A stretch of 64,000 nucleotides of DNA, taken from Anthoceros angustus. Lineage: Eukaryota > Plantae > Anthocerotophyta. The notes beneath the pieces are model-generated. The model saw only the letters and a list, made by a program, of their open reading frames with translations. It did not search any database and had not been told where the DNA came from. The stretch spans positions 496,001 through 560,000 of the forward strand of contig MU008179.1 of NCBI GenBank assembly GCA_010909165.1, given 5' to 3'. Below, in pieces: positions 1 to 64,000 of this stretch. Position 1 is the first letter of the stretch. Every line of letters starts with the position of its first letter. A program made the position numbers and the translations under genes.

Positions 1-976
1 GGAGAATAGGCGGCGATCCAAGGAATTGGACGTCGCCAGGCTGAAGAAGGAGCTGGAGGAAGCCAGGAGTCGGGCGGAGATACCGGCCCGCCTGGAGAAG
101 GAAGTGGCGGACCTCCGGGTAAGGATGAACGGAGGGACGAGAGCGCTGGAGGAGGAGCAGAGGCTGCTTGTCCGATTGCGGGAAGCAGAGGGGGAGCTCA
201 GCTCCATGGCCAGCAAGTTGGTGGAGCTGCAACGACGAAGGGAGGAGGAGCACGTCGAGCAGCAGCAAAGGCTGCAGGAGGTGTCGGAGGCCGCCTTGGC
301 GGCATCAAGGGAGTCCGCCCGGCTTCAATTGGCAAGCCCGGGCGACGGAGACGCCAGTCGGCCGGGCAACACGCCCGGCCAAGCACCTCTAGAGGAGGGA
401 GTACCGTGCTCCGGGCCCATGTGGAGGAGGCATTCAACAAGTCGACTCGACTTTGCCTACTACCACGCAGAGCTTCTCAAGGCATCGGAGGTGCCGCGCC
501 ACCTCGGTGGGATTTCAGACGGGTCAGAAGGAGGAGCGAGGGAGGAAGGCCCCGGAGATAGCACGGCCACGTGGACCTTAGGAGCGCTGTTTGACGACGA
601 CAGCAGCAGCGGCGAGGGGGAGCAGCTGGAGGAGCCGGACGTAGGGAAGGACCGTGCAGCCACCCGCGATTTTCCCCAAGGATACTGAGTGAAGTGTGAA
701 TGGTGAGAGGAACGGACCAGAGGGACGAGAGACAAACCTGAATGACACAGACGCGAATGAGTCCTTAAACGTTTGGCCACGCCGGGCCTGTCCGGTGAAT
801 GTTACGGGTAGTTAGTCGTAAAACGAGGAATGTGTGTGTGGGGTTTAAAACGGGCGCTATGTGAGGTGAGAAACGATTGAAACGTGGCCAACGGAGCCTA
901 TCATTCTCTTGGGAACGGACCTCCTTACTACAACGACACGGGATTGTGGCGCCTGGCCGTGAAAAGTCGCGCCACA
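1..976 (+). mobile_element. Element C, right portion (solo-LTR-like insertion nested in Copia-B), left copy, truncated by window edge
   Basis: Homologous to ~54410-55301; ends ...gtcgcgccaca, followed by acgac (TSD variant of ACAAC) and then Copia-B sequence caaaatcacaag. Confidence 0.75.
26..688 (+). CDS. C-terminal part of element C ORF; Glu/Arg-rich coiled coil with acidic tail, function unknown
   Basis: Open 220-aa frame (LKKELEEARS...LVELQRRREEE...RDFPQGY*); same terminus at 55024. Confidence 0.55.
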   Translation: MDVARLKKELEEARSRAEIPARLEKEVADLRVRMNGGTRALEEEQRLLVRLREAEGELSSMASKLVELQRRREEEHVEQQQRLQEVSEAALAASRESARLQLASPGDGDASRPGNTPGQAPLEEGVPCSGPMWRRHSTSRLDFAYYHAELLKASEVPRHLGGISDGSEGGAREEGPGDSTATWTLGALFDDDSSSGEGEQLEEPDVGKDRAATRDFPQGY

Positions 977-998
977 ACGACCAAAATCACAAGTACTC

Positions 999-1254
999 TG
1001 ATGAGAATCAATAGCTCTTAGATAGAAGAGAAACAATGGAATGAATTGATTAATGAGTAAAGTACAAGCCTTTAAATAGGCTGGGTGGTTGGTGGTTACA
1101 ACAATATGTTGTTGTAACCATAAGTAGTTGCAACCATAAGTTGTTGCAACTATAAGTTGTTGTAACAACTAACTACCTAAAGCCCTAGCTCTAAATTAAT
1201 GTTTAAGTAATGAGGCCCTAATGAATAGTGCCCTAAGCTAGACCTATTTCATCA
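999..1254 (-). repeat. Copia-A 3' LTR
   Basis: TG..CA termini; adjacent PPT (gtgagtgggag on minus strand, 1255-1265). Confidence 0.93.
1094..1167. promoter_or_regulatory. 4 x 16-bp tandem repeat plus palindrome in Copia-A LTR U3
   Basis: ataagt(t/a)gttg(c/t)aac(c/t/a)-type unit x4 at 1104-1167; inverted repeat ggttacaacaa..ttgttgtaacc at 1094-1119; minus-strand TATTTAAA at 1071-1078; present in all three LTRs. Confidence 0.7.
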
Positions 1255-1559
1255 CTCCCACTCACTATGAATGTAGGGGTGAATTCTAGCTTCAAAATGA
1301 GGTCTAAATCATAGATAGACTCCCACTTAATCAAAAGTTATAAGCCTAAGAAAAAGTCAAACTTAAGCTTATTGATGAATAATAAGCCTGAAATAGAAAA
1401 CTTAATATGTCCACCAAAATATTCACCAGAATAAGGTTGACAAATAATAGCTCGAAATAGGCTTAAAAGAGAGGCCTAAAATAAATAAATAAATCAGGCG
1501 CGGGCCTGAAAATAAAAGGCTTTAAATGGATAAGCCCGATATGGGCTTATCCTAAATCA

Positions 1560-1860
1560 GCCCCGGCCACGCCGATGGCAGTGGCGTACGGCCGTTAAGG
1601 CCTTCCGCACCGGCCGCGGCACGGGGGTGTCGGGAGGATAGCCGTCATTGTCGGCTCTCCTCCTCCCCCCGGGCATCGCGCTCCGCGCACATCGAGCTTC
1701 TCGGCTGCTCGCGCCCATCGCGCTGGCGCCCGCCGCCGCGCTCGCGCGCGCTCGCCCGCGCTCCGCGCCGCTGCGCCGCGCTCAGCGCCCGCTGTTGTGG
1801 GCACTTGGCGCGCTCCCCGGGGGCAGCGTGGTCTTGTGGTCGCTCCCTCACATAAAAATG
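1560..1860 (+). promoter_or_regulatory. GC/CpG-rich island and cataaaaa box, putative promoter of the Copia-A antisense gene (copy 1)
   Basis: Sharp GC-rich (cgcgct-type) block in AT-rich surroundings, ~100 bp upstream of ATG 1959; repeated at ~9420-9682. Confidence 0.5.
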
Positions 1861-1958
1861 CGGATGGATTTGCGCTCCTTGATGTGAACCTGATGTTGCT
1901 CCGCCTCTGTTAATGCATGATTGTTCGTTGTTGCGATTGAGTATTGTTGCATTATAAT

Positions 1959-3031
1959 ATGGCCGCGCCTCATAACGGTGAGATTCCATGTCCATTTGCC
2001 ATTGCACATTTTCCTCATATTTTCCATTGTTCAATTGCATTTTCATATCTCTTGCATGTTTGAATACGACTAATATACCTAATGTGGTGGCAGGTCCTCG
2101 TGTGGAGGAAGCCGTGCCCCCATGCTCCAAAGGACGAGGCCATGAAGAAAATGAAAGAGCAAACCGCATAGCAAGAAGAAGAAGGAAACTTGCCGCGCGT
2201 GGAGAAAGGGAAAAATTGAGCCGGGAAGCCGCCCGTGGGCGCATCTTGTGGTATAGAGAAGCACTTGCACGGGGTGAAGAGATCCCAATATCGGGCCCCG
2301 GCCGTAACATAGGAAAGGACATGGAAGATCCTAATTTCTCTTATGAATTCCTGCAAGCATGTGCCGAGGTGGCGAAAATAGGTGGAGAAATGGCCGATGG
2401 AGAGGATGACGTCTTGGTGGTACAAGCACTCGCCGGAAATGCCGAGGTCGTCATCAAAGAGGTCGAGGGGACTGGTAAGCCAATAATGTGCAAAATAAAT
2501 TGCAATAAATAATTTGATTGCATAAAAATACTAATGATTGTTGATGTAGATAATCCAACTACCGAGGGCTCGAGCTGTATCCTGAGTGTCCCGGTATGAC
2601 TTCAACATAGAAGAAGAGTCGGAGGAGCCTGGGACTCCATAAACAGACGGAGGCCCCAGTGTGAGGGCAGCCCAATGGAGAGCATATGCTAGCGCCGACA
2701 TAGGAGAAGTAGGGGCTAGGAAAGAAAAGTGAGTAGGTGTAAAACCTATAGTTAGGGGCTAGTAACTAGTGTAACCTATGCTAATAATAAGCTAATCTAC
2801 ATCTATTTTGCGGATGTGGAGAAAGGGTAGGCACAAGCCATGTGAGGTTTGCCCTACCTCTACAACCTATAACAAAACAAAAGGAAAATACCAAACTCCT
2901 ATTTGCCACTGAAACCTATGCGAGCAACATACATGGTGCTTCCGGAGGAAAGGACGACCACGAAGTCCCCATGGAATATGTATGTGAGAAAAAGGGATAA
3001 AAATGATGTGGTTAGGTGCATATCCATGTGA
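1959..3031 (+). CDS. Spliced antisense accessory gene of Copia-A, copy 1 (exons 1959-1977, 2094-2474, 2550-2728, 2814-3031)
   Basis: Donors GTGAGA, GTAAGC and GTGAGT; ctaat branch motifs; acceptors ggcag, tgtag and ttttgc(a/g)g; phase-1 joins are in frame; exons 3-4 have indels in this copy. Confidence 0.75.
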
Positions 3032-3246
3032 AGAGTACGAAGGACACACCAAGCACTTGTATAGTAAGTGACCTAACTTCGAATGACTAACTCAACACCA
3101 TTTTTCTTCCTGTAACCCATGGAGTGTTTTGTAGGGTCCTTTTGGGCATTAGAGAGAGAAGAGAAGTGCGGATGATTACTTGGAAATAGAAGAGGAAATA
3201 AACATGCTAGATAAACTTTGTGGATTGTAAAATTGGAAAATACCCA

Positions 3247-6200
3247 CTAGCTAGGCTTAACCTCTTGTACTCCTAACATTTTCATGTGTTTTAAATGCAA
3301 ATCTCTTCCTAATGACTTGGTTAAAAGGTCAGCTGGTTGTTTTGAGTTGGTATATAATTGATATCTATTGTTTTATTTTCTAACATTTCCGTATGTAATG
3401 ATACTCACTATATGTTTAGTTCGAGTGGAAAGCAGGGTTCCTAAAACATAGCAGCCATCCGTAGAGAGGTGTAGGTCCATCTTGGGGATAATTCAACTCT
3501 CAATGCTAACCTACTCCGGACTATATCCTTGGAGACGAGGTGAGGACCCTATACTCGACTGTCGACAAAGCAATGGTTGGTTGTTTCTTACTTGACCATG
3601 AAATGGGTGCACCTCCTAGCGATGCATAGCCGGATCTGATTTGCGGCTATCGGGATCTCCAAGATAGTCGGCATCGGATAAGTTGTAACTTAGATATGCC
3701 GGAACATGTTTATACATCAATCCTGTGTGCATAGTCCCTTTTAAATACCTGAATATTCTCTTGACACATTGCCAATGTTGTCGTCCGATTCTCAAAAATT
3801 GTGAGATCGCACTAACTTCAAAAGATATATCGGGTCTTGTGAAGTTACTTAAATATATTAAGGTGCCAACAGATGTCGTATGGTACCTGACATTCTCTTT
3901 CTCTGCATCTTTAGGGCTCATATCTCGTAAGCCTTGTGCCACTTGGAAATGGTGTGGCTGGCTTAGCATCTTCTAGTCCAAACTTCTTTAAGCTTTCTTT
4001 TATATATTTTGTTTGAACCAAGGAAATGGATTTATTACCTCTATTTCTTATAATGTTAACGCCAAGGGCATAACTAAGGTCTCCAGTGTCATTTCATAAT
4101 GACTTCTCAACCATGCTTTAATTTCAGCTAGATGGGAGAGTGAAGATGAAGCTAAAAATAAGTCATCCACATATAGTAAGAGGTAAATTGTGTCGTTTAG
4201 TCTTCGGATATACATGCTAGCATCCGCTTTGCTTTGAACAAAACCATATTTTGTAAGCTTGTCATGTATATCATTATTCCATTCCTTGCTGATTGCTTAA
4301 GGCCATAAATGCCTTTAATGAGCTGCATACATGGTCTTCTTTACCTTTGACTTCATAGCCTTGAGTTGTCTCATGTATATTTCTTCTTGGATTCGCCATG
4401 CAGATAGGCGCTTTGACGTCCATCATGTGAAGATGTAAGTCATGTTGAGCGGACAAGGCTATTATAATTCGAGGAGGCAAACTTTGCTACGGTGCATAGG
4501 TAGCCTGTGGTATGTAATCTAAACCCGGTATCTGGTAAACCCTCGCTACCACCTTGCCTTATATCGCTCAATAGAACCATCACCCTTACGTTTGATTTTA
4601 AAGACCCATTTACTTCCCACTATTTTTCTCCCTTTGGGTGGTTTAACTAATTCCCATGTGGAGTTTTCTACTAAAGAGTTGTACTCAATCTCGCTACCTT
4701 CCATGTGTCTTTCTCGGAGAGGAAAATGCTTGTTTCAAGGTTAGCGGTTCCTCTGGATCAACTGTGGCTTTGTAAACAGCTTGATAATAAGGTGTGAGAG
4801 GAGAAATGGGGTCATCGAGTGACAAGATATCCCAAAGGTGGTTCCTTCCATCCAGCAGTCCTGCAATGGTCTAGTCCTAAGATTGTACCTTGGTGCAGTT
4901 GTTGAATGTGTTCTTCAATGTCGACCACTTGTTGAGCCGGTTCCTGCGTGTGAGCTCTTGTTCGCTCGTCGTCGAATTCATCCACTTGCTCGTCGACGGG
5001 CTCATCCTCAAAGGAATACGATCCTCCTCACGAATTTCAACATCATAGTCGATTTCATCATCGGTTAAATGTTGAGGTTCTTCTAAATCGGATCCGGAGT
5101 AGTTGGTCGTCTTGGAATATATTCTAACTCCTCCTCCTCCTCCGCAATGAGGTTCATCCATAGGAGCTTGCTGCGGAGGAATGAATGATGACAAAATCAT
5201 CGTCATCAAAAGTGGAAGGCTCGGATGCGCAGAGGAAGGAGCATCGGGAGTAATGGGAGCAGATGCCCCATAATAGGAGAAAGAATATGAGATTCATGAA
5301 AGGTCACGCTCCTAGCATAAATGAGCTTTCGGGTAGATGGGTCAAATAACTTGTAACCCTTAATGCCTTCTGTAGCCAATAAAGGTATATTTGGCTGCCT
5401 TGGGATCCACTTCTTGCGTTGTACTTTGGGGATGAACACATAAGCGGGGGATCCAAGATTCGTAAATGATCAATGAAGGTTTTCTCCCGAAAAGCTTCAT
5501 ATGGAGTCATGCCTTGGGAGAAGGCGGTCTATTAAGGAGATATGTTGTCAATATAGCTTCAATAACTTTTAGATAATGTAGCTTGGGTGAGCAAACACTG
5601 TGATCTCCTGAGGCGTAAATTTTGTTTTACTCGCCATTTCTTTGAGGTGTGTGTACCACACTAAGTTGTTGCGCTATACCTTGTGCAAATTCAGCAAATT
5701 CATTGAAGTGAACTCTCCTCCATTATCGGAGCGAAGAGTTTTAAGCTTCCTGTCGGTAAGTCTCTCGCCCACATCATATATTCTTTGAAGAAAGAAAAGG
5801 CGACTCTTATGGCGGAGGATGTAGGTGAGGACGAACCGGAATAATCATCGATGAAGGTTAAAAATATCTACAACCACTAAATGAAGGTGCGGATATCGGA
5901 CCACAAATGTCTGTGAACCAACTCTAAGGGTGCCTTAGCCCTCCGAGGGATGGATTGTGGAATGGAGCTTGATGACGTTTGGTTATGACGCAAGCTTCAC
6001 ACCGAGAGGTTCAAGTTTAGGAATACAGGAGTTCTATACAGTTTCCTTAGACATTTGGATAAGCTTTTGGCTATTCGGATGACCTAATCGACTGCCAAAG
6101 CATGGTGCTTGAAGAGTGGAATGGGAGGCTACATTGATGAGGTGTAACGGACCCACTTGGGTGAGAGTTTATAGAGTCCATCTTCTAGTGTGCCGAGGCA

Positions 6201-7394
6201 GTTGTGATACTTATTAGTATGATAGTAAAGGAGACACAAATCGGCTTCAAGGATAATTTGCATGTTATGTTCTTGACATAAACTAGCGGTGACACTAGAT
6301 TCTTGCACATGGAGGGTACATAAAGGACATGGGAGAGAGTAAGAACCCTGGTGGAGCACTTTAATGCCACGGAACCTACACCAAAATATGGTGAGGTTAT
6401 GGTCGCCTAGGAGCTTGTTGTCCTTTTGATGGCGAATCGACTCAAAAAGTTAAGATCGTGACATATATGAGATGTTGCACCTGTCTAAATACCAATTTTG
6501 GTTTGATGGCTTGGAACTTGCCAAGCAGCGGTAAGTCTTGGATTTTCAGGGCTTCTTCTTAACGGCAACATGTGCTCGTGGTGACCTCCTTCTTTGGCTC
6601 ACCATTTTTCTTCTTCCAACAATCCTTCTCCATATGGTTGGTCATCTTGCACCAATTGCGGTAACTCCAGCCTTCTTCATGCCTTTGAAGGTTTAAATGA
6701 AGAAGTGGATGTTCCTTGAAAATTTTGAGTAGGAGTCGGTCTAGGAGTGACCGCCTCGGCCACGTCCTCTTCCTCCCGCGTCATTACACTACTGGCGGGC
6801 TGATCGGGATTTTCATTTTACGGCTTGCGTCCTCCTCAATAAGTGCTCCTATTAATTCACTTACGATATCCGGTTGTGGAGCCCGTTAATTTCTTGTTTT
6901 GTGCAGCTCTAAGGACCGCATTTTGCGTTGTCACAAAGGGCCTATAGGAGGCGGCCCAAGAGGCGGAGGAGGAGCGAGGAGAGCAATAAAAGTTTGTTTC
7001 TCTGTAAGTTTTCTTGAGGATGCATTGAAATTATTCTTTGCAATACGGAAGTTGCTCAAGTGTTGTTGTAAGGAATCGCCTCCTTCATCCTTATAGTATA
7101 TAAGTGACGTGTGGCGATCAATAAGCTCATTCCATCTTTGGAGGCATAAAGTGAGCTAACTTCTCCCACATCTCTGCGGTGTTTGCGTGCAACTTGGAGT
7201 ACCATCGCCGTAAGTCCGTTCATTAAAACGTCTCGGGCTCTCCGATCTTTGGCTTCCCATTCATCTATAGCATCGAGTCCCAAGTGGAACATTCTTCCGC
7301 TTGACAATATTCCATAAGTCGCGGCAGACACCTTGGGCACGGTGTTGCCATACGCACTTGCCGTTGAATCTATCTTTGTCTTTAAAGTTGTCAC
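3247..7394 (-). CDS. Copia-A gag-pol, copy 1 (many frameshifts, probably partly consensus errors)
   Basis: Zinc knuckle CKMTNHMEKDC; integrase ELV(H)TDICGP and LRSDNGGEF; RT YVDD and TRPDISF; RNase H TKHI..EYHYIR. Confidence 0.85.
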
Positions 7395-8051
7395 CTTGAA
7401 TCACTTGAGGCTTGGATTCATTACGCTTTAGCTTTCTCCTTTTCTTCCCTTTAAATTGCTCCCATTCATCTCGCCATATAGATTGTTGTTCTTCAAGCCA
7501 TTTGGTCTTTTGGGCAAAATTTTGCTCTGGCTACCAAGTCATCAATATCCACGTCGAGATCGTCCGACCCCACCATTGCAAGTAATTTTAATGATGCAGG
7601 TTATGCCGTGGTTGACACGCCGTCTTCTTGCATTGTTTTGCGGGAAAGAGGCGGCGGCACAACATTCTTCAAATTATGAATTTCGCATCATAATCGAATC
7701 TGCAGACTTACAATCAAGTGAGAAGAGACCTTGTGAAAGGTCTCGGTCAACAAGTCTATCGAGATAATATTGATTTGTTGTGTATTGTAAGTCAATTTCT
7801 CATTGATAGCGAGTGATTTATTCTAAGTTCGCTCTAATGGAATCAAGAGATTGCTGCGGATGATCCGGATTAGAGCGAAGATACTAGCCTTATTTTTATG
7901 TACTTAGAGATGGCGGACTCTATAGCACTATATTGATAAAGGCTAAATGTAGAAAGGAGAGCTTTACGAGCATAAATGATATCTTGTACTCTATCTCGAC
8001 TTAGACAAAGGGCTTCAATGAGACAACATACTTGTGCCTCTAAAACATCAA

Positions 8052-8560
8052 TCGAGGAGGAAAGCGTCGGGAGGCGAGAGGTCCGGACGGTCCTTCAAAA
8101 TGTCTGTAGGCGTCTGTGAGGCCCACGACGAGCCGAGGACCTCTCTGCAAGCGGGAGGCGGAAGCCTTGAGGAGGAGGAGGAGGGTCGTGGCGGTGCGCC
8201 GCGACTGGCCGTGGCTCGGCCTAGACCGGCCTGGCCGGCGAGGCTCGAGGTGAAGGCGGCGGAGGCGGAGGCGCGCAAAGGTCGGCCGGGATCTACCGAC
8301 GTGATCGAACCGTGGAGAGAAGCGGCGGGCGGCTAACTAAAGGCGAGCAGTGGCGTGGAACAAGCGGGCGAGCTGGAAGAGATGGAGGCCAGCACCGGAA
8401 ATAGGGGACCGTGCGGTGCAGGGAAGTGGAGGAGGCGGAGGAGGCGGAGGGCAACAAGGACACCTAGAGGCGCAACTCAAAGATGCGTCGGAGCAACATG
8501 GGATTCTCAATGGGAGAATCCAAGACTTGACGGATTGAGCGCCTCAACCGCTGACGGAGG
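8052..8560 (+). other. Internal fragment of element C embedded in the Copia-A 5' UTR
   Basis: Matches ~53857-54415; absent from the other Copia-A UTRs (15923, 17864); bounded by gaggag microhomologies. Confidence 0.65.
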
Positions 8561-8862
8561 AGAATTGAGGTCAAACTCCTCCCGAATGTAAGAAGATTTG
8601 ATTTGATGTTGTTCTTCTTCTTTGAAGCCTTGATCTTCCTCCTAAATTCTTGTCCTTGGATTAAAGGAATCCATGGAGGCGGACAAGAATTGATGCACAA
8701 TGTGTGCATCATTGTGCGCTGGTCACCGATGATTCTAAAGGCGAAATCTCCACGCATTATCTTCATTTGAAGTACTACAAACGCAAAAGCATTGGAGAGT
8801 AAATTGCCTAGAGCATAAGGAAGCGAGGTGCTCAAGCACAAAGAGCTATATGCTCGATACCA

Positions 8863-9116
8863 TGATGAGAATCAATAGCTCTTAGATAGAAGAGAAACAA
8901 TGGAATGAATTGATTAATGAGTAAAGTACAAGCCTTTAAATAGGTCGTGGTTGGTGGTTACAACAATATGTTGTTGTAACCATAAGTAGTTGCAACCATA
9001 AGTTGTTGCAACTATAAGTTGTTGTAACAACTAACTACCTAAAGCCCTAGCTCTAAATTAATGTTTAAGTAATGAGGCCCTAATGAATAGTGCCCTAAGC
9101 TAGACCTATTTCATCA
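8863..9116 (-). repeat. Copia-A middle (shared) LTR
   Basis: PBS tggtatcgagc (tRNA-iMet-like) on the left at 8852-8862; PPT on the right at 9117-9127. Confidence 0.93.
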
Positions 9117-9788
9117 CTCCCACTCACTATGAATGTAGGGGTGAATTCTAGCTTCAAAATGAGGTCTAAATCATAGATAGACTCCCACTTAATCAAAAGT
9201 TATAAGCCTAAGAAAATGCTAACAACTTAAGCTTGATGAATAATAAGCCTGAAATAGAAAACTTAATATGTCCACCAAAATATTCACCAGAATAAGGTTG
9301 ACAAATAATAGCTCCGAAAATAGGCTTAAAAGAGGCCTAAAATAAATAAATAAATCGGTAGCACGAAAATAAAAGGCCTTAAAAGGCTTTAAATGGATAA
9401 GCCAATACGGCTTATCCTATCAACCGACGCCACGCCAGTGGCGCAGTAGTGCAAGTTCCGCGCATGACGCGGGGTGTCGGGAGGATAGCCGTCATTGTCG
9501 GCTCTCCTCCTCCCCGCATCGCGCTCCGCGCCGCGCTCGCGCCATCGCGCTCCGCGCCGCGCTCCGCGCCGCGCTCGCGCCGCGCTCGCCCGCCGCCGCC
9601 GCGCTCGCGCAACTGTTGTGGGCGCGTAATTGGCGCGCTCGGGGGCCAGCGTGGCTCTTGTGGTCGCTCCTCGCATAAAAATGCGGATGGATTTGCGCTC
9701 CTTGATGTGAACCTGATGTTGCTCCAGCCCTCCTATTAATGCATGATTGTTCTTGTATGTGACTGTTGAGTATTATTGCAGTTATAAT

Positions 9789-10860
9789 ATGGCCTCATAG
9801 GTGAGATTCCATGTCCATTTGCCATTGCACATTTTCCTCATATTTTCCATTGTTCAATTGCATTTTCATATCTCTTGCATGTTTGAATAACTAATATACC
9901 TAATGTGGTGGCAGGTCCTCGTCGTCGGAGGAAAGCTGCCCCCATGCTCCAAAGGACGAGGCCATGAAGAAAATGAAAGAGCAAACCGCATAGCAAGAAG
10001 AAGAAGGAAACTTGCGCGTGGAGAAAGGAAAAATTGAGCGGAAGCCGCCGTGCATCTTGTGGTATAGAGAAGCACTTGCAGGTGAAGAGATCCCATGTCG
10101 GGCCCGGCCGTAATATAGGAAAGGACATGGAAGATCCTAATTTCTCTTATGAATTCACGCAAGCATGTGCCGAGGTGGCGGCAGTGGAGAAATGGCCGAT
10201 GGAGGATGACGTCTTGGTGGTACAAGCACTGGAAATGCCGATGTGGTCATCAAAGAAGTCGAGGGGGCTGGTAAGCCAATAAAATGCAAAATAAATTGCA
10301 ATAAATAATTTGATTGCATAAAAATAATACTAATGATTGTTGATGTAGATAATCCAACTACCGAGGGCTCTGGAGCTGTGTCCTCGGAGTGTCCTGGGTA
10401 TGACGACTTCAACATAGAAGAAGAGTCGGAGGAGTCGGGGGACTCCATAAAACAGGACGGAGGCCCCCAGCAGGCTGTATGTGAGGGCAGCCCAAGCTGG
10501 AGAGCATATGCTAGCGCCGACATAGGAGAAGTAGGGGCTAGGGAAAAGAAAAGTGAGTAGGTGTAAAAACCTATAGTTAGGGGCTAGTAACTAGCTGTAA
10601 CCTATGCTAATGATAAACTTATCTACATCTATTTTGCAGATGGGGAGAAAGGGGTAGGCACAAGCCATGTGAGGTTTGCCCTACCTCTACAACCTATAAC
10701 AAAAACAAAAAGGAAAATACCAAACTCCTATTTGCCACTGAAACCTATGCGAGCAACATACATGGTGCTTCCGGAGGAAAGGACGACCACGAAGTCCCCA
10801 TGGAATATGTATGTGAGAAAAAGGGATAAAAATGATGTGGTTAGGTGCATATCCATGTGA
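9789..10860 (+). CDS. Spliced antisense accessory gene of Copia-A, copy 2 (exons 9789-9800, 9915-10270, 10349-10552, 10640-10860)
   Basis: Same splice signals as copy 1; exons 3 and 4 open and joined in frame; exons 1-2 have indels in this copy. Confidence 0.75.
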
Positions 10861-11076
10861 AGAGTACGAAGGACACACCAAGCACTTGTATAGTAAGTGA
10901 CCTAACTTCTGAATGACTAACTCAACACCATTTTTCTTCCTATAACCCATGGAGTGTTTTGTAGGGTCCTTTTGGGCATTAGAGAGAGAAGAGAAGGAAT
11001 GATGATTACTTGGAAATAGAAGAGGAAATAAACATGCTAGATAAACTTTGTGGATTGTAAAATTGGAAAATACCCA

Positions 11077-14000
11077 CTAGCTAGCTGGCTTAACCTCTTG
11101 TACTCCTAACATTTTCATGTGTTTTAAATGCAAATCTCTTCCTAATGACTTGGTTAAAAGGTCAGCTGGATTGTTTTGAGTTGGAATATAATTGATATCT
11201 ATTGTTTTATTTTCTAACATTTCCCGTATGTAATGATACTCGACTGCTATATGTTTAGTTCTGGAGTGGAAAACAGGGTTCCTAGCTAAGGCAATAGCCC
11301 CCTGACTGTCACTGTAGAGAGGTGTAGGTCCATCTTGGGGATAATTCAACTCACTCAATGCTAACCTACTCCAGACTATATCCTTGGAGACGGAGGTGAG
11401 GACCCTATACTCGACTGTCGACAAAGCAATGGTTGGTTGTTTCTTACTTGACCATGAAATGGGTGCACCTCCTAGCGATGCATAGCCGGATCTGATTTGC
11501 GGCTATCGGGATCTCCAAGATAGTCGGCATCGATAAAATTAATTGTAACTTAGATATGCCGGGAACATGTTTGTACATCAATCCTGTGTGCATAGTCCCT
11601 TTTAAATACCTGAATATCCTCTTGACACATTGCCAATGTTGTCGTCCAGGATTCTCCAAAAATTGTGAGATCGCACTAACTTCAAAAGATATATCGGGTC
11701 TTGTGAAGTTACTTAAATATATTAAGGTGCCAACAGATGTCGTATGGTACCGACATTCTGCTTTCTCTGCATCTGTTTTAGGGCTCATATCTCTGTAAGC
11801 CTTGTGCCACTTGGAAATGGTGTGGTGGCTTAGCATCTTCTAGTCCAAACTTCTTTAAGCTTTCTTTTATATATTTTGTTTGAACCAAGGAAATGGATTT
11901 ATTACCTCTATTTCTTATAATGTTAACGCCAAGGGCATAACTAAGGTCTCCAGTGCTCATTTCATAATGACTTCTCAACCATGCTTTAATTTCAGCTAGA
12001 TGGGAGAGTGAAGATGAAGCTAAAAATAAGTCATCCACATATAGTAAGAGGTAAATTGTGTCTTGTTTAGTCTTCGGATATACATGCTAGCATCCGCTTT
12101 GCTTTGAACAAAACCATATTTTGTAAGCTTGTCATGTATATCATTATTCCATTCCTTGCTGATTGCTTAAGGCCATAAATGCCTTTAATGAGCCGCATAC
12201 ATGGTCTTCTTTACCTTTGACTTCATAGCCTTGAGTTGTCTCATGTATATTTCTTCTTGGATTCGGCCATGCAGATAGGCGCTTTGACGTCCATCATGTG
12301 AAGATGTAAGTCATGTTGAGCGGACAAGGCTATTATAATTCGAGGAGGCAAACTTTGCTCTGTGCATAGGTAGCCGGTATGTAATCTAAACCCGGTATCT
12401 GGTAAACCCTCGCTACCATTGCCTTATATCGCTCAATAGAACCATCACCCTTACGTTTGATTTTAAAGACCCATTTACTTCCCACTATTTTTCTCCCTTT
12501 GGGTGGTTTAACTAATTCCCATGTGGAGTTTTCTACTAAAGAGTTGTACTCAATCTCGCTACCTTCCATGTGTCTTTCTCGGAGAGGAAAATGCTTGTTT
12601 CAAGGTTAGCGGTTCCTCTGGATCAACGTGGCTTTGTAAACAGCTTGATAATAAGGTGTGAGAGGAGAAATGGGGTCATCAGAAGTGACAAGATATCCCA
12701 AAGGTGGTTCCTTCCATCCAGCAGGTCCTGCAACAGCGGGTCTAGTCCTAAGATTGTACCTTGGTGCAGGTTGTTGAATGTGTTCCTCAATGTCGACCAC
12801 TTGTTGAGCTGGTTCCTGTGCAGGTAACGCAGGCTCTTGTTCTGGCTCGTCGTCGAATTCATCCACTTGCTCGTCGACGGGCTCATCCTCGAAAGGAATA
12901 CGATCCTCCTCACGAATTTCAACATCATAGTCGATTTCATCATCGCTTAAATGTTGAGGTTCTTCTAAATCGGGATCCGGAGTAGTTGGTCGTCTTGGAA
13001 TATATTCTAACTCCTCCTCCTCCTCCGCAATGAGGTTCATCCATAGGAGCTTGCGGAGGGAGTGAATGAATGATGACAAAATCATCGTCATCAAAAGTGG
13101 AAGGCTCGGATGCGCAGAGGAAGGAGCATCGGGAGTAATGGGAGCAGATGCCCCATAATAGGAGAAAGAATATGAGATTCATGAAAGGTCACGCTCCTAG
13201 CATAAATGAGCTTTCGGGTAGATGGGTCAAATAACTTGTAACCCTTAATGCCTTCTGTAGCCAATAAAGGTATATTTGGCTGCCTTGGGATCCAGACTTC
13301 TTGCGTTGTACTTTGGGGATGAACACATAAGCGGGGATCCAAGATTCGTAAATGATCAATGAAGGTTTTCTCCCAAAAGCTTCATATGGAGTCATGCCTT
13401 GACATGGAAGTCGGTCTATTAAGGAGATATGTTCTGTCAATATAGCTTCAATAACTTTTAGATAATGTAGCTTGGGTGAGCAAACACTGTGATCTCCTGA
13501 GGCGTAAATTTTGTTTTACCTTTCATTTTGAGGTGTGTGTACCACACTAAGTTGTTGCGCTATACCTTGCAAATTCAGCAAATTCATTGAAGTGAACTCT
13601 CCTCCATTATCGGAGCGAAGAGTTTTAAGCTTCTGTCGGTAAGTCTCTCGCCCACATCATATATTCTTTGAAGAAAGAAAAGGCGACTCTTATGGCGGAG
13701 GATGTAGGTGAGGACGAACCGAATAATCATCGATGAAGGTTAAAAATATCTACAACCACTAAATGAAGGTGCGGATATCGGACCACAAATGTCTGTGAAC
13801 CAACTCTAAGGGTGCCTTAGCCCTCCGAGGGATGGATTGTGGAATGGAGCTTGATGACGTTTGGTTATGACGCAAGCTTCACACCGGAGAGGTTCAAGTT
13901 TAGGAATACAGGAGTTCTATACAGTTTCCTTAGACATTTGGATAAGCTTTTGGCTATTCGGATGACCTAACGTGCCAAAGCATGGTGCTTGAAGAGTGGA

Positions 14001-15270
14001 ATGGGAGGCTACATTGATGAGGTGTAACGGACCCACTTGGGTGAGTTTATAGAGTCCATCTTCTAGTGTGCAGGCAGTTGTGTGATACTTATTAGTATGA
14101 TAGTAAAGGAGACACAAATCGGCTTCAAGGATAATTTGCATGTTATGTTCTTGACATAAACTAGCGGTGACACTAGATTCTTGCACATGGAGGGTACATA
14201 AAGGACATGGGAGAGTAAGAACCTGGGTGGAGCACTTTAATGCCACGGAACCTACACCAAATATGGTGAGGTTATGGTCGCCTAGAGCACCTTGTTGTCC
14301 TTTTGATGGCGAATCGACTCAAAAAGTTAAGATCGTGACATATATGAGATGTTGCACCTGTCTAAATACCAATTTTGGTTTGATGGCTTGGAACTTGCCA
14401 AGCGATAAGTGATGGAGTTGCCGTGGAGGGCTTCTTCTTAACGGCAACATGTGCTCGTGGTGACCTCCTTCTTTGGCTCACCATTTTTCTTCTTCCAACA
14501 ATCCTTCTCCATATGGTTGGTCATCTTGCACCAATTGCGGTAACTCCAGCCTTCTTCATGCCTTTGAAGGTTTAAATGAAGAAGTGGATGGTCCTTGAAA
14601 ATTTTGAGTAGGAGTCGGTCTAGGGGCGTTTGCGCCTCGGCCACGTCCTCTTCCTCTGCCGCGTACTGTACATTACTTGGCGGGCTGATCGGGATTTTCA
14701 TTTTACGGCTTGCGTCCTCCTCAATAAGTGCTCCTATTAATTCACTTACGATATCCGGTTGTGGAGCCCGTTAATTTCTTGTTTTTGTGCAGCTCTAAGG
14801 ACCGCATTTTGCGTTGTCACAAAGGGCCTATAGGAGGCGGCAAGTGGCGAGAGCAATAAAAGTTTGTTTCTCTGTAAGTTTTCTTGAGGAGGATGCATTG
14901 AAATTATTCTTTGCAATACGGAAGTTGCTCAAGTGTTGTTGTAAGGAATCGCCTCCTTCATCCTTATAGTATATAAGTGACGTGTGGCGATCAATAAGCT
15001 CATTCCATCTTTGGAGGCATAAGTCGAGCTAACTTCTCCCACATCTCTGCGGTGTTTGCGTGCAACTTGGAGTACCATCGCTTGGTAAGTCCGTTCATTA
15101 AAACGTCTCGGGCTCTCCGATCTTTGGCTTCCCATTCATCTATAGCATCGAGTCCCAAGTGGAACATTCTTCCGTCGTTGACAATATTCCATAAGTCGCG
15201 CAGACACCTTGGGCACGGTGTTGCCATACGTACTTGCCGTTGAATCTATCTTTGTCTTTAAAGTTGTCAC
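11077..15270 (-). CDS. Copia-A gag-pol, copy 2
   Basis: RNase H ORF 11077-11424 (YSDSQGAIALARNPVFHSRTKHI); RT (WELVKPPKGRKIVGSKWVFKIK); integrase; gag. Confidence 0.88.
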
Positions 15271-18115
15271 CTTGAATCACTTGAGGCTTGGATTCATTAC
15301 GCTTTTAGCTTTCTCCTTTTCTTCCTTTTAAATTGCTCCCATTCATCTCGCCATATAGATTGTTGTTCTTCAAGCCATTTGGTCTTTTGGGCAAAATTTT
15401 GCTCTGCTCAGTCATCAATATCCACGTCGAGATCGTCCGACCCCACCATTGCAAGTAATTTTAATGATGCGGGTTATGCGTGGTTGACACGCCGTCTTCT
15501 TGCATTGTTTTGCGGAAAGAGGCGGCGGCACAACATTCTTCAAATTATGAATTTCGCATCATAATCGAATCTGCAGACTTACAATCAAGTGAGAAGAGAC
15601 CTTGTGAAAGGTCTCGGTCAACAAGTCTATCGAGATAATATTGATTTGTTGTGTATTGTAAGTCAATTTCTCATTGATAGCGAGTGATTTATTCTAAGTT
15701 CGCTCTAATGGAATCAAGAGATTGCTGCAGATGATCCGGATTAGGAGCGAAGATACTAGCCTTATTTTTATGTACTTAGAGATGGCGGACTCTATAGCAC
15801 TATATTGATAAAGGCTAAATGTAGAAAGGAGAGCTTCTGAGCATAAATGATATCTTGTACTCTATCTCGACTTAGACAAAGGGCTTCAATGAGACAACAT
15901 ACTTGTGCCTCTAAAACATCAATCGAGGAGAATTGAGGTCAAACTCCTCCGAATGTAAGAAGATTTGATTTGATGTTGTTTCTTCTTCTTTGAAGCCTTG
16001 ATCTTCCTCCTAAATTCTTGTCCTTGGATTAAAGGAATCCATGGAGAGCGATAAGAAATTGATGCACAATGTGTGCATCATTGTGCGCTGGTCACCGGAT
16101 GATTCTTTGCTAAAGGCGAAATCTCCACGCATTATCTTCATTTGAAGTACTACAAACGCAAAAGCATTGGAGAGTAAGAACCTGCCGTGGAGCACTTTAA
16201 TGCCACGGAACCTACACCAAATATGGTGAGGTTATGGTCGTCGCCTAGAGCACCTTTTTGTTGTCCTTTTGATGGCGAATCGACTCAAAAAGTTAAGTCG
16301 TGACATATATGAGATGTTGCACCTGTCTAAATACCAATTTTGGTTTGATGGCTTGGAACTTGCCAAGCAGATGAAATCTTGATGGAGTTGTGGAGGGCTT
16401 CTTCTTAACGGCAACATCCTGGTGACCTCCTTCTTTGGCTCACCATTTTTCTTCTTCCAACAATCCTTCTCCATATGGTTGGTCATCTTGCACCAATTGC
16501 GGTAACTCCAGCCTTCTTCATGCCTTTGAAGGTTTAAATGAAGAAGTGGATGTTCCTTGAAAATTTTGAGTAGGAGTCGGTCTAGGAGTGAAGTTTCCGC
16601 CTCGGCCACGTCCTCTCCTCTGCGTCTGTACATTACTTTTGTGATCGGGATTTTCATTTCGGCGCGTCCTCCTCAATAAGTGCTATTAATTCACTTACGA
16701 TATCGTTGTGGAGCCCGTTAATTTCTTCTTTTTTGTGCAGCTCTAAGGACCGCATTTTGCGTTGTCACAAAGGGCCTATAGGAGGCGGCAAGTGAGGAGA
16801 GCAATAAAAGTTTGTTTCTCTGTAAGTTTTCTTGAGAGGATGCATTGAAATTATTCTTTGTCTGGAAGTTGCTCAAGTGTTGTTGTAAGGAATCGCCTCC
16901 TTCATCCTTATAGTATATAAGTGACGTGTGGCGATCAATAAGCTCATTCCATCTTTGGAGGCATAAAGGCTAACTTCTCCCACATCTCTGCGGTGTTTGC
17001 GTGCAACTTGGAGTACCATCGCTTGGTAAGTCCGTTCATTAAAACGTCTCGGGCTCTCCGATCTTTGGCTTCCCATTCATCTATAGCATCGAGTCCCAAG
17101 TGGAACATTCTTCCGTCGTTGACAATATTCCATAAGTCGGCACTTGAGACACCTTGGGCACGGTGTTGCCATCGTCTTTTAATCGAATCTATCTTTGTCT
17201 TTAAAGTTGTCACCTTGAATCACTTGAGGCTTGGATTCATTACGCTTTTAGCTTTCTCCTTTTCTTCCTTTTAAATTGCTCCCATTCATCTCGCCATATA
17301 GATTGTTGTTCTTCAAGCCATTTGGTCTTTTGGCGGCCAAAATTTTGCTCTGCTACCAAGTCATCAATATCCACGTCGAGATCGTCCGACCCCACCATTG
17401 CAAGTAATTTTAATGATGCAGGTTATGCCGTGGTTGACACGCCGTCTTCTTGCATTGTTTTGCGGGAAAGAGGCGGCAGTAACATTCTTCAAATTATGAA
17501 TTTCGCATCATAATCGAATCTGACTTACAATCAAGTGAGAAGAGACCTTGTGAAAGGTCTCGGTCAAGTCTATCGAGATAATATTGATTTGTTGTATTGT
17601 AAGTCAATTTCTCATTGATAGCGAGTGATTTATTCTAAGTTCGCTCTAATGGAATCAAGAGATTGCTGCAGATGATCCGGATTAGGAGCGAAGATACTAG
17701 CCTTATTTTTATGTACTTAGAGATGGCGGACTCTATAGCACTATATTGATAAAGGCTAAATGTAGAAAGGAGAGCTTCTGAGCATAAATGATATCTTGTA
17801 CTCTATCTCGACTTAGACAAAGGGCTTCAATGAGACAACATACTTGTGCCTCTAAAACATCAATCGAGGAGAATTGAGGTCAAACTCCTCCGAATGTAAG
17901 AAGATTTGATTTGATGTTGTTTCTTCTTCTTTGAAGCCTTGATCTTCCTCCTAAATTCTTGTCTGCTTGGATTAAAGGAATCCATGGAGGCGAGAATTGA
18001 TGCACAATGTGTGCATCATTGTGCGCTGGTCACCGGATGATTCTTTGCTAAAGGCGAAATCTCCACGCATTATCTTCATTTGAAGTACTACAAACGCAAA
18101 AGCATTGGAGTAAAT
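14210..18115 (-). repeat. ~1.96 kb direct duplication of the Copia-A 5' UTR-gag-protease region
   Basis: 14210-16168 is repeated from 16169; the junction lies on the 9-bp microhomology GGAGAGTAA. Confidence 0.8.
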
Positions 18116-18173
18116 TGCCTAGAGCATAAGGAAGCGAGGTGCTCAAGCACAAAGAGCTAAATGCTCGATACCA

Positions 18174-18426
18174 TGATGAGAATCAATAGCTCTTAGATAG
18201 AAGAGAAACAATGGAATGAATTGATTAATGAGTAAAGTACAAGCCTTTAAATAGGGTGGTTGGGTGGTTACAACAATATGTTGTTGTAACCATAAGTAGT
18301 TGCAACCATAAGTTGTTGCAACTATAAATTGTTGTAACAACTAACTACCTAAAGCCCTAGCTCTAAATTAATGTTTAAGTAATGAGGCCCTAATGAATAG
18401 TGCCCTAAGCTAGACCTATTTCATCA
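18174..18426 (-). repeat. Copia-A 5' LTR
   Basis: PBS adjacent at ~18163-18173; TSD TACTC follows. Confidence 0.93.
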
Positions 18427-18431
18427 TACTC

Positions 18432-21400
18432 TTAGCAGTATATTTGGCTACCTCCAAGAATGACACATGCAGTTGGTACATTGATAGTGGAGCTTCAGCT
18501 CACATTTGTCATACAAGATCCTTCTTTTCATCTTACCCCTTATGAACCAGGCGGATTCGGGTGATAATAGTGGCCTTCAAGTACAAGGAAGAGGCATTGT
18601 CGTTGTCCTGTGAGGGAGGCGAGAATTTTGAAGTTAGAGGATGTTTACTATGTCCCACAAATGTCAAAGAACTTAGTTCCAGAGACTTACAATATCAAAT
18701 GAGTACAACGTTCATTTTGCTGGAGACACCTGCATGATCCAGGACACAGTTAGTCCTCCTAGTGTGTCATGTCTCTGCATTTGTCGACCTTTCAATGACC
18801 TATACAGGATAGATTTTTCCCCAATGCCTGTTACCAACATTGCCAATTTAACTCAGCCTAAGCAATCTGTGCTATGGCACCATAGGCTGGCACATGTTAA
18901 CTCACGTAAGTTAGTAACTCTCAAAGCAACTGCTCGGGATCCTATCTCGCTTGTCTCCTTTTGTGCGAATCATGTGTGTATGCCAAGAGTCGATGGTGAC
19001 GACAACTTAATGTCAAGCGAAAGGCGTGCATATGGTGGAGGGAGTTTGTAGGTGCCTTTGCACATCATGCAACTCCTAAGGCATAATCATGCAGAAGTGT
19101 TCCATATTCTCAAGCCCAAACGGTGTGGCCGGCTCATCAATGGCTTGTTGAAGCCGAGCCATGCTGAACATTTTTGGACTCTCACAAATATTGGGCTATT
19201 TCAACGCGACCTACATCAAGAACCGACTTCCAACTTCAACATCGTGTCACTCCTTATGAGGGTGGTCGTAAACCCAATCAATTGCATCTTCATTATCTTG
19301 GGCATATGCACATATTCCCAAACAACTTCGTCAAGCTTGACGACAAGGCCAGCAAGATGCTGTTTGTGGGATATCTTCAAGGAATCAAGGGATATAATGG
19401 TGAACCCGAGACTCGGGTCACGCATTCAAGGAGTGTGATTATTGAGCAATTTCGCGGACAGCGAGAGGGAGAGAAATGGACCATCCCCCGTCGAACCAGC
19501 GATCCGAAGGTTGCAATTCCTTTGGATTCGACCTTGCGAGATGTGAGTGGGAGCGATGATGACCAGCTGTTTGAGTGGGAGTCCACGGATCATGGAGCGC
19601 GCACACACCGCACAAGGGCCGGTGCCCATTCAGTACCCACTCCACATGCACCTCCTTAGATCCCTGGACCTCACACCGGCGGCCCTATACAACGCACTGC
19701 AGCGCTCACCCTCACATCCGCGGCGGCATGATCCTCATGATCCGCCAGCGGGAATGAAGCCTCCTTAGCGCTGCAGCCCCGTGCGCGTCGCTCCACAAGG
19801 CGTGCGGACCCCGCAGCATGAATCCTACCACCTTGAAGGTGCATACGGACAGGGAGGGACGCCTCCTCGCATGCTCAACCCGGCGCACATCCGATCACGC
19901 GCCCTCCTCCTCATACGTAACCACGTGCCCCAAGCCACATCCTTGGAGCCCGTTTGGCTCTGTTTGCACCATCTGTTTCACGCACCCATTTCAAATAATA
20001 ATTCATTAGTTGGGCCTTTACCAAATTTAGAAAATGAACCTAGTTTAGATGTCAATATTTTAACCGGACATGCCTCTTTAGTCCAAGCTTACATAGCACC
20101 ACGGATCCTATTGAACACACTACCGTGAAGAGGCTTTGTCTGGGACAAGGAGAAGTGGAGGCAGCTATTCAATCCGAGTATAATAGTTTAATAGAAAATA
20201 ATACTTGGGAATTAGTTAAGCTTCCTTATGGTAGAAAGCCTATCTGATAGTGGGTGTTTTGCATTAAATTGAAAGCAGATGGTAGTGTAGAACGCTACAA
20301 GGCATGTTTGTGTGCTAAGGGGTATAGCTAAGTTCCGGGTGTTGATTATCATGAAACTTTTTCGCCTGTAGTTAAGTTGCAGACTATCAGATACTTGTTA
20401 GCCTTAGCAGTTGAGTTAGATTTAGACTCACAACAAATGGATGTTACAATTGCTTTTCTATATGGTAAATTAGAGGAGCTGATTTACATGGAACAACTCA
20501 AGTGTTTATAGATCCTAAAACAAAGGACTTAGTTTGTAGACTCTTAAGGTGTATTTATGGACTCAAGCAATCTCCTTTGAAGTGGTATGCTGATATTGAT
20601 GGTACCCTTATCGAGATTGGCTTTGTTCGTTGTAATTTTGATGAGAATGTATATTTCCTATGCAAAGATGGAAAGCTGGTTATTATTGCTTTATATGTGG
20701 ATGACATCATAATTTACTACGAATAGCCGGAGTTATTATCAAAAGTGAAGACCACTCTTAGTTCCAAGTACCGGATGAAGGATATTGGGACTCTTACCTA
20801 TTGTCTTGGAGTTCAAATTGCTAGAATAGGAAGGTACACTTAGTATGTATCAAACCAAATATGTTAAAGAGCTTCTTAATCGTTTCAAGCTTGAGGCGCT
20901 CATCCTGCAGCCACTCCACTTGCATTTGGACAAGTCTTATCTACTCGAGCCCACCCACGGAGGAGGAGAGAGGATGCTTCACACACTTTATAGGGGGCGA
21001 GGATGCTTACTCTTCCGAGTGGTTGGACTCGACGATATCACTCATGTTGTTTCTATTGTATCGCAATTCTTTTCTAATCCGGTTTAGCTCATTGGGTTGC
21101 GGTAAAACGCATCTATCGTTATGTATCCGGGACCATGTAGGACTTCAATATAAGCGATCGAGCAGGAAGGCTTGAGGGTTGGTCGATGCTAATTGGGCAG
21201 CTGATCCGTTGACAAGGAAAAGCCTATCTAGCTATTGTTTTACCTTATGTGGTGCTGTAGTTTCATGGACATGTAAGAAGCAGTGTGTCTCTTAGCTCAA
21301 CGAGAGTGAAAATGATTCCTTAACACTTCTGGTAAGGAAGTTGGAAGGTCCTTATTAGCGGAGATGGATCAAGCACAGGACTCACCTACCTTGTTGCATT

Positions 21401-21636
21401 GCGACAATATGTCGGCAATAGCTTTAACCAAGAACGCCAAGTACCATGCTCGGACTAAGCATATAGGCATTTATCATCATTTTATTAGACAGCTAGTCTC
21501 CGAGCATCATGTAACTATTGAATACATCCCAACAGAGGAGAACCGCGGATATATTTACAAAGGTTTATCCAAGGCCAAGCACCAGTATTTCTCTTACGCT
21601 TTAGGCCTTGTGGACTTATCAAATGGTTCTTCTTAA
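18432..21636 (+). pseudogene. Copia-B pol (PR-INT-RT-RH), left copy, with an integrase-core deletion
   Basis: WYIDSGAS; LWHHRLAHVN; YGLKQSP; YVDD; CDNMSAIAL..HARTKHI. Confidence 0.85.
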
Positions 21637-21750
21637 GTGGGAGCTCTTACGCACATCGCTAACTTGCTATACATTTACGTTCTTATCAAGAGTGAACTGG
21701 ACGTGTTAGCTTGTTAGTCTCATTCATGTTGCTTCAAACGTGAGTGGGAG

Positions 21751-21963
21751 TGTAGAGGTTATGGCTATTAGAGCCCTAGTTAGGGCACGTTTGAAGATTA
21801 TACTTTAATTATTACTTAAGTTACAGTGATATATGAATAGGCATCTTAGATTCAGTTTTTATAACTACTTTTATATGCTCTTCAAAAACATTGTCTTGGT
21901 TCACTTTTTTTCAATTCATACACTCTTTGTTCTACGCTTATGTGAAATCCATGTGCCTTCACA
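21751..21963 (+). repeat. Copia-B 3' LTR (left copy)
   Basis: TGTAGAGG...CTTCACA; PPT gtgagtgggag at 21740-21750; TSD AGAGC at 21964-21968. Confidence 0.92.
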
Positions 21964-21965
21964 AG

Positions 21966-22112
21966 AGCAAGAAAGAAAAGGCTGAGCAATCAGCTACAAA
22001 AAAGGTAACGACGAAAAAGCGCAAAGTCGAGGTCACAGTTAAGAGACAACACTTTGAGGCGATAAACGGGTCGGAGAGTGTCGAGAAGAAGAAGAAGAAG
22101 CAGGCGGACTAA
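21966..22112 (+). pseudogene. NOP58: Last exon (Lys-rich tail) of a NOP58 copy split by Copia-B
   Basis: SKKEKAEQSAT...KKKKKKQAD*; equivalent to 28296-28454. Confidence 0.75.
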
Positions 22113-23180
22113 TGTTAGACCTGACTCTCCCTCTTTCAGGCCTGGAGGATCCTCTCTTCTGGTGGGATGGAAGGCCTTAATTTTGCTCCCGTCACCTTGT
22201 TGGGTAGCCAACAGGATGTATTATTTATGGAAGTGTCTCCGAGACTCGGGGAGGTGTGCCCTGTCTATCTAGGGCGCACAACCGATTTTGTGAAGGCTTC
22301 TCATAGCCTAGAGTGGCTCTCCCAGGCAAGAAATGAGGCAGGCTTCCGCCCGCCGAGCGCGAGGTAGGTCTGTTGGGGTGCCAGTCAAGCGTGTGTTGCC
22401 ATAGTAGCTGAGAATCTCTGTCACCTTACAGCGCCTAACGCCTCCCGGAGAAGGCCGCCGCCCGCGTGAACCCATGCGGAGCCCTATCTCCATCGTGCCC
22501 ACACATTTGTAACCAATCCGGCAGCAGGGCACTTGTGGCTGCCAGCATTGTAAGTTATCAAATTTGCAGGTGTTTGATGAAATGGCAGGTGTAGATGCTA
22601 TCGAGGGCGCTCATGAGTCACCTGGCACCACTCTTATGATCTGACCGACAGTTTTTCCACGTGCTACGCCTGCCTCCAAGGTGGTTGGTGTAGCATAGTG
22701 CTTCCTAGCTCTTCATAAAAGATGAAGTTGAGCTTTCTGTCTCTTCAAAAAGGCGAAGTTGAGCTTTCTGGCTCGGCCTGCCACACAGACAGAGAAAGGC
22801 AAAGTTGAGCCGTATTTGACCCAGGTACCATATATAGCTCTCTTAATGAATGGGATGTAAATGAATGAATTAAGGAGGCAGAGCCTAAACGTGAGGAGCT
22901 TTGAAATTATTGGTTCCCAGCCTGTTGCATTCCGATTGGAGGATTAGGAAGGGGCAAAAGCGGCAAGCAGGAAGCCCGGGCGCAAGGCGAGCATGGCTGC
23001 AGATGAGATATTTCGATGCGTGGAAAGCGAGGATCAGATACACGCAGGAAAGTGCACACTGCGCAGGCTCGTCAGCGAGCGGACTGGTACAAATAGCGGG
23101 CCGTTGGGCACTGCATTCCAACGATTTCATCCAGCAATTTCAGCGCTTCCTGGTCTCCGAGTCGTCGTGCGGATCGAGCC

Positions 23181-23826
23181 ATGGCAGCATCCCAGCTCCT
23201 GTTCCTGGCCGTGGCCATGGCGGCAGCAGCCCTGGTTGCAGGCGACGCGGAAGTGGTGGTGGATTTCTGCGTGACGGACCCGGCGCCCCGGCAACTCCAT
23301 CCGACCCACCGGAAGCCCCTGCAAGGCTCTGGCCGACGTCAAGTCCTCCGACTTCAAGTTCACGCTGGTGCCGGGCGCCCCGGGCGGCCGCCTCAACTTC
23401 GGCGTCGCGTTGGGCTTCGCCGACCAGTGGGGCGGGCTCAACGGCCTGCAGGTGGCCATCGCGAGGCTGGATTTCGGAAAGGGCGGCCAGATCCCTCCCC
23501 ACCACCACCCGCGCGCCACCGAGATCTTCTATGTGGTGGAGGGCAAGGTGCTGAACGGCTTCATCGACTCCGCCGGCACCCTGTACGAGGAGGTGTTGAG
23601 CGCGGGCCAGGCCTTCGTCTTCCCAGAGGCCTCATCCACTACCAGCAGAACGTGGGCAAGGGCCCCGCCTACGGCATCTCCTCCTTCAACAGCCAGAGCC
23701 CCGGCCTGCAGCTCACATTCAACGCCGTCCTCGAATCCAACCCCTCATTTCCTCCAAGGATCTCGCCCAAACTCTCAACGTCAAGAAGAGCGAGGTCGAC
23801 TCCTGCGCAAGGCCTTTGGAGCCTAA
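23181..23826 (+). CDS. Germin-like protein (cupin), intronless, with signal peptide; copy 1
   Basis: VDFCVTD (box A), PPHHHPRATE (box B), FVFPRGLIHYQQN (box C); frameshifts fall at homopolymers and vary between copies. Confidence 0.9.
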
Positions 23827-24773
23827 TCGTTCAGCACCTGTCCGCCTCCGGATCCGGAGCTTCCTCGTTCAGGTCCCCTAGTGTGTCCCCAGTTGTTCCC
23901 AGTCCTAGTCCAGTCCGGTGACACCAGTGATAGGGATATGTAAGCAAGCGCACCGATTAATGCTCGCTGCGGATTTGATCTTTTGCTTTTCCTTGGGAGA
24001 CAGTCACGGCCCAGGCCTGGCTGTGCCAGTGGTAGCCATCTCCTCAACGTTTTACATTTTATCACATGACCTTGTGTGAGCACACGTCCTCTCGGCAACC
24101 CAGTGCCGTACACTCTACGCCCATGAGTTTACTCGTAAACCCTTGGCCTGCATGTGTGCTTTGTGGTGCTAGGTGCGCAAGCTAGTGTTCCATCGTTGTT
24201 CAGCAGACGACTGAATCAGGAACAATGTTCTCGAAACCGGAAGATCAGCAGCCGCATACGCCCGCACCATGCTTCCGGATATGGAACAAGGGTTGAGAGA
24301 TGCAGGTTGTGCGATAAAGGACTTCAGCTACGTCCGAATATCGGAAGGACAACGTACCCACACCTCCCCACGTGCGCCATGTCTCCGAGTCCCGAACAAT
24401 ATTCGCAAGATCCGTTTTGGTCTTGCACCGTGTCCTGACGCCATCCTTCAGACAATCCCGTTTTGGAAGGGGCTTCCTTGGTCAGGAACCAGACCTGTTC
24501 GCCCATAATATGGTTTAAAGCCTTTTGACCCATAATATGTTCTGCGCCTCTCCCAAGGTGGCTCCTGCAGCAAAGTGCACTTTGCCTCGGCTCACAACTG
24601 CATTGAAGGCTGTCAATATTAAAATATTGAAGGCTGTCAATATTAAACTGATGTACGCAGGCATGATGTAGGTATCAGGAGGCAGATATGCCTGCAATGC
24701 ATGTCAGTGGCCGCAGATTGGTGAACTTGTTGGTTAGCCCTGAAAGCTGCAAGCAGAACAAGGAGAAGGTATG

Positions 24774-25597
24774 TGGGCAAGGGCCCCGCCTACGTGGCCA
24801 GAACTGGGCGGGCCCCTTGCCCAGCCAGATTGAATAAAAGTCTTCTCAGCTTATCTGCATACTCAAAGGCCCCAGCAAAGCTGCAATTGCAAGCAGGAAG
24901 CCGGGCGCAAAGCATGGCTGCATATGAGATATTTTGTTGCGTGGAAAGCGAGAGTCAGATACACGTAGGGAAAGTCCTCTTCAAAGCTGCAATTGCCCTT
25001 GCAAGCAGGAAGCCCGGCGCAAAGCGAGCATGGCCATGGGATTACATGATTTGATGCGTGGAATTTGAAAGCATGGGTCAGATACATGGAGGGTCGAGAC
25101 TCAAAGTATTGGAATAGAACATCCTAGATAGATGGGCACATCCCAGATGTGAACAGTCACGCCCTTTCGTGGTGACTACAAAGGCACAGCGTACCCAAGG
25201 CATTGACTCTTTCCTAATCATTCTTCCTTCTCCTCCATCCCTCTCCACATACGCATAGATTGATCTGCCTGATTTCCTATACAAAGCGCACATGAACATT
25301 GCACACTGCACAGGCTCGTAAGCCAACGAACTGGTACAAAAGCGGGCCGTTGGTCACTGCATTCCAGGTATCCAGCCACGTCATCTCCTCTCGTCGTCTG
25401 GATCGAGCCATGGCCGCATCCCGGCTCCTGCAGCGGCGACGGTCGCAGGCGACGCGGAACTGGCGCTGGACTTCTGCGTAACGGACCCGCCGTCCGGCAA
25501 CTCCATCCGGCCCACCGGAGGCGCCTGCACCATGGCCGCATCCCGGCTCCTGTTCCTGGCCCTGGCCATGGCAGCAGCAGCCATGCTCCCAGGCGAC
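24774..25597 (+). pseudogene. Rearranged fragments of a diverged germin paralogue (3' snippet, duplicated promoter pieces, two 5' starts)
   Basis: gtgggcaagggccccgcctacg snippet; promoter motif gcaagcaggaagccc x2; MAASRL..DAELALDFCVTDPPSGNSIRPTG from 25410; second ATG at 25532; present in every unit. Confidence 0.8.
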
Positions 25598-25627
25598 TTT
25601 CTGCTCATTATACTCCTTCCACCGCAG

Positions 25628-28454
25628 GCTGTCAAGTTCAAGGCTTTTCAAAAGTTTGCAAATACGCTAATACGGCGGAAGCACTTGCGCCAGCCACCGC
25701 TATTGTGGACGGCAAGGTATCCAAGGGTCTCAAAGTTTTTGAAGAAGGAAGTGCGAGGGGCACACTCGCTACCGATTCAAGACTGGCCAAAATCGTCAGC
25801 GATAAATTTGTAAAGATAATTGGCATTCTCGCGTCAGTTGATTCACTGGAGTCCCAGTGACAACATGGTCATAATCTTCAGGACGTGCTTTCTGGTTTGA
25901 CTGTCACACAACACCAATTGTATATATAACAGCGCAGTCATGGAGCTCATGAGAGGAGTCCGCTCACAGCTAGCTGCGCTCATTAGTGGACTTGCAGGAC
26001 AACACATGGGTGCCATGAGTCTTGGGCTCTCGCACAGCCTGTCCAGATACGAACTCAAATTTAGTCCTGATAAGGTGCGGACCTGGGATGACCTTGTAGC
26101 GATTAGGTGGAGTTGGAATGCCAGGATCAGGTTTCCTTGTTAATTATTCTGTCTTTTCTGATGTTTCTTGCTCGTTTAAGAATAGCGTCCAAGCTGAGTT
26201 CTCTTTGTTGTTTTGTTCATGGCGTTTCAGGTGGACACCATGATTGTCCAGGCTATTGGGCTTCTAGATGATTTGGATAAGGAATTGAATACATATGCTA
26301 TGCGTGTTCGGGAATGGTATGGGTGGCACTTTCCAGAGCTGGGAAACATTGTTCAGGACAGCATAAAGTACGCAAAAGTAGTGAACTTGATGGGCAGTAG
26401 AGAGTGTGGGCGAAATCGACGTCTCCGGAGTAAGAACTTGCCCCTGCTGCATTGCATGCACTTGGTCTTGGTTGCTGGTCAGTTGACGTTGATTCAGCGC
26501 ATGATGATGTGCTTGCTTTGCAGATTTTAGAGGAGGAGGTTGAGGCGGAAATGAAGGAAGCTGCTAACGTCTCCATGGGCACAGCAGTTAGTCAGCACGA
26601 TATGTTAAATATCAAAGCTCTTTGTGACCAAGTCATAGCCCTTGCAGAATACTGAGGCCAGTTATATGATTATCTGCGAACCAGAATGATTACCATTGCA
26701 CCCAATCTAACTACAATGGTGGGAGAGCTTGTTGGTGCCCGGTTGATCGCACATGCTGGGAGTCTTATCAACCTTGCCAAGCAACCAGCCAGTACTGTGC
26801 AGATCTTGGGTGCGGAAAAGGCGTGTCGCTGGTCTTGCAGTTGTGTCTGGCGGCCAAGGAGATGTGTGAGGGTGCGGTGAAGGCTTTGCAGGCTGAGGTG
26901 GCGCGGCTGACTGATGAGGCGGAGAGCAGCAGGTCGGAGATGGAGGAAAGGGATAGAGCTCGCTGGTCTGCTGAACAGAAGTCTGAAATGGCGGGGCAGG
27001 TGCGGGAGCAAGGGCACCGTGAGTCCGTCGCTGAGCAGCAGGTGCTTGTTATGAGTAGGAAGGTTGACAGCTGGTCTGCAGCTGTTTTGTGGTTATTTGG
27101 TTTTACGTCTTGACTTATGCTTGTGCCATCTGTGATGCAGGCTCTCTTCAGGGCTCTGAAGACAAAGCATGAGACTCAAAATATGGATTGATCTTCATGC
27201 TTCACTCATTGGGCAGGCTCCCCGAAATTCGAAGGAAAATTGCTCGCGTTCTTGCTGCCAAATCTGCCCTGTCAACCCGTGTTGATGCTTTGGGAGATGA
27301 TTCGAACTGCAGTATCGGTCTTGAAGATAGGCTGAAGGTTTGTGCTTTCTTACTGCAGCTGTGTCTGGATGAGAGTGGCTTGCGAGGTTCACAGTTCATC
27401 CGTGGAACTTGCATTAGGGTCCCGACGTTGTGACGTGTATTTTTATCATGTCTGATATCAGGTGGAGGCCCGCCTAAGGAGTTTAGAGGAGAGCCCTGAA
27501 AAGTTAAGTGGGGCCTCTAAGGGAATGCTAAGATTGAGGCATATGACAAGGACCGAAAGAAGGATGCTCCGGGCCTGATAACCGCTGCCAAGGTATATCT
27601 GTCTTTTGAGCTCTCCTCTGCACGTTGTGAGAAATCAGAAGGAAAAGCCTGTTCTTTTAGTTGGGAGCTGCTGGGCCCCTATTGCTGTGATCTTCATGTG
27701 GGTTACCTACCTACCAGTGATGTCACCTAGGTGTTGTACCAGTGAGTGCAACTTTGTTGTGGCATGGCTAACTTAAGATTATGGTTTTGTTCAGTCATAC
27801 AACCCAGCAGCCGACTCCACTGTGGGGCTGCAGCCTGCGGAGACAGCAAGTGGTCAAGAAGAAGAAGAAGAAGCGTGAACCCGAAGAACCAGCAGCAGCG
27901 CCAGTAGCAGCTATTGAACCAGCTCCAGAAGAACCTCCGAAGAAGAAGAAGAGGAAACCCGCAGTAGAAGAGGTTGTGGTGACTCCGGTGCCCGAGGAGG
28001 AACCGAAGGTTCTGTCTCAGTTCCTGTCTCTTGTTTAGCCCCGATACCCCTACTCACGTCCTTCGTGTTCTAAGTCTGTATTTCGCATGTCTCCAGAAGA
28101 AGAAGAAAGAGAAGGCTGCTGCTGAGACTGCCGTGGCAACTCCAACGCCACCAGTTGCAGACCAACAGCAGCCTGTGAAGGTAGTTGTCTTACCTCTTGT
28201 TGCTTTTGTCGCTGTATTCATCCATGAGAAAACTTGATCAACGTTCCCGCCCAAATAGTGCGCCTCATTAACCCTGGGTTCCTTCTCCTCGGCAGAGCAA
28301 GAAAGAAAAGGCTGAGCAATCAGCTACAGAAAAGGTGTCGACGAAAAAGCGCAAAGTCGAGGTCACAGTTGAAGAGACGACAGTTGAGGCGATAAACGGG
28401 TCGGAGAGTGTCGAGAAGAAGAAGAAGCAGAAGAAGAAGAAGCAGGCGGACTAA
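25628..28454 (+). pseudogene. NOP58: NOP58 (NOP5) box C/D snoRNP protein, 5'-truncated, multi-exon, with premature stop; copy 1
   Basis: VMELMRGVRSQ; [38 protein letters not shown]; [18 protein letters not shown]; [20 protein letters not shown]; TGA at 26653. Confidence 0.88.
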
Positions 28455-29530
28455 TGTTAGACCTGACTCTCCCTCTTTCAGGCCTGGAGGGATCCTCTCT
28501 TCTGGTGGGATGGAAGGCCTTAATTTTGCTCCCGTCACCTTGGTGGGTAGCCAACAGTATGTATTGTTTATGGAAGTGTCTCCGGGACTCGGGGGAGGTG
28601 TGCCCGGTCTATCTAGGGCGCACAACCGATTTTGTGAAGGCTTCTCATAGCCTAGAGTGGCTCTCCCAGGCAAGAAATGAGGCAGGCTTCCGCCCGCCGA
28701 GCGCGAGGCAGGTCTGTTGGGGTGCTAGTCAAGCGTGTGTTGCCATAGTAGCTGAGAATCTCTGTCACCTCACAGCGCCTAACGCCTCCCGGAGAAGGCC
28801 GCCGCCCGCGTGAACCCATGCGGGCCCTATCTCCATCGTGCCCACACATTTGTAACCAATCCGGCAGCAGGGCACTTGTGGCTGCCAGCATTGTAAGTTA
28901 TCAAATTTGCAGGTGTTTGATGAAATGGCAGGTGTAAATGCTATCGAGGGCGCTCATGAGTCACCTGGCACCACTCTTATGATCTGACCGACAGTTTTTC
29001 CACGTGCTACGCCTGCCTCCAAGGTGGTTGGTGTAGCATAGTGCTTCTTAGCTCTTCATAAAAGATGAAGTTGAGCTTTCTGACTCTTCAAAAAGGCGAA
29101 GTTGAGCTTTCTGGCTCGGCCTGCCACACAGACAGAGAAAGGCAAAGTTGAGCCGTATTTGACCTAGGTACCATATATGTATAGCTCTGTTAATGAATGG
29201 GATGTAAATGAATGAATTAAGGAGGCAGAGCCTAAACGTGAGGAGCTTTGAAATTATTGGTTCCCCAGCCTGTTGCATTCCGATTGGAGGATTAGGAAGG
29301 GGCAAAAGCGGCAAGCAGGAAGCCCGGGCGCAAGGCGAGCATGGCTGCAGATGAGATATTTTGATGCGTGGAAAGCGAGGATCAGATACACGCAAGGAAA
29401 GTGCACACTGCGCAGGCTCGTCAGCGAGCGGACTGGTACAAATAGCGGGCGGTTGGGCACTGCATTCCAACGATTTCATCCATCAATTTCAGCGCTTCCC
29501 GGGTCTCCGAGTCGTCGTGCGAATCGAGCC

Positions 29531-30174
29531 ATGGCAGCATCCCAGCTCCTGTTCCTGGCCGTGGCCATGGCGGCAGCAGCCCTGGTTGCAGGCGACGCGG
29601 AAGTGGTGGTGGATTTCTGCGTGACGGACCCGGCGCCCGGCAACTCCATCCGACCCACCGGAAGCCCCTGCAAGGCTCTGGCCGACGTCAAGTCCTCCGA
29701 CTTCAAGTTCACGCTGGTGCCGGGCGCCCCGGGCGGCCGCCTCAACTTCGGCGTCGCGGTGGGCTTCGCCGACCAGTGGGGCGGGCTCAACGGCCTGCAG
29801 GTTGCCATCGCGAGGCTGGATTTCGGAAAGGGCGGCCAGATCCTCCCACCACCACCCGCGCGCCACCGAGATCTTCTACGTGGTGAAGGGCAAGGTGCTG
29901 AACGGCTTCATCGACTCCGCCGGCACCCTGTACGAGGAGGTGTTGAGCGCGGGCCAGGCCTTCGTCTTCCCCAGAGGCCTCATCCACTACCAGCAGAACG
30001 TGGGCAAGGGCCCCGCCTACGGCATCTCCTCCTTCAACAGCCAGAGCCCCGGCCTGCAGCTCACATTCAACGCCGTCCTCGAATCCAACCCCTCATTTCC
30101 TCCAAGGATCTCGCCCAAACTCTCAACGTCAAGAAGAGCGAGGTCGACTCCTGCGCAAGGCCTTTGGAGCCTAA
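29531..30174 (+). CDS. Germin-like protein, copy 2
   Basis: Same motifs as copy 1. Confidence 0.9.
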
Positions 30175-31986
30175 TCGTTCAGCACCTGTCCGCCTCCGGA
30201 TCCGGAGCTTCCTCGTTCAGGTCCCCTAGTGTGTCCCCAGTTGTTCCCAGTCCTAGTCCAGTCCGGTGACACCAGTGATAGGGATATGTAAGCAAGCGCA
30301 CCGATTAATGCTCGCTGCGGATTTGATCTTTGCTTTTTCCTTGGGGAGACAGTCACGGCCCAGGCCTGGCTGTGCCAGTGGTAGCCATCTCCTCAACGTT
30401 TTACATTTTATCACATGACCTTGTGTGAGCACACGTCCCTCTCGGCAACCCAGTGCCGTACACTCTACGCCCATGAGTTTACTCGTAAACCCTTGGCCTG
30501 CATGTGTGCTTTGTGGTGCTAGGTGCGCAAGCTAGTGTTCCATCGTTGTTCAGCAGACGACTGAATCAGGAACAATGTTCTCGAAACCGGAAGATCAGCA
30601 GCCGCATACGCCCGCACCATGCTTCCGGATATGGAACAAGGGTTGAGAGATGCAGGTTGTGCGATAAAGGACTTCAGCTACGTCCGAATATCGGAAGGAC
30701 AACGTACCCACACCTCCCCACGTGCGCCATGTCTCCAAGTCCCGAACAATATTCGCAAGATCCGTTTTGGTCTTGCACCGTGTCCCGACGCCATCCTTCA
30801 GACAATCCCGTTTGGAAGGGGCTTCCTTGGTCAGGAACCAGACATGTTCGCCCATAATATGGTTTAAAGCCTTTTTGACCCATAATATGTTCTGCGCCTC
30901 TCCCCAAGGTGGCTCCTGCAGCAAAGTGCACTTTGCCTCGGCTCACAACTGCATTGAAGGCTGTCAATATTAAAATATTGAAGGCTGTCAATATTAAACT
31001 GATGTACGCAGGCATGATGTAGGTATCAGGAGGCAGATATGCCTGCAATGCATGTCAGTGGCCGCAGATTGGTGAACTTGTTGGTTAGCCCTGAAAGCTG
31101 CAAGCAGAACAAGGAGAAGGTATGTGGGCAAGGGCCCCGCCTACGTGGCCAGAACTGGGGCGGGCCTTGCCCAGCCAGATTGAATAAAAGTCTTCTCAGC
31201 TTATCTGCATACTCAAAGGCCCCAGCAAAGCTGCAATTGCAAGCAGGAAGCCCGGGCGCAAAGCGAGCATGGCTGCATATGAGATATTTTGTTGCGTGGA
31301 AAGCGAGAGTCAGATACACGTAGGGAAAGTCCTCTTCAAAGCTGCAATTGCCTTGCAAGCAGGAAGCCGGGCGCAAAGCGAGCATGGCGGCCCATGGGAT
31401 TACATGATTTGATGCGTGGAATTTGAAAGCATGGGTCAGATACATGGAGGGTCGAGACTCAAAGTATTGGAATAGAACATCCTAGATAGATGGGCACATC
31501 CCAGATGTGAACAGTCACGCCCTTTCGTGGGTGACTACAAAAGGCACAACGTACCCAAGGCATTGACTCTTTCCTAATCATTCTTCCTTCTCCTCCATCC
31601 CTCTCCACATACGCATAGATTGATCTGCCTGATTTCCTATACAAAGCGCACATGAACATTGCACACTGCACAGGCTCGTAAGCCAACGAACTGGTACAAA
31701 AAGCGGGCCGTTGGTCACTGCATTCCAGGTATCCAGCCACGTCATCTCCTCTCGTCGTCTGGATCGAGCCATGGCCGCATCCCGGCTCCTGCAGCGGCGA
31801 CGGTCGCAGGCGACGCGGAACTGGCGCTGGACTTCTGCGTAACGGACCCGCCGTCCGGCAACTCCATCCGGCCCACCGGGCGCCTGCACCATGGCCGCAT
31901 CCCGGCTCCTGTTCCTGGCCCTGGCCATGGCAGCAGCAGCCATGCTCCCAGGCGACTTTCTGCTCATTATACTCCTTCCACCGCAG

Positions 31987-34811
31987 GCTGTCAAGTTCAA
32001 GGCTTTTCAAAAGTTTGCAAATACGCTAATACGGCGGAAGCACTTGCGCCAGCCACCGCTATTGTGGACGGCAAGGTATCCAAGGGTCTCAAAGTTTTTG
32101 AAGAAGGAAGTGCGAGGGGCACACTCGCTACTGCCGATTCAAGACTGGCCAAAATCGTCAGCGATAAATTTGTAAAGATAATTGGCATTCTCGCGTCAGT
32201 TGATTCACTGGAGTCCCAGTGACAACATGGTCATAATCTTCAGGACGTGCTTTCTGGTTTGACTGTCACACAACACCAATTGTATATATAACAGCGCAGT
32301 CATGGAGCTCATGAGAGGAGTCCGCTCACAGCTAGCTGCGCTCATTAGTGGACTTGCAGGACAACACATGGGTGCCATGAGTCTTGGGCTCTCACAGCCT
32401 GTCCAGATACGAACTCAAATTTAGTCCTGATAAGGTGCGGACCTGGGATGACCTTGTAGCGATTAGGTGGAGTTGGAATGCCAGGATCAGGTTTCCTTGT
32501 TAATTATTCTGTCTTTTCTGATGTTTCTTGCTCGTTTAAGAATAGCGTCCAAGCTGAGTTCTCTTTGTTGTTTTGTTCATGGCGTTTCAGGTGGACACCA
32601 TGATTGTCCAGGCTATTGGGCTTCTAGATGATTTGGATAAGGAATTGAATACATATGCTATGCGTGTTCGGGAATGGTATGGGTGGCACTTTCCAGAGCT
32701 GGGAAACATTGTTCAGGACAGCATAAAGTACGCAAAAGTAGTGAACTTGATGGGCAGTAGAGAGTGTGGGCGAAATCGACGTCTCCGGAGTAAGAACTTG
32801 CCCCTGCTGCATTGCATGCACTTGGTCTTGGTTGCTGGTCAGTTGACGTTGATTCAGCGCATGATGATGTGCTTGCTTTGCAGATTTTAGAGGAGGAGGT
32901 TGAGGCGGAAATGAAGGAAGCTGCTAACGTCTCCATGGGCACAGCAGTTAGTCGGCACGATATGTTAAATATCAAAGCTCTTTGTGACCAAGTCATAGCC
33001 CTTGCAGAATACTGAGGCCAGTTATATGATTATCTGCGAACCAGAATGATTACCATTGCACCCAATCTAACTACAATGGTGGGAGAGCTTGTTGGTGCCC
33101 GGTTGATCGCACATGCTGAGTCTTATCAACCTTGCCAAGCAACCAGCCAGTACTGTGCAGATCTTGGGTGCGGAAAAGGCGTGTCGCTGGTCTTGCAGTT
33201 GTGTCTGGCGGCCAAGGAGATGTGTGAGGGTGCGGTGAAGGCTTTGCAGGCTGAGGTGGCGCGGCTGACTGATGAGGCGGAGGAGCAGGTCGGAGATGGA
33301 GGAAAGGGATAGAGCTCGCTGGTCTGCTGAACAGAAGTCTGAAATGGCGGGGCAGGTGCGGGAGCAAGGGCACCGTGAGTCCGTCGCTGAGCAGCAGGTG
33401 CTTGTTATGAGTAGGAAGGTTGACAGCTGGTCTGCAGCTGTTTTGTGGTTATTTGGTTTTACGTCTTGACTTATGCTTGTGCCATCTGTGATGCAGGCTC
33501 TCTTCAGGGCTCTGAAGACAAAGCATGAGACTCCAAAATATGGATTGATCTTTCATGCTTCACTCATTGGGCAGGCTCCCCGAAATTCGAAGGAAAATTG
33601 CTCGCGTTCTTGCTGCCAAATCTGCCCTGTCAACCCGTGTTGATGCTTTGGGAGATGATTCGAACTGCAGTATCGGTCTTGAAGATAGGCTGAAGGTTTG
33701 TGCTTTCTTACTGCAGCTGTGTCTGGATGAGAGTGGCTTGCGAGGTTCACAGTTCATCCGTGGAACTTGCATTAGGGTCCCGACGTTGTGACGTGTATTT
33801 TTATCATGTCTGATATCAGGTGGAGGCCCGCCTAAGGAGTTTAGAGGAGAGCCCTGAAAAGTTAAGTGGGGCCTCTAAGGGAATGCTAAGATTGAGGCAT
33901 ATGACAAGGACCGAAAGAAGGATGCTCCGGGCCTGATAACCGCTGCCAAGGTATATCTGTCTTTGAGCTCTCCTCTGCACGTTGTGAGAAATCAGAAGGA
34001 AAAGCCTGTTCTTTTAGTTGGGAGCTGCTGGGCCCCTATTGCTGTGATCTTCATGTGGGTTACCTACCTACCAGTGATGTCACCTAGGTGTTGTACCAGT
34101 GAGTGCAACTTTGTTGTGGCATGGCTAACTTAAGATTATGGTTTTGTTCAGTCATACAACCCAGCAGCCGACTCCACTGTGGGGCTGCAGCCTGCGGAGA
34201 CAGCAAGTGGTCAAGAAGAAGAAGAAGAAGCGTGAACCGAAGAACCAGCAGCAGCGCCAGTAGCAGCTATTGAACCAGCTCCAGAAGAACCTCCGAAGAA
34301 GAAGAAGAGGAAACCCGCAGTAGAAGAGGTTGTGGTGACTCCGGTGCCCGAGGAGGAACCGAAGGTTCTGTCTCGGTTCCTGTCTCTTGTTTAGCCCCGA
34401 TACCCCTACTCACGTCCTTCGTGTTCTAAGTCTGTATTTCGCATGTCTCCAGAAGAAGAAGAAGAGAAGGCTGCTGCTGCGACTGCCGTGGCAACTCAAC
34501 GCCACCAGTTGCAGACCAACAGCAGCCTGTGAAGGTGGTTGTCTTACCTCTTGTTGCTTTTGTCGCTGTACTCATCCATGAGAACTTGATCAACGTTCCC
34601 GCCCAAATAGTGCGCCTCATTAACCCTGGGTTCCTTCTCCTCGGCAGAGCAAGAAAGAAAAGGCTGAGCAATCAGCTACAGAAAAGGTGACGACGAAAAG
34701 CGCAAAGTCGAGGTCACAGTTGAAAAGACGACAGTTGAGGCGATAAACGGGTCGGAGAGTGTCGAGAAGAAGAAGAAGAAGAAGAAGAAGAAGAAGAAGC
34801 AGGCGGACTAA
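31987..34811 (+). pseudogene. NOP58: NOP58 pseudogene, copy 2
   Basis: Same exons as copy 1; TGA at 33013. Confidence 0.88.
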
Positions 34812-35884
34812 TGTTAGACCTGACTCTCCCTCTTTCAGGCCTGGAGGATCCTCTCTTCTGGTGGGATGGAAGGCCTTAATTTTGCTTCCGTCACCTTGTT
34901 GGGTAGCCAACAGTATGTATTGTTTATGGAAGTGTCTCCGGGACTCGGGGAGGTGTGCCCGGTCTATCTAGGGCGCACAACCGATTTTGTGAAGGCTTCT
35001 CATAGCCTAGAGTGGCTCTCCCAGGCAAGAAATGAGGCAGGCTTCCGCCCGCCGAGCGCGAGGTAGGTCTGTTGGGGTGCTAGTCAAGCGTGTGTTGCCA
35101 TAGTAGCTGAGAATCTCTGTCACCTCACAGCGCCTAACGCCTCCCGGAGAAGGCCGCCGCCCGCGTGAACCCATGCAGGGCCCTATCTCCATCGTGCCAC
35201 ACATTTGTAACCAATCCGGCAGCAGGGCACTTGTGGCTGCCAGCATTGTAAGTTATCAAATTTGCAGGTGTTTGATGAAATGGCAGGTGTAAATGCTATC
35301 GAGGGCGCTCATGAGTCACCTGGCACCACTCTTATGATCTGACCGACAGTTTTTCCACGTGCTACGCCTGCCTCCAAGGTGGTTGGTGTAGCATAGTGCT
35401 TCTTAGCTCTTCATAAAAGATGAAGTTGAGCTTTCTGACTCTTCAAAAAGGCGAAGTTGAGCTTTCTGGCTCGGCCTGCCACACAGACAGAGAAAGGCAA
35501 AGTTGAGCCGTATTTGACCTAGGTACCATATATGTATAGCTCTGTTAATGAATGGGATGTAAATGAATGAATTAAGGAGGCAGAGCCTAAACGTGAGGAG
35601 CTTTGAAATTATTGGTTCCCCGAGCCTGTTGCATTCCGATTGGAGGATTAGGAAGGGCAAAAGCGGCAAGCAGGAAGCCCAGGCGCAAGGCGAGCATGGC
35701 TGCAGATGAGATATTTTGATGCGTGGAAAGCGAGGATCAGATACACGCAAGGAAAGTGCACACTGCGCAGGCTCGTCAGCGAGCGGACTGGTACAAATAG
35801 CGGGCGGTTGGGCACTGCATTCCAACGATTTCATCCATCAATTTCAGCGCTTCCGGGTCTCCGAGTCGTCGTGCGAATCGAGCC

Positions 35885-36529
35885 ATGGCAGCATCCCAGC
35901 TCCTGTTCCTGGCCGTGGCCATGGCGGCAGCAGCCCTGGTTGCAGGCGACGCGGAAGTGGTGGTGGATTTCTGCGTGACGGACCCGGCGCCCGGCAACTC
36001 CATCCGACCCACCGGAAGCCCCTGCAAGGCTCTGGCCGACGTCAAGTCCTCCGACTTCAAGTTCACGCTGGTGCCGGGCGCCCCGGGCGGCCGCCTCAAC
36101 TTCGGCGTCGCGGTGGGCTTCGCCGACCAGTGGGGCGGGCTCAACGGCCTGCAGGTTGCCATCGCGAGGCTGGATTTCGGAAAGGGCGGCCAGATCCTCC
36201 CCACCACCACCCGCGCGCCACCGAGATCTTCTACGTGGTGAAGGGCAAGGTGCTGAACGGCTTCATCGACTCCGCCGGCACCCTGTACGAGGAGGTGTTG
36301 AGCGCGGGCCAGGCCTTCGTCTTCCCAGAGGCCTCATCCACTACCAGCAGAACGTGGGCAAGGGCCCCGCCTACGGCATCTCCTCCTTCAACAGCCAGAG
36401 CCCCGGCCTGCAGCTCACATTCAACGCCGTCCTCGAATCCAACCCCTCATTTCCTCCAAGGATCTCGCCCAAACTCTCAACGTCAAGAAGAGCGAGGTCG
36501 ACTCCCTGCGCAAGGCCTTTGGAGCCTAA
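35885..36529 (+). CDS. Germin-like protein, copy 3
   Basis: Same motifs as copy 1. Confidence 0.9.
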
Positions 36530-38344
36530 TCGTTCAGCACCTGTCCGCCTCCGGATCCGGAGCTTCCTCGTTCGGGTCCCCTAGTGTGTCCCCCGGTTGT
36601 TCCCAGTCCTAGTCCAGTCCGGTGACACCAGTGATAGGGATATGTAAGCAAGCGCACCGATTAATGCTCGCTGCGGATTTGATCTTTTGCTTTTTCCTTG
36701 GGGAGACAGTCACGGCCCAGGCCTGGCTGTGCCAGTGGTAGCCATCTCCTCAACGTTTTACATTTTATCACATGACCTTGTGTGAGCACACGTCCCCTCT
36801 CGGCAACCCAGTGCCGGACACTCTACGCCCATGAGGTTACTCGTAAACCCTTGGCCTGCATGTGTGCTTTGTGGTGCTAGGTGCGCAAGCTAGTGTTCCA
36901 TCGTTGTTCAGCAAACGACTGAATCAGGAACAATGTTCTCGAAACCGGAAGATCAGCAGCCGCATACGCCCGCACCATGCTTCCGGATATGGAACAAGGG
37001 TTGAGAGATGCAGGTTGTGCGATAAAGGACTTCAGCTACGTCCGAATATCGGAAGGACAACGTACCCACACCTCCCACGTGCGCCATGTCTCCGAGTCCC
37101 GAACAATATTCGCAAGATCCGTTTTGGTCTTGCACCGTGTCCGACGCCATCCTTCAGACAATCCCGTTTTGGAAGGGGCTTCCTTGGTCAGGAACCAGAC
37201 CTGTTCGCCCATAATATGGTTTAAAGCCTTTTGACCCATAATATGTTCTGCGCCTCTCCCAAGGTGGCTCCTGCAGCAAAGTGCACTTTGCCTCGGCTCA
37301 CAACTGCATTGAAGGCTGTCAATATTAAAATATTGAAGGCTGTCAATATTAAACTGATGTACGCAGGCATGATGTAGGTATCAGGGAGGCAGATATGCCT
37401 GCAATGCATGTCAGTGGCCGCAGATTGGTGAACTTGTTGGTTAGCCCTGAAAGCTGCAAGCAGAACAAGGAGAAGGTATGTGGGCAAGGGCCCCGCCTAC
37501 GTGGCCAGAACTGGGCGGGCCCCTTGCCCAGCCAGATTGAATAAAAGTCTTCTCAGCTTATCTGCATACTCAAAGGCCCCAGCAAAGCTGCAATTGCAAG
37601 CAGGAAGCCCGGGCGCAAAGCGAGCATGGCTGCATATGAGATATTTTGTTGCGTGGAAAGCGAGAGTCAGATACACGTAGGGAAAGTCCTCTTCAAAGCT
37701 GCAATTGCCTTGCAAGCAGGAAGCCCGGGCGCAAAGCGAGCATGGCGGCCCATGGGATTACATGATTTGATGCGTGGAATTTGAAAGCATGGGTCAGATA
37801 CATGGAGGGTCGAGACTCAAAGTATTGGAATAGAACATCCTAGATAGATGGGCACATCCCAGATGTGAACAGTCACGCCCTTTCGTGGGTGACTACAAAA
37901 GGCACAGCGTACCCAAGGCATTGACTCTTTCCTAATCATTCTTCCTTCTCCTCCATCCCTCTCCACATACGCATAGATTGATCTGCCTGATTTCCTATAC
38001 AAAGCGCACATGAACATTGCACACTGCACAGGCTCGTAAGCCAACGAACTGGTACAAAAAGCGGGCCGTTGGTCACTGCATTCCAGGTATCCAGCCACGT
38101 CATCTCCTCTCGTCGTCTGGATCGAGCCATGGCCGCATCCCGGCTCCTGCAGCGGCGACGGTCGCAGGCGACGCGGAACTGGCGCTGGACTTCTGCGTAA
38201 CGGACCCGCCGTCCGGCAACTCCATCCGGCCCACCGGGCGCCTGCACCATGGCCGCATCCCGGCTCCTGTTCCTGGCCCTGGCCATGGCAGCAGCAGCCA
38301 TGCTCCCAGGCGACTTTCTGCTCATTATACTCCTTCCACCGCAG

Positions 38345-41201
38345 GCTGTCAAGTTCAAGGCTTTTCAAAAGTTTGCAAATACGCTAATACGGCGGAAGCA
38401 CTTGCGCCAGCCACCGCTATTGTGGACGGCAAGGTATCCAAGGGTCTCAAAGTTTTTGAAGAAGGAAGTGCGAGGGGCACACTCGCTACTGCCGATTCAA
38501 GACTGGCCAAAATCGTCAGCGATAAATTTGTAAAGATAATTGGCATTCTCGCGTCAGTTGATTCACTGGAGTCCCAGTGACAACATGGTCATAATCTTCA
38601 GGACGTGCTTTCTGGTTTGACTGTCACACAACACCAATTGTATATATAACAGCGCAGTCATGGAGCTCATGAGAGAGTCCGCTCACAGCTAGCTGCGCTC
38701 ATTAGTGGACTTGCAGGACAACACATGGGTGCCATGAGTCTTGGGCTCTCGCACAGCCTGTCCAGATACGAACTCAAATTTAGTCCTGATAAGGTGCGGA
38801 CCTGGGATGACCTTGTAGCGATTAGGTGGAGTTGGAATGCCAGGATCAGGTTTCCTTGTTAATTATTCTGTCTTTTCTGATGTTTCTTGCTCGTTTAAGA
38901 ATAGCGTCCAAGCTGAGTTCTCTTTGTTGTTTTGGTCATGGCGTTTCAGGTGGACACCATGATTGTCCAGGCTATTGGGCTTCTAGATGATTTGGATAAG
39001 GAATTGAATACATATGCTATGCGTGTTCGGGAATGGTATGGGTGGCACTTTCCAGAGCTGGGAAACATTGTTCAGGACAGCATTAAGTACGCAAAAGTAG
39101 TGAACTTGATGGGCAGTAGAGAGGTGTGGGCGAAATCGACGTCTCCGGAGTAAGAACTTGCCCTGCTGCATTGCATGCACTTGGTCTTGGTTGCTGGTCA
39201 GTTGACGTTGATTCAGCGCATGATGATGTGCTTGCTTTGCAGATTTTAGAGGAGGAGGTTGAGGCGGAAATGAAGGAAGCTGCTAACGTCTCCATGGGCA
39301 CAGCAGTTAGTCGGCACGATATGTTAAATATCAAAGCTCTTTGTGACCAAGTCATAGCCCTTGCAGAATACTGAGGCCAGTTATTGCAGAATACTGAGGC
39401 CAGTTATATGATTATCTGCGAACCAGAATGATTACCATTGCACCCAATCTAACTACAATGGTGGAGAGCTTGTTGGTGCCCGGTTGATCGCACATGCTGG
39501 GAGTCTTATCAACCTTGCCAAGCAACCAGCCAGTACTGTGCAGATCTTGGGTGCGGAAAAGGCGTGTCGCTGGTCTTGCAGTTGTGTCTGGCGGCCAAGG
39601 AGATGTGTGAGGGTGCGGTGAAGGCTTTGCAGGCTGAGGTGGCGCGGCTGACTGATGAGGCGGAGAGCAGCAGGTCGGAGATGGAGGAAAGGGATAGAGC
39701 TCGCTGGTCTGCTGAACAGAAGTCTGAAATGGCGGGGCAGGTGCGGGAGCAAGGGCACCGTGAGTCCGTCGCTGAGCAGCAGGTGCTTGTTATGAGTAGG
39801 AAGGTTGACAGCTGGTCTGCAGCTGTTTTGTGGTTATTTGGTTTTACGTCTTGACTTATGCTTGTGCCATCTGTGATGCAGGCTCTCTTCAGGGCTCTGA
39901 AGACAAAGCATGAGACTCAAAATATGGATTGATCTTTCATGCTTCACTCATTGGGCAGGCTCCCCGAAATTCGAAGGAAAATTGCTCGCGTTCTTGCTGC
40001 CAAATCTGCCCTGTCAACCCGTGTTGATGCTTTGGGAGATGATTCGAACTGCAGTATCGGTCTTGAAGATAGGCTGAAGGTTTGTGCTTTCTTACTGCAG
40101 CTGTGTCTGGATGAGAGTGGCTTGCGAGGTTCACAGTTCATCCGTGGAACTTGCATTAGGGTCCCGACGTTGTGACGTGTATTTTTATCATGTCTGATAT
40201 CAGGTGGAGGCCCGCCTAAGGAGTTTAGAGGAGAGCCCTGAAAAGTTAAGTGGGGCCTCTAAGGGAATGCTAAGATTGAGGCATATGACAAGGACCGAAA
40301 GAAGGATGCTCCGGGCCTGATAACCGCTGCCAAGGTATATCTGTCTTTTGAGCTCTCCTCTGCACGTTGTGAGAAATCAGAAGGAAAAGCCTGTTCTTTT
40401 AGTTGGGAGCTGCTGGGCCCCTATTGCTGTGATCTTCATGTGGGTTACCTACCTACCAGTGATGTCACCTAGGTGTTGTACCAGTGAGTGCAACTTTGTT
40501 GTGGCATGGCTAACTTAAGATTATGGTTTTGTTCAGTCATACAACCCAGCAGCCGACTCCACTGTGGGGCTGCCGCAGCCTGCGGAGACAGCAAGTGGTC
40601 AAGAAAGAAGAAGAAGAAGAAGCGTGAACCCGAAGAACCAGCAGCAGCGCCAGTAGCAGCTATTGAACCAGCTCCAGAAGAACCTCCGAAGAAGAAGAAG
40701 GAAACCCGCAGTAGAAGAGGTTGTGGTGACTCCGGTGCCGAGGAGGAACCGAAGGTTCTGTCTCGGTTCCTGTCTCTTGTTTAGCCCCGATACCCCTACT
40801 CACGTCCTTCGTGTTCTAAGTCTGTATTTCGCATGTCTCCAGAAGAAGAAGAAAGAGAAGGCTGCTGCTGCGACTGCCGTGGCAACTCCAACGCCACCAG
40901 TTGCAGACCAACAGCCGCCTGTGAAGGTGGTTGTCTTACCTCTTGTTGCTTTTGTCGCTGTACTCATCCATGAGAACTTGATCAACGTTCCCGCCCAAAT
41001 AGTGCGCCTCATTAACCCTGGGTTCCTTCTCCTCGGCAGAGCAAGAAAGAAAAGGCTGAGCAATCAGCTACAGAAAAGGTGACGACGAAAAGCGCAAAGT
41101 CGAGGTCACAGTTGAAAAGACGACAGTTGAGGCGATAAACGGGTCGGAGAGTGTCGAAGAAGAAGAAGAAGAAGAAGAAGAAGAAGAAGCAGGCGGACTA
41201 A
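38345..41201 (+). pseudogene. NOP58: NOP58 pseudogene, copy 3
   Basis: Same exons; TGA at 39372; private 23-bp duplication at 39361-39406. Confidence 0.88.
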
Positions 41202-42274
41202 TGTTAGACCTGACTCTCCCTCTTTCAGGCCTGGAGGATCCTCTCTTCTGGTGGGATGGAAGGCCTTAATTTTGCTTCCGTCACCTTGTTGGGTAGCCAA
41301 CAGTATGTATTGTTTATGGAAGTGTCTCCGGGACTCGGGGAGGTGTGCCCGGTCTATCTAGGGCGCACAACCGATTTTGTGAAGGCTTCTCATAGCCTAG
41401 AGTGGCTCTCCCAGGCAAGAAATGAGGCAGGCTTCCGCCCGCCGAGCGCGAGGTAGGTCTGTTGGGGTGCTAGTCAAGCGTGTGTTGCCATAGTAGCTGA
41501 GAATCTCTGTCACCTCACAGCGCCTAACGCCTCCCGGAGAAGGCCGCCGCCCGCGTGAACCCATGCGGGGCCCTATCTCCATCGTGCCCACATTTGTAAC
41601 CAATCCGGCAGCAGGGCACTTGTGGCTGCCAGCATTGTAAGTTATCAAATTTGCAGGTGTTTGATGAAATGGCAGGTGTAAATGCTATCGAGGGCGCTCA
41701 TGAGTCACCTGGCACCACTCTTATGATCTGACCGACAGTTTTTCCACGTGCTACGCCTGCCTCCAAGGTGGTTGGTGTAGCATAGTGCTTCTTAGCTCTT
41801 CATAAAGATGAAGTTGAGCTTTCTGACTCTTCAAAAAGGCGAAGTTGAGCTTTCTGGCTCGGCCTGCCACACAGACAGAGAAAGGCAAAGTTGAGCCGTA
41901 TTTGACCTAGGTACCATATATGTATAGCTCTGTTAATGAATGGGATGTAAATGAATGAATTAAGGAGGCAGAGCCTAAACGTGAGGAGCTTTGAAATTAT
42001 TGGTTCCCCAGGCCTGTTGCATTCCGATTGGAGGATTAGGAAGGGGCAAAAGCGGCAAGCAGGAAGCCCGGGCGCAAGGCGAGCATGGCTGCAGATGAGA
42101 TATTTTGATGCGTGGAAAGCGAGGATCAGATACACGCAAGGAAAGTGCACACTGCGCAGGCTCGTCAGCGAGCGGACTGGTACAAATAGCGGGCGGTTGG
42201 GCACTGCATTCCAACGATTTCATCCATCAATTTCAGCGCTTCCCGGGTCTCCGAGTCGTCGTGCGAATCGAGCC

Positions 42275-42918
42275 ATGGCAGCATCCCAGCTCCTGTTCCT
42301 GGCCGTGGCCATGGCGGCAGCAGCCCTGGTTGCAGGCGACGCGGAAGTGGTGGTGGATTTCTGCGTGACGGACCCGGCGCCCGGCAACTCCATCCGACCC
42401 ACCGGAAGCCCCTGCAAGGCTCTGGCCGACGTCAAGTCCTCCGACTTCAAGTTCACGCTGGTGCCGGGCGCCCCGGGCGGCCGCCTCAACTTCGGCGTCG
42501 CGGTGGGCTTCGCCGACCAGTGGGGCGGGCTCAACGGCCTGCAGGTTGCCATCGCGAGGCTGGATTTCGGAAAGGGCGGCCAGATCCTCCCACCACCACC
42601 CGCGCGCCACCGAGATCTTCTACGTGGTGAAGGGCAAGGTGCTGAACGGCTTCATCGACTCCGCCGGCACCCTGTACGAGGAGGTGTTGAGCGCGGGCCA
42701 GGCCTTCGTCTTCCCCAGAGGCCTCATCCACTACCAGCAGAACGTGGGCAAGGGCCCCGCCTACGGCATCTCCTCCTTCAACAGCCAGAGCCCCGGCCTG
42801 CAGCTCACATTCAACGCCGTCCTCGAATCCAACCCCTCATTTCCTCCAAGGATCTCGCCCAAACTCTCAACGTCAAGAAGAGCGAGGTCGACTCCTGCGC
42901 AAGGCCTTTGGAGCCTAA
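42275..42918 (+). CDS. Germin-like protein, copy 4
   Basis: Same motifs as copy 1. Confidence 0.9.
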
Positions 42919-44726
42919 TCGTTCAGCACCTGTCCGCCTCCGGATCCGGAGCTTCCTCGTTCAGGTCCCTAGTGTGTCCCCAGTTGTTCCCAGTCCTAGT
43001 CCAGTCCGGTGACACCAGTGATAGGGATATGTAAGCAAGCGCACCGATTAATGCTCGCTGCGGATTTGATCTTTTGCTTTTCCTTGGGGAGACAGTCACG
43101 GCCCAGGCCTGGCTGTGCCAGTGGTAGCCATCTCCTCAACGTTTTACATTTTATCACATGACCTTGTGTGAGCACACGTCCCTCTCGGCAACCCAGTGCC
43201 GTACACTCTACGCCCATGAGTTTACTCGTAAACCCTTGGCCTGCATGTGTGCTTTGTGGTGCTAGGTGCGCAAGCTAGTGTTCCATCGTTGTTCAGCAGA
43301 CGACTGAATCAGGAACAATGTTCTCGAAACCGGAAGATCAGCAGCCGCATGCGCCCGCACCATGCTTCCGGATATGGAACAAGGGTTGAGAGATGCAGGT
43401 TGTGCGATAAAGGACTTCAGCTACGTCCGAATATCGGAAGGACAACGTACCCACACCTCCCACGTGCGCCATGTCTCCGAGTCCCGAACAATATTCGCAA
43501 GATCCGTTTTGGTCTTGCACCGTGTCCCGACGCCATCCTTCAGACAATCCCGTTTGGAAGGGCTTCCTTGGTCAGGAACCAGACCTGTTCGCCCATAATA
43601 TGGTTTAAAGCCTTTTGACCCATAATATGTTCTGCGCCTCTCCCAAGGTGGCTCCTGCAGCAAAGTGCACTTTGCCTCGGCTCACAACTGCATTGAAGGC
43701 TGTCAATATTAAAATATTGAAGGCTGTCAATATTAAATGATGTACGCAGGCATGATGTAGGTATCAGGAGGCAGATATGCCTGCAATGCATGTCAGTGGC
43801 CGCAGATTGGTGAACTTGTTGGTTAGCCCTGAAAGCTGCAAGCAGAACAAGGAGAAGGTATGTGGGCAAGGGCCCCGCCTACGTGGCCAGAACTTGGGCG
43901 GGCCCCTTGCCCAGCCAGATTGAATAAAAGTCTTCTCAGCTTATCTGCATACTCAAAGGCCCCAGCAAAGCTGCAATTGCAAGCAGGAAGCCCGGGCGCA
44001 AAGCGAGCATGGCTGCATATGAGATATTTTGTTGCGTGGAAAGCGAGAGTCAGATACACGTAGGAAAGTCCTCTTCAAAGCTGCAATTGCCTTGCAAGCA
44101 GGAAGCCCGGGCGCAAAGCCAGCATGGCGGCCCATGGGATTACATGATTTGATGCGTGGAATTTGAAAGCATGGGTCAGATACATGGAGGGTCGAGACTC
44201 AAAGTATTGGAATAGAACATCCTAGATAGATGGGCACATCCCAGATGTGAACAGTCACGCCCTTTCGGGGTGACTACAAAAACACAACGTACCCAAGGCA
44301 TTGACTCTTTCCTAATCATTCTTCCTTCTCCTCCATCCCTCTCCACATACGCATAGATTGATCTGCCTGATTTCCTATACAAAGCGCACATGAACATTGC
44401 ACACTGCACAGGCTCGTAAGCCAACGAACTGGTACAAAAAGCGGGCCGTTGGTCACTGCATTCCAGGTATCCAGCCACGTCATCTCCTCTCGTCGTCTGG
44501 ATCGAGCCATGGCCGCATCCCGGCTCCTGCAGCGGCGACGGTCGCAGGCGACGCGGAACTGGCGCTGGACTTCTGCGTAACGGACCCGCCGTCCGGCAAC
44601 TCCATCCGGCCCACCGGAGGCGCCTGCACCATGGCCGCATCCCGGCTCCTGTTCCTGGCCCTGGCCATGGCAGCAGCAGCCATGCTCCCAGGCGACTTTC
44701 TGCTCATTATACTCCTTCCACCGCAG

Positions 44727-47402
44727 GCTGTCAAGTTCAAGGCTTTTCAAAAGTTTGCAAATACGCTAATACGGCGGAAGCACTTGCGGCAGCCACCGCT
44801 ATTGTGGACGGCAAGGTATCCAAGGGTCTCAAAGTTTTTGAAGAAGGAAGTGCGAGGGGGCATACTCGCTACTGCCGATTCAAGACTGGCCAAAATCGTC
44901 AGCGATAAATTTGTAAAGATAATTGGCATTCTCGCGTCAGTTGATTCACTGGAGTCCCAGTGACAACATGGTCATAATCTTCAGGACGTGCTTTCTGGTT
45001 TGACTGTCACACAACACCAATTGTATATATAACAGCGCAGTCATGGACCTCATGAGAGGAGTCCGCTCACAGCTAGCTGCGCTCATTAGTGGACTTGCAG
45101 GACAACACATGGGTGCCATGAGTCTTGGGCTCTCGCACAGCCTGTCCAGCTACGAACTCAAATTTAGTCCTGATAAGGTGCGGACCTGGGATGACCTTGT
45201 AGCGATTAGGTGGAGTTGGAATGCCAGGATCGGGTTTCCTTGTTAATTATTCTGTCTTTTCTGATGTTTCTTGCTCGTTTAAGAATAGCGTCCAAGCTGA
45301 GTTCTCTTTGTTGTTTTGGTCATGGCGTTTCAGGTGGACACCATGATTGTCCAGGCTATTGGGCTTCTAGATGATTTGGATAAGGAATTGAATACATATG
45401 CTATGCGTGTTCGGGAATGGTATGGGTGGCACTTTCCAGAGCTGGGAAACATTGTTCAGGACAGCATTAAGTACGCAAAAGTAGTGAACTTGATGGGCAG
45501 TAGAGAGTGTGGGCGAAATCGACGTCTCCGGAGTAAGAACTTGCCCTGCTGCATTGCATGCACTTGGTCTTGGTTGCTGGTCAGTTGACGTTGATTCAGC
45601 GCATGATGATGTGCTTGCTTTGCAGATTTTAGAGGAGGAGGTTGAGGCGGAAATGAAGGAAGCTGCTAACGTCTCCATGGGCACAGCAGTTAGTCGGCAC
45701 GATATGTTAAATATCAAAGCTCTTTGTGACCAAGTCATAGCCCTTGCAGAATACTGAGGCCAGTTATATGATTATCTGCGAACCAGAATGATTACCATTG
45801 CACCCAATCTAACTACAATGGTGGGAGAGCTTGTTGGTGCCCGTTGATCGCACATGCTGGGAGTCTTATCAACCTTGCCAAGCAACCAGCCAGTACTGTG
45901 CAGATCTTGGGTGCGGAAAAGGCGTGTCGCTGGTCTTGCAGTTGTGTCTGGCGGCCAAGGAGATGTGTGAGGGTGCGGTGAAGGCTTTGCAGGCTGAGGT
46001 GGCGCGGCTGACTGATGAGGCGGAGAGGAGCAGGTCGGAGATGGAGGAAAGGGATAGAGCTCGCTGGTCTGCTGAACAGAAGTCTGAAATGGCGGGGCAG
46101 GTGCAGGAGCAAGGGCACCGTGAGTCCGTCGCTGAGCAGCAGGTGCTTGTTATGAGTAGGAAGGTTGACAGCTGGTCTGCAGCTGTTTTGTGGTTATTTG
46201 GTTTTACGTCTTGACTTATGCTTGTGCCATCTGTGATGCAGGCTCTCTTCAGGGCTCTGAAGACAAAGCATGAGACTCAAAATATGGATTGATCTTTCAT
46301 GCTTCACTCATTGGGCAGGCTCCCCGAAATTCGAAGGAAAATTGCTCGCGTTCTTGCTGCCAAATCTGCCCTGTCAACCCGTGTTGATGCTTTGGGAGAT
46401 GATTCGAACTGCAGTATCGGTCTTGAAGATAGGCTGAAGGTTTGTGCTTTCTTACTGCAGCTGTGTCTGGATGAGAGTGGCTTGCGAGGTTCACAGTTCA
46501 TCCGTGGAACTTGCATTAGGGTCCCGACGTTGTGACGTGTATTTTTATCATGTCTGATATCAGGTGGAGGCCCGCCTAAGGAGTTTAGAGGAGAGCCCTG
46601 AAAAGTTAAGTGGGGCCTCTAAGGGAATGCTAAGATTGAGGCATATGACAAGGACCGAAGAAGGATGCTCCGGGCCTGATAACCGCTGCCAAGGTATATC
46701 TGTCTTTGAGCTCTCCTCTGCATGTTGAGAGAAACCAGAAGGAAAAGCCTGTTCTTTTAGTTGGGAGCTGCTGGGCCCCTATTGCTGTGATCTTCATGTG
46801 GGTTACCTACCTACCAGTGATGTCACCTAGGTGTTGTACCAGTGAGTGCAACTTTGTTGTGGCATGGCTAACCTAAGATTATGGTTTTGTTCAGTCATAC
46901 AGCCCAGCAGCCGACTCCACTGTGGGGCTGCCGCAGCCTGCGGAGACAGCAAGTGGTCAAGAAAGAAGAAGAAGAAGAAGCGTGAGCCCGAAGAACCAGC
47001 AGCAGCGCCAGTAGCAGCTATTGAACCAGCTCCAGAAGAACCTCCGAAGAAGAAGCAGAGGAAACCCGCAGTAGAAGAGGTTGTGGTGACTCCGGTGCCG
47101 AGGAGCAACCGAAGGTTCTGTCTCGGTTCCTGTCTCTTGTTTAACCCCGATACCCCTACTCACGTCCTTCGTGTTCTAAGTCTGTATTTCGCATGTCTCC
47201 AGAAGAAGAAGAAAGAGAAGGCTGCTGCTGAGACTGCCGTGGCAACTCCAACGCCACCAGTTGCAGACCAACAGCAGCCTGTGAAGGTGGTTGTCTTACC
47301 TCTTGTTGCTTTTGTCGCTGTATTCATCCATGAGAACTTGATCAACGTTCCCGCCCAAATAGTGCGCCTCATTAACCCTGGGTTCCTTCTCCTCAGCAGA
47401 GC
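44727..47402 (+). pseudogene. NOP58: NOP58 pseudogene, copy 4, interrupted by Copia-B (last exon at 59682-59825)
   Basis: Same exons; TGA at 45755; the insertion sits at the last acceptor. Confidence 0.88.
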
Positions 47403-48228
47403 TGTAGAGGTTATGGCTATTAGAGCCCTAGTTAGGGCACGTTTGAAGATTATACTTTGATTATTACTTAAGTTAATGTGATATGAATAGGCATCTTAGA
47501 TTCAGTTTTATAACTACTTTTATATGGTCTTCAAAACATTATCTTGGTTCACTTTTTCAATTCATACACTCTTTGTTCTACGCTTCCGTGAAATCCATGT
47601 GCCTTCACATGGTATCGATCATACAATCTCTTATGTCAATTTGTAGCATGTTGTTCAAATGCTAGCAAAATGCCTAAACGCAGTAGAATTTCTAGGCACT
47701 TAATTGAAGATTACCCATCTAGTAGCCAAAGAAACCCTCATCGGGTACAACAAATTTATAGACCTGCACCTAGACATTGCGGATGTAATCCAAGATTGGA
47801 ATCCATCATCAGCACTAGACAAACTAGTTATCAATCCACACGAGCCTTGAATTACATATAGAGGCCATAGAATCTGTCAACTCCAAATTTGGGCATTTCT
47901 TCAAGACTTTGAGAAGTGTCACCGTCTAGCATCGAACTTCATGAAGTTGATCACTCCAAGGCAATCGAAATAACCAACACTGGTATTACACCATTTAGAT
48001 CAAAAGGTCTCACAACTTTTAGATTGAATCATAAGGCAATGCGTAATAGAAAGAAAAATAGCTACAAATGGGAATGTACCCAATATCCAATGTATGGAAA
48101 ATATGTTGTCTAATCTTGCTGTAAATGAGTTGTCGGGTCTAGATTAATTAGGATTAGGTTAGAAATCACGGATGTGGTCACCCCACACGAGCGTATAAAC
48201 ACATCAAATATCCTCGAACAAATGTTTC

Positions 48229-51200
48229 TCCACCCTCAAACATGGCCTCGGCAAACACCTCCTCAACTACCTCAAATACCTCCACGACAACAACAACAAT
48301 CAACAACACAATTAAGATTGATTTTAAGGAAAAATGATTCTCGTGAAGATTACGACATTTGGTCCATGCGTATGCGTTCCATTCTTGAGGACAATGACCT
48401 CGGATCCACGGATGGCACTTATCCCAAACTGTCACAACAAGAACAAATCCGGCGCAGTTGGTTAGCGGCATGGGAGAAGACCGATAGAAAAGCAAGAAAT
48501 GTGATCTTATGGACTTGATAGGACCACGCTCATCACGTGGCGGGCGATGCAGCCATAGCATGGACCAACTGAACCAACTCTACGACGCAAGATGCAATGA
48601 GCGTAATAAATGCAACAAAGGCATTTTACCAAATGCGAGATGGGTGAAAGTGAAGTCGTTTCCGAACACATAAAGAAGTTCGAGGCAGCCAGCTCGATTG
48701 GCATCTTGTGGGATGGCGTTTCGAGGCTCAAGCGACCATAGCTTTGCTAAGTTCTCTTCGGCTTATCGTACCTTCAAGGCGACACAAAATGGAGTCATAA
48801 AACAAGCACAACAGCCAAAGGGGCAAGGTTCGGATTTCACCACATCGAAGTAATTGGGGCTCTCATGAGGAAGAAGCCATACGTGGTCAGTCACATCAAA
48901 TGCTACACCCAAGGTCAAGCTCTCTTTGTAGTGCAGGCGGAGGAGAGGGGCGAGGGGCCGGACGAGGCCATCCTCCTTACAACAACAGGCCATCTTCATC
49001 ATCTTCAGCACCAAGGAGGAAAGGAGCACGCCATTGGTGCCAAGTAGAAGGCCATTACGAAAAAGAGTGTAAGAAAAAGGTGGAGAGCCTAGGAGAGGAC
49101 TACCACCTTCAACAAATATTGTACAACCGTGACGACGGACTCTCCTTGGGGTTAGGAAAAAGATTCTCGAGGCGATTCGACATTTGGTCCATGCGTATGC
49201 GCTCCATTCTTGAGGACAATGACCTCTCGACAGTCACGGATGGCACTTATCCCAAACCTGTCACAACAGGAACAAATCCAGCATCAGCAGCGGATTTAGC
49301 GGTACGGGAGAAGACCGATAGAAAAGCAAGAAATGTGATCTTATCTGGACTTGATAGGACCACTGCTCATCACGTGACAGGGGCTGTAGATGCAGCCATA
49401 GCATGGACCAACCTGAACCAACTCTACGACGCAAGATGCAATGAGCGTAATAAATGCAACAAAGGCATTTTACCAAATGCGAGATGGGTGAAAGTGAAAG
49501 CGTTTCCGAACACATAAAGAAGTTCGAGGCAGCCAGCTCGATTGGCATCTTGTGGGATGGCGTTTCGAGGCTCAAGCGACCATAGCTTTGCTAAGTTCTC
49601 TTCGGCTTATCGTACCTTCAAGGCGACACAAAATGGAGTCATAAAACAAGCACAACAGCCAAAGGGGCAAGGTTCGGATTTCACCACATCGAAGTAATTG
49701 GGGCTCTCATGAGGAAGAAGCCATACGTGGTCAGTCACATCAAATGCTACACCCAAGGTCAAGCTCTCTTTGTAGTGCAGGCGGAGGAGGCGGAGGGAAG
49801 AGCGCGGAGGCGGAGGTCATTCTTCAAACAACAGGCCATCTTCATCATCTTCAGCACCAAGGAGGAAAGGAGCACGCCATTGGTGCCAAGTAGAAGGCCA
49901 TTACGAAAAAGAGTGTAAGAAAAAGGTGGAGAGCCTAGGAGAGGACTACCACCTTCAACAAATATTGTACAACCGTGACGACGGACTCTCCTTGGGGTTA
50001 GGAAAAAGATTCTCGAGGCGATTCGACATTTGGTCCATGCGTATCGTTCCATTCTTGAGGACAATGACCTCCGGATCCAGATGGCACTTATCCCAAACTG
50101 TCACAACAAGAACAAATCCGGCATCGGATTTAGCGGCATGGGAGAAGACCGATAGAAAAGCAAGAAATGTGATCTTATCGGACTTGATAGGACCACGCTC
50201 ATCACGTGACGTAGATGCAGCCATAGCATGGACCAACTGAACCAACTCTACGACGCAAGATGCAATGAGCGTAATAAATGCAACAAAGGCATTTTACCAA
50301 ATGCGAGATGGGTGAAAGTGAAGTCGTTTCCGAACACATAAAGAAGTTCGGGCAGCACGATTCGATTGGCATCTTGTGGGATGGCGTTGGTGAGGCTCAA
50401 GCGACCATAGCTTTGCTAAGTTCTCTTGGCGCTTATCGTACCTTCAAGACGACACAAAATGGAGTCATAAAACAAGCACAACTTGCAGCCAAAAGGGGGC
50501 AAGGTTCGGATTTCACCACATCAGAAGTAATTGGGGCTCTCATAGAGGAAGAAGCCATACGTGGTCATGTCACATCAAATGCTACACCCAAGGTCAAGCT
50601 CTCTTTGTAGTGCAGGCGGAGGCGGAGGCGGAGGAGGCGGGGGACGAGGCCATCCTCCTTACAACAACAGGCCATCTTCATCATCTTCAGCACCAAGGAG
50701 GAAAGGAGCACGCCATTGGTGCCAAGTAGAAGGCCATTACGAAAAAGAGTGTAAGAAAAAGGCTGGAGAGCCTAGGAGAGGACTACCACCTTCAACAAAT
50801 ATTGTACAACCGTGACGACGGACTCTCCTTGGGGTTAGGAAATAAGCCGGGTTTGTTTTTTTCGTAGGTATGGAGTATAAAATAAGACGGAAAGGGAGGA
50901 ATAAGCACGGACGGACTCTCCTTGGGGTTAGGAATAAGCCGGGTTTGTTTTTTTCGTAGGTATGGAGTGTAAAATAAGACGGAAAGGGAGGAATAAGCAG
51001 GGACGGTACTCCGGACTGTACTCCGGACTGCCTCGGACTTCGGGGTAGGTAACGGACCACAAACCCACTCAGAGGACCTCCGGACTACGAGTATCGAGGA
51101 TAAGTCCGGACCCCACTCCGGATCAAAGCAGGATAAATCGCCCAAGAAAGTAACTTAGAAGTTGGAGCGTGAGTTAGGCAGGCGCCACGTGGATGGTCTT

Positions 51201-51734
51201 GAGTGATAGACGGGCATGCAGCACCAGACCGTAGCATTGCCGGTGGCGTTATGGCGGTATTCACGCTCCGGGTACATGGCGTAAGGCGAGTGGCCAGGCG
51301 TAAGGCGAGTGAGCCATGCGAGGCTCAGCGACCATAGCTTTGCTAAGTTCTCTTCGCGATTATCGTACCTTCAAGGCGACACAAAATGGAGTCATAAAAC
51401 AAGCACAACTTGCAGCCAAAGGGGCAAGGTTGGATTTCACCACATCAAGTAATTGGGGCTCTCATAGAGGAAGAAGCCATACGTGGTTTGTCACATCAAA
51501 TGCTACACCCAAGGTCAAGCTCTCTTTGTAGTGCAGGCGGAGGCGGAGGCGGAGGCGAGGGGCCGGACGAGGCCATCCTCCTTACAACAACAGCCATCTT
51601 CATCATCTTCAGCACCAAGGAGGAAAGGAGCACGCCATTGGTGCCAAGTAGAAGGCCATTACGAAAAGAGTGTCGTAAGAAAAAGGCTGGAGAGCCTAGG
51701 AGAGGACTACCACCTTCAACAAATATTGTACAAC
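48229..51734 (+). repeat. Copia-B gag present as about 3.5 reiterated segments, each running into the start of element C
   Basis: YDIWSMRMRSILED and zinc knuckle (W)CQVEGHYEKEC recur; junctions at ~49155, ~50000 and ~51320 fall on short microhomologies. Confidence 0.8.
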
Positions 51735-54700
51735 CGTGACGACGGACTCTCCTTGGGGTTAGGAAATAAGCTGGGTTTGTTTTTTTCGTAGGTATGGAGT
51801 ATAAAATAAGAGGCGGAAAGGGAGGAATAAGCAGACGGTACTCGGGGCCCACTCGGACTTCGGGGTAGGTAACGGACCACGAAACCCACTCAGAGGACCT
51901 CGGACTACGAGTATCGGGATAAGTCCGGACCCCACTCCGGATCAAAGCAGGATAAATCGCATAAAGTAACTTAGAAGTTGGAGCGTGAGTTAGGCAGGCG
52001 GCGCCACGTGGATGGTCTTGAGTGATAGACGGGCATGCGAGACCGGGCCGTAGCATTGCAGTGGCCGTTATGGCGGTATTCACGCTCCGGGTACATGGCG
52101 TAAGGCGAGTGGCCAGGCGTAAGGCGAGTGAGCCATGCGGGCTCAGCGATTCGGACGAAGAGCCGCCCCTCCGCGGCGATTACTTCCGACGGAAGCGAGG
52201 CGGAGGTCATTCTTCAAACAACCGTGGCGAGTTTCGCATTCTCTCGCCGGACACCCGGCTCTGGCGTTGTCTTTTTCGCTCGAGGCACCCTTGGTATGAT
52301 TCGACTTGGCGAGTGAAGCAACCGACACCGCGGCGAGGCGGAAGATTGCGGAACGTCTCAGCGGAGCAGTGCGAAGATGGGACCCAAAAGCGGCGGGCGT
52401 GGGAGCCATGGCGCTTGGTGGAGCGCAACATCGTCATCAAGCGCTACGGACTTGGGCCGTGGGCTGGAGGAGGCGGAGGAGGCTGGTGGAGGAGTGGCAC
52501 TGGACATTTTCGGGCTATCTGGACCGACAGGCGTCACCTAGTCCGGAGTATGCCGGGAAGATGTTGGCGGCCAACAAGGAGGTCCGATCCAAGAACTGGG
52601 AGGACCCTAGGAGGTCCCGAGGCGGTTTACAACTACCCGGAGGAAGTAGGAGGAGTAGGAACCCACGAAGGTGAAGGGGAAGGTGGAAGCGGCCGGGCGG
52701 CCCTTTGCGACCGAGGCAGCGGTCCTCCAGCGGATGGGCGATGTCGGACCTCCTGAGCAGGAGAATGCGTTCGATGCGAAGATTCGTCGAACATGCTCAC
52801 CAAGGTGGATCACCTTGGGGATAATCTGCTAGTGTTCCTCCACGACCTCTGGAAGGGGAAGGTGGAAGCGGCGGAGGCGGCGGATAATCTTCGCCGGGTC
52901 GGTCAGAAGCTCATGGTGAGGTGCGAAGCCACCTCCGTCGGCGTTATCGCCGTTTTGATTCATGTGGGGCACGAACCTCCACGAAGGAGGGTGAAGAAGA
53001 GCGAGCACTCCGGAAAGGGCTGGCCGCTCTGGGAGGCGGAGGGAAGAGCGCGGAGGCGGAGGCCCGATCCGAGTAAGAGTCGGGAGGAGGCGGAGGAGGA
53101 ATTCCGGACTCCATACGTCTGGGCGGACCCCTCGCCACCGAGGGAAGTGTGGAAGACATCCCGCTTCCCTCCTCCTGTGCCCCAGGCGGCAGGCGGAGGA
53201 AGAGCGCGGAGGCGGAGAGGGAGTTGGCGGTTCCAGCCGGCGCGGCAACCAACAACAACACGGCTTGGTCCCAAGCGGACTCGGGAACCAAAGAGGCGGA
53301 GGAGGCGGTGCCACCATCAACGCATCACCAGGGGCGCGCCGTGCCTTGCCTCTGCCAGCGGAGTGGCAGAAGTGGAGGAGGCGGTGCAAAGGCGGAGGGC
53401 CAAGGAGGCGGAGGCCAGGCGGCAGCCCACCCGAGCTGTCTGTCTCGGGCCGGAGGCAAAGGCCAGCTCCCGGACCCCTTCACCACCTCCGAGCCCCAGG
53501 AGGAAAAGGCGGAGAAGGAGTTAGCGGCCAAGAGGGCCAAGGAAGGTGAGGCTCCGGACCTCAGCACTCAGGACCTAAGGGTCCTGATTAGGTCCGGAGA
53601 GCCCAGTCCGGACTCGCTCCGGACTGCAGTATGGCGGTCCTTGACGGACCAGGAGATGCCCGCGCCCACAGCGGACTTTCTGGGCATCTCCCCAGCGGCG
53701 GCCGTGGAAGAAACGCGGCGAGTTTTAGCTACCGTCATGGACGGTATGCTTTGGGGCCTCTGCGGAACAGCGGAGAAGACCCAAGTGGAGGCCACCCGGA
53801 GGAGGATGGTGGAACTTCAAGGCGGTGGAGGCGGCCCAGGCGGCAGGCGGAGTCCCTCGAGGAGGAAGCGTCGGGAGGCGGAGGCGAGGCGGAGGGGCAG
53901 GCTGGAGGAGGAAGGCCGGACCAAGATCCTTCGGTATCGACAGTGAGCGTCTGAGAGGCCCACGCAGTGAGGACCTCTGCAAGCGGAGGCGGCGAAGGAG
54001 GCGGAGGAGGAGGCGGAGGCGAGGAGGAGCGGCGGCAAAGGCCAGCTCCGGACCCCTTCACCACCTCCGAGTCCCAGGAGGCGAGGCTCGTGAAAGCGGC
54101 GGAGGCGGAGGAGGCGGAGGTCGGCCGGGATCACTACCGGCGTGATCGAGCCGGTGGAGAAGCGGCGGGGTAGCCGCAGCTAACCTAAGGCGAGCAGTGG
54201 CGGAACAAGCGAGCCGCGAAGAAGAGATGGAGGCCAGCACCGAAATAGGGGACCTCAGGTGCGTGCAGGGAAGTGGAGGAGCGGCGGAGGCGGAGGCGGC
54301 AAGGACACCTGGGCTGCAACTCAAGATGCGTTGAGCAACATGGGATTCTCAATGGGAGAATCCAAGACTTGACAGAGATTGAGCGCCTCCGGCTTTGCAC
54401 GAGGCGGAGGAGAATGGCGGCGATCAAGGAATTGGGCGTCGCGGTGGAGGCGGAGGAAGCCGAGTCGGGAGGAGGCGGAGATCTTGGCCCTGGAGAAGGA
54501 AGTGGCGGACCTCAGGTGAGGATGAGCGGAGGGGCAGGCTGGAGGAGGAGCGAGGCTGCTTGTCCGATTGCGGGAAGCGAGGAGCTCGGCTCCATGGCGG
54601 CAAGTTGGTGGGCGCAGGCGAAGGAGGAGCACGTCGGCGGCAAAGGCTGCAGGAGGTGTCGGAGGCCGCCTTGGCGGCATCAAAGTCCGCCCGGCTTCAA

Positions 54701-55301
54701 ACTGGCGGCGGAGGCGGGTCGGCGGGCAACACGCCCGGCCAAGCACCTCTAGAGGAGGGAGTCTGGGTGCTCGGGCCCATGTGGAGGAGGCAATTCAACA
54801 AGTCGACTCGACTTTGCCTACTACCACGCAGCTTCTCAAGGCCTTTGGAGGTGCCGCGCCACCCCAGGTGGGCCAGTTCCAGACGTCGGAAGGAGGCGAG
54901 GAGGAAGGCCGGAGATAGCAGCCACGTGGACCTTAGGAGGCCTGTTTGTGACGACAGCAGGGAGCAGTGGAGGAGCGGACGTGGGAAGGACAGTGACCAC
55001 CGCGATTTTCCCCAAGGATCTTGAGTGAAGTGTGAATGGTGAGAGGAGCGGACGGAGGGACGAGACAAACTGAATGACACGGACGAATGAGTCCTTAAAC
55101 GTTTATACCTTGGAACTTTGTCCGGTGAATGTTACTGGTAGTTAGTCGTAAAGCGAGGAATGTGTGTGGGGTTTAAAGCAGGCGCTATGTGAGGTGAAAG
55201 CAGATTGAAGCGTGGCCAGAGCCTATCATTCTCTTGGGAGCGGACCTCCTTACTACAACGACACGGATTGTCGCCCTGGCCGTCGGCAAAGTCGCGCCAC
55301 A
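51735..55301 (+). mobile_element. Element C: 3.57 kb solo-LTR-like insertion containing a long GC-rich ORF
   Basis: Termini (c)gtgacgac...gtcgcgccaca; TSD ACAAC at 51730-51734 and 55302-55306; removing it restores the Copia-B frame TNIVQPKSQVLLAVYLATSKNDTCSWYIDSG. Confidence 0.8.
52070..55024 (+). CDS. Element C ORF (frameshifted, start approximate); coiled-coil protein of unknown function
   Basis: Overlapping plus-strand ORF pieces 52022-52756, 52793-53524, 53149-53946 and 54395-55024; shares the RDFPQG(Y/S)* end with the left copy. Confidence 0.45.
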
Positions 55302-55306
55302 ACAAC

Positions 55307-58300
55307 CAAAATCACAAGTACTCTTAGCGGTATATTTGGCTACCTCCAAGAATGACACATGCAGTTGGTACATTGATAGTGGAGCTTGACTCACATTTGT
55401 CATACAAGATCCTTCTTTTCATCTTACCCCTTATGAACGAGGCGGTTCGTATTCTTTGGGTGATAATAGTGGCCTTCAAGTACAAGGAAGAGGCATTGTC
55501 TTTGTTGTCTGTGAGGAGGCGAATTTTGAAGTTAGAGGATGTTTACTATGTCCCACAAATGTCAAAGAACTTAGTTCGGTTCGTAGACTTACAATATCAA
55601 ATGAGTACAACGTTCATTTCTTTGGAGACACTGCATGATCCAGACATTAGTCCTCCTAGTGTGTCATGTCTACGCATTTGTCGACCTTTCAATGACCTAT
55701 CTGAGGATAAATTTTTCCCCAACTTTGTACCAACATTGCCAATTTAACTCAGCCTAAGCAATCATGCTATGGCACCATAAGGCACATGTTAACTCACGTA
55801 AGTTAGTAACTCTCGAAAGCACATACTCGGGATCCCTATCTCGGTTGTCTCCTTTGCGTTACGTGAATCATGTGTGTATGCCAAGAGTCGTATGGTGAGC
55901 GACAACTTAATGTCAAGGATGCGTACATATGGTGGAGGGAGTTTGTAGCTGGTGCCTTTGCATCATGCAACTCCTAAGGCATAATCATGCAGAAGTGTTC
56001 CATATTCTCAAGCCCAAACGGTGTGGCCGAGGCGTCATCAATGGCTTGTTGAAGCCGTTCGAGCCATCTTGAACATTTTTGTCTCACAAATATTAGGCGA
56101 AGCTATTTCAACGCGACCTACATCAAGAACCGACTTCCAACCTGCTTCTTGGTGTCACTCCTTATGAACAGGGTATTCTTTGGGTGATAATAGTGGCCTT
56201 CAAGTACAAGGAAGAGGCATTGTCTTTGTTGTCTGTGAGGAGGCGAATTTTGAAGTTAGAGGATGTTTACTATGTCCCACAAATGTCAAAGAACTTAGTT
56301 CGGTTCGTAGACTTACAATATCAAATGAGTACAACGTTCATTTCTTTGGAGACACTGCATGATCCAGACATTAGTCCTCCTAGTGTGTCATGTCTACGCA
56401 TTTGTCGACCTTTCAATGACCTATCTGAGGATAAATTTTTCCCCAACTTTGTACCAACATTGCCAATTTAACTCAGCCTAAGCAATCATGCTATGGCACC
56501 ATAATGGCACATGTTAACTCACGTAAGTTAGTAACTCTCGAAAGCACATACTCGGGATCCCTATCTCGGTTGTCTCCTTTGCGTTACGTGAATCATGTGT
56601 GTATGCCAAGAGTCGTATGGTGAGCGACAACTTAATGTCAAGGATGCGTACATATGGTGGAGGGAGTTTGTAGCTGGTGCCTTTGCATCATGCAACTCCT
56701 AAGGCATAATCATGCAGAAGTGTTCCATATTCTCAAGCCCAAACGGTGTGGCCGAGGCGTCATCAATGGCTTGTTGAAGCCGTTCGAGCCATCTTGAACA
56801 TTTTTGACATCTCACAAATATTAGGCGAAGCTATTTCAACGCGACCTACATCAAGAACCGACTTCCAACCTGCTTCTTGGTGTCACTCCTTATGAAATTT
56901 GGGTGGTCGTAAACCCAATCAATTGCATCTTCGTATCTTGGGCACTGCATATGCACATATTCCCAAACAACCGTCGGAAGCTTGACGACAAGGCCAGCAA
57001 GATGCTGTTTGTGGGATATCTTGAAGGAATCAAGGGATATAATGGTGAACCCGAGACTCGTGGTCACGCATTCAAGGAGTGTGATTATTGACGAGCAATT
57101 TACTGCTGGACAGCAGAGGGAGAGAAATGGACCATCCTGCGTCGAACCCGAGATCCGAGCAAGGTTGCAATTCCTTTGGATTCGACCTTGCGAGATGTGA
57201 GTGGGGCGATGATGACCAGCGGTTGTTTGAGTGGGAGTCCGAGGATCATGGGGCGCGGCTGCACACACCGCACAAGGGCGGTGCCCATTCAGGTACCCAC
57301 ACCACATGCACTGCACCTCCTTAGATCCCCAGACCTCACAGCCAGCAGCCCCTATACAACCTGCACCTGCAGCGCTCACTCCCTCACATCCGCAGCGGCA
57401 TGATCCTCATGATCTGGCCAGCACATCAGGGAATGAAGCCTCCTTAGCGCCTGCAGCCCCTGTCGCGCGTCGCTCCACAAGGGCGCGCAGACCCCCAGCT
57501 TGGCATGAATCCTACCACCTTGAAGGTGCGCATACAGCACCTGGGGAGGGACGCGCCTCCTCGCATGCTCAACCCGGGCGCACATCTGATCACGCGCCCT
57601 CCTCCTCGTACACAGAACCACGCGTGCCCCAAGCCACATCCTTGGAGCCCGTTTCGGCTCCTGTTTGTGCACCATCTGTTTCACCTGCACCCATTTCAAA
57701 TAATAATTCCTTAGTTGGGCCTTTACCAAATTCAGAAAATGAACCTAGTTTAGATGTCAATATTTTAACTTCTGGACATGCCTCTTTAGTTCAAGCTTAC
57801 ATAGCAGCCACAGATCTTATTGAACCTGCTACACGTGAAGAGGCTTTGTCTGGACCTGACAAGGAGAAGTGGGAGGCAGCTATTCAGTCCGAGTATAATA
57901 GTTTAATAGAAAATAATACTTGGGAATTAGTTAAGCTTCCTTATGGTAGAAAGCCTATACAATGCAAGTGGGTGTTTTGCATTAAATTGAAAGCAGATGG
58001 TAGTGTAGAACGCTACAAGGCACGTTTGTGTGCTAAGGGGTATAGCCAAGTTCTGGGTGTTGATTATCATGAAACTTTTTCGCCTATAGTTAAGTTGCAG
58101 ACTATCAGATACTTGTTAGCCTCAACAGTTGAGTTAGATTTAGACTCACAACAAATGGATGTTACAATTGCTTTTCTATATGGTAAATTAGAGGAGCTGA
58201 TTTACATGGAACAACCAAGTGTTTATAGATCCTAAAACAAAGGACTTAGTTTGTAGACTCTTAAGGTGTATTTATGGACTCAAGCAATCTCCTTTGAAGT

Positions 58301-59353
58301 GGTATCTTGATATTGATGGTACCCTTATCGAGATTGGCTTTGTTCGTTGTAATTGATGAGAATGTATATTTCCTATGCAAAGATGGAAAGCTGGTTATTA
58401 TTGCTTTATATGTGGATGACATCATAATTGCTACGAATAGCGAGTTATTATCAAAAGTGAAGACCACTCTTAGTTCCAAGTACCGATGAAGGATATTGGG
58501 ACTCTTACCTATTGTCTTGGAGTTCAAATTGCTAGGAATAGGAAGGTACACTTAGTATGTATCAAACCAAATATGTTAAAGAGCTTCTTAATCGTTTCAA
58601 GCTTGAGGCAGCTCATCCTGCAGCCACTCCACTTGCGGTGGACAAGTCTTATCTACTCGAGCCCACCCACGGAGGAGGAGCGAGAGGATGCTTCACACAC
58701 TTTATAGGAGGCGTGGGATGCTTACTCTTCCGAGTGGGCGGACTCGATATCACTCATGTTGTTTCTATTGTATCGCAATTCTTTCTAATCCGGTTTAGCT
58801 CATTGGGTTTGTAAACGCATCTATCGTTATGTATCCGGGACCCGCATGTAGGACTTCAATATAAGCGATCGAGAGCAGGAAGGCTTGAGGGTTGGTCCGA
58901 TGCTAATTGGGCAGCTGATCCGTTGACAAGGAAAAGCCTATCTAGCTATTGTTTTACCTTATGTGGTGCTGTAGTTTCATGGACATGTAAGAAGCAAGCA
59001 GTGTGTCTCTTAGCTCAAGAGAGTGAAAATGATTCCTTAACACTTCGGTAAGGAAGGCAGTGGAAGGTCCTTATTAGCGGAGATGGATCAAGCAGGACTC
59101 ACCTACCTTGTTGCATTGCGACAATATGTCGGCAATAGCTTTAACCAAGGACGCCAAGTACCATGCTCGGACTAAGCATATAGGCATTTATCATCATTTT
59201 ATTAGACAGCTAGTCTCAGAGCATCATGTAACTATTGAATACATCCCAACAGAGGAGAACTGCGAGATATATTTACAAAAGGTTTATCCAAGGCCAAGCA
59301 CCGTATTTCTCTTACGCTTTAGGCCTTGTGGACTTATCAAATGGTTCTTCTTA
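55307..59353 (+). pseudogene. Copia-B pol, right copy, with ~730-bp internal duplication and integrase deletion
   Basis: RT ORF 57231-58235 (WELVKLPYGRKPIQCKWVF..ERYKARL); YVDD; RNase H; duplication junction ccttatgaa at ~56160. Confidence 0.87.
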
Positions 59354-60895
59354 AGTGGGAGCTCTTACATATCGCTAACTTGCTATACATTTACGTTCTT
59401 ATCAAGAGTGAACTGGACGTGTTAGCTTGTTAGTCTCATTCATGTTGCTTCAAACGTGAGTGGGAGTGTAGAGGTTATGGCTATTAGAGCCCTAGTTAGG
59501 GCACGTTTGAAGATTATACTTTAATTATTACTTAAGTTACAGTGATGATATGAATAGGCATCTTAGATTCAGTTTTTATAACTACTTTTATATGCTCTTC
59601 AAAAACATTGTCTTGGTTCACTTTTTTCAATTCATACACTCTTTGTTCTACGCTTCTGTGAAATCCATGTGCCTTCACAAGAGCAAGAAAGAAAAGGCTG
59701 AGCAATCAGCTACAAAAGGTAACGACGAAAAGCGCAAAGTCGAGGTCACAGTTAAGAGACAACACTTTGAGGCGATAAACGGGTCGGAGAGTGTCGAGAA
59801 GAAGAAGAAGAAGCAGGCGGACTAATGTTAGACCTGACTCTCCCTCTTTCAGGCCTGGAGGATCCTCTCTTCTGGTGGGATGGAAGGCCTTAATTTTGCT
59901 CCGTCACCTTGTTGGGTAGCCAACAGGATGTATTATTTATGGAAGTGTCTCCGAGACTCGGGGAGGTGTGCCCTGTCTATCTAGGGCGCACAACCGATTT
60001 TGTGAAGGCTTCTCATAGCCTAGAGTGGCTCTCCCAGGCAAGAAATGAGGCAGGCTTCCGCCCGCCGAGCGCGAGGTAGGTCTGTTGGGGTGCCAGTCAA
60101 GCGTGTGTTGCCATAGTAGCTGAGAATCTCTGTCACCTTACAGCGCCTAACGCCTCCCGGAGAAGGCCGCCGCCCGCGTGAACCCATGCGGAGCCCTATC
60201 TCCATCGTGCCCACACATTTGTAACCAATCCGGCAGCAGGGCACTTGTGGCTGCCAGCATTGTAAGTTATCAAATTTGCAGGTGTTTGATGAAATGGCAG
60301 GTGTAGATGCTATCGAGGGCGCTCATGAGTCACCTGGCACCACTCTTATGATCTGACCGACAGTTTTTCCACGTGCTACGCCTGCCTCCAAGGTGGTTGG
60401 TGTAGCATAGTGCTTCCTAGCTCTTCATAAAAGATGAAGTTGAGCTTTCTGTCTCTTCAAAAAGGCGAAGTTGAGCTTTCTGGCTCGGCCTGCCACACAG
60501 ACAGAGAAAGGCAAAGTTGAGCCGTATTTGACCCAGGTACCATATATAGCTCTCTTAATGAATGGGATGTAAATGAATGAATTAAGGAGGCAGAGCCTAA
60601 ACGTGAGGAGCTTTGAAATTATTGGTTCCCCGAGCCTGTTGCATTCCGATTGGAGGATTAGGAAGGGGCAAAAGCGGCAAGCAGGAAGCCCGGGCGCAAG
60701 GCGAGCATGGCTGCAGATGAGATATTTCGATGCGTGGAAAGCGAGGATCAGATACACGCAGGAAAGTGCACACTGCGCAGGCTCGTCAGCGAGCGGACTG
60801 GTACAAATAGCGGGCCGTTGGGCACTGCATTCCAACGATTTCATCCAGCAATTTCAGCGCTTCCCGGGTCTCCGAGTCGTCGTGCGGATCGAGCC

Positions 60896-61537
60896 ATGGC
60901 AGCATCCCAGCTCCTGTTCCTGGCCGTGGCCATGGCGGCAGCAGCCCTGGTTGCAGGCGACGCGGAAGTGGTGGTGGATTTCTGCGTGACGGACCCGGCG
61001 CCCGGCAACTCCATCCGACCCACCGGAAGCCCCTGCAAGGCTCTGGCCGACGTCAAGTCCTCCGACTTCAAGTTCACGCTGGTGCCGGGCGCCCGGGCGG
61101 CCGCCTCAACTTCGGCGTCGCGGTGGGCTTCGCCGACCAGTGGGGCGGGCTCAACGGCCTGCAGGTTGCCATCGCGAGGCTGGATTTCGGAAAGGGCGGC
61201 CAGATCCTCCCACCACCACCCGCGCGCCACCGAGATCTTCTACGTGGTGAAGGGCAAGGTGCTGAACGGCTTCATCGACTCCGCCGGCACCCTGTACGAG
61301 GAGGTGTTGAGCGCGGGCCAGGCCTTCGTCTTCCCAGAGGCCTCATCCACTACCAGCAGAACGTGGGCAAGGGCCCCGCCTACGGCATCTCCTCCTTCAA
61401 CAGCCAGAGCCCCGGCCTGCAGCTCACATTCAACGCCGTCCTCGAATCCAACCCCTCATTTCCTCCAAGGATCTCGCCCAAACTCTCAACGTCAAGAAGA
61501 GCGAGGTCGACTCCTGCGCAAGGCCTTTGGAGCCTAA
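60896..61537 (+). CDS. Germin-like protein, copy 5
   Basis: Same motifs as copy 1. Confidence 0.9.
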   Translation: MAASQLLFLAVAMAAAALVAGDAEVVVDFCVTDPAPGNSIRPTGSPCKALADVKSSDFKFTLVPGARAAASTSASRWASPTSGAGSTACRLPSRGWISERAARSSHHHPRATEIFYVVKGKVLNGFIDSAGTLYEEVLSAGQAFVFPEASSTTSRTWARAPPTASPPSTARAPACSSHSTPSSNPTPHFLQGSRPNSQRQEERGRLLRKAFGA

Positions 61538-63392
61538 TCGTTCAGCACCTGTCCGCCTCCGGATCCGGAGCTTCCTCGTTCAGGTCCCCTAGTGTGTCCC
61601 CAGTTGTTCCCAGTCCTAGTCCAGTCCGGTGACACCAGTGATAGGGATATGTAAGCAAGCGCACCGATTAATGCTCGCTGCGGATTTGATCTTTTGCTTT
61701 TCCTTGGGGAGACAGTCACGGCCCAGGCCTGGCTGTGCCAGTGGTAGCCATCTCCTCAACGTTTTACATTTTATCACATGACCTTGTGTGAGCACACGTC
61801 CCTCTCGGCAACCCAGTGCCGTACACTCTACGCCCATGAGTTTACTCGTAAACCCTTGGCCTGCATGTGTGCTGTGCATGAGTTTACTCGTAAACCCTTG
61901 GCCTGCATGTGTGCTTGTGGTGCTAGGTGCGCAAGCTAGTGTTCCATCGTTGTTCAGCAGACGACTGAATCAGGAACAATGTTCTCGAAACCGGAAGATC
62001 AGCAGCCGCATACGCCCGCACCATGCTTCCGGATATGGAACAAGGGTTGAGAGATGCAGGTTGTGCGATAAAGGACTTCAGCTACGTCCGAATATCGGAA
62101 GGACAACGTACCCACACCTCCCACGTGCGCCATGTCTCCGAGTCCCGAACAATATTCGCAAGATCCGTTTTGGTCTTGCACCGTGTCCCGACGCCATCCT
62201 TCAGACAATCCCGTTTTGGAAGGGGCTTCCTTGGTCAGGAACCAGACCTGTTCGCCCATAATATGGTTTAAAGCCTTTTGACCCATAATATGTTCTGCGC
62301 CTCTCCCAAGGTGGCTCCTGCAGCAAAGTGCACTTTGCCTCGGCTCACAACTGCATTGAAGGCTGTCAATATTAAAATATTGAAGGCTGTCAATATTAAA
62401 ATGATGTACGCAGGCATGATGTAGGTATCAGGGAGGCAGATATGCCTGCAATGCATGTCAGTGGCCGCAGATTGGTGAACTTGTTGGTTAGCCCTGAAAG
62501 CTGCAAGCAGAACAAGGAGAAGGTATGTGGGCAAGGGCCCCGCCTACGTGGCCAGAACTTGGGGGGCCCCTTGCCCAGCCAGATTGAATAAAAGTCTTCT
62601 CAGCTTATCTGCATACTCAAAGGCCCCAGCAAAGCTGCAATTGCAAGCAGGAAGCCCGGGCGCAAAGCGAGCATGGCTGCATATGAGATATTTTGTTGCG
62701 TGGAAAGCGAGAGTCAGATACACGTAGGGAAAGTCCTCTTCAAAGCTGCAATTGCCCTTGCAAGCAGGAAGCCCGGGCGCAAAGCCAGCATGGCGGCCCA
62801 TGGGATTACATGATTTGATGCGTGGAATTTGAAAGCATGGGTCAGATACATGGAGGGTCGAGACTCAAAGTATTGGAATAGAACATCCTAGATAGATGGG
62901 CACATCCCAGATGTGAACAGTCACGCCCTTTCGGGGTGACTACAAAAGGCACAACGTACCCAAGGCATTGACTCTTTCCTAATCATTCTTCCTTCTCCTC
63001 CATCCCTCTCCACATACGCATAGATTGATCTGCCTGATTTCCTATACAAAGCGCACATGAACATTGCACACTGCACAGGCTCGTAAGCCAACGAACTGGT
63101 ACAAAAGCGGGCCGTTGGTCACTGCATTCCAGGTATCCAGCCACGTCATCTCCTCTCGTCGTCTGGATCGAGCCATGGCCGCATCCCGGCTCCTGCAGCG
63201 GCGACGGTCGCAGGCGACGCGGAACTGGCGCTGGACTTCTGCGTAACGGACCCGCCGTCCGGCAACTCCATCCGGCCCACCGGAGGCGCCTGCACCATGG
63301 CCGCATCCCGGCTCCTGTTCCTGGCCCTGGCCATGGCAGCAGCAGCCATGCTCCCAGGCGACTTTCTGCTCATTATACTCCTTCCACCGCAG

Positions 63393-64000
63393 GCTGTCAA
63401 GTTCAAGGCTTTTCAAAAGTTTGCAAATACGCTAATACGGCGGAAGCACTTGCGGCAGCCACCGCTATTGTGGACGGCAAGGTATCCAAGGGTCTCAAAG
63501 TTTTTGAAGAAGGAAGTGCGAGGGGCACACTCGCTACTGCCGATTCAAGACTGGCCAAAATCGTCAGCGATAAATTTGTAAAGATAATTGGCATTCTCGC
63601 GTCAGTTGATTCACTGGAGTCCCAGTGACAACATGGTCATAATCTTCAGGACGTGCTTTCTGGTTTGACTGTCACACAACACCAATTGTATATATAACAG
63701 CGCAGTCATGGACCTCATGAGAGGAGTCCGCTCACAGCTAGCTGCGCTCATTAGTGGACTTGCAGGACAACACATGGGTGCCATGAGTCTTGGGCTCTCG
63801 CACAGCCTGTCCAGATACGAACTCAAATTTAGTCCTGATAAGGTGCGGACCTGGGATGACCTTGTAGCGATTAGGTGGAGTTGGAATGCCAGGATCGGGT
63901 TTCCTTGTTAATTATTCTGTCTTTTCTGATGTTTCTTGCTCGTTTAAGAATAGCGTCCAAGCTGAGTTCTCTTTGTTGTTTTGGTCATGGCGTTTCAGGT
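63393..64000 (+). pseudogene. NOP58: NOP58 pseudogene, copy 5 (partial)
   Basis: AVKFKAFQKF..., MDLMRGVRSQ...KFSPDK; cut by the window edge. Confidence 0.85.

Follow-up and report, generated by a model that had tools for sequence, protein, structure and literature searches.

In the window (the whole 64-kb stretch of DNA that was analysed), the spacer between pol and the polypurine tract of a Ty1/copia insertion carries, on the strand opposite to gag-pol, a unit at 1959-3031 (plus strand) with the properties of a spliced coding gene. Judging from its splice signals, codon periodicity and open frames, the unit likely has a real intron-exon structure with coding character, either now or in the sequence ancestral to the two copies in which it is found. 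The best explanation, to which we give an even chance, is that it is an accessory gene borne by the element itself, of the type in which an extra ORF lies antisense between pol and the 3' LTR, with a charged, probably nuclear product.

The carrier is a Ty1/copia element on the minus strand, in which a Pfam search identified the domains in the order copia-type gag, integrase SH3, RVT_2 and RNase H. Long terminal repeats (LTRs) and a 5-bp target-site duplication were found, as were a polypurine tract and a primer-binding site of the tRNA-Met type, all as expected of a Ty1/copia element. The region 999-18426 has the layout LTR-internal-LTR-internal-LTR with a single target duplication, TACTC, and the target sequence without the insertion was seen at 54409-56167 by self-BLAST. 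We refer to 999-8059 as copy 1 and to 8863-15930 as copy 2. The parts of the carrier are as follows.

994-998 (left) and 18427-18431 (right), no strand assigned: target-site duplication TACTC, flanking 999 and 18426.
999-1254, minus strand: 3' LTR of copy 1, 256 bp, TG..CA, with 97.7% identity to 18174-18426 by self-BLAST and also matching 8863-9118; a 16-bp tandem repeat lies within it at 1095-1166.
1255-1268, minus strand: polypurine tract, purine-rich on the minus strand and directly inside the 3' LTR, as read from the sequence.
3247-3252, minus strand: end of pol (stop region) in copy 1, convergent with the antisense unit.
3250-7400, minus strand: gag-pol of copy 1, with the domains in the Copia order given above (Pfam).
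8851-8862, minus strand: primer-binding site TGGTATCGAGCA, of the initiator tRNA-Met type, adjoining the middle LTR (8863-9118).
11077-11424, minus strand: C-terminal RNase H piece (ORF) of copy 2, matching proteins named Ty1/Copia RNase HI or Pol polyprotein.
11778-12038 and 12333-12569, minus strand: RVT_2 of copy 2 (Pfam).
13091-13342, minus strand: SH3_retrovirus (integrase end) of copy 2 (Pfam).
15000-15227, minus strand: Retrotran_gag_2 of copy 2 (Pfam).

The closest named pol fragment was from the fern Adiantum, with 59% identity over 63% of the query. The gag-pol region is fragmented into at least 12 open pieces per copy, and for 13% of the region neither copy is open, so the element as assembled is not intact. 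The spacer from the end of pol to the polypurine tract is about 2 kb long, in agreement with the initial annotation. The antisense unit lies within this spacer, between the tract and the pol stop (around 3247), and is arranged tail to tail with pol, leaving both the tract and pol untouched.

The features of the unit in copy 1, together with the putative control elements on either side of it, are listed below.

1560-1860, plus strand: GC island of 300 bp (74% GC, 50 CpG), with a 10/20-bp tandem repeat at 1719-1793.
1851-1857, plus strand: TATA-like sequence CATAAAA with a putative role, 108 nt 5' of the ATG and kept in copy 2 at 9674.
1959-1977, plus strand: exon 1, 19 nt, consisting of the ATG plus 16 nt.
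1978-2093, plus strand: intron 1, 116 nt, 36% GC and 41% T, GTGAGA...CAG, with two CTAAT motifs.
2094-2474, plus strand: exon 2, 381 nt, open, encoding an Arg-rich helix and then an acidic helical half.
2475-2549, plus strand: intron 2, 75 nt, 24% GC, GTAAGC...TACTAAT...TAG, passing the strict intron scan described below.
2550-2728, plus strand: exon 3, broken, 25 nt shorter than in copy 2 over eight gaps and with stops in the model frame.
2729-2813, plus strand: intron 3, 85 nt, with an intact donor (GTGAGT) and GG instead of AG at the acceptor.
2814-3031, plus strand: exon 4, whose frame is broken close to its beginning; the final stretch of about 47 codons, like the TGA (3029-3031), is the same as in copy 2.
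3197-3202, plus strand: a single AATAAA, 166 nt 3' of the stop codon of the unit, with the pol stop about 50 nt further on; in copy 2 it is found at 11027.

The corresponding features in copy 2 are as follows.

9789-9800, plus strand: exon 1, 7 nt shorter than in copy 1 and ending in TAG.
9801-9914, plus strand: intron 1, 114 nt.
9915-10270, plus strand: exon 2, with its frame disrupted by 11 short gaps when set against copy 1.
10271-10348, plus strand: intron 2, 78 nt, passing the strict intron scan.
10349-10552, plus strand: exon 3, 204 nt, open in the model frame.
10553-10639, plus strand: intron 3, 87 nt, 36% GC, GTGAGT...CTAAT...TTTTGCAG, passing the strict intron scan.
10640-10860, plus strand: exon 4, 221 nt including the TGA, open in the model frame.

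The donors, acceptors and branch motifs that the initial annotation had placed here were all present in the sequence, except for the third acceptor in copy 1. The three introns proved to be short (116/114, 75/78 and 85/87 nt in copies 1 and 2, respectively), AT-rich (22-36% GC, versus 44-63% in the exons) and all in phase 1, as had been proposed, and CTAAT-type branch motifs were found 13-33 nt 5' of every acceptor. The GC island may serve the unit as its promoter or 5' region. The weakest part of the model is exon 1 with intron 1 and the start codon, since the exon is only 19 nt long and four ATGs occur between 1851 and 1959; the in-frame ATG at 1988 could initiate translation without intron 1. 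A spliced frame of 274 codons (19 + 381 + 204 + 221 nt) can be assembled across the two copies, close to the protein of about 275 amino acids that had been proposed, but this frame is a composite and neither copy encodes the whole protein: copy 1 alone has exons 1 and 2 open (1959-2474), and exons 3 and 4 have an open frame in copy 2 alone (10349-10860).

Since the two copies share a single target duplication, they are halves of one insertion and not independent members of a family, and the differences between them are either changes that followed the insertion or assembly noise. Over 7.1 kb, 183 substitutions and 124 gap events separate the copies (a gap/substitution ratio of 0.68), with 88 of the gaps measuring 1-2 nt. 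The gaps are one-sided by patch: in 1999-2498 all 11 represent bases absent from copy 2, and in 2499-3748 all 25 represent bases absent from copy 1. In each patch, the exon is open in the copy that retains the bases, and the base-deficient copy is the broken one. Such a gap ratio and patchiness look unlike the ordinary decay of sister copies and resemble local consensus errors in the assembly. Note that, with both copies derived from one insertion, their differences are uninformative about selection on the cassette, and a selection test comparing copy 1 with copy 2 was rejected for this reason.

To evaluate the splice sites, we used a strict intron scan (GTRAG...YAG, 60-140 nt, GC of at most 38%, at least 43% GC in both 60-nt flanks, and CTRAY near the 3' end). 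On both strands of the window (128 kb), the scan gave five matches, three of which were intron 2 in both copies and intron 3 in copy 2. Applied to a control, namely 80 unrelated contigs bearing Copia elements and amounting to 696 kb of strand sequence, the same scan gave five matches at four loci. Intron-like sites of this quality thus occur about once per 100-170 kb elsewhere; here, a stretch of 0.9 kb has two to three of them on a single strand, coinciding with composition boundaries and compatible in phase. This clustering argues against the reading in which the spacer is simply purine-rich, is open in several frames and contains fortuitous GT..AG pairs. That reading draws on the openness of 2018-2530 in three of six frames, on a plus strand that is purine-rich (16% T), which favours open frames over average DNA, and on the fact that the model was patched together from two copies, so that splice sites could be selected. 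The periodicity and openness statistics given below also contradict it, and we consider it very improbable.

Codon-position periodicity in the model frame was found in exon pieces 2, 3 and 4 (p = 2e-4, 0.011 and 0.065, respectively), and none of the three introns showed it (p = 0.35-0.61). The exon values fall inside the range obtained for the gag and pol pieces of the same element (p = 0.38 to 2e-8). In the frames predicted by the splice phases, exon 2 and exon 3 each have G at codon position 1 in 49% of their codons. The probabilities that exons 2, 3 and 4 would be free of stops by chance in the single model frame were 0.0022, 0.037 and 0.0098, respectively. In dinucleotide shuffles of exon 2, a plus frame was fully open in 1.2% of cases versus 24.5% for a minus frame. 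The last figure bears on the possibility that the true gene is a SIRE-like extra ORF on the sense strand, namely the 225-aa minus-strand ORF at 1645-2322 that follows pol and is the longest ORF of the region. Its openness, no better than that of shuffled sequences, is explained by the scarcity of T on the plus strand; moreover, it has no codon periodicity (p = 0.17), extends across both intron 1, which is AT-rich, and the GC tandem repeat, has no Pfam match, and its product is rich in S, L, R and P, as is typical of a reversed coding strand. We give scarcely any credence to this possibility, and a supported sense-strand extra ORF of the SIRE type was not found after pol.

The proposal of a gene-like, intron-bearing, coding-type antisense unit in the initial annotation is thus supported by intrinsic evidence (the intron scan, periodicity, openness, the TATA-like site and the AATAAA), although its exon 1, intron 1 and start remain uncertain. 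The periodicity is confined to the exons and to the frame predicted by the splice phases, and the three exon pieces are very unlikely to be jointly open by chance; both observations count against a spliced antisense non-coding RNA, whose frames would be incidental and which would act as RNA, either by pairing with the sense transcript at its 3' end or by entering small-RNA pathways. The unit does converge on pol, and the sense RNA spans the whole cassette, so that pairing would be possible, and antisense regulatory RNAs are known for retrotransposons such as Ty1 and micropia (PMC7264820, PMC12786077). The outcome of the protein searches, in which exon 2 found no relatives among 1.84 billion representative proteins, would also suit a non-coding RNA, which we nevertheless regard as improbable.

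These protein searches, and the structure prediction, were performed on the separate exon pieces and never on the joined product. In Pfam, none of the three exon pieces matched any family at E <= 0.1, including TRP28/Transposase_28 (PF04195) and SMC. The exhaustive phmmer search of the representative proteins gave 0 matches for exon 2, and no relatives of exon 2 were found in metagenome and viral contigs. A word-based search with region 37-163 of a 174-aa ORF, against candidate proteins of 96-304 aa, found no relative; the ESM Atlas gave no usable match, and Rfam gave nothing relevant. The language-model 'recognition' value was within the range for shuffled sequences. These results agree with the earlier statement that the protein belongs to no recognised family. 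Among 80 Copia loci from metagenomes, which show 38-48% identity at their pol ends and also served as the control DNA of the intron scan, none held a relative of the spacer or the exons. Two of these loci (L053 and L080) have an intron-like antisense candidate just after pol, and both candidates were judged to be due to chance, being without surrounding coding structure. One sequencing run, whose RNA origin is a guess, gave no coverage at 80% likeness, which is no proof of silence.

Realistic introns and coding periodicity would suit a former host gene equally well. In this case the unit would be a captured host gene, or a fragment of one, that was transduced with its introns or recombined in reverse into the spacer, and it would be a passenger, perhaps private to this insertion or to a subfamily. 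Gene capture by LTR elements is documented, for example for Bs1 (PMC7264820), and the window holds only one insertion. On the other hand, the phmmer search revealed no host-type relative of exon 2, and the unit is complete from its upstream region to the AATAAA and sits in the spacer clear of both pol and the polypurine tract. In addition, the GC content at third codon positions (GC3) of the exons (0.47-0.55) is nearer to that of the element's pol (0.41-0.48) than to that of the one host-type gene in the window, a cupin gene (0.61-0.68), and it therefore leans weakly against a recent capture. Taken with this evidence, a captured host gene appears unlikely.

The peptide motifs noted in the initial annotation (the Arg-rich segment, the acidic tract EEESEESGD and the basic C-terminus) are present in the predicted product. 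In the single-sequence AlphaFold2 model of the exon 2 piece (126 aa, pLDDT 66), residues 14-58 form one long Arg-rich helix with RRRRK, and this low-confidence model places an acidic helical segment after it. The RRRRK-bearing helix looks like a nuclear-localisation or nucleic-acid-binding motif. The exon 3 product is acidic (pI 4.1) and the exon 4 product is basic (pI 10.4). The product would be a small, highly charged protein that, judging by the Arg-rich helix, is probably nuclear.

If the unit is an accessory gene of the element, as we prefer, its own promoter, comprising the GC-rich upstream region and the TATA-like site, would drive antisense transcription that converges on pol. The transcript would begin with a short exon, would be interrupted by three GT..AG introns, each short and AT-rich, and would have about 274 codons and a stop, with the AATAAA just before the end of pol. 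Because the introns are antisense to the genomic RNA of the element, they would remain unspliced in that RNA and would be copied at each retrotransposition; retrotransposition reporters with antisense introns use the same principle (PMC12786077). The product would consist of four parts, that is, the Arg-rich helix, the helical acidic segment, an acidic linker and a basic tail, and its most likely target would be the RNA, DNA or chromatin of the element itself, within the nucleus.

Plant Gypsy elements are established carriers of extra ORFs that lie antisense in the spacer from pol to the 3' LTR; they include Grande, RIRE2, Retand and PvRetro13 (PMC7264820, PMC11963269, PMC4093653), the last of which is itself a Ty3/gypsy element (PMC4093653). 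The earlier statement that such ORFs are known mainly from Gypsy elements therefore holds in the literature examined, where all four examples are Gypsy. These elements belong to the Tat/Retand group of flowering plants and have spacers of 2.9-6.6 kb (PMC7264820, PMC11963269, PMC4093653). Gene23 of Grande has its own promoter and a nuclear product, and a TRP28 domain occurs in 97% of recently active Retand clusters (PMC7264820, PMC11963269); the papers examined treat the antisense ORFs of these elements as uninterrupted, with lengths above 600 bp in Retand (PMC11963269). The present unit shares with them its position between the 3' LTR and pol, the antisense and convergent orientation, a long spacer and a presumed promoter of its own, as well as an orphan or poorly understood protein with hints of a nuclear or nucleic-acid-binding product. 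It differs from them in residing in a Ty1/copia element with a 2-kb spacer, in showing no match to TRP28 or SMC, and in having a frame split by three short introns, whereas those papers mention no introns for the Gypsy ORFs. On the basis of its location on the strand opposite gag-pol, its periodicity and its openness, we place the predicted coding unit in the same architectural class as the Gypsy antisense ORFs and not in the TRP28 family. A Copia example, or an antisense extra ORF split by introns, was not found in the searchable literature, where absence is no proof.

Other systems are more distantly comparable. SIRE/Maximus elements also belong to the Copia superfamily and have extra coding capacity after pol, but the env-like ORF of SIRE has sense orientation and its product is often a transmembrane protein, whereas the supported unit here is antisense and intron-split. 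The initial annotation suggested a possible regulatory or anti-silencing role like that of VANC, from VANDAL elements, which are Mutator-like DNA transposons. VANC resembles the present case only in the idea of an accessory protein that acts on the chromatin of its own element; it belongs to another transposon class and showed no similarity in any of our searches. In the retroviruses, HBZ is translated from a spliced message. HBZ of HTLV-1 and APH-2 of HTLV-2 are transcribed from the 3' side against the genome, and both are nuclear (PMC11963269). They have no sequence relation to the present unit, occur in animal hosts and have promoters located within the 3' LTR, and their function has been shown by experiment, whereas it is inferred here.

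Extending the preferred explanation, we tentatively suggest that, in this plant genome, which is apparently of a non-seed, fern-like kind, the interval from pol to the polypurine tract of the Copia elements regularly houses antisense accessory genes that contain introns and evolve fast, that the one described here encodes an Arg-rich nuclear protein acting on the RNA or chromatin of the element, and that these genes are the Copia counterpart of the Gypsy antisense ORFs and of the retroviral antisense proteins; this wider proposal is possible but rather doubtful. The antisense extra genes of plant LTR retrotransposons are recognised but so far lack an explanation, and have been described for Gypsy lineages of flowering plants; reviews have expressly asked that antisense and spliced transcripts be given attention (PMC7264820). 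If our explanation is true, the antisense-gene architecture arose or was kept in Copia elements as well and exists outside flowering plants, and introns can persist stably in a retroelement if they are oriented opposite to its RNA. Should such cassettes be present in many of the genome's Copia families, this genome would be a good system for asking what the function of these genes is.

The main minus-strand Ty1/copia element (window 999-18426), which carries the candidate spliced antisense unit, has the order LTR-internal-LTR-internal-LTR and forms one Copia insertion with a single target duplication, TACTC. Inside it, a segment of about 1.96 kb is also duplicated in tandem (14206-16172 and 16165-18110 match), giving a second round of the gag/leader part. 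When the two internal halves of this insertion, copy 1 (999-8059) and copy 2 (8863-15930), were compared, 183 substitutions and 124 gap events were found. Most of the gaps span 1-2 nt, and patch by patch they fall in one of the two copies. This pattern resembles consensus errors of the assembly more than it does natural decay. An additional GC-rich stretch of about 500 bp (8060-8556) is present in the leader of copy 1 and absent from copy 2. Part of it (8237-8545) matches 54080-54389 in the flanking repeat at 84%. The stretch may stem from recombination or gene conversion, or may be a chimera of the assembly.

The main Copia was inserted within another repeat, of which 1-999 and 18427-19259 are the flanks and 54409-56167 is an uninterrupted copy. 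The annotated features of this repeat and of the other repeats in the window are as follows.

26-688: GC-rich coiled-coil-like ORF of 220 aa, left flank of the main Copia
19174-19659, plus strand: integrase SH3 domain, second Copia fragment
57231-58235, plus strand: RVT_2, second Copia fragment
48900-49517: copia-type gag ORF (Retrotran_gag_2, E = 3e-10), within tandem segments of about 830 bp
60707-61537: germin/cupin-like ORF (Cupin_1, E = 6e-10), end-of-window copy of the 6.35-kb unit

No Pfam family was found for the 220-aa ORF. The second Copia fragment, which is different from the main one, occurs in two copies on the plus strand (18535-21960 and 56157-59460), and no clear pol-to-LTR spacer for comparison was seen in either of them.

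The strict intron-like scan of the 80 control metagenome Copia loci (ENA) gave one antisense candidate in each of two related contigs (L053:825-954 and L080:883-1012, minus strand), 200-300 bp beyond the pol stop. Because no coding structure was found around these candidates, they are probably chance occurrences at a GC-to-AT boundary.

The second Copia fragment adjoins the cupin array, four tandem repeats of a 6.35-kb unit (21964-47402), which are 98% alike, and at least one further copy of the unit lies at the window end (59680-64000). The largest ORF tested from an array unit (41951-43012) had no Pfam match; the germin/cupin-like ORF, whose N-terminus is signal-peptide-like, is present in at least the end-of-window copy. 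The tandem segments carrying the gag ORF extend over 48327-51843.
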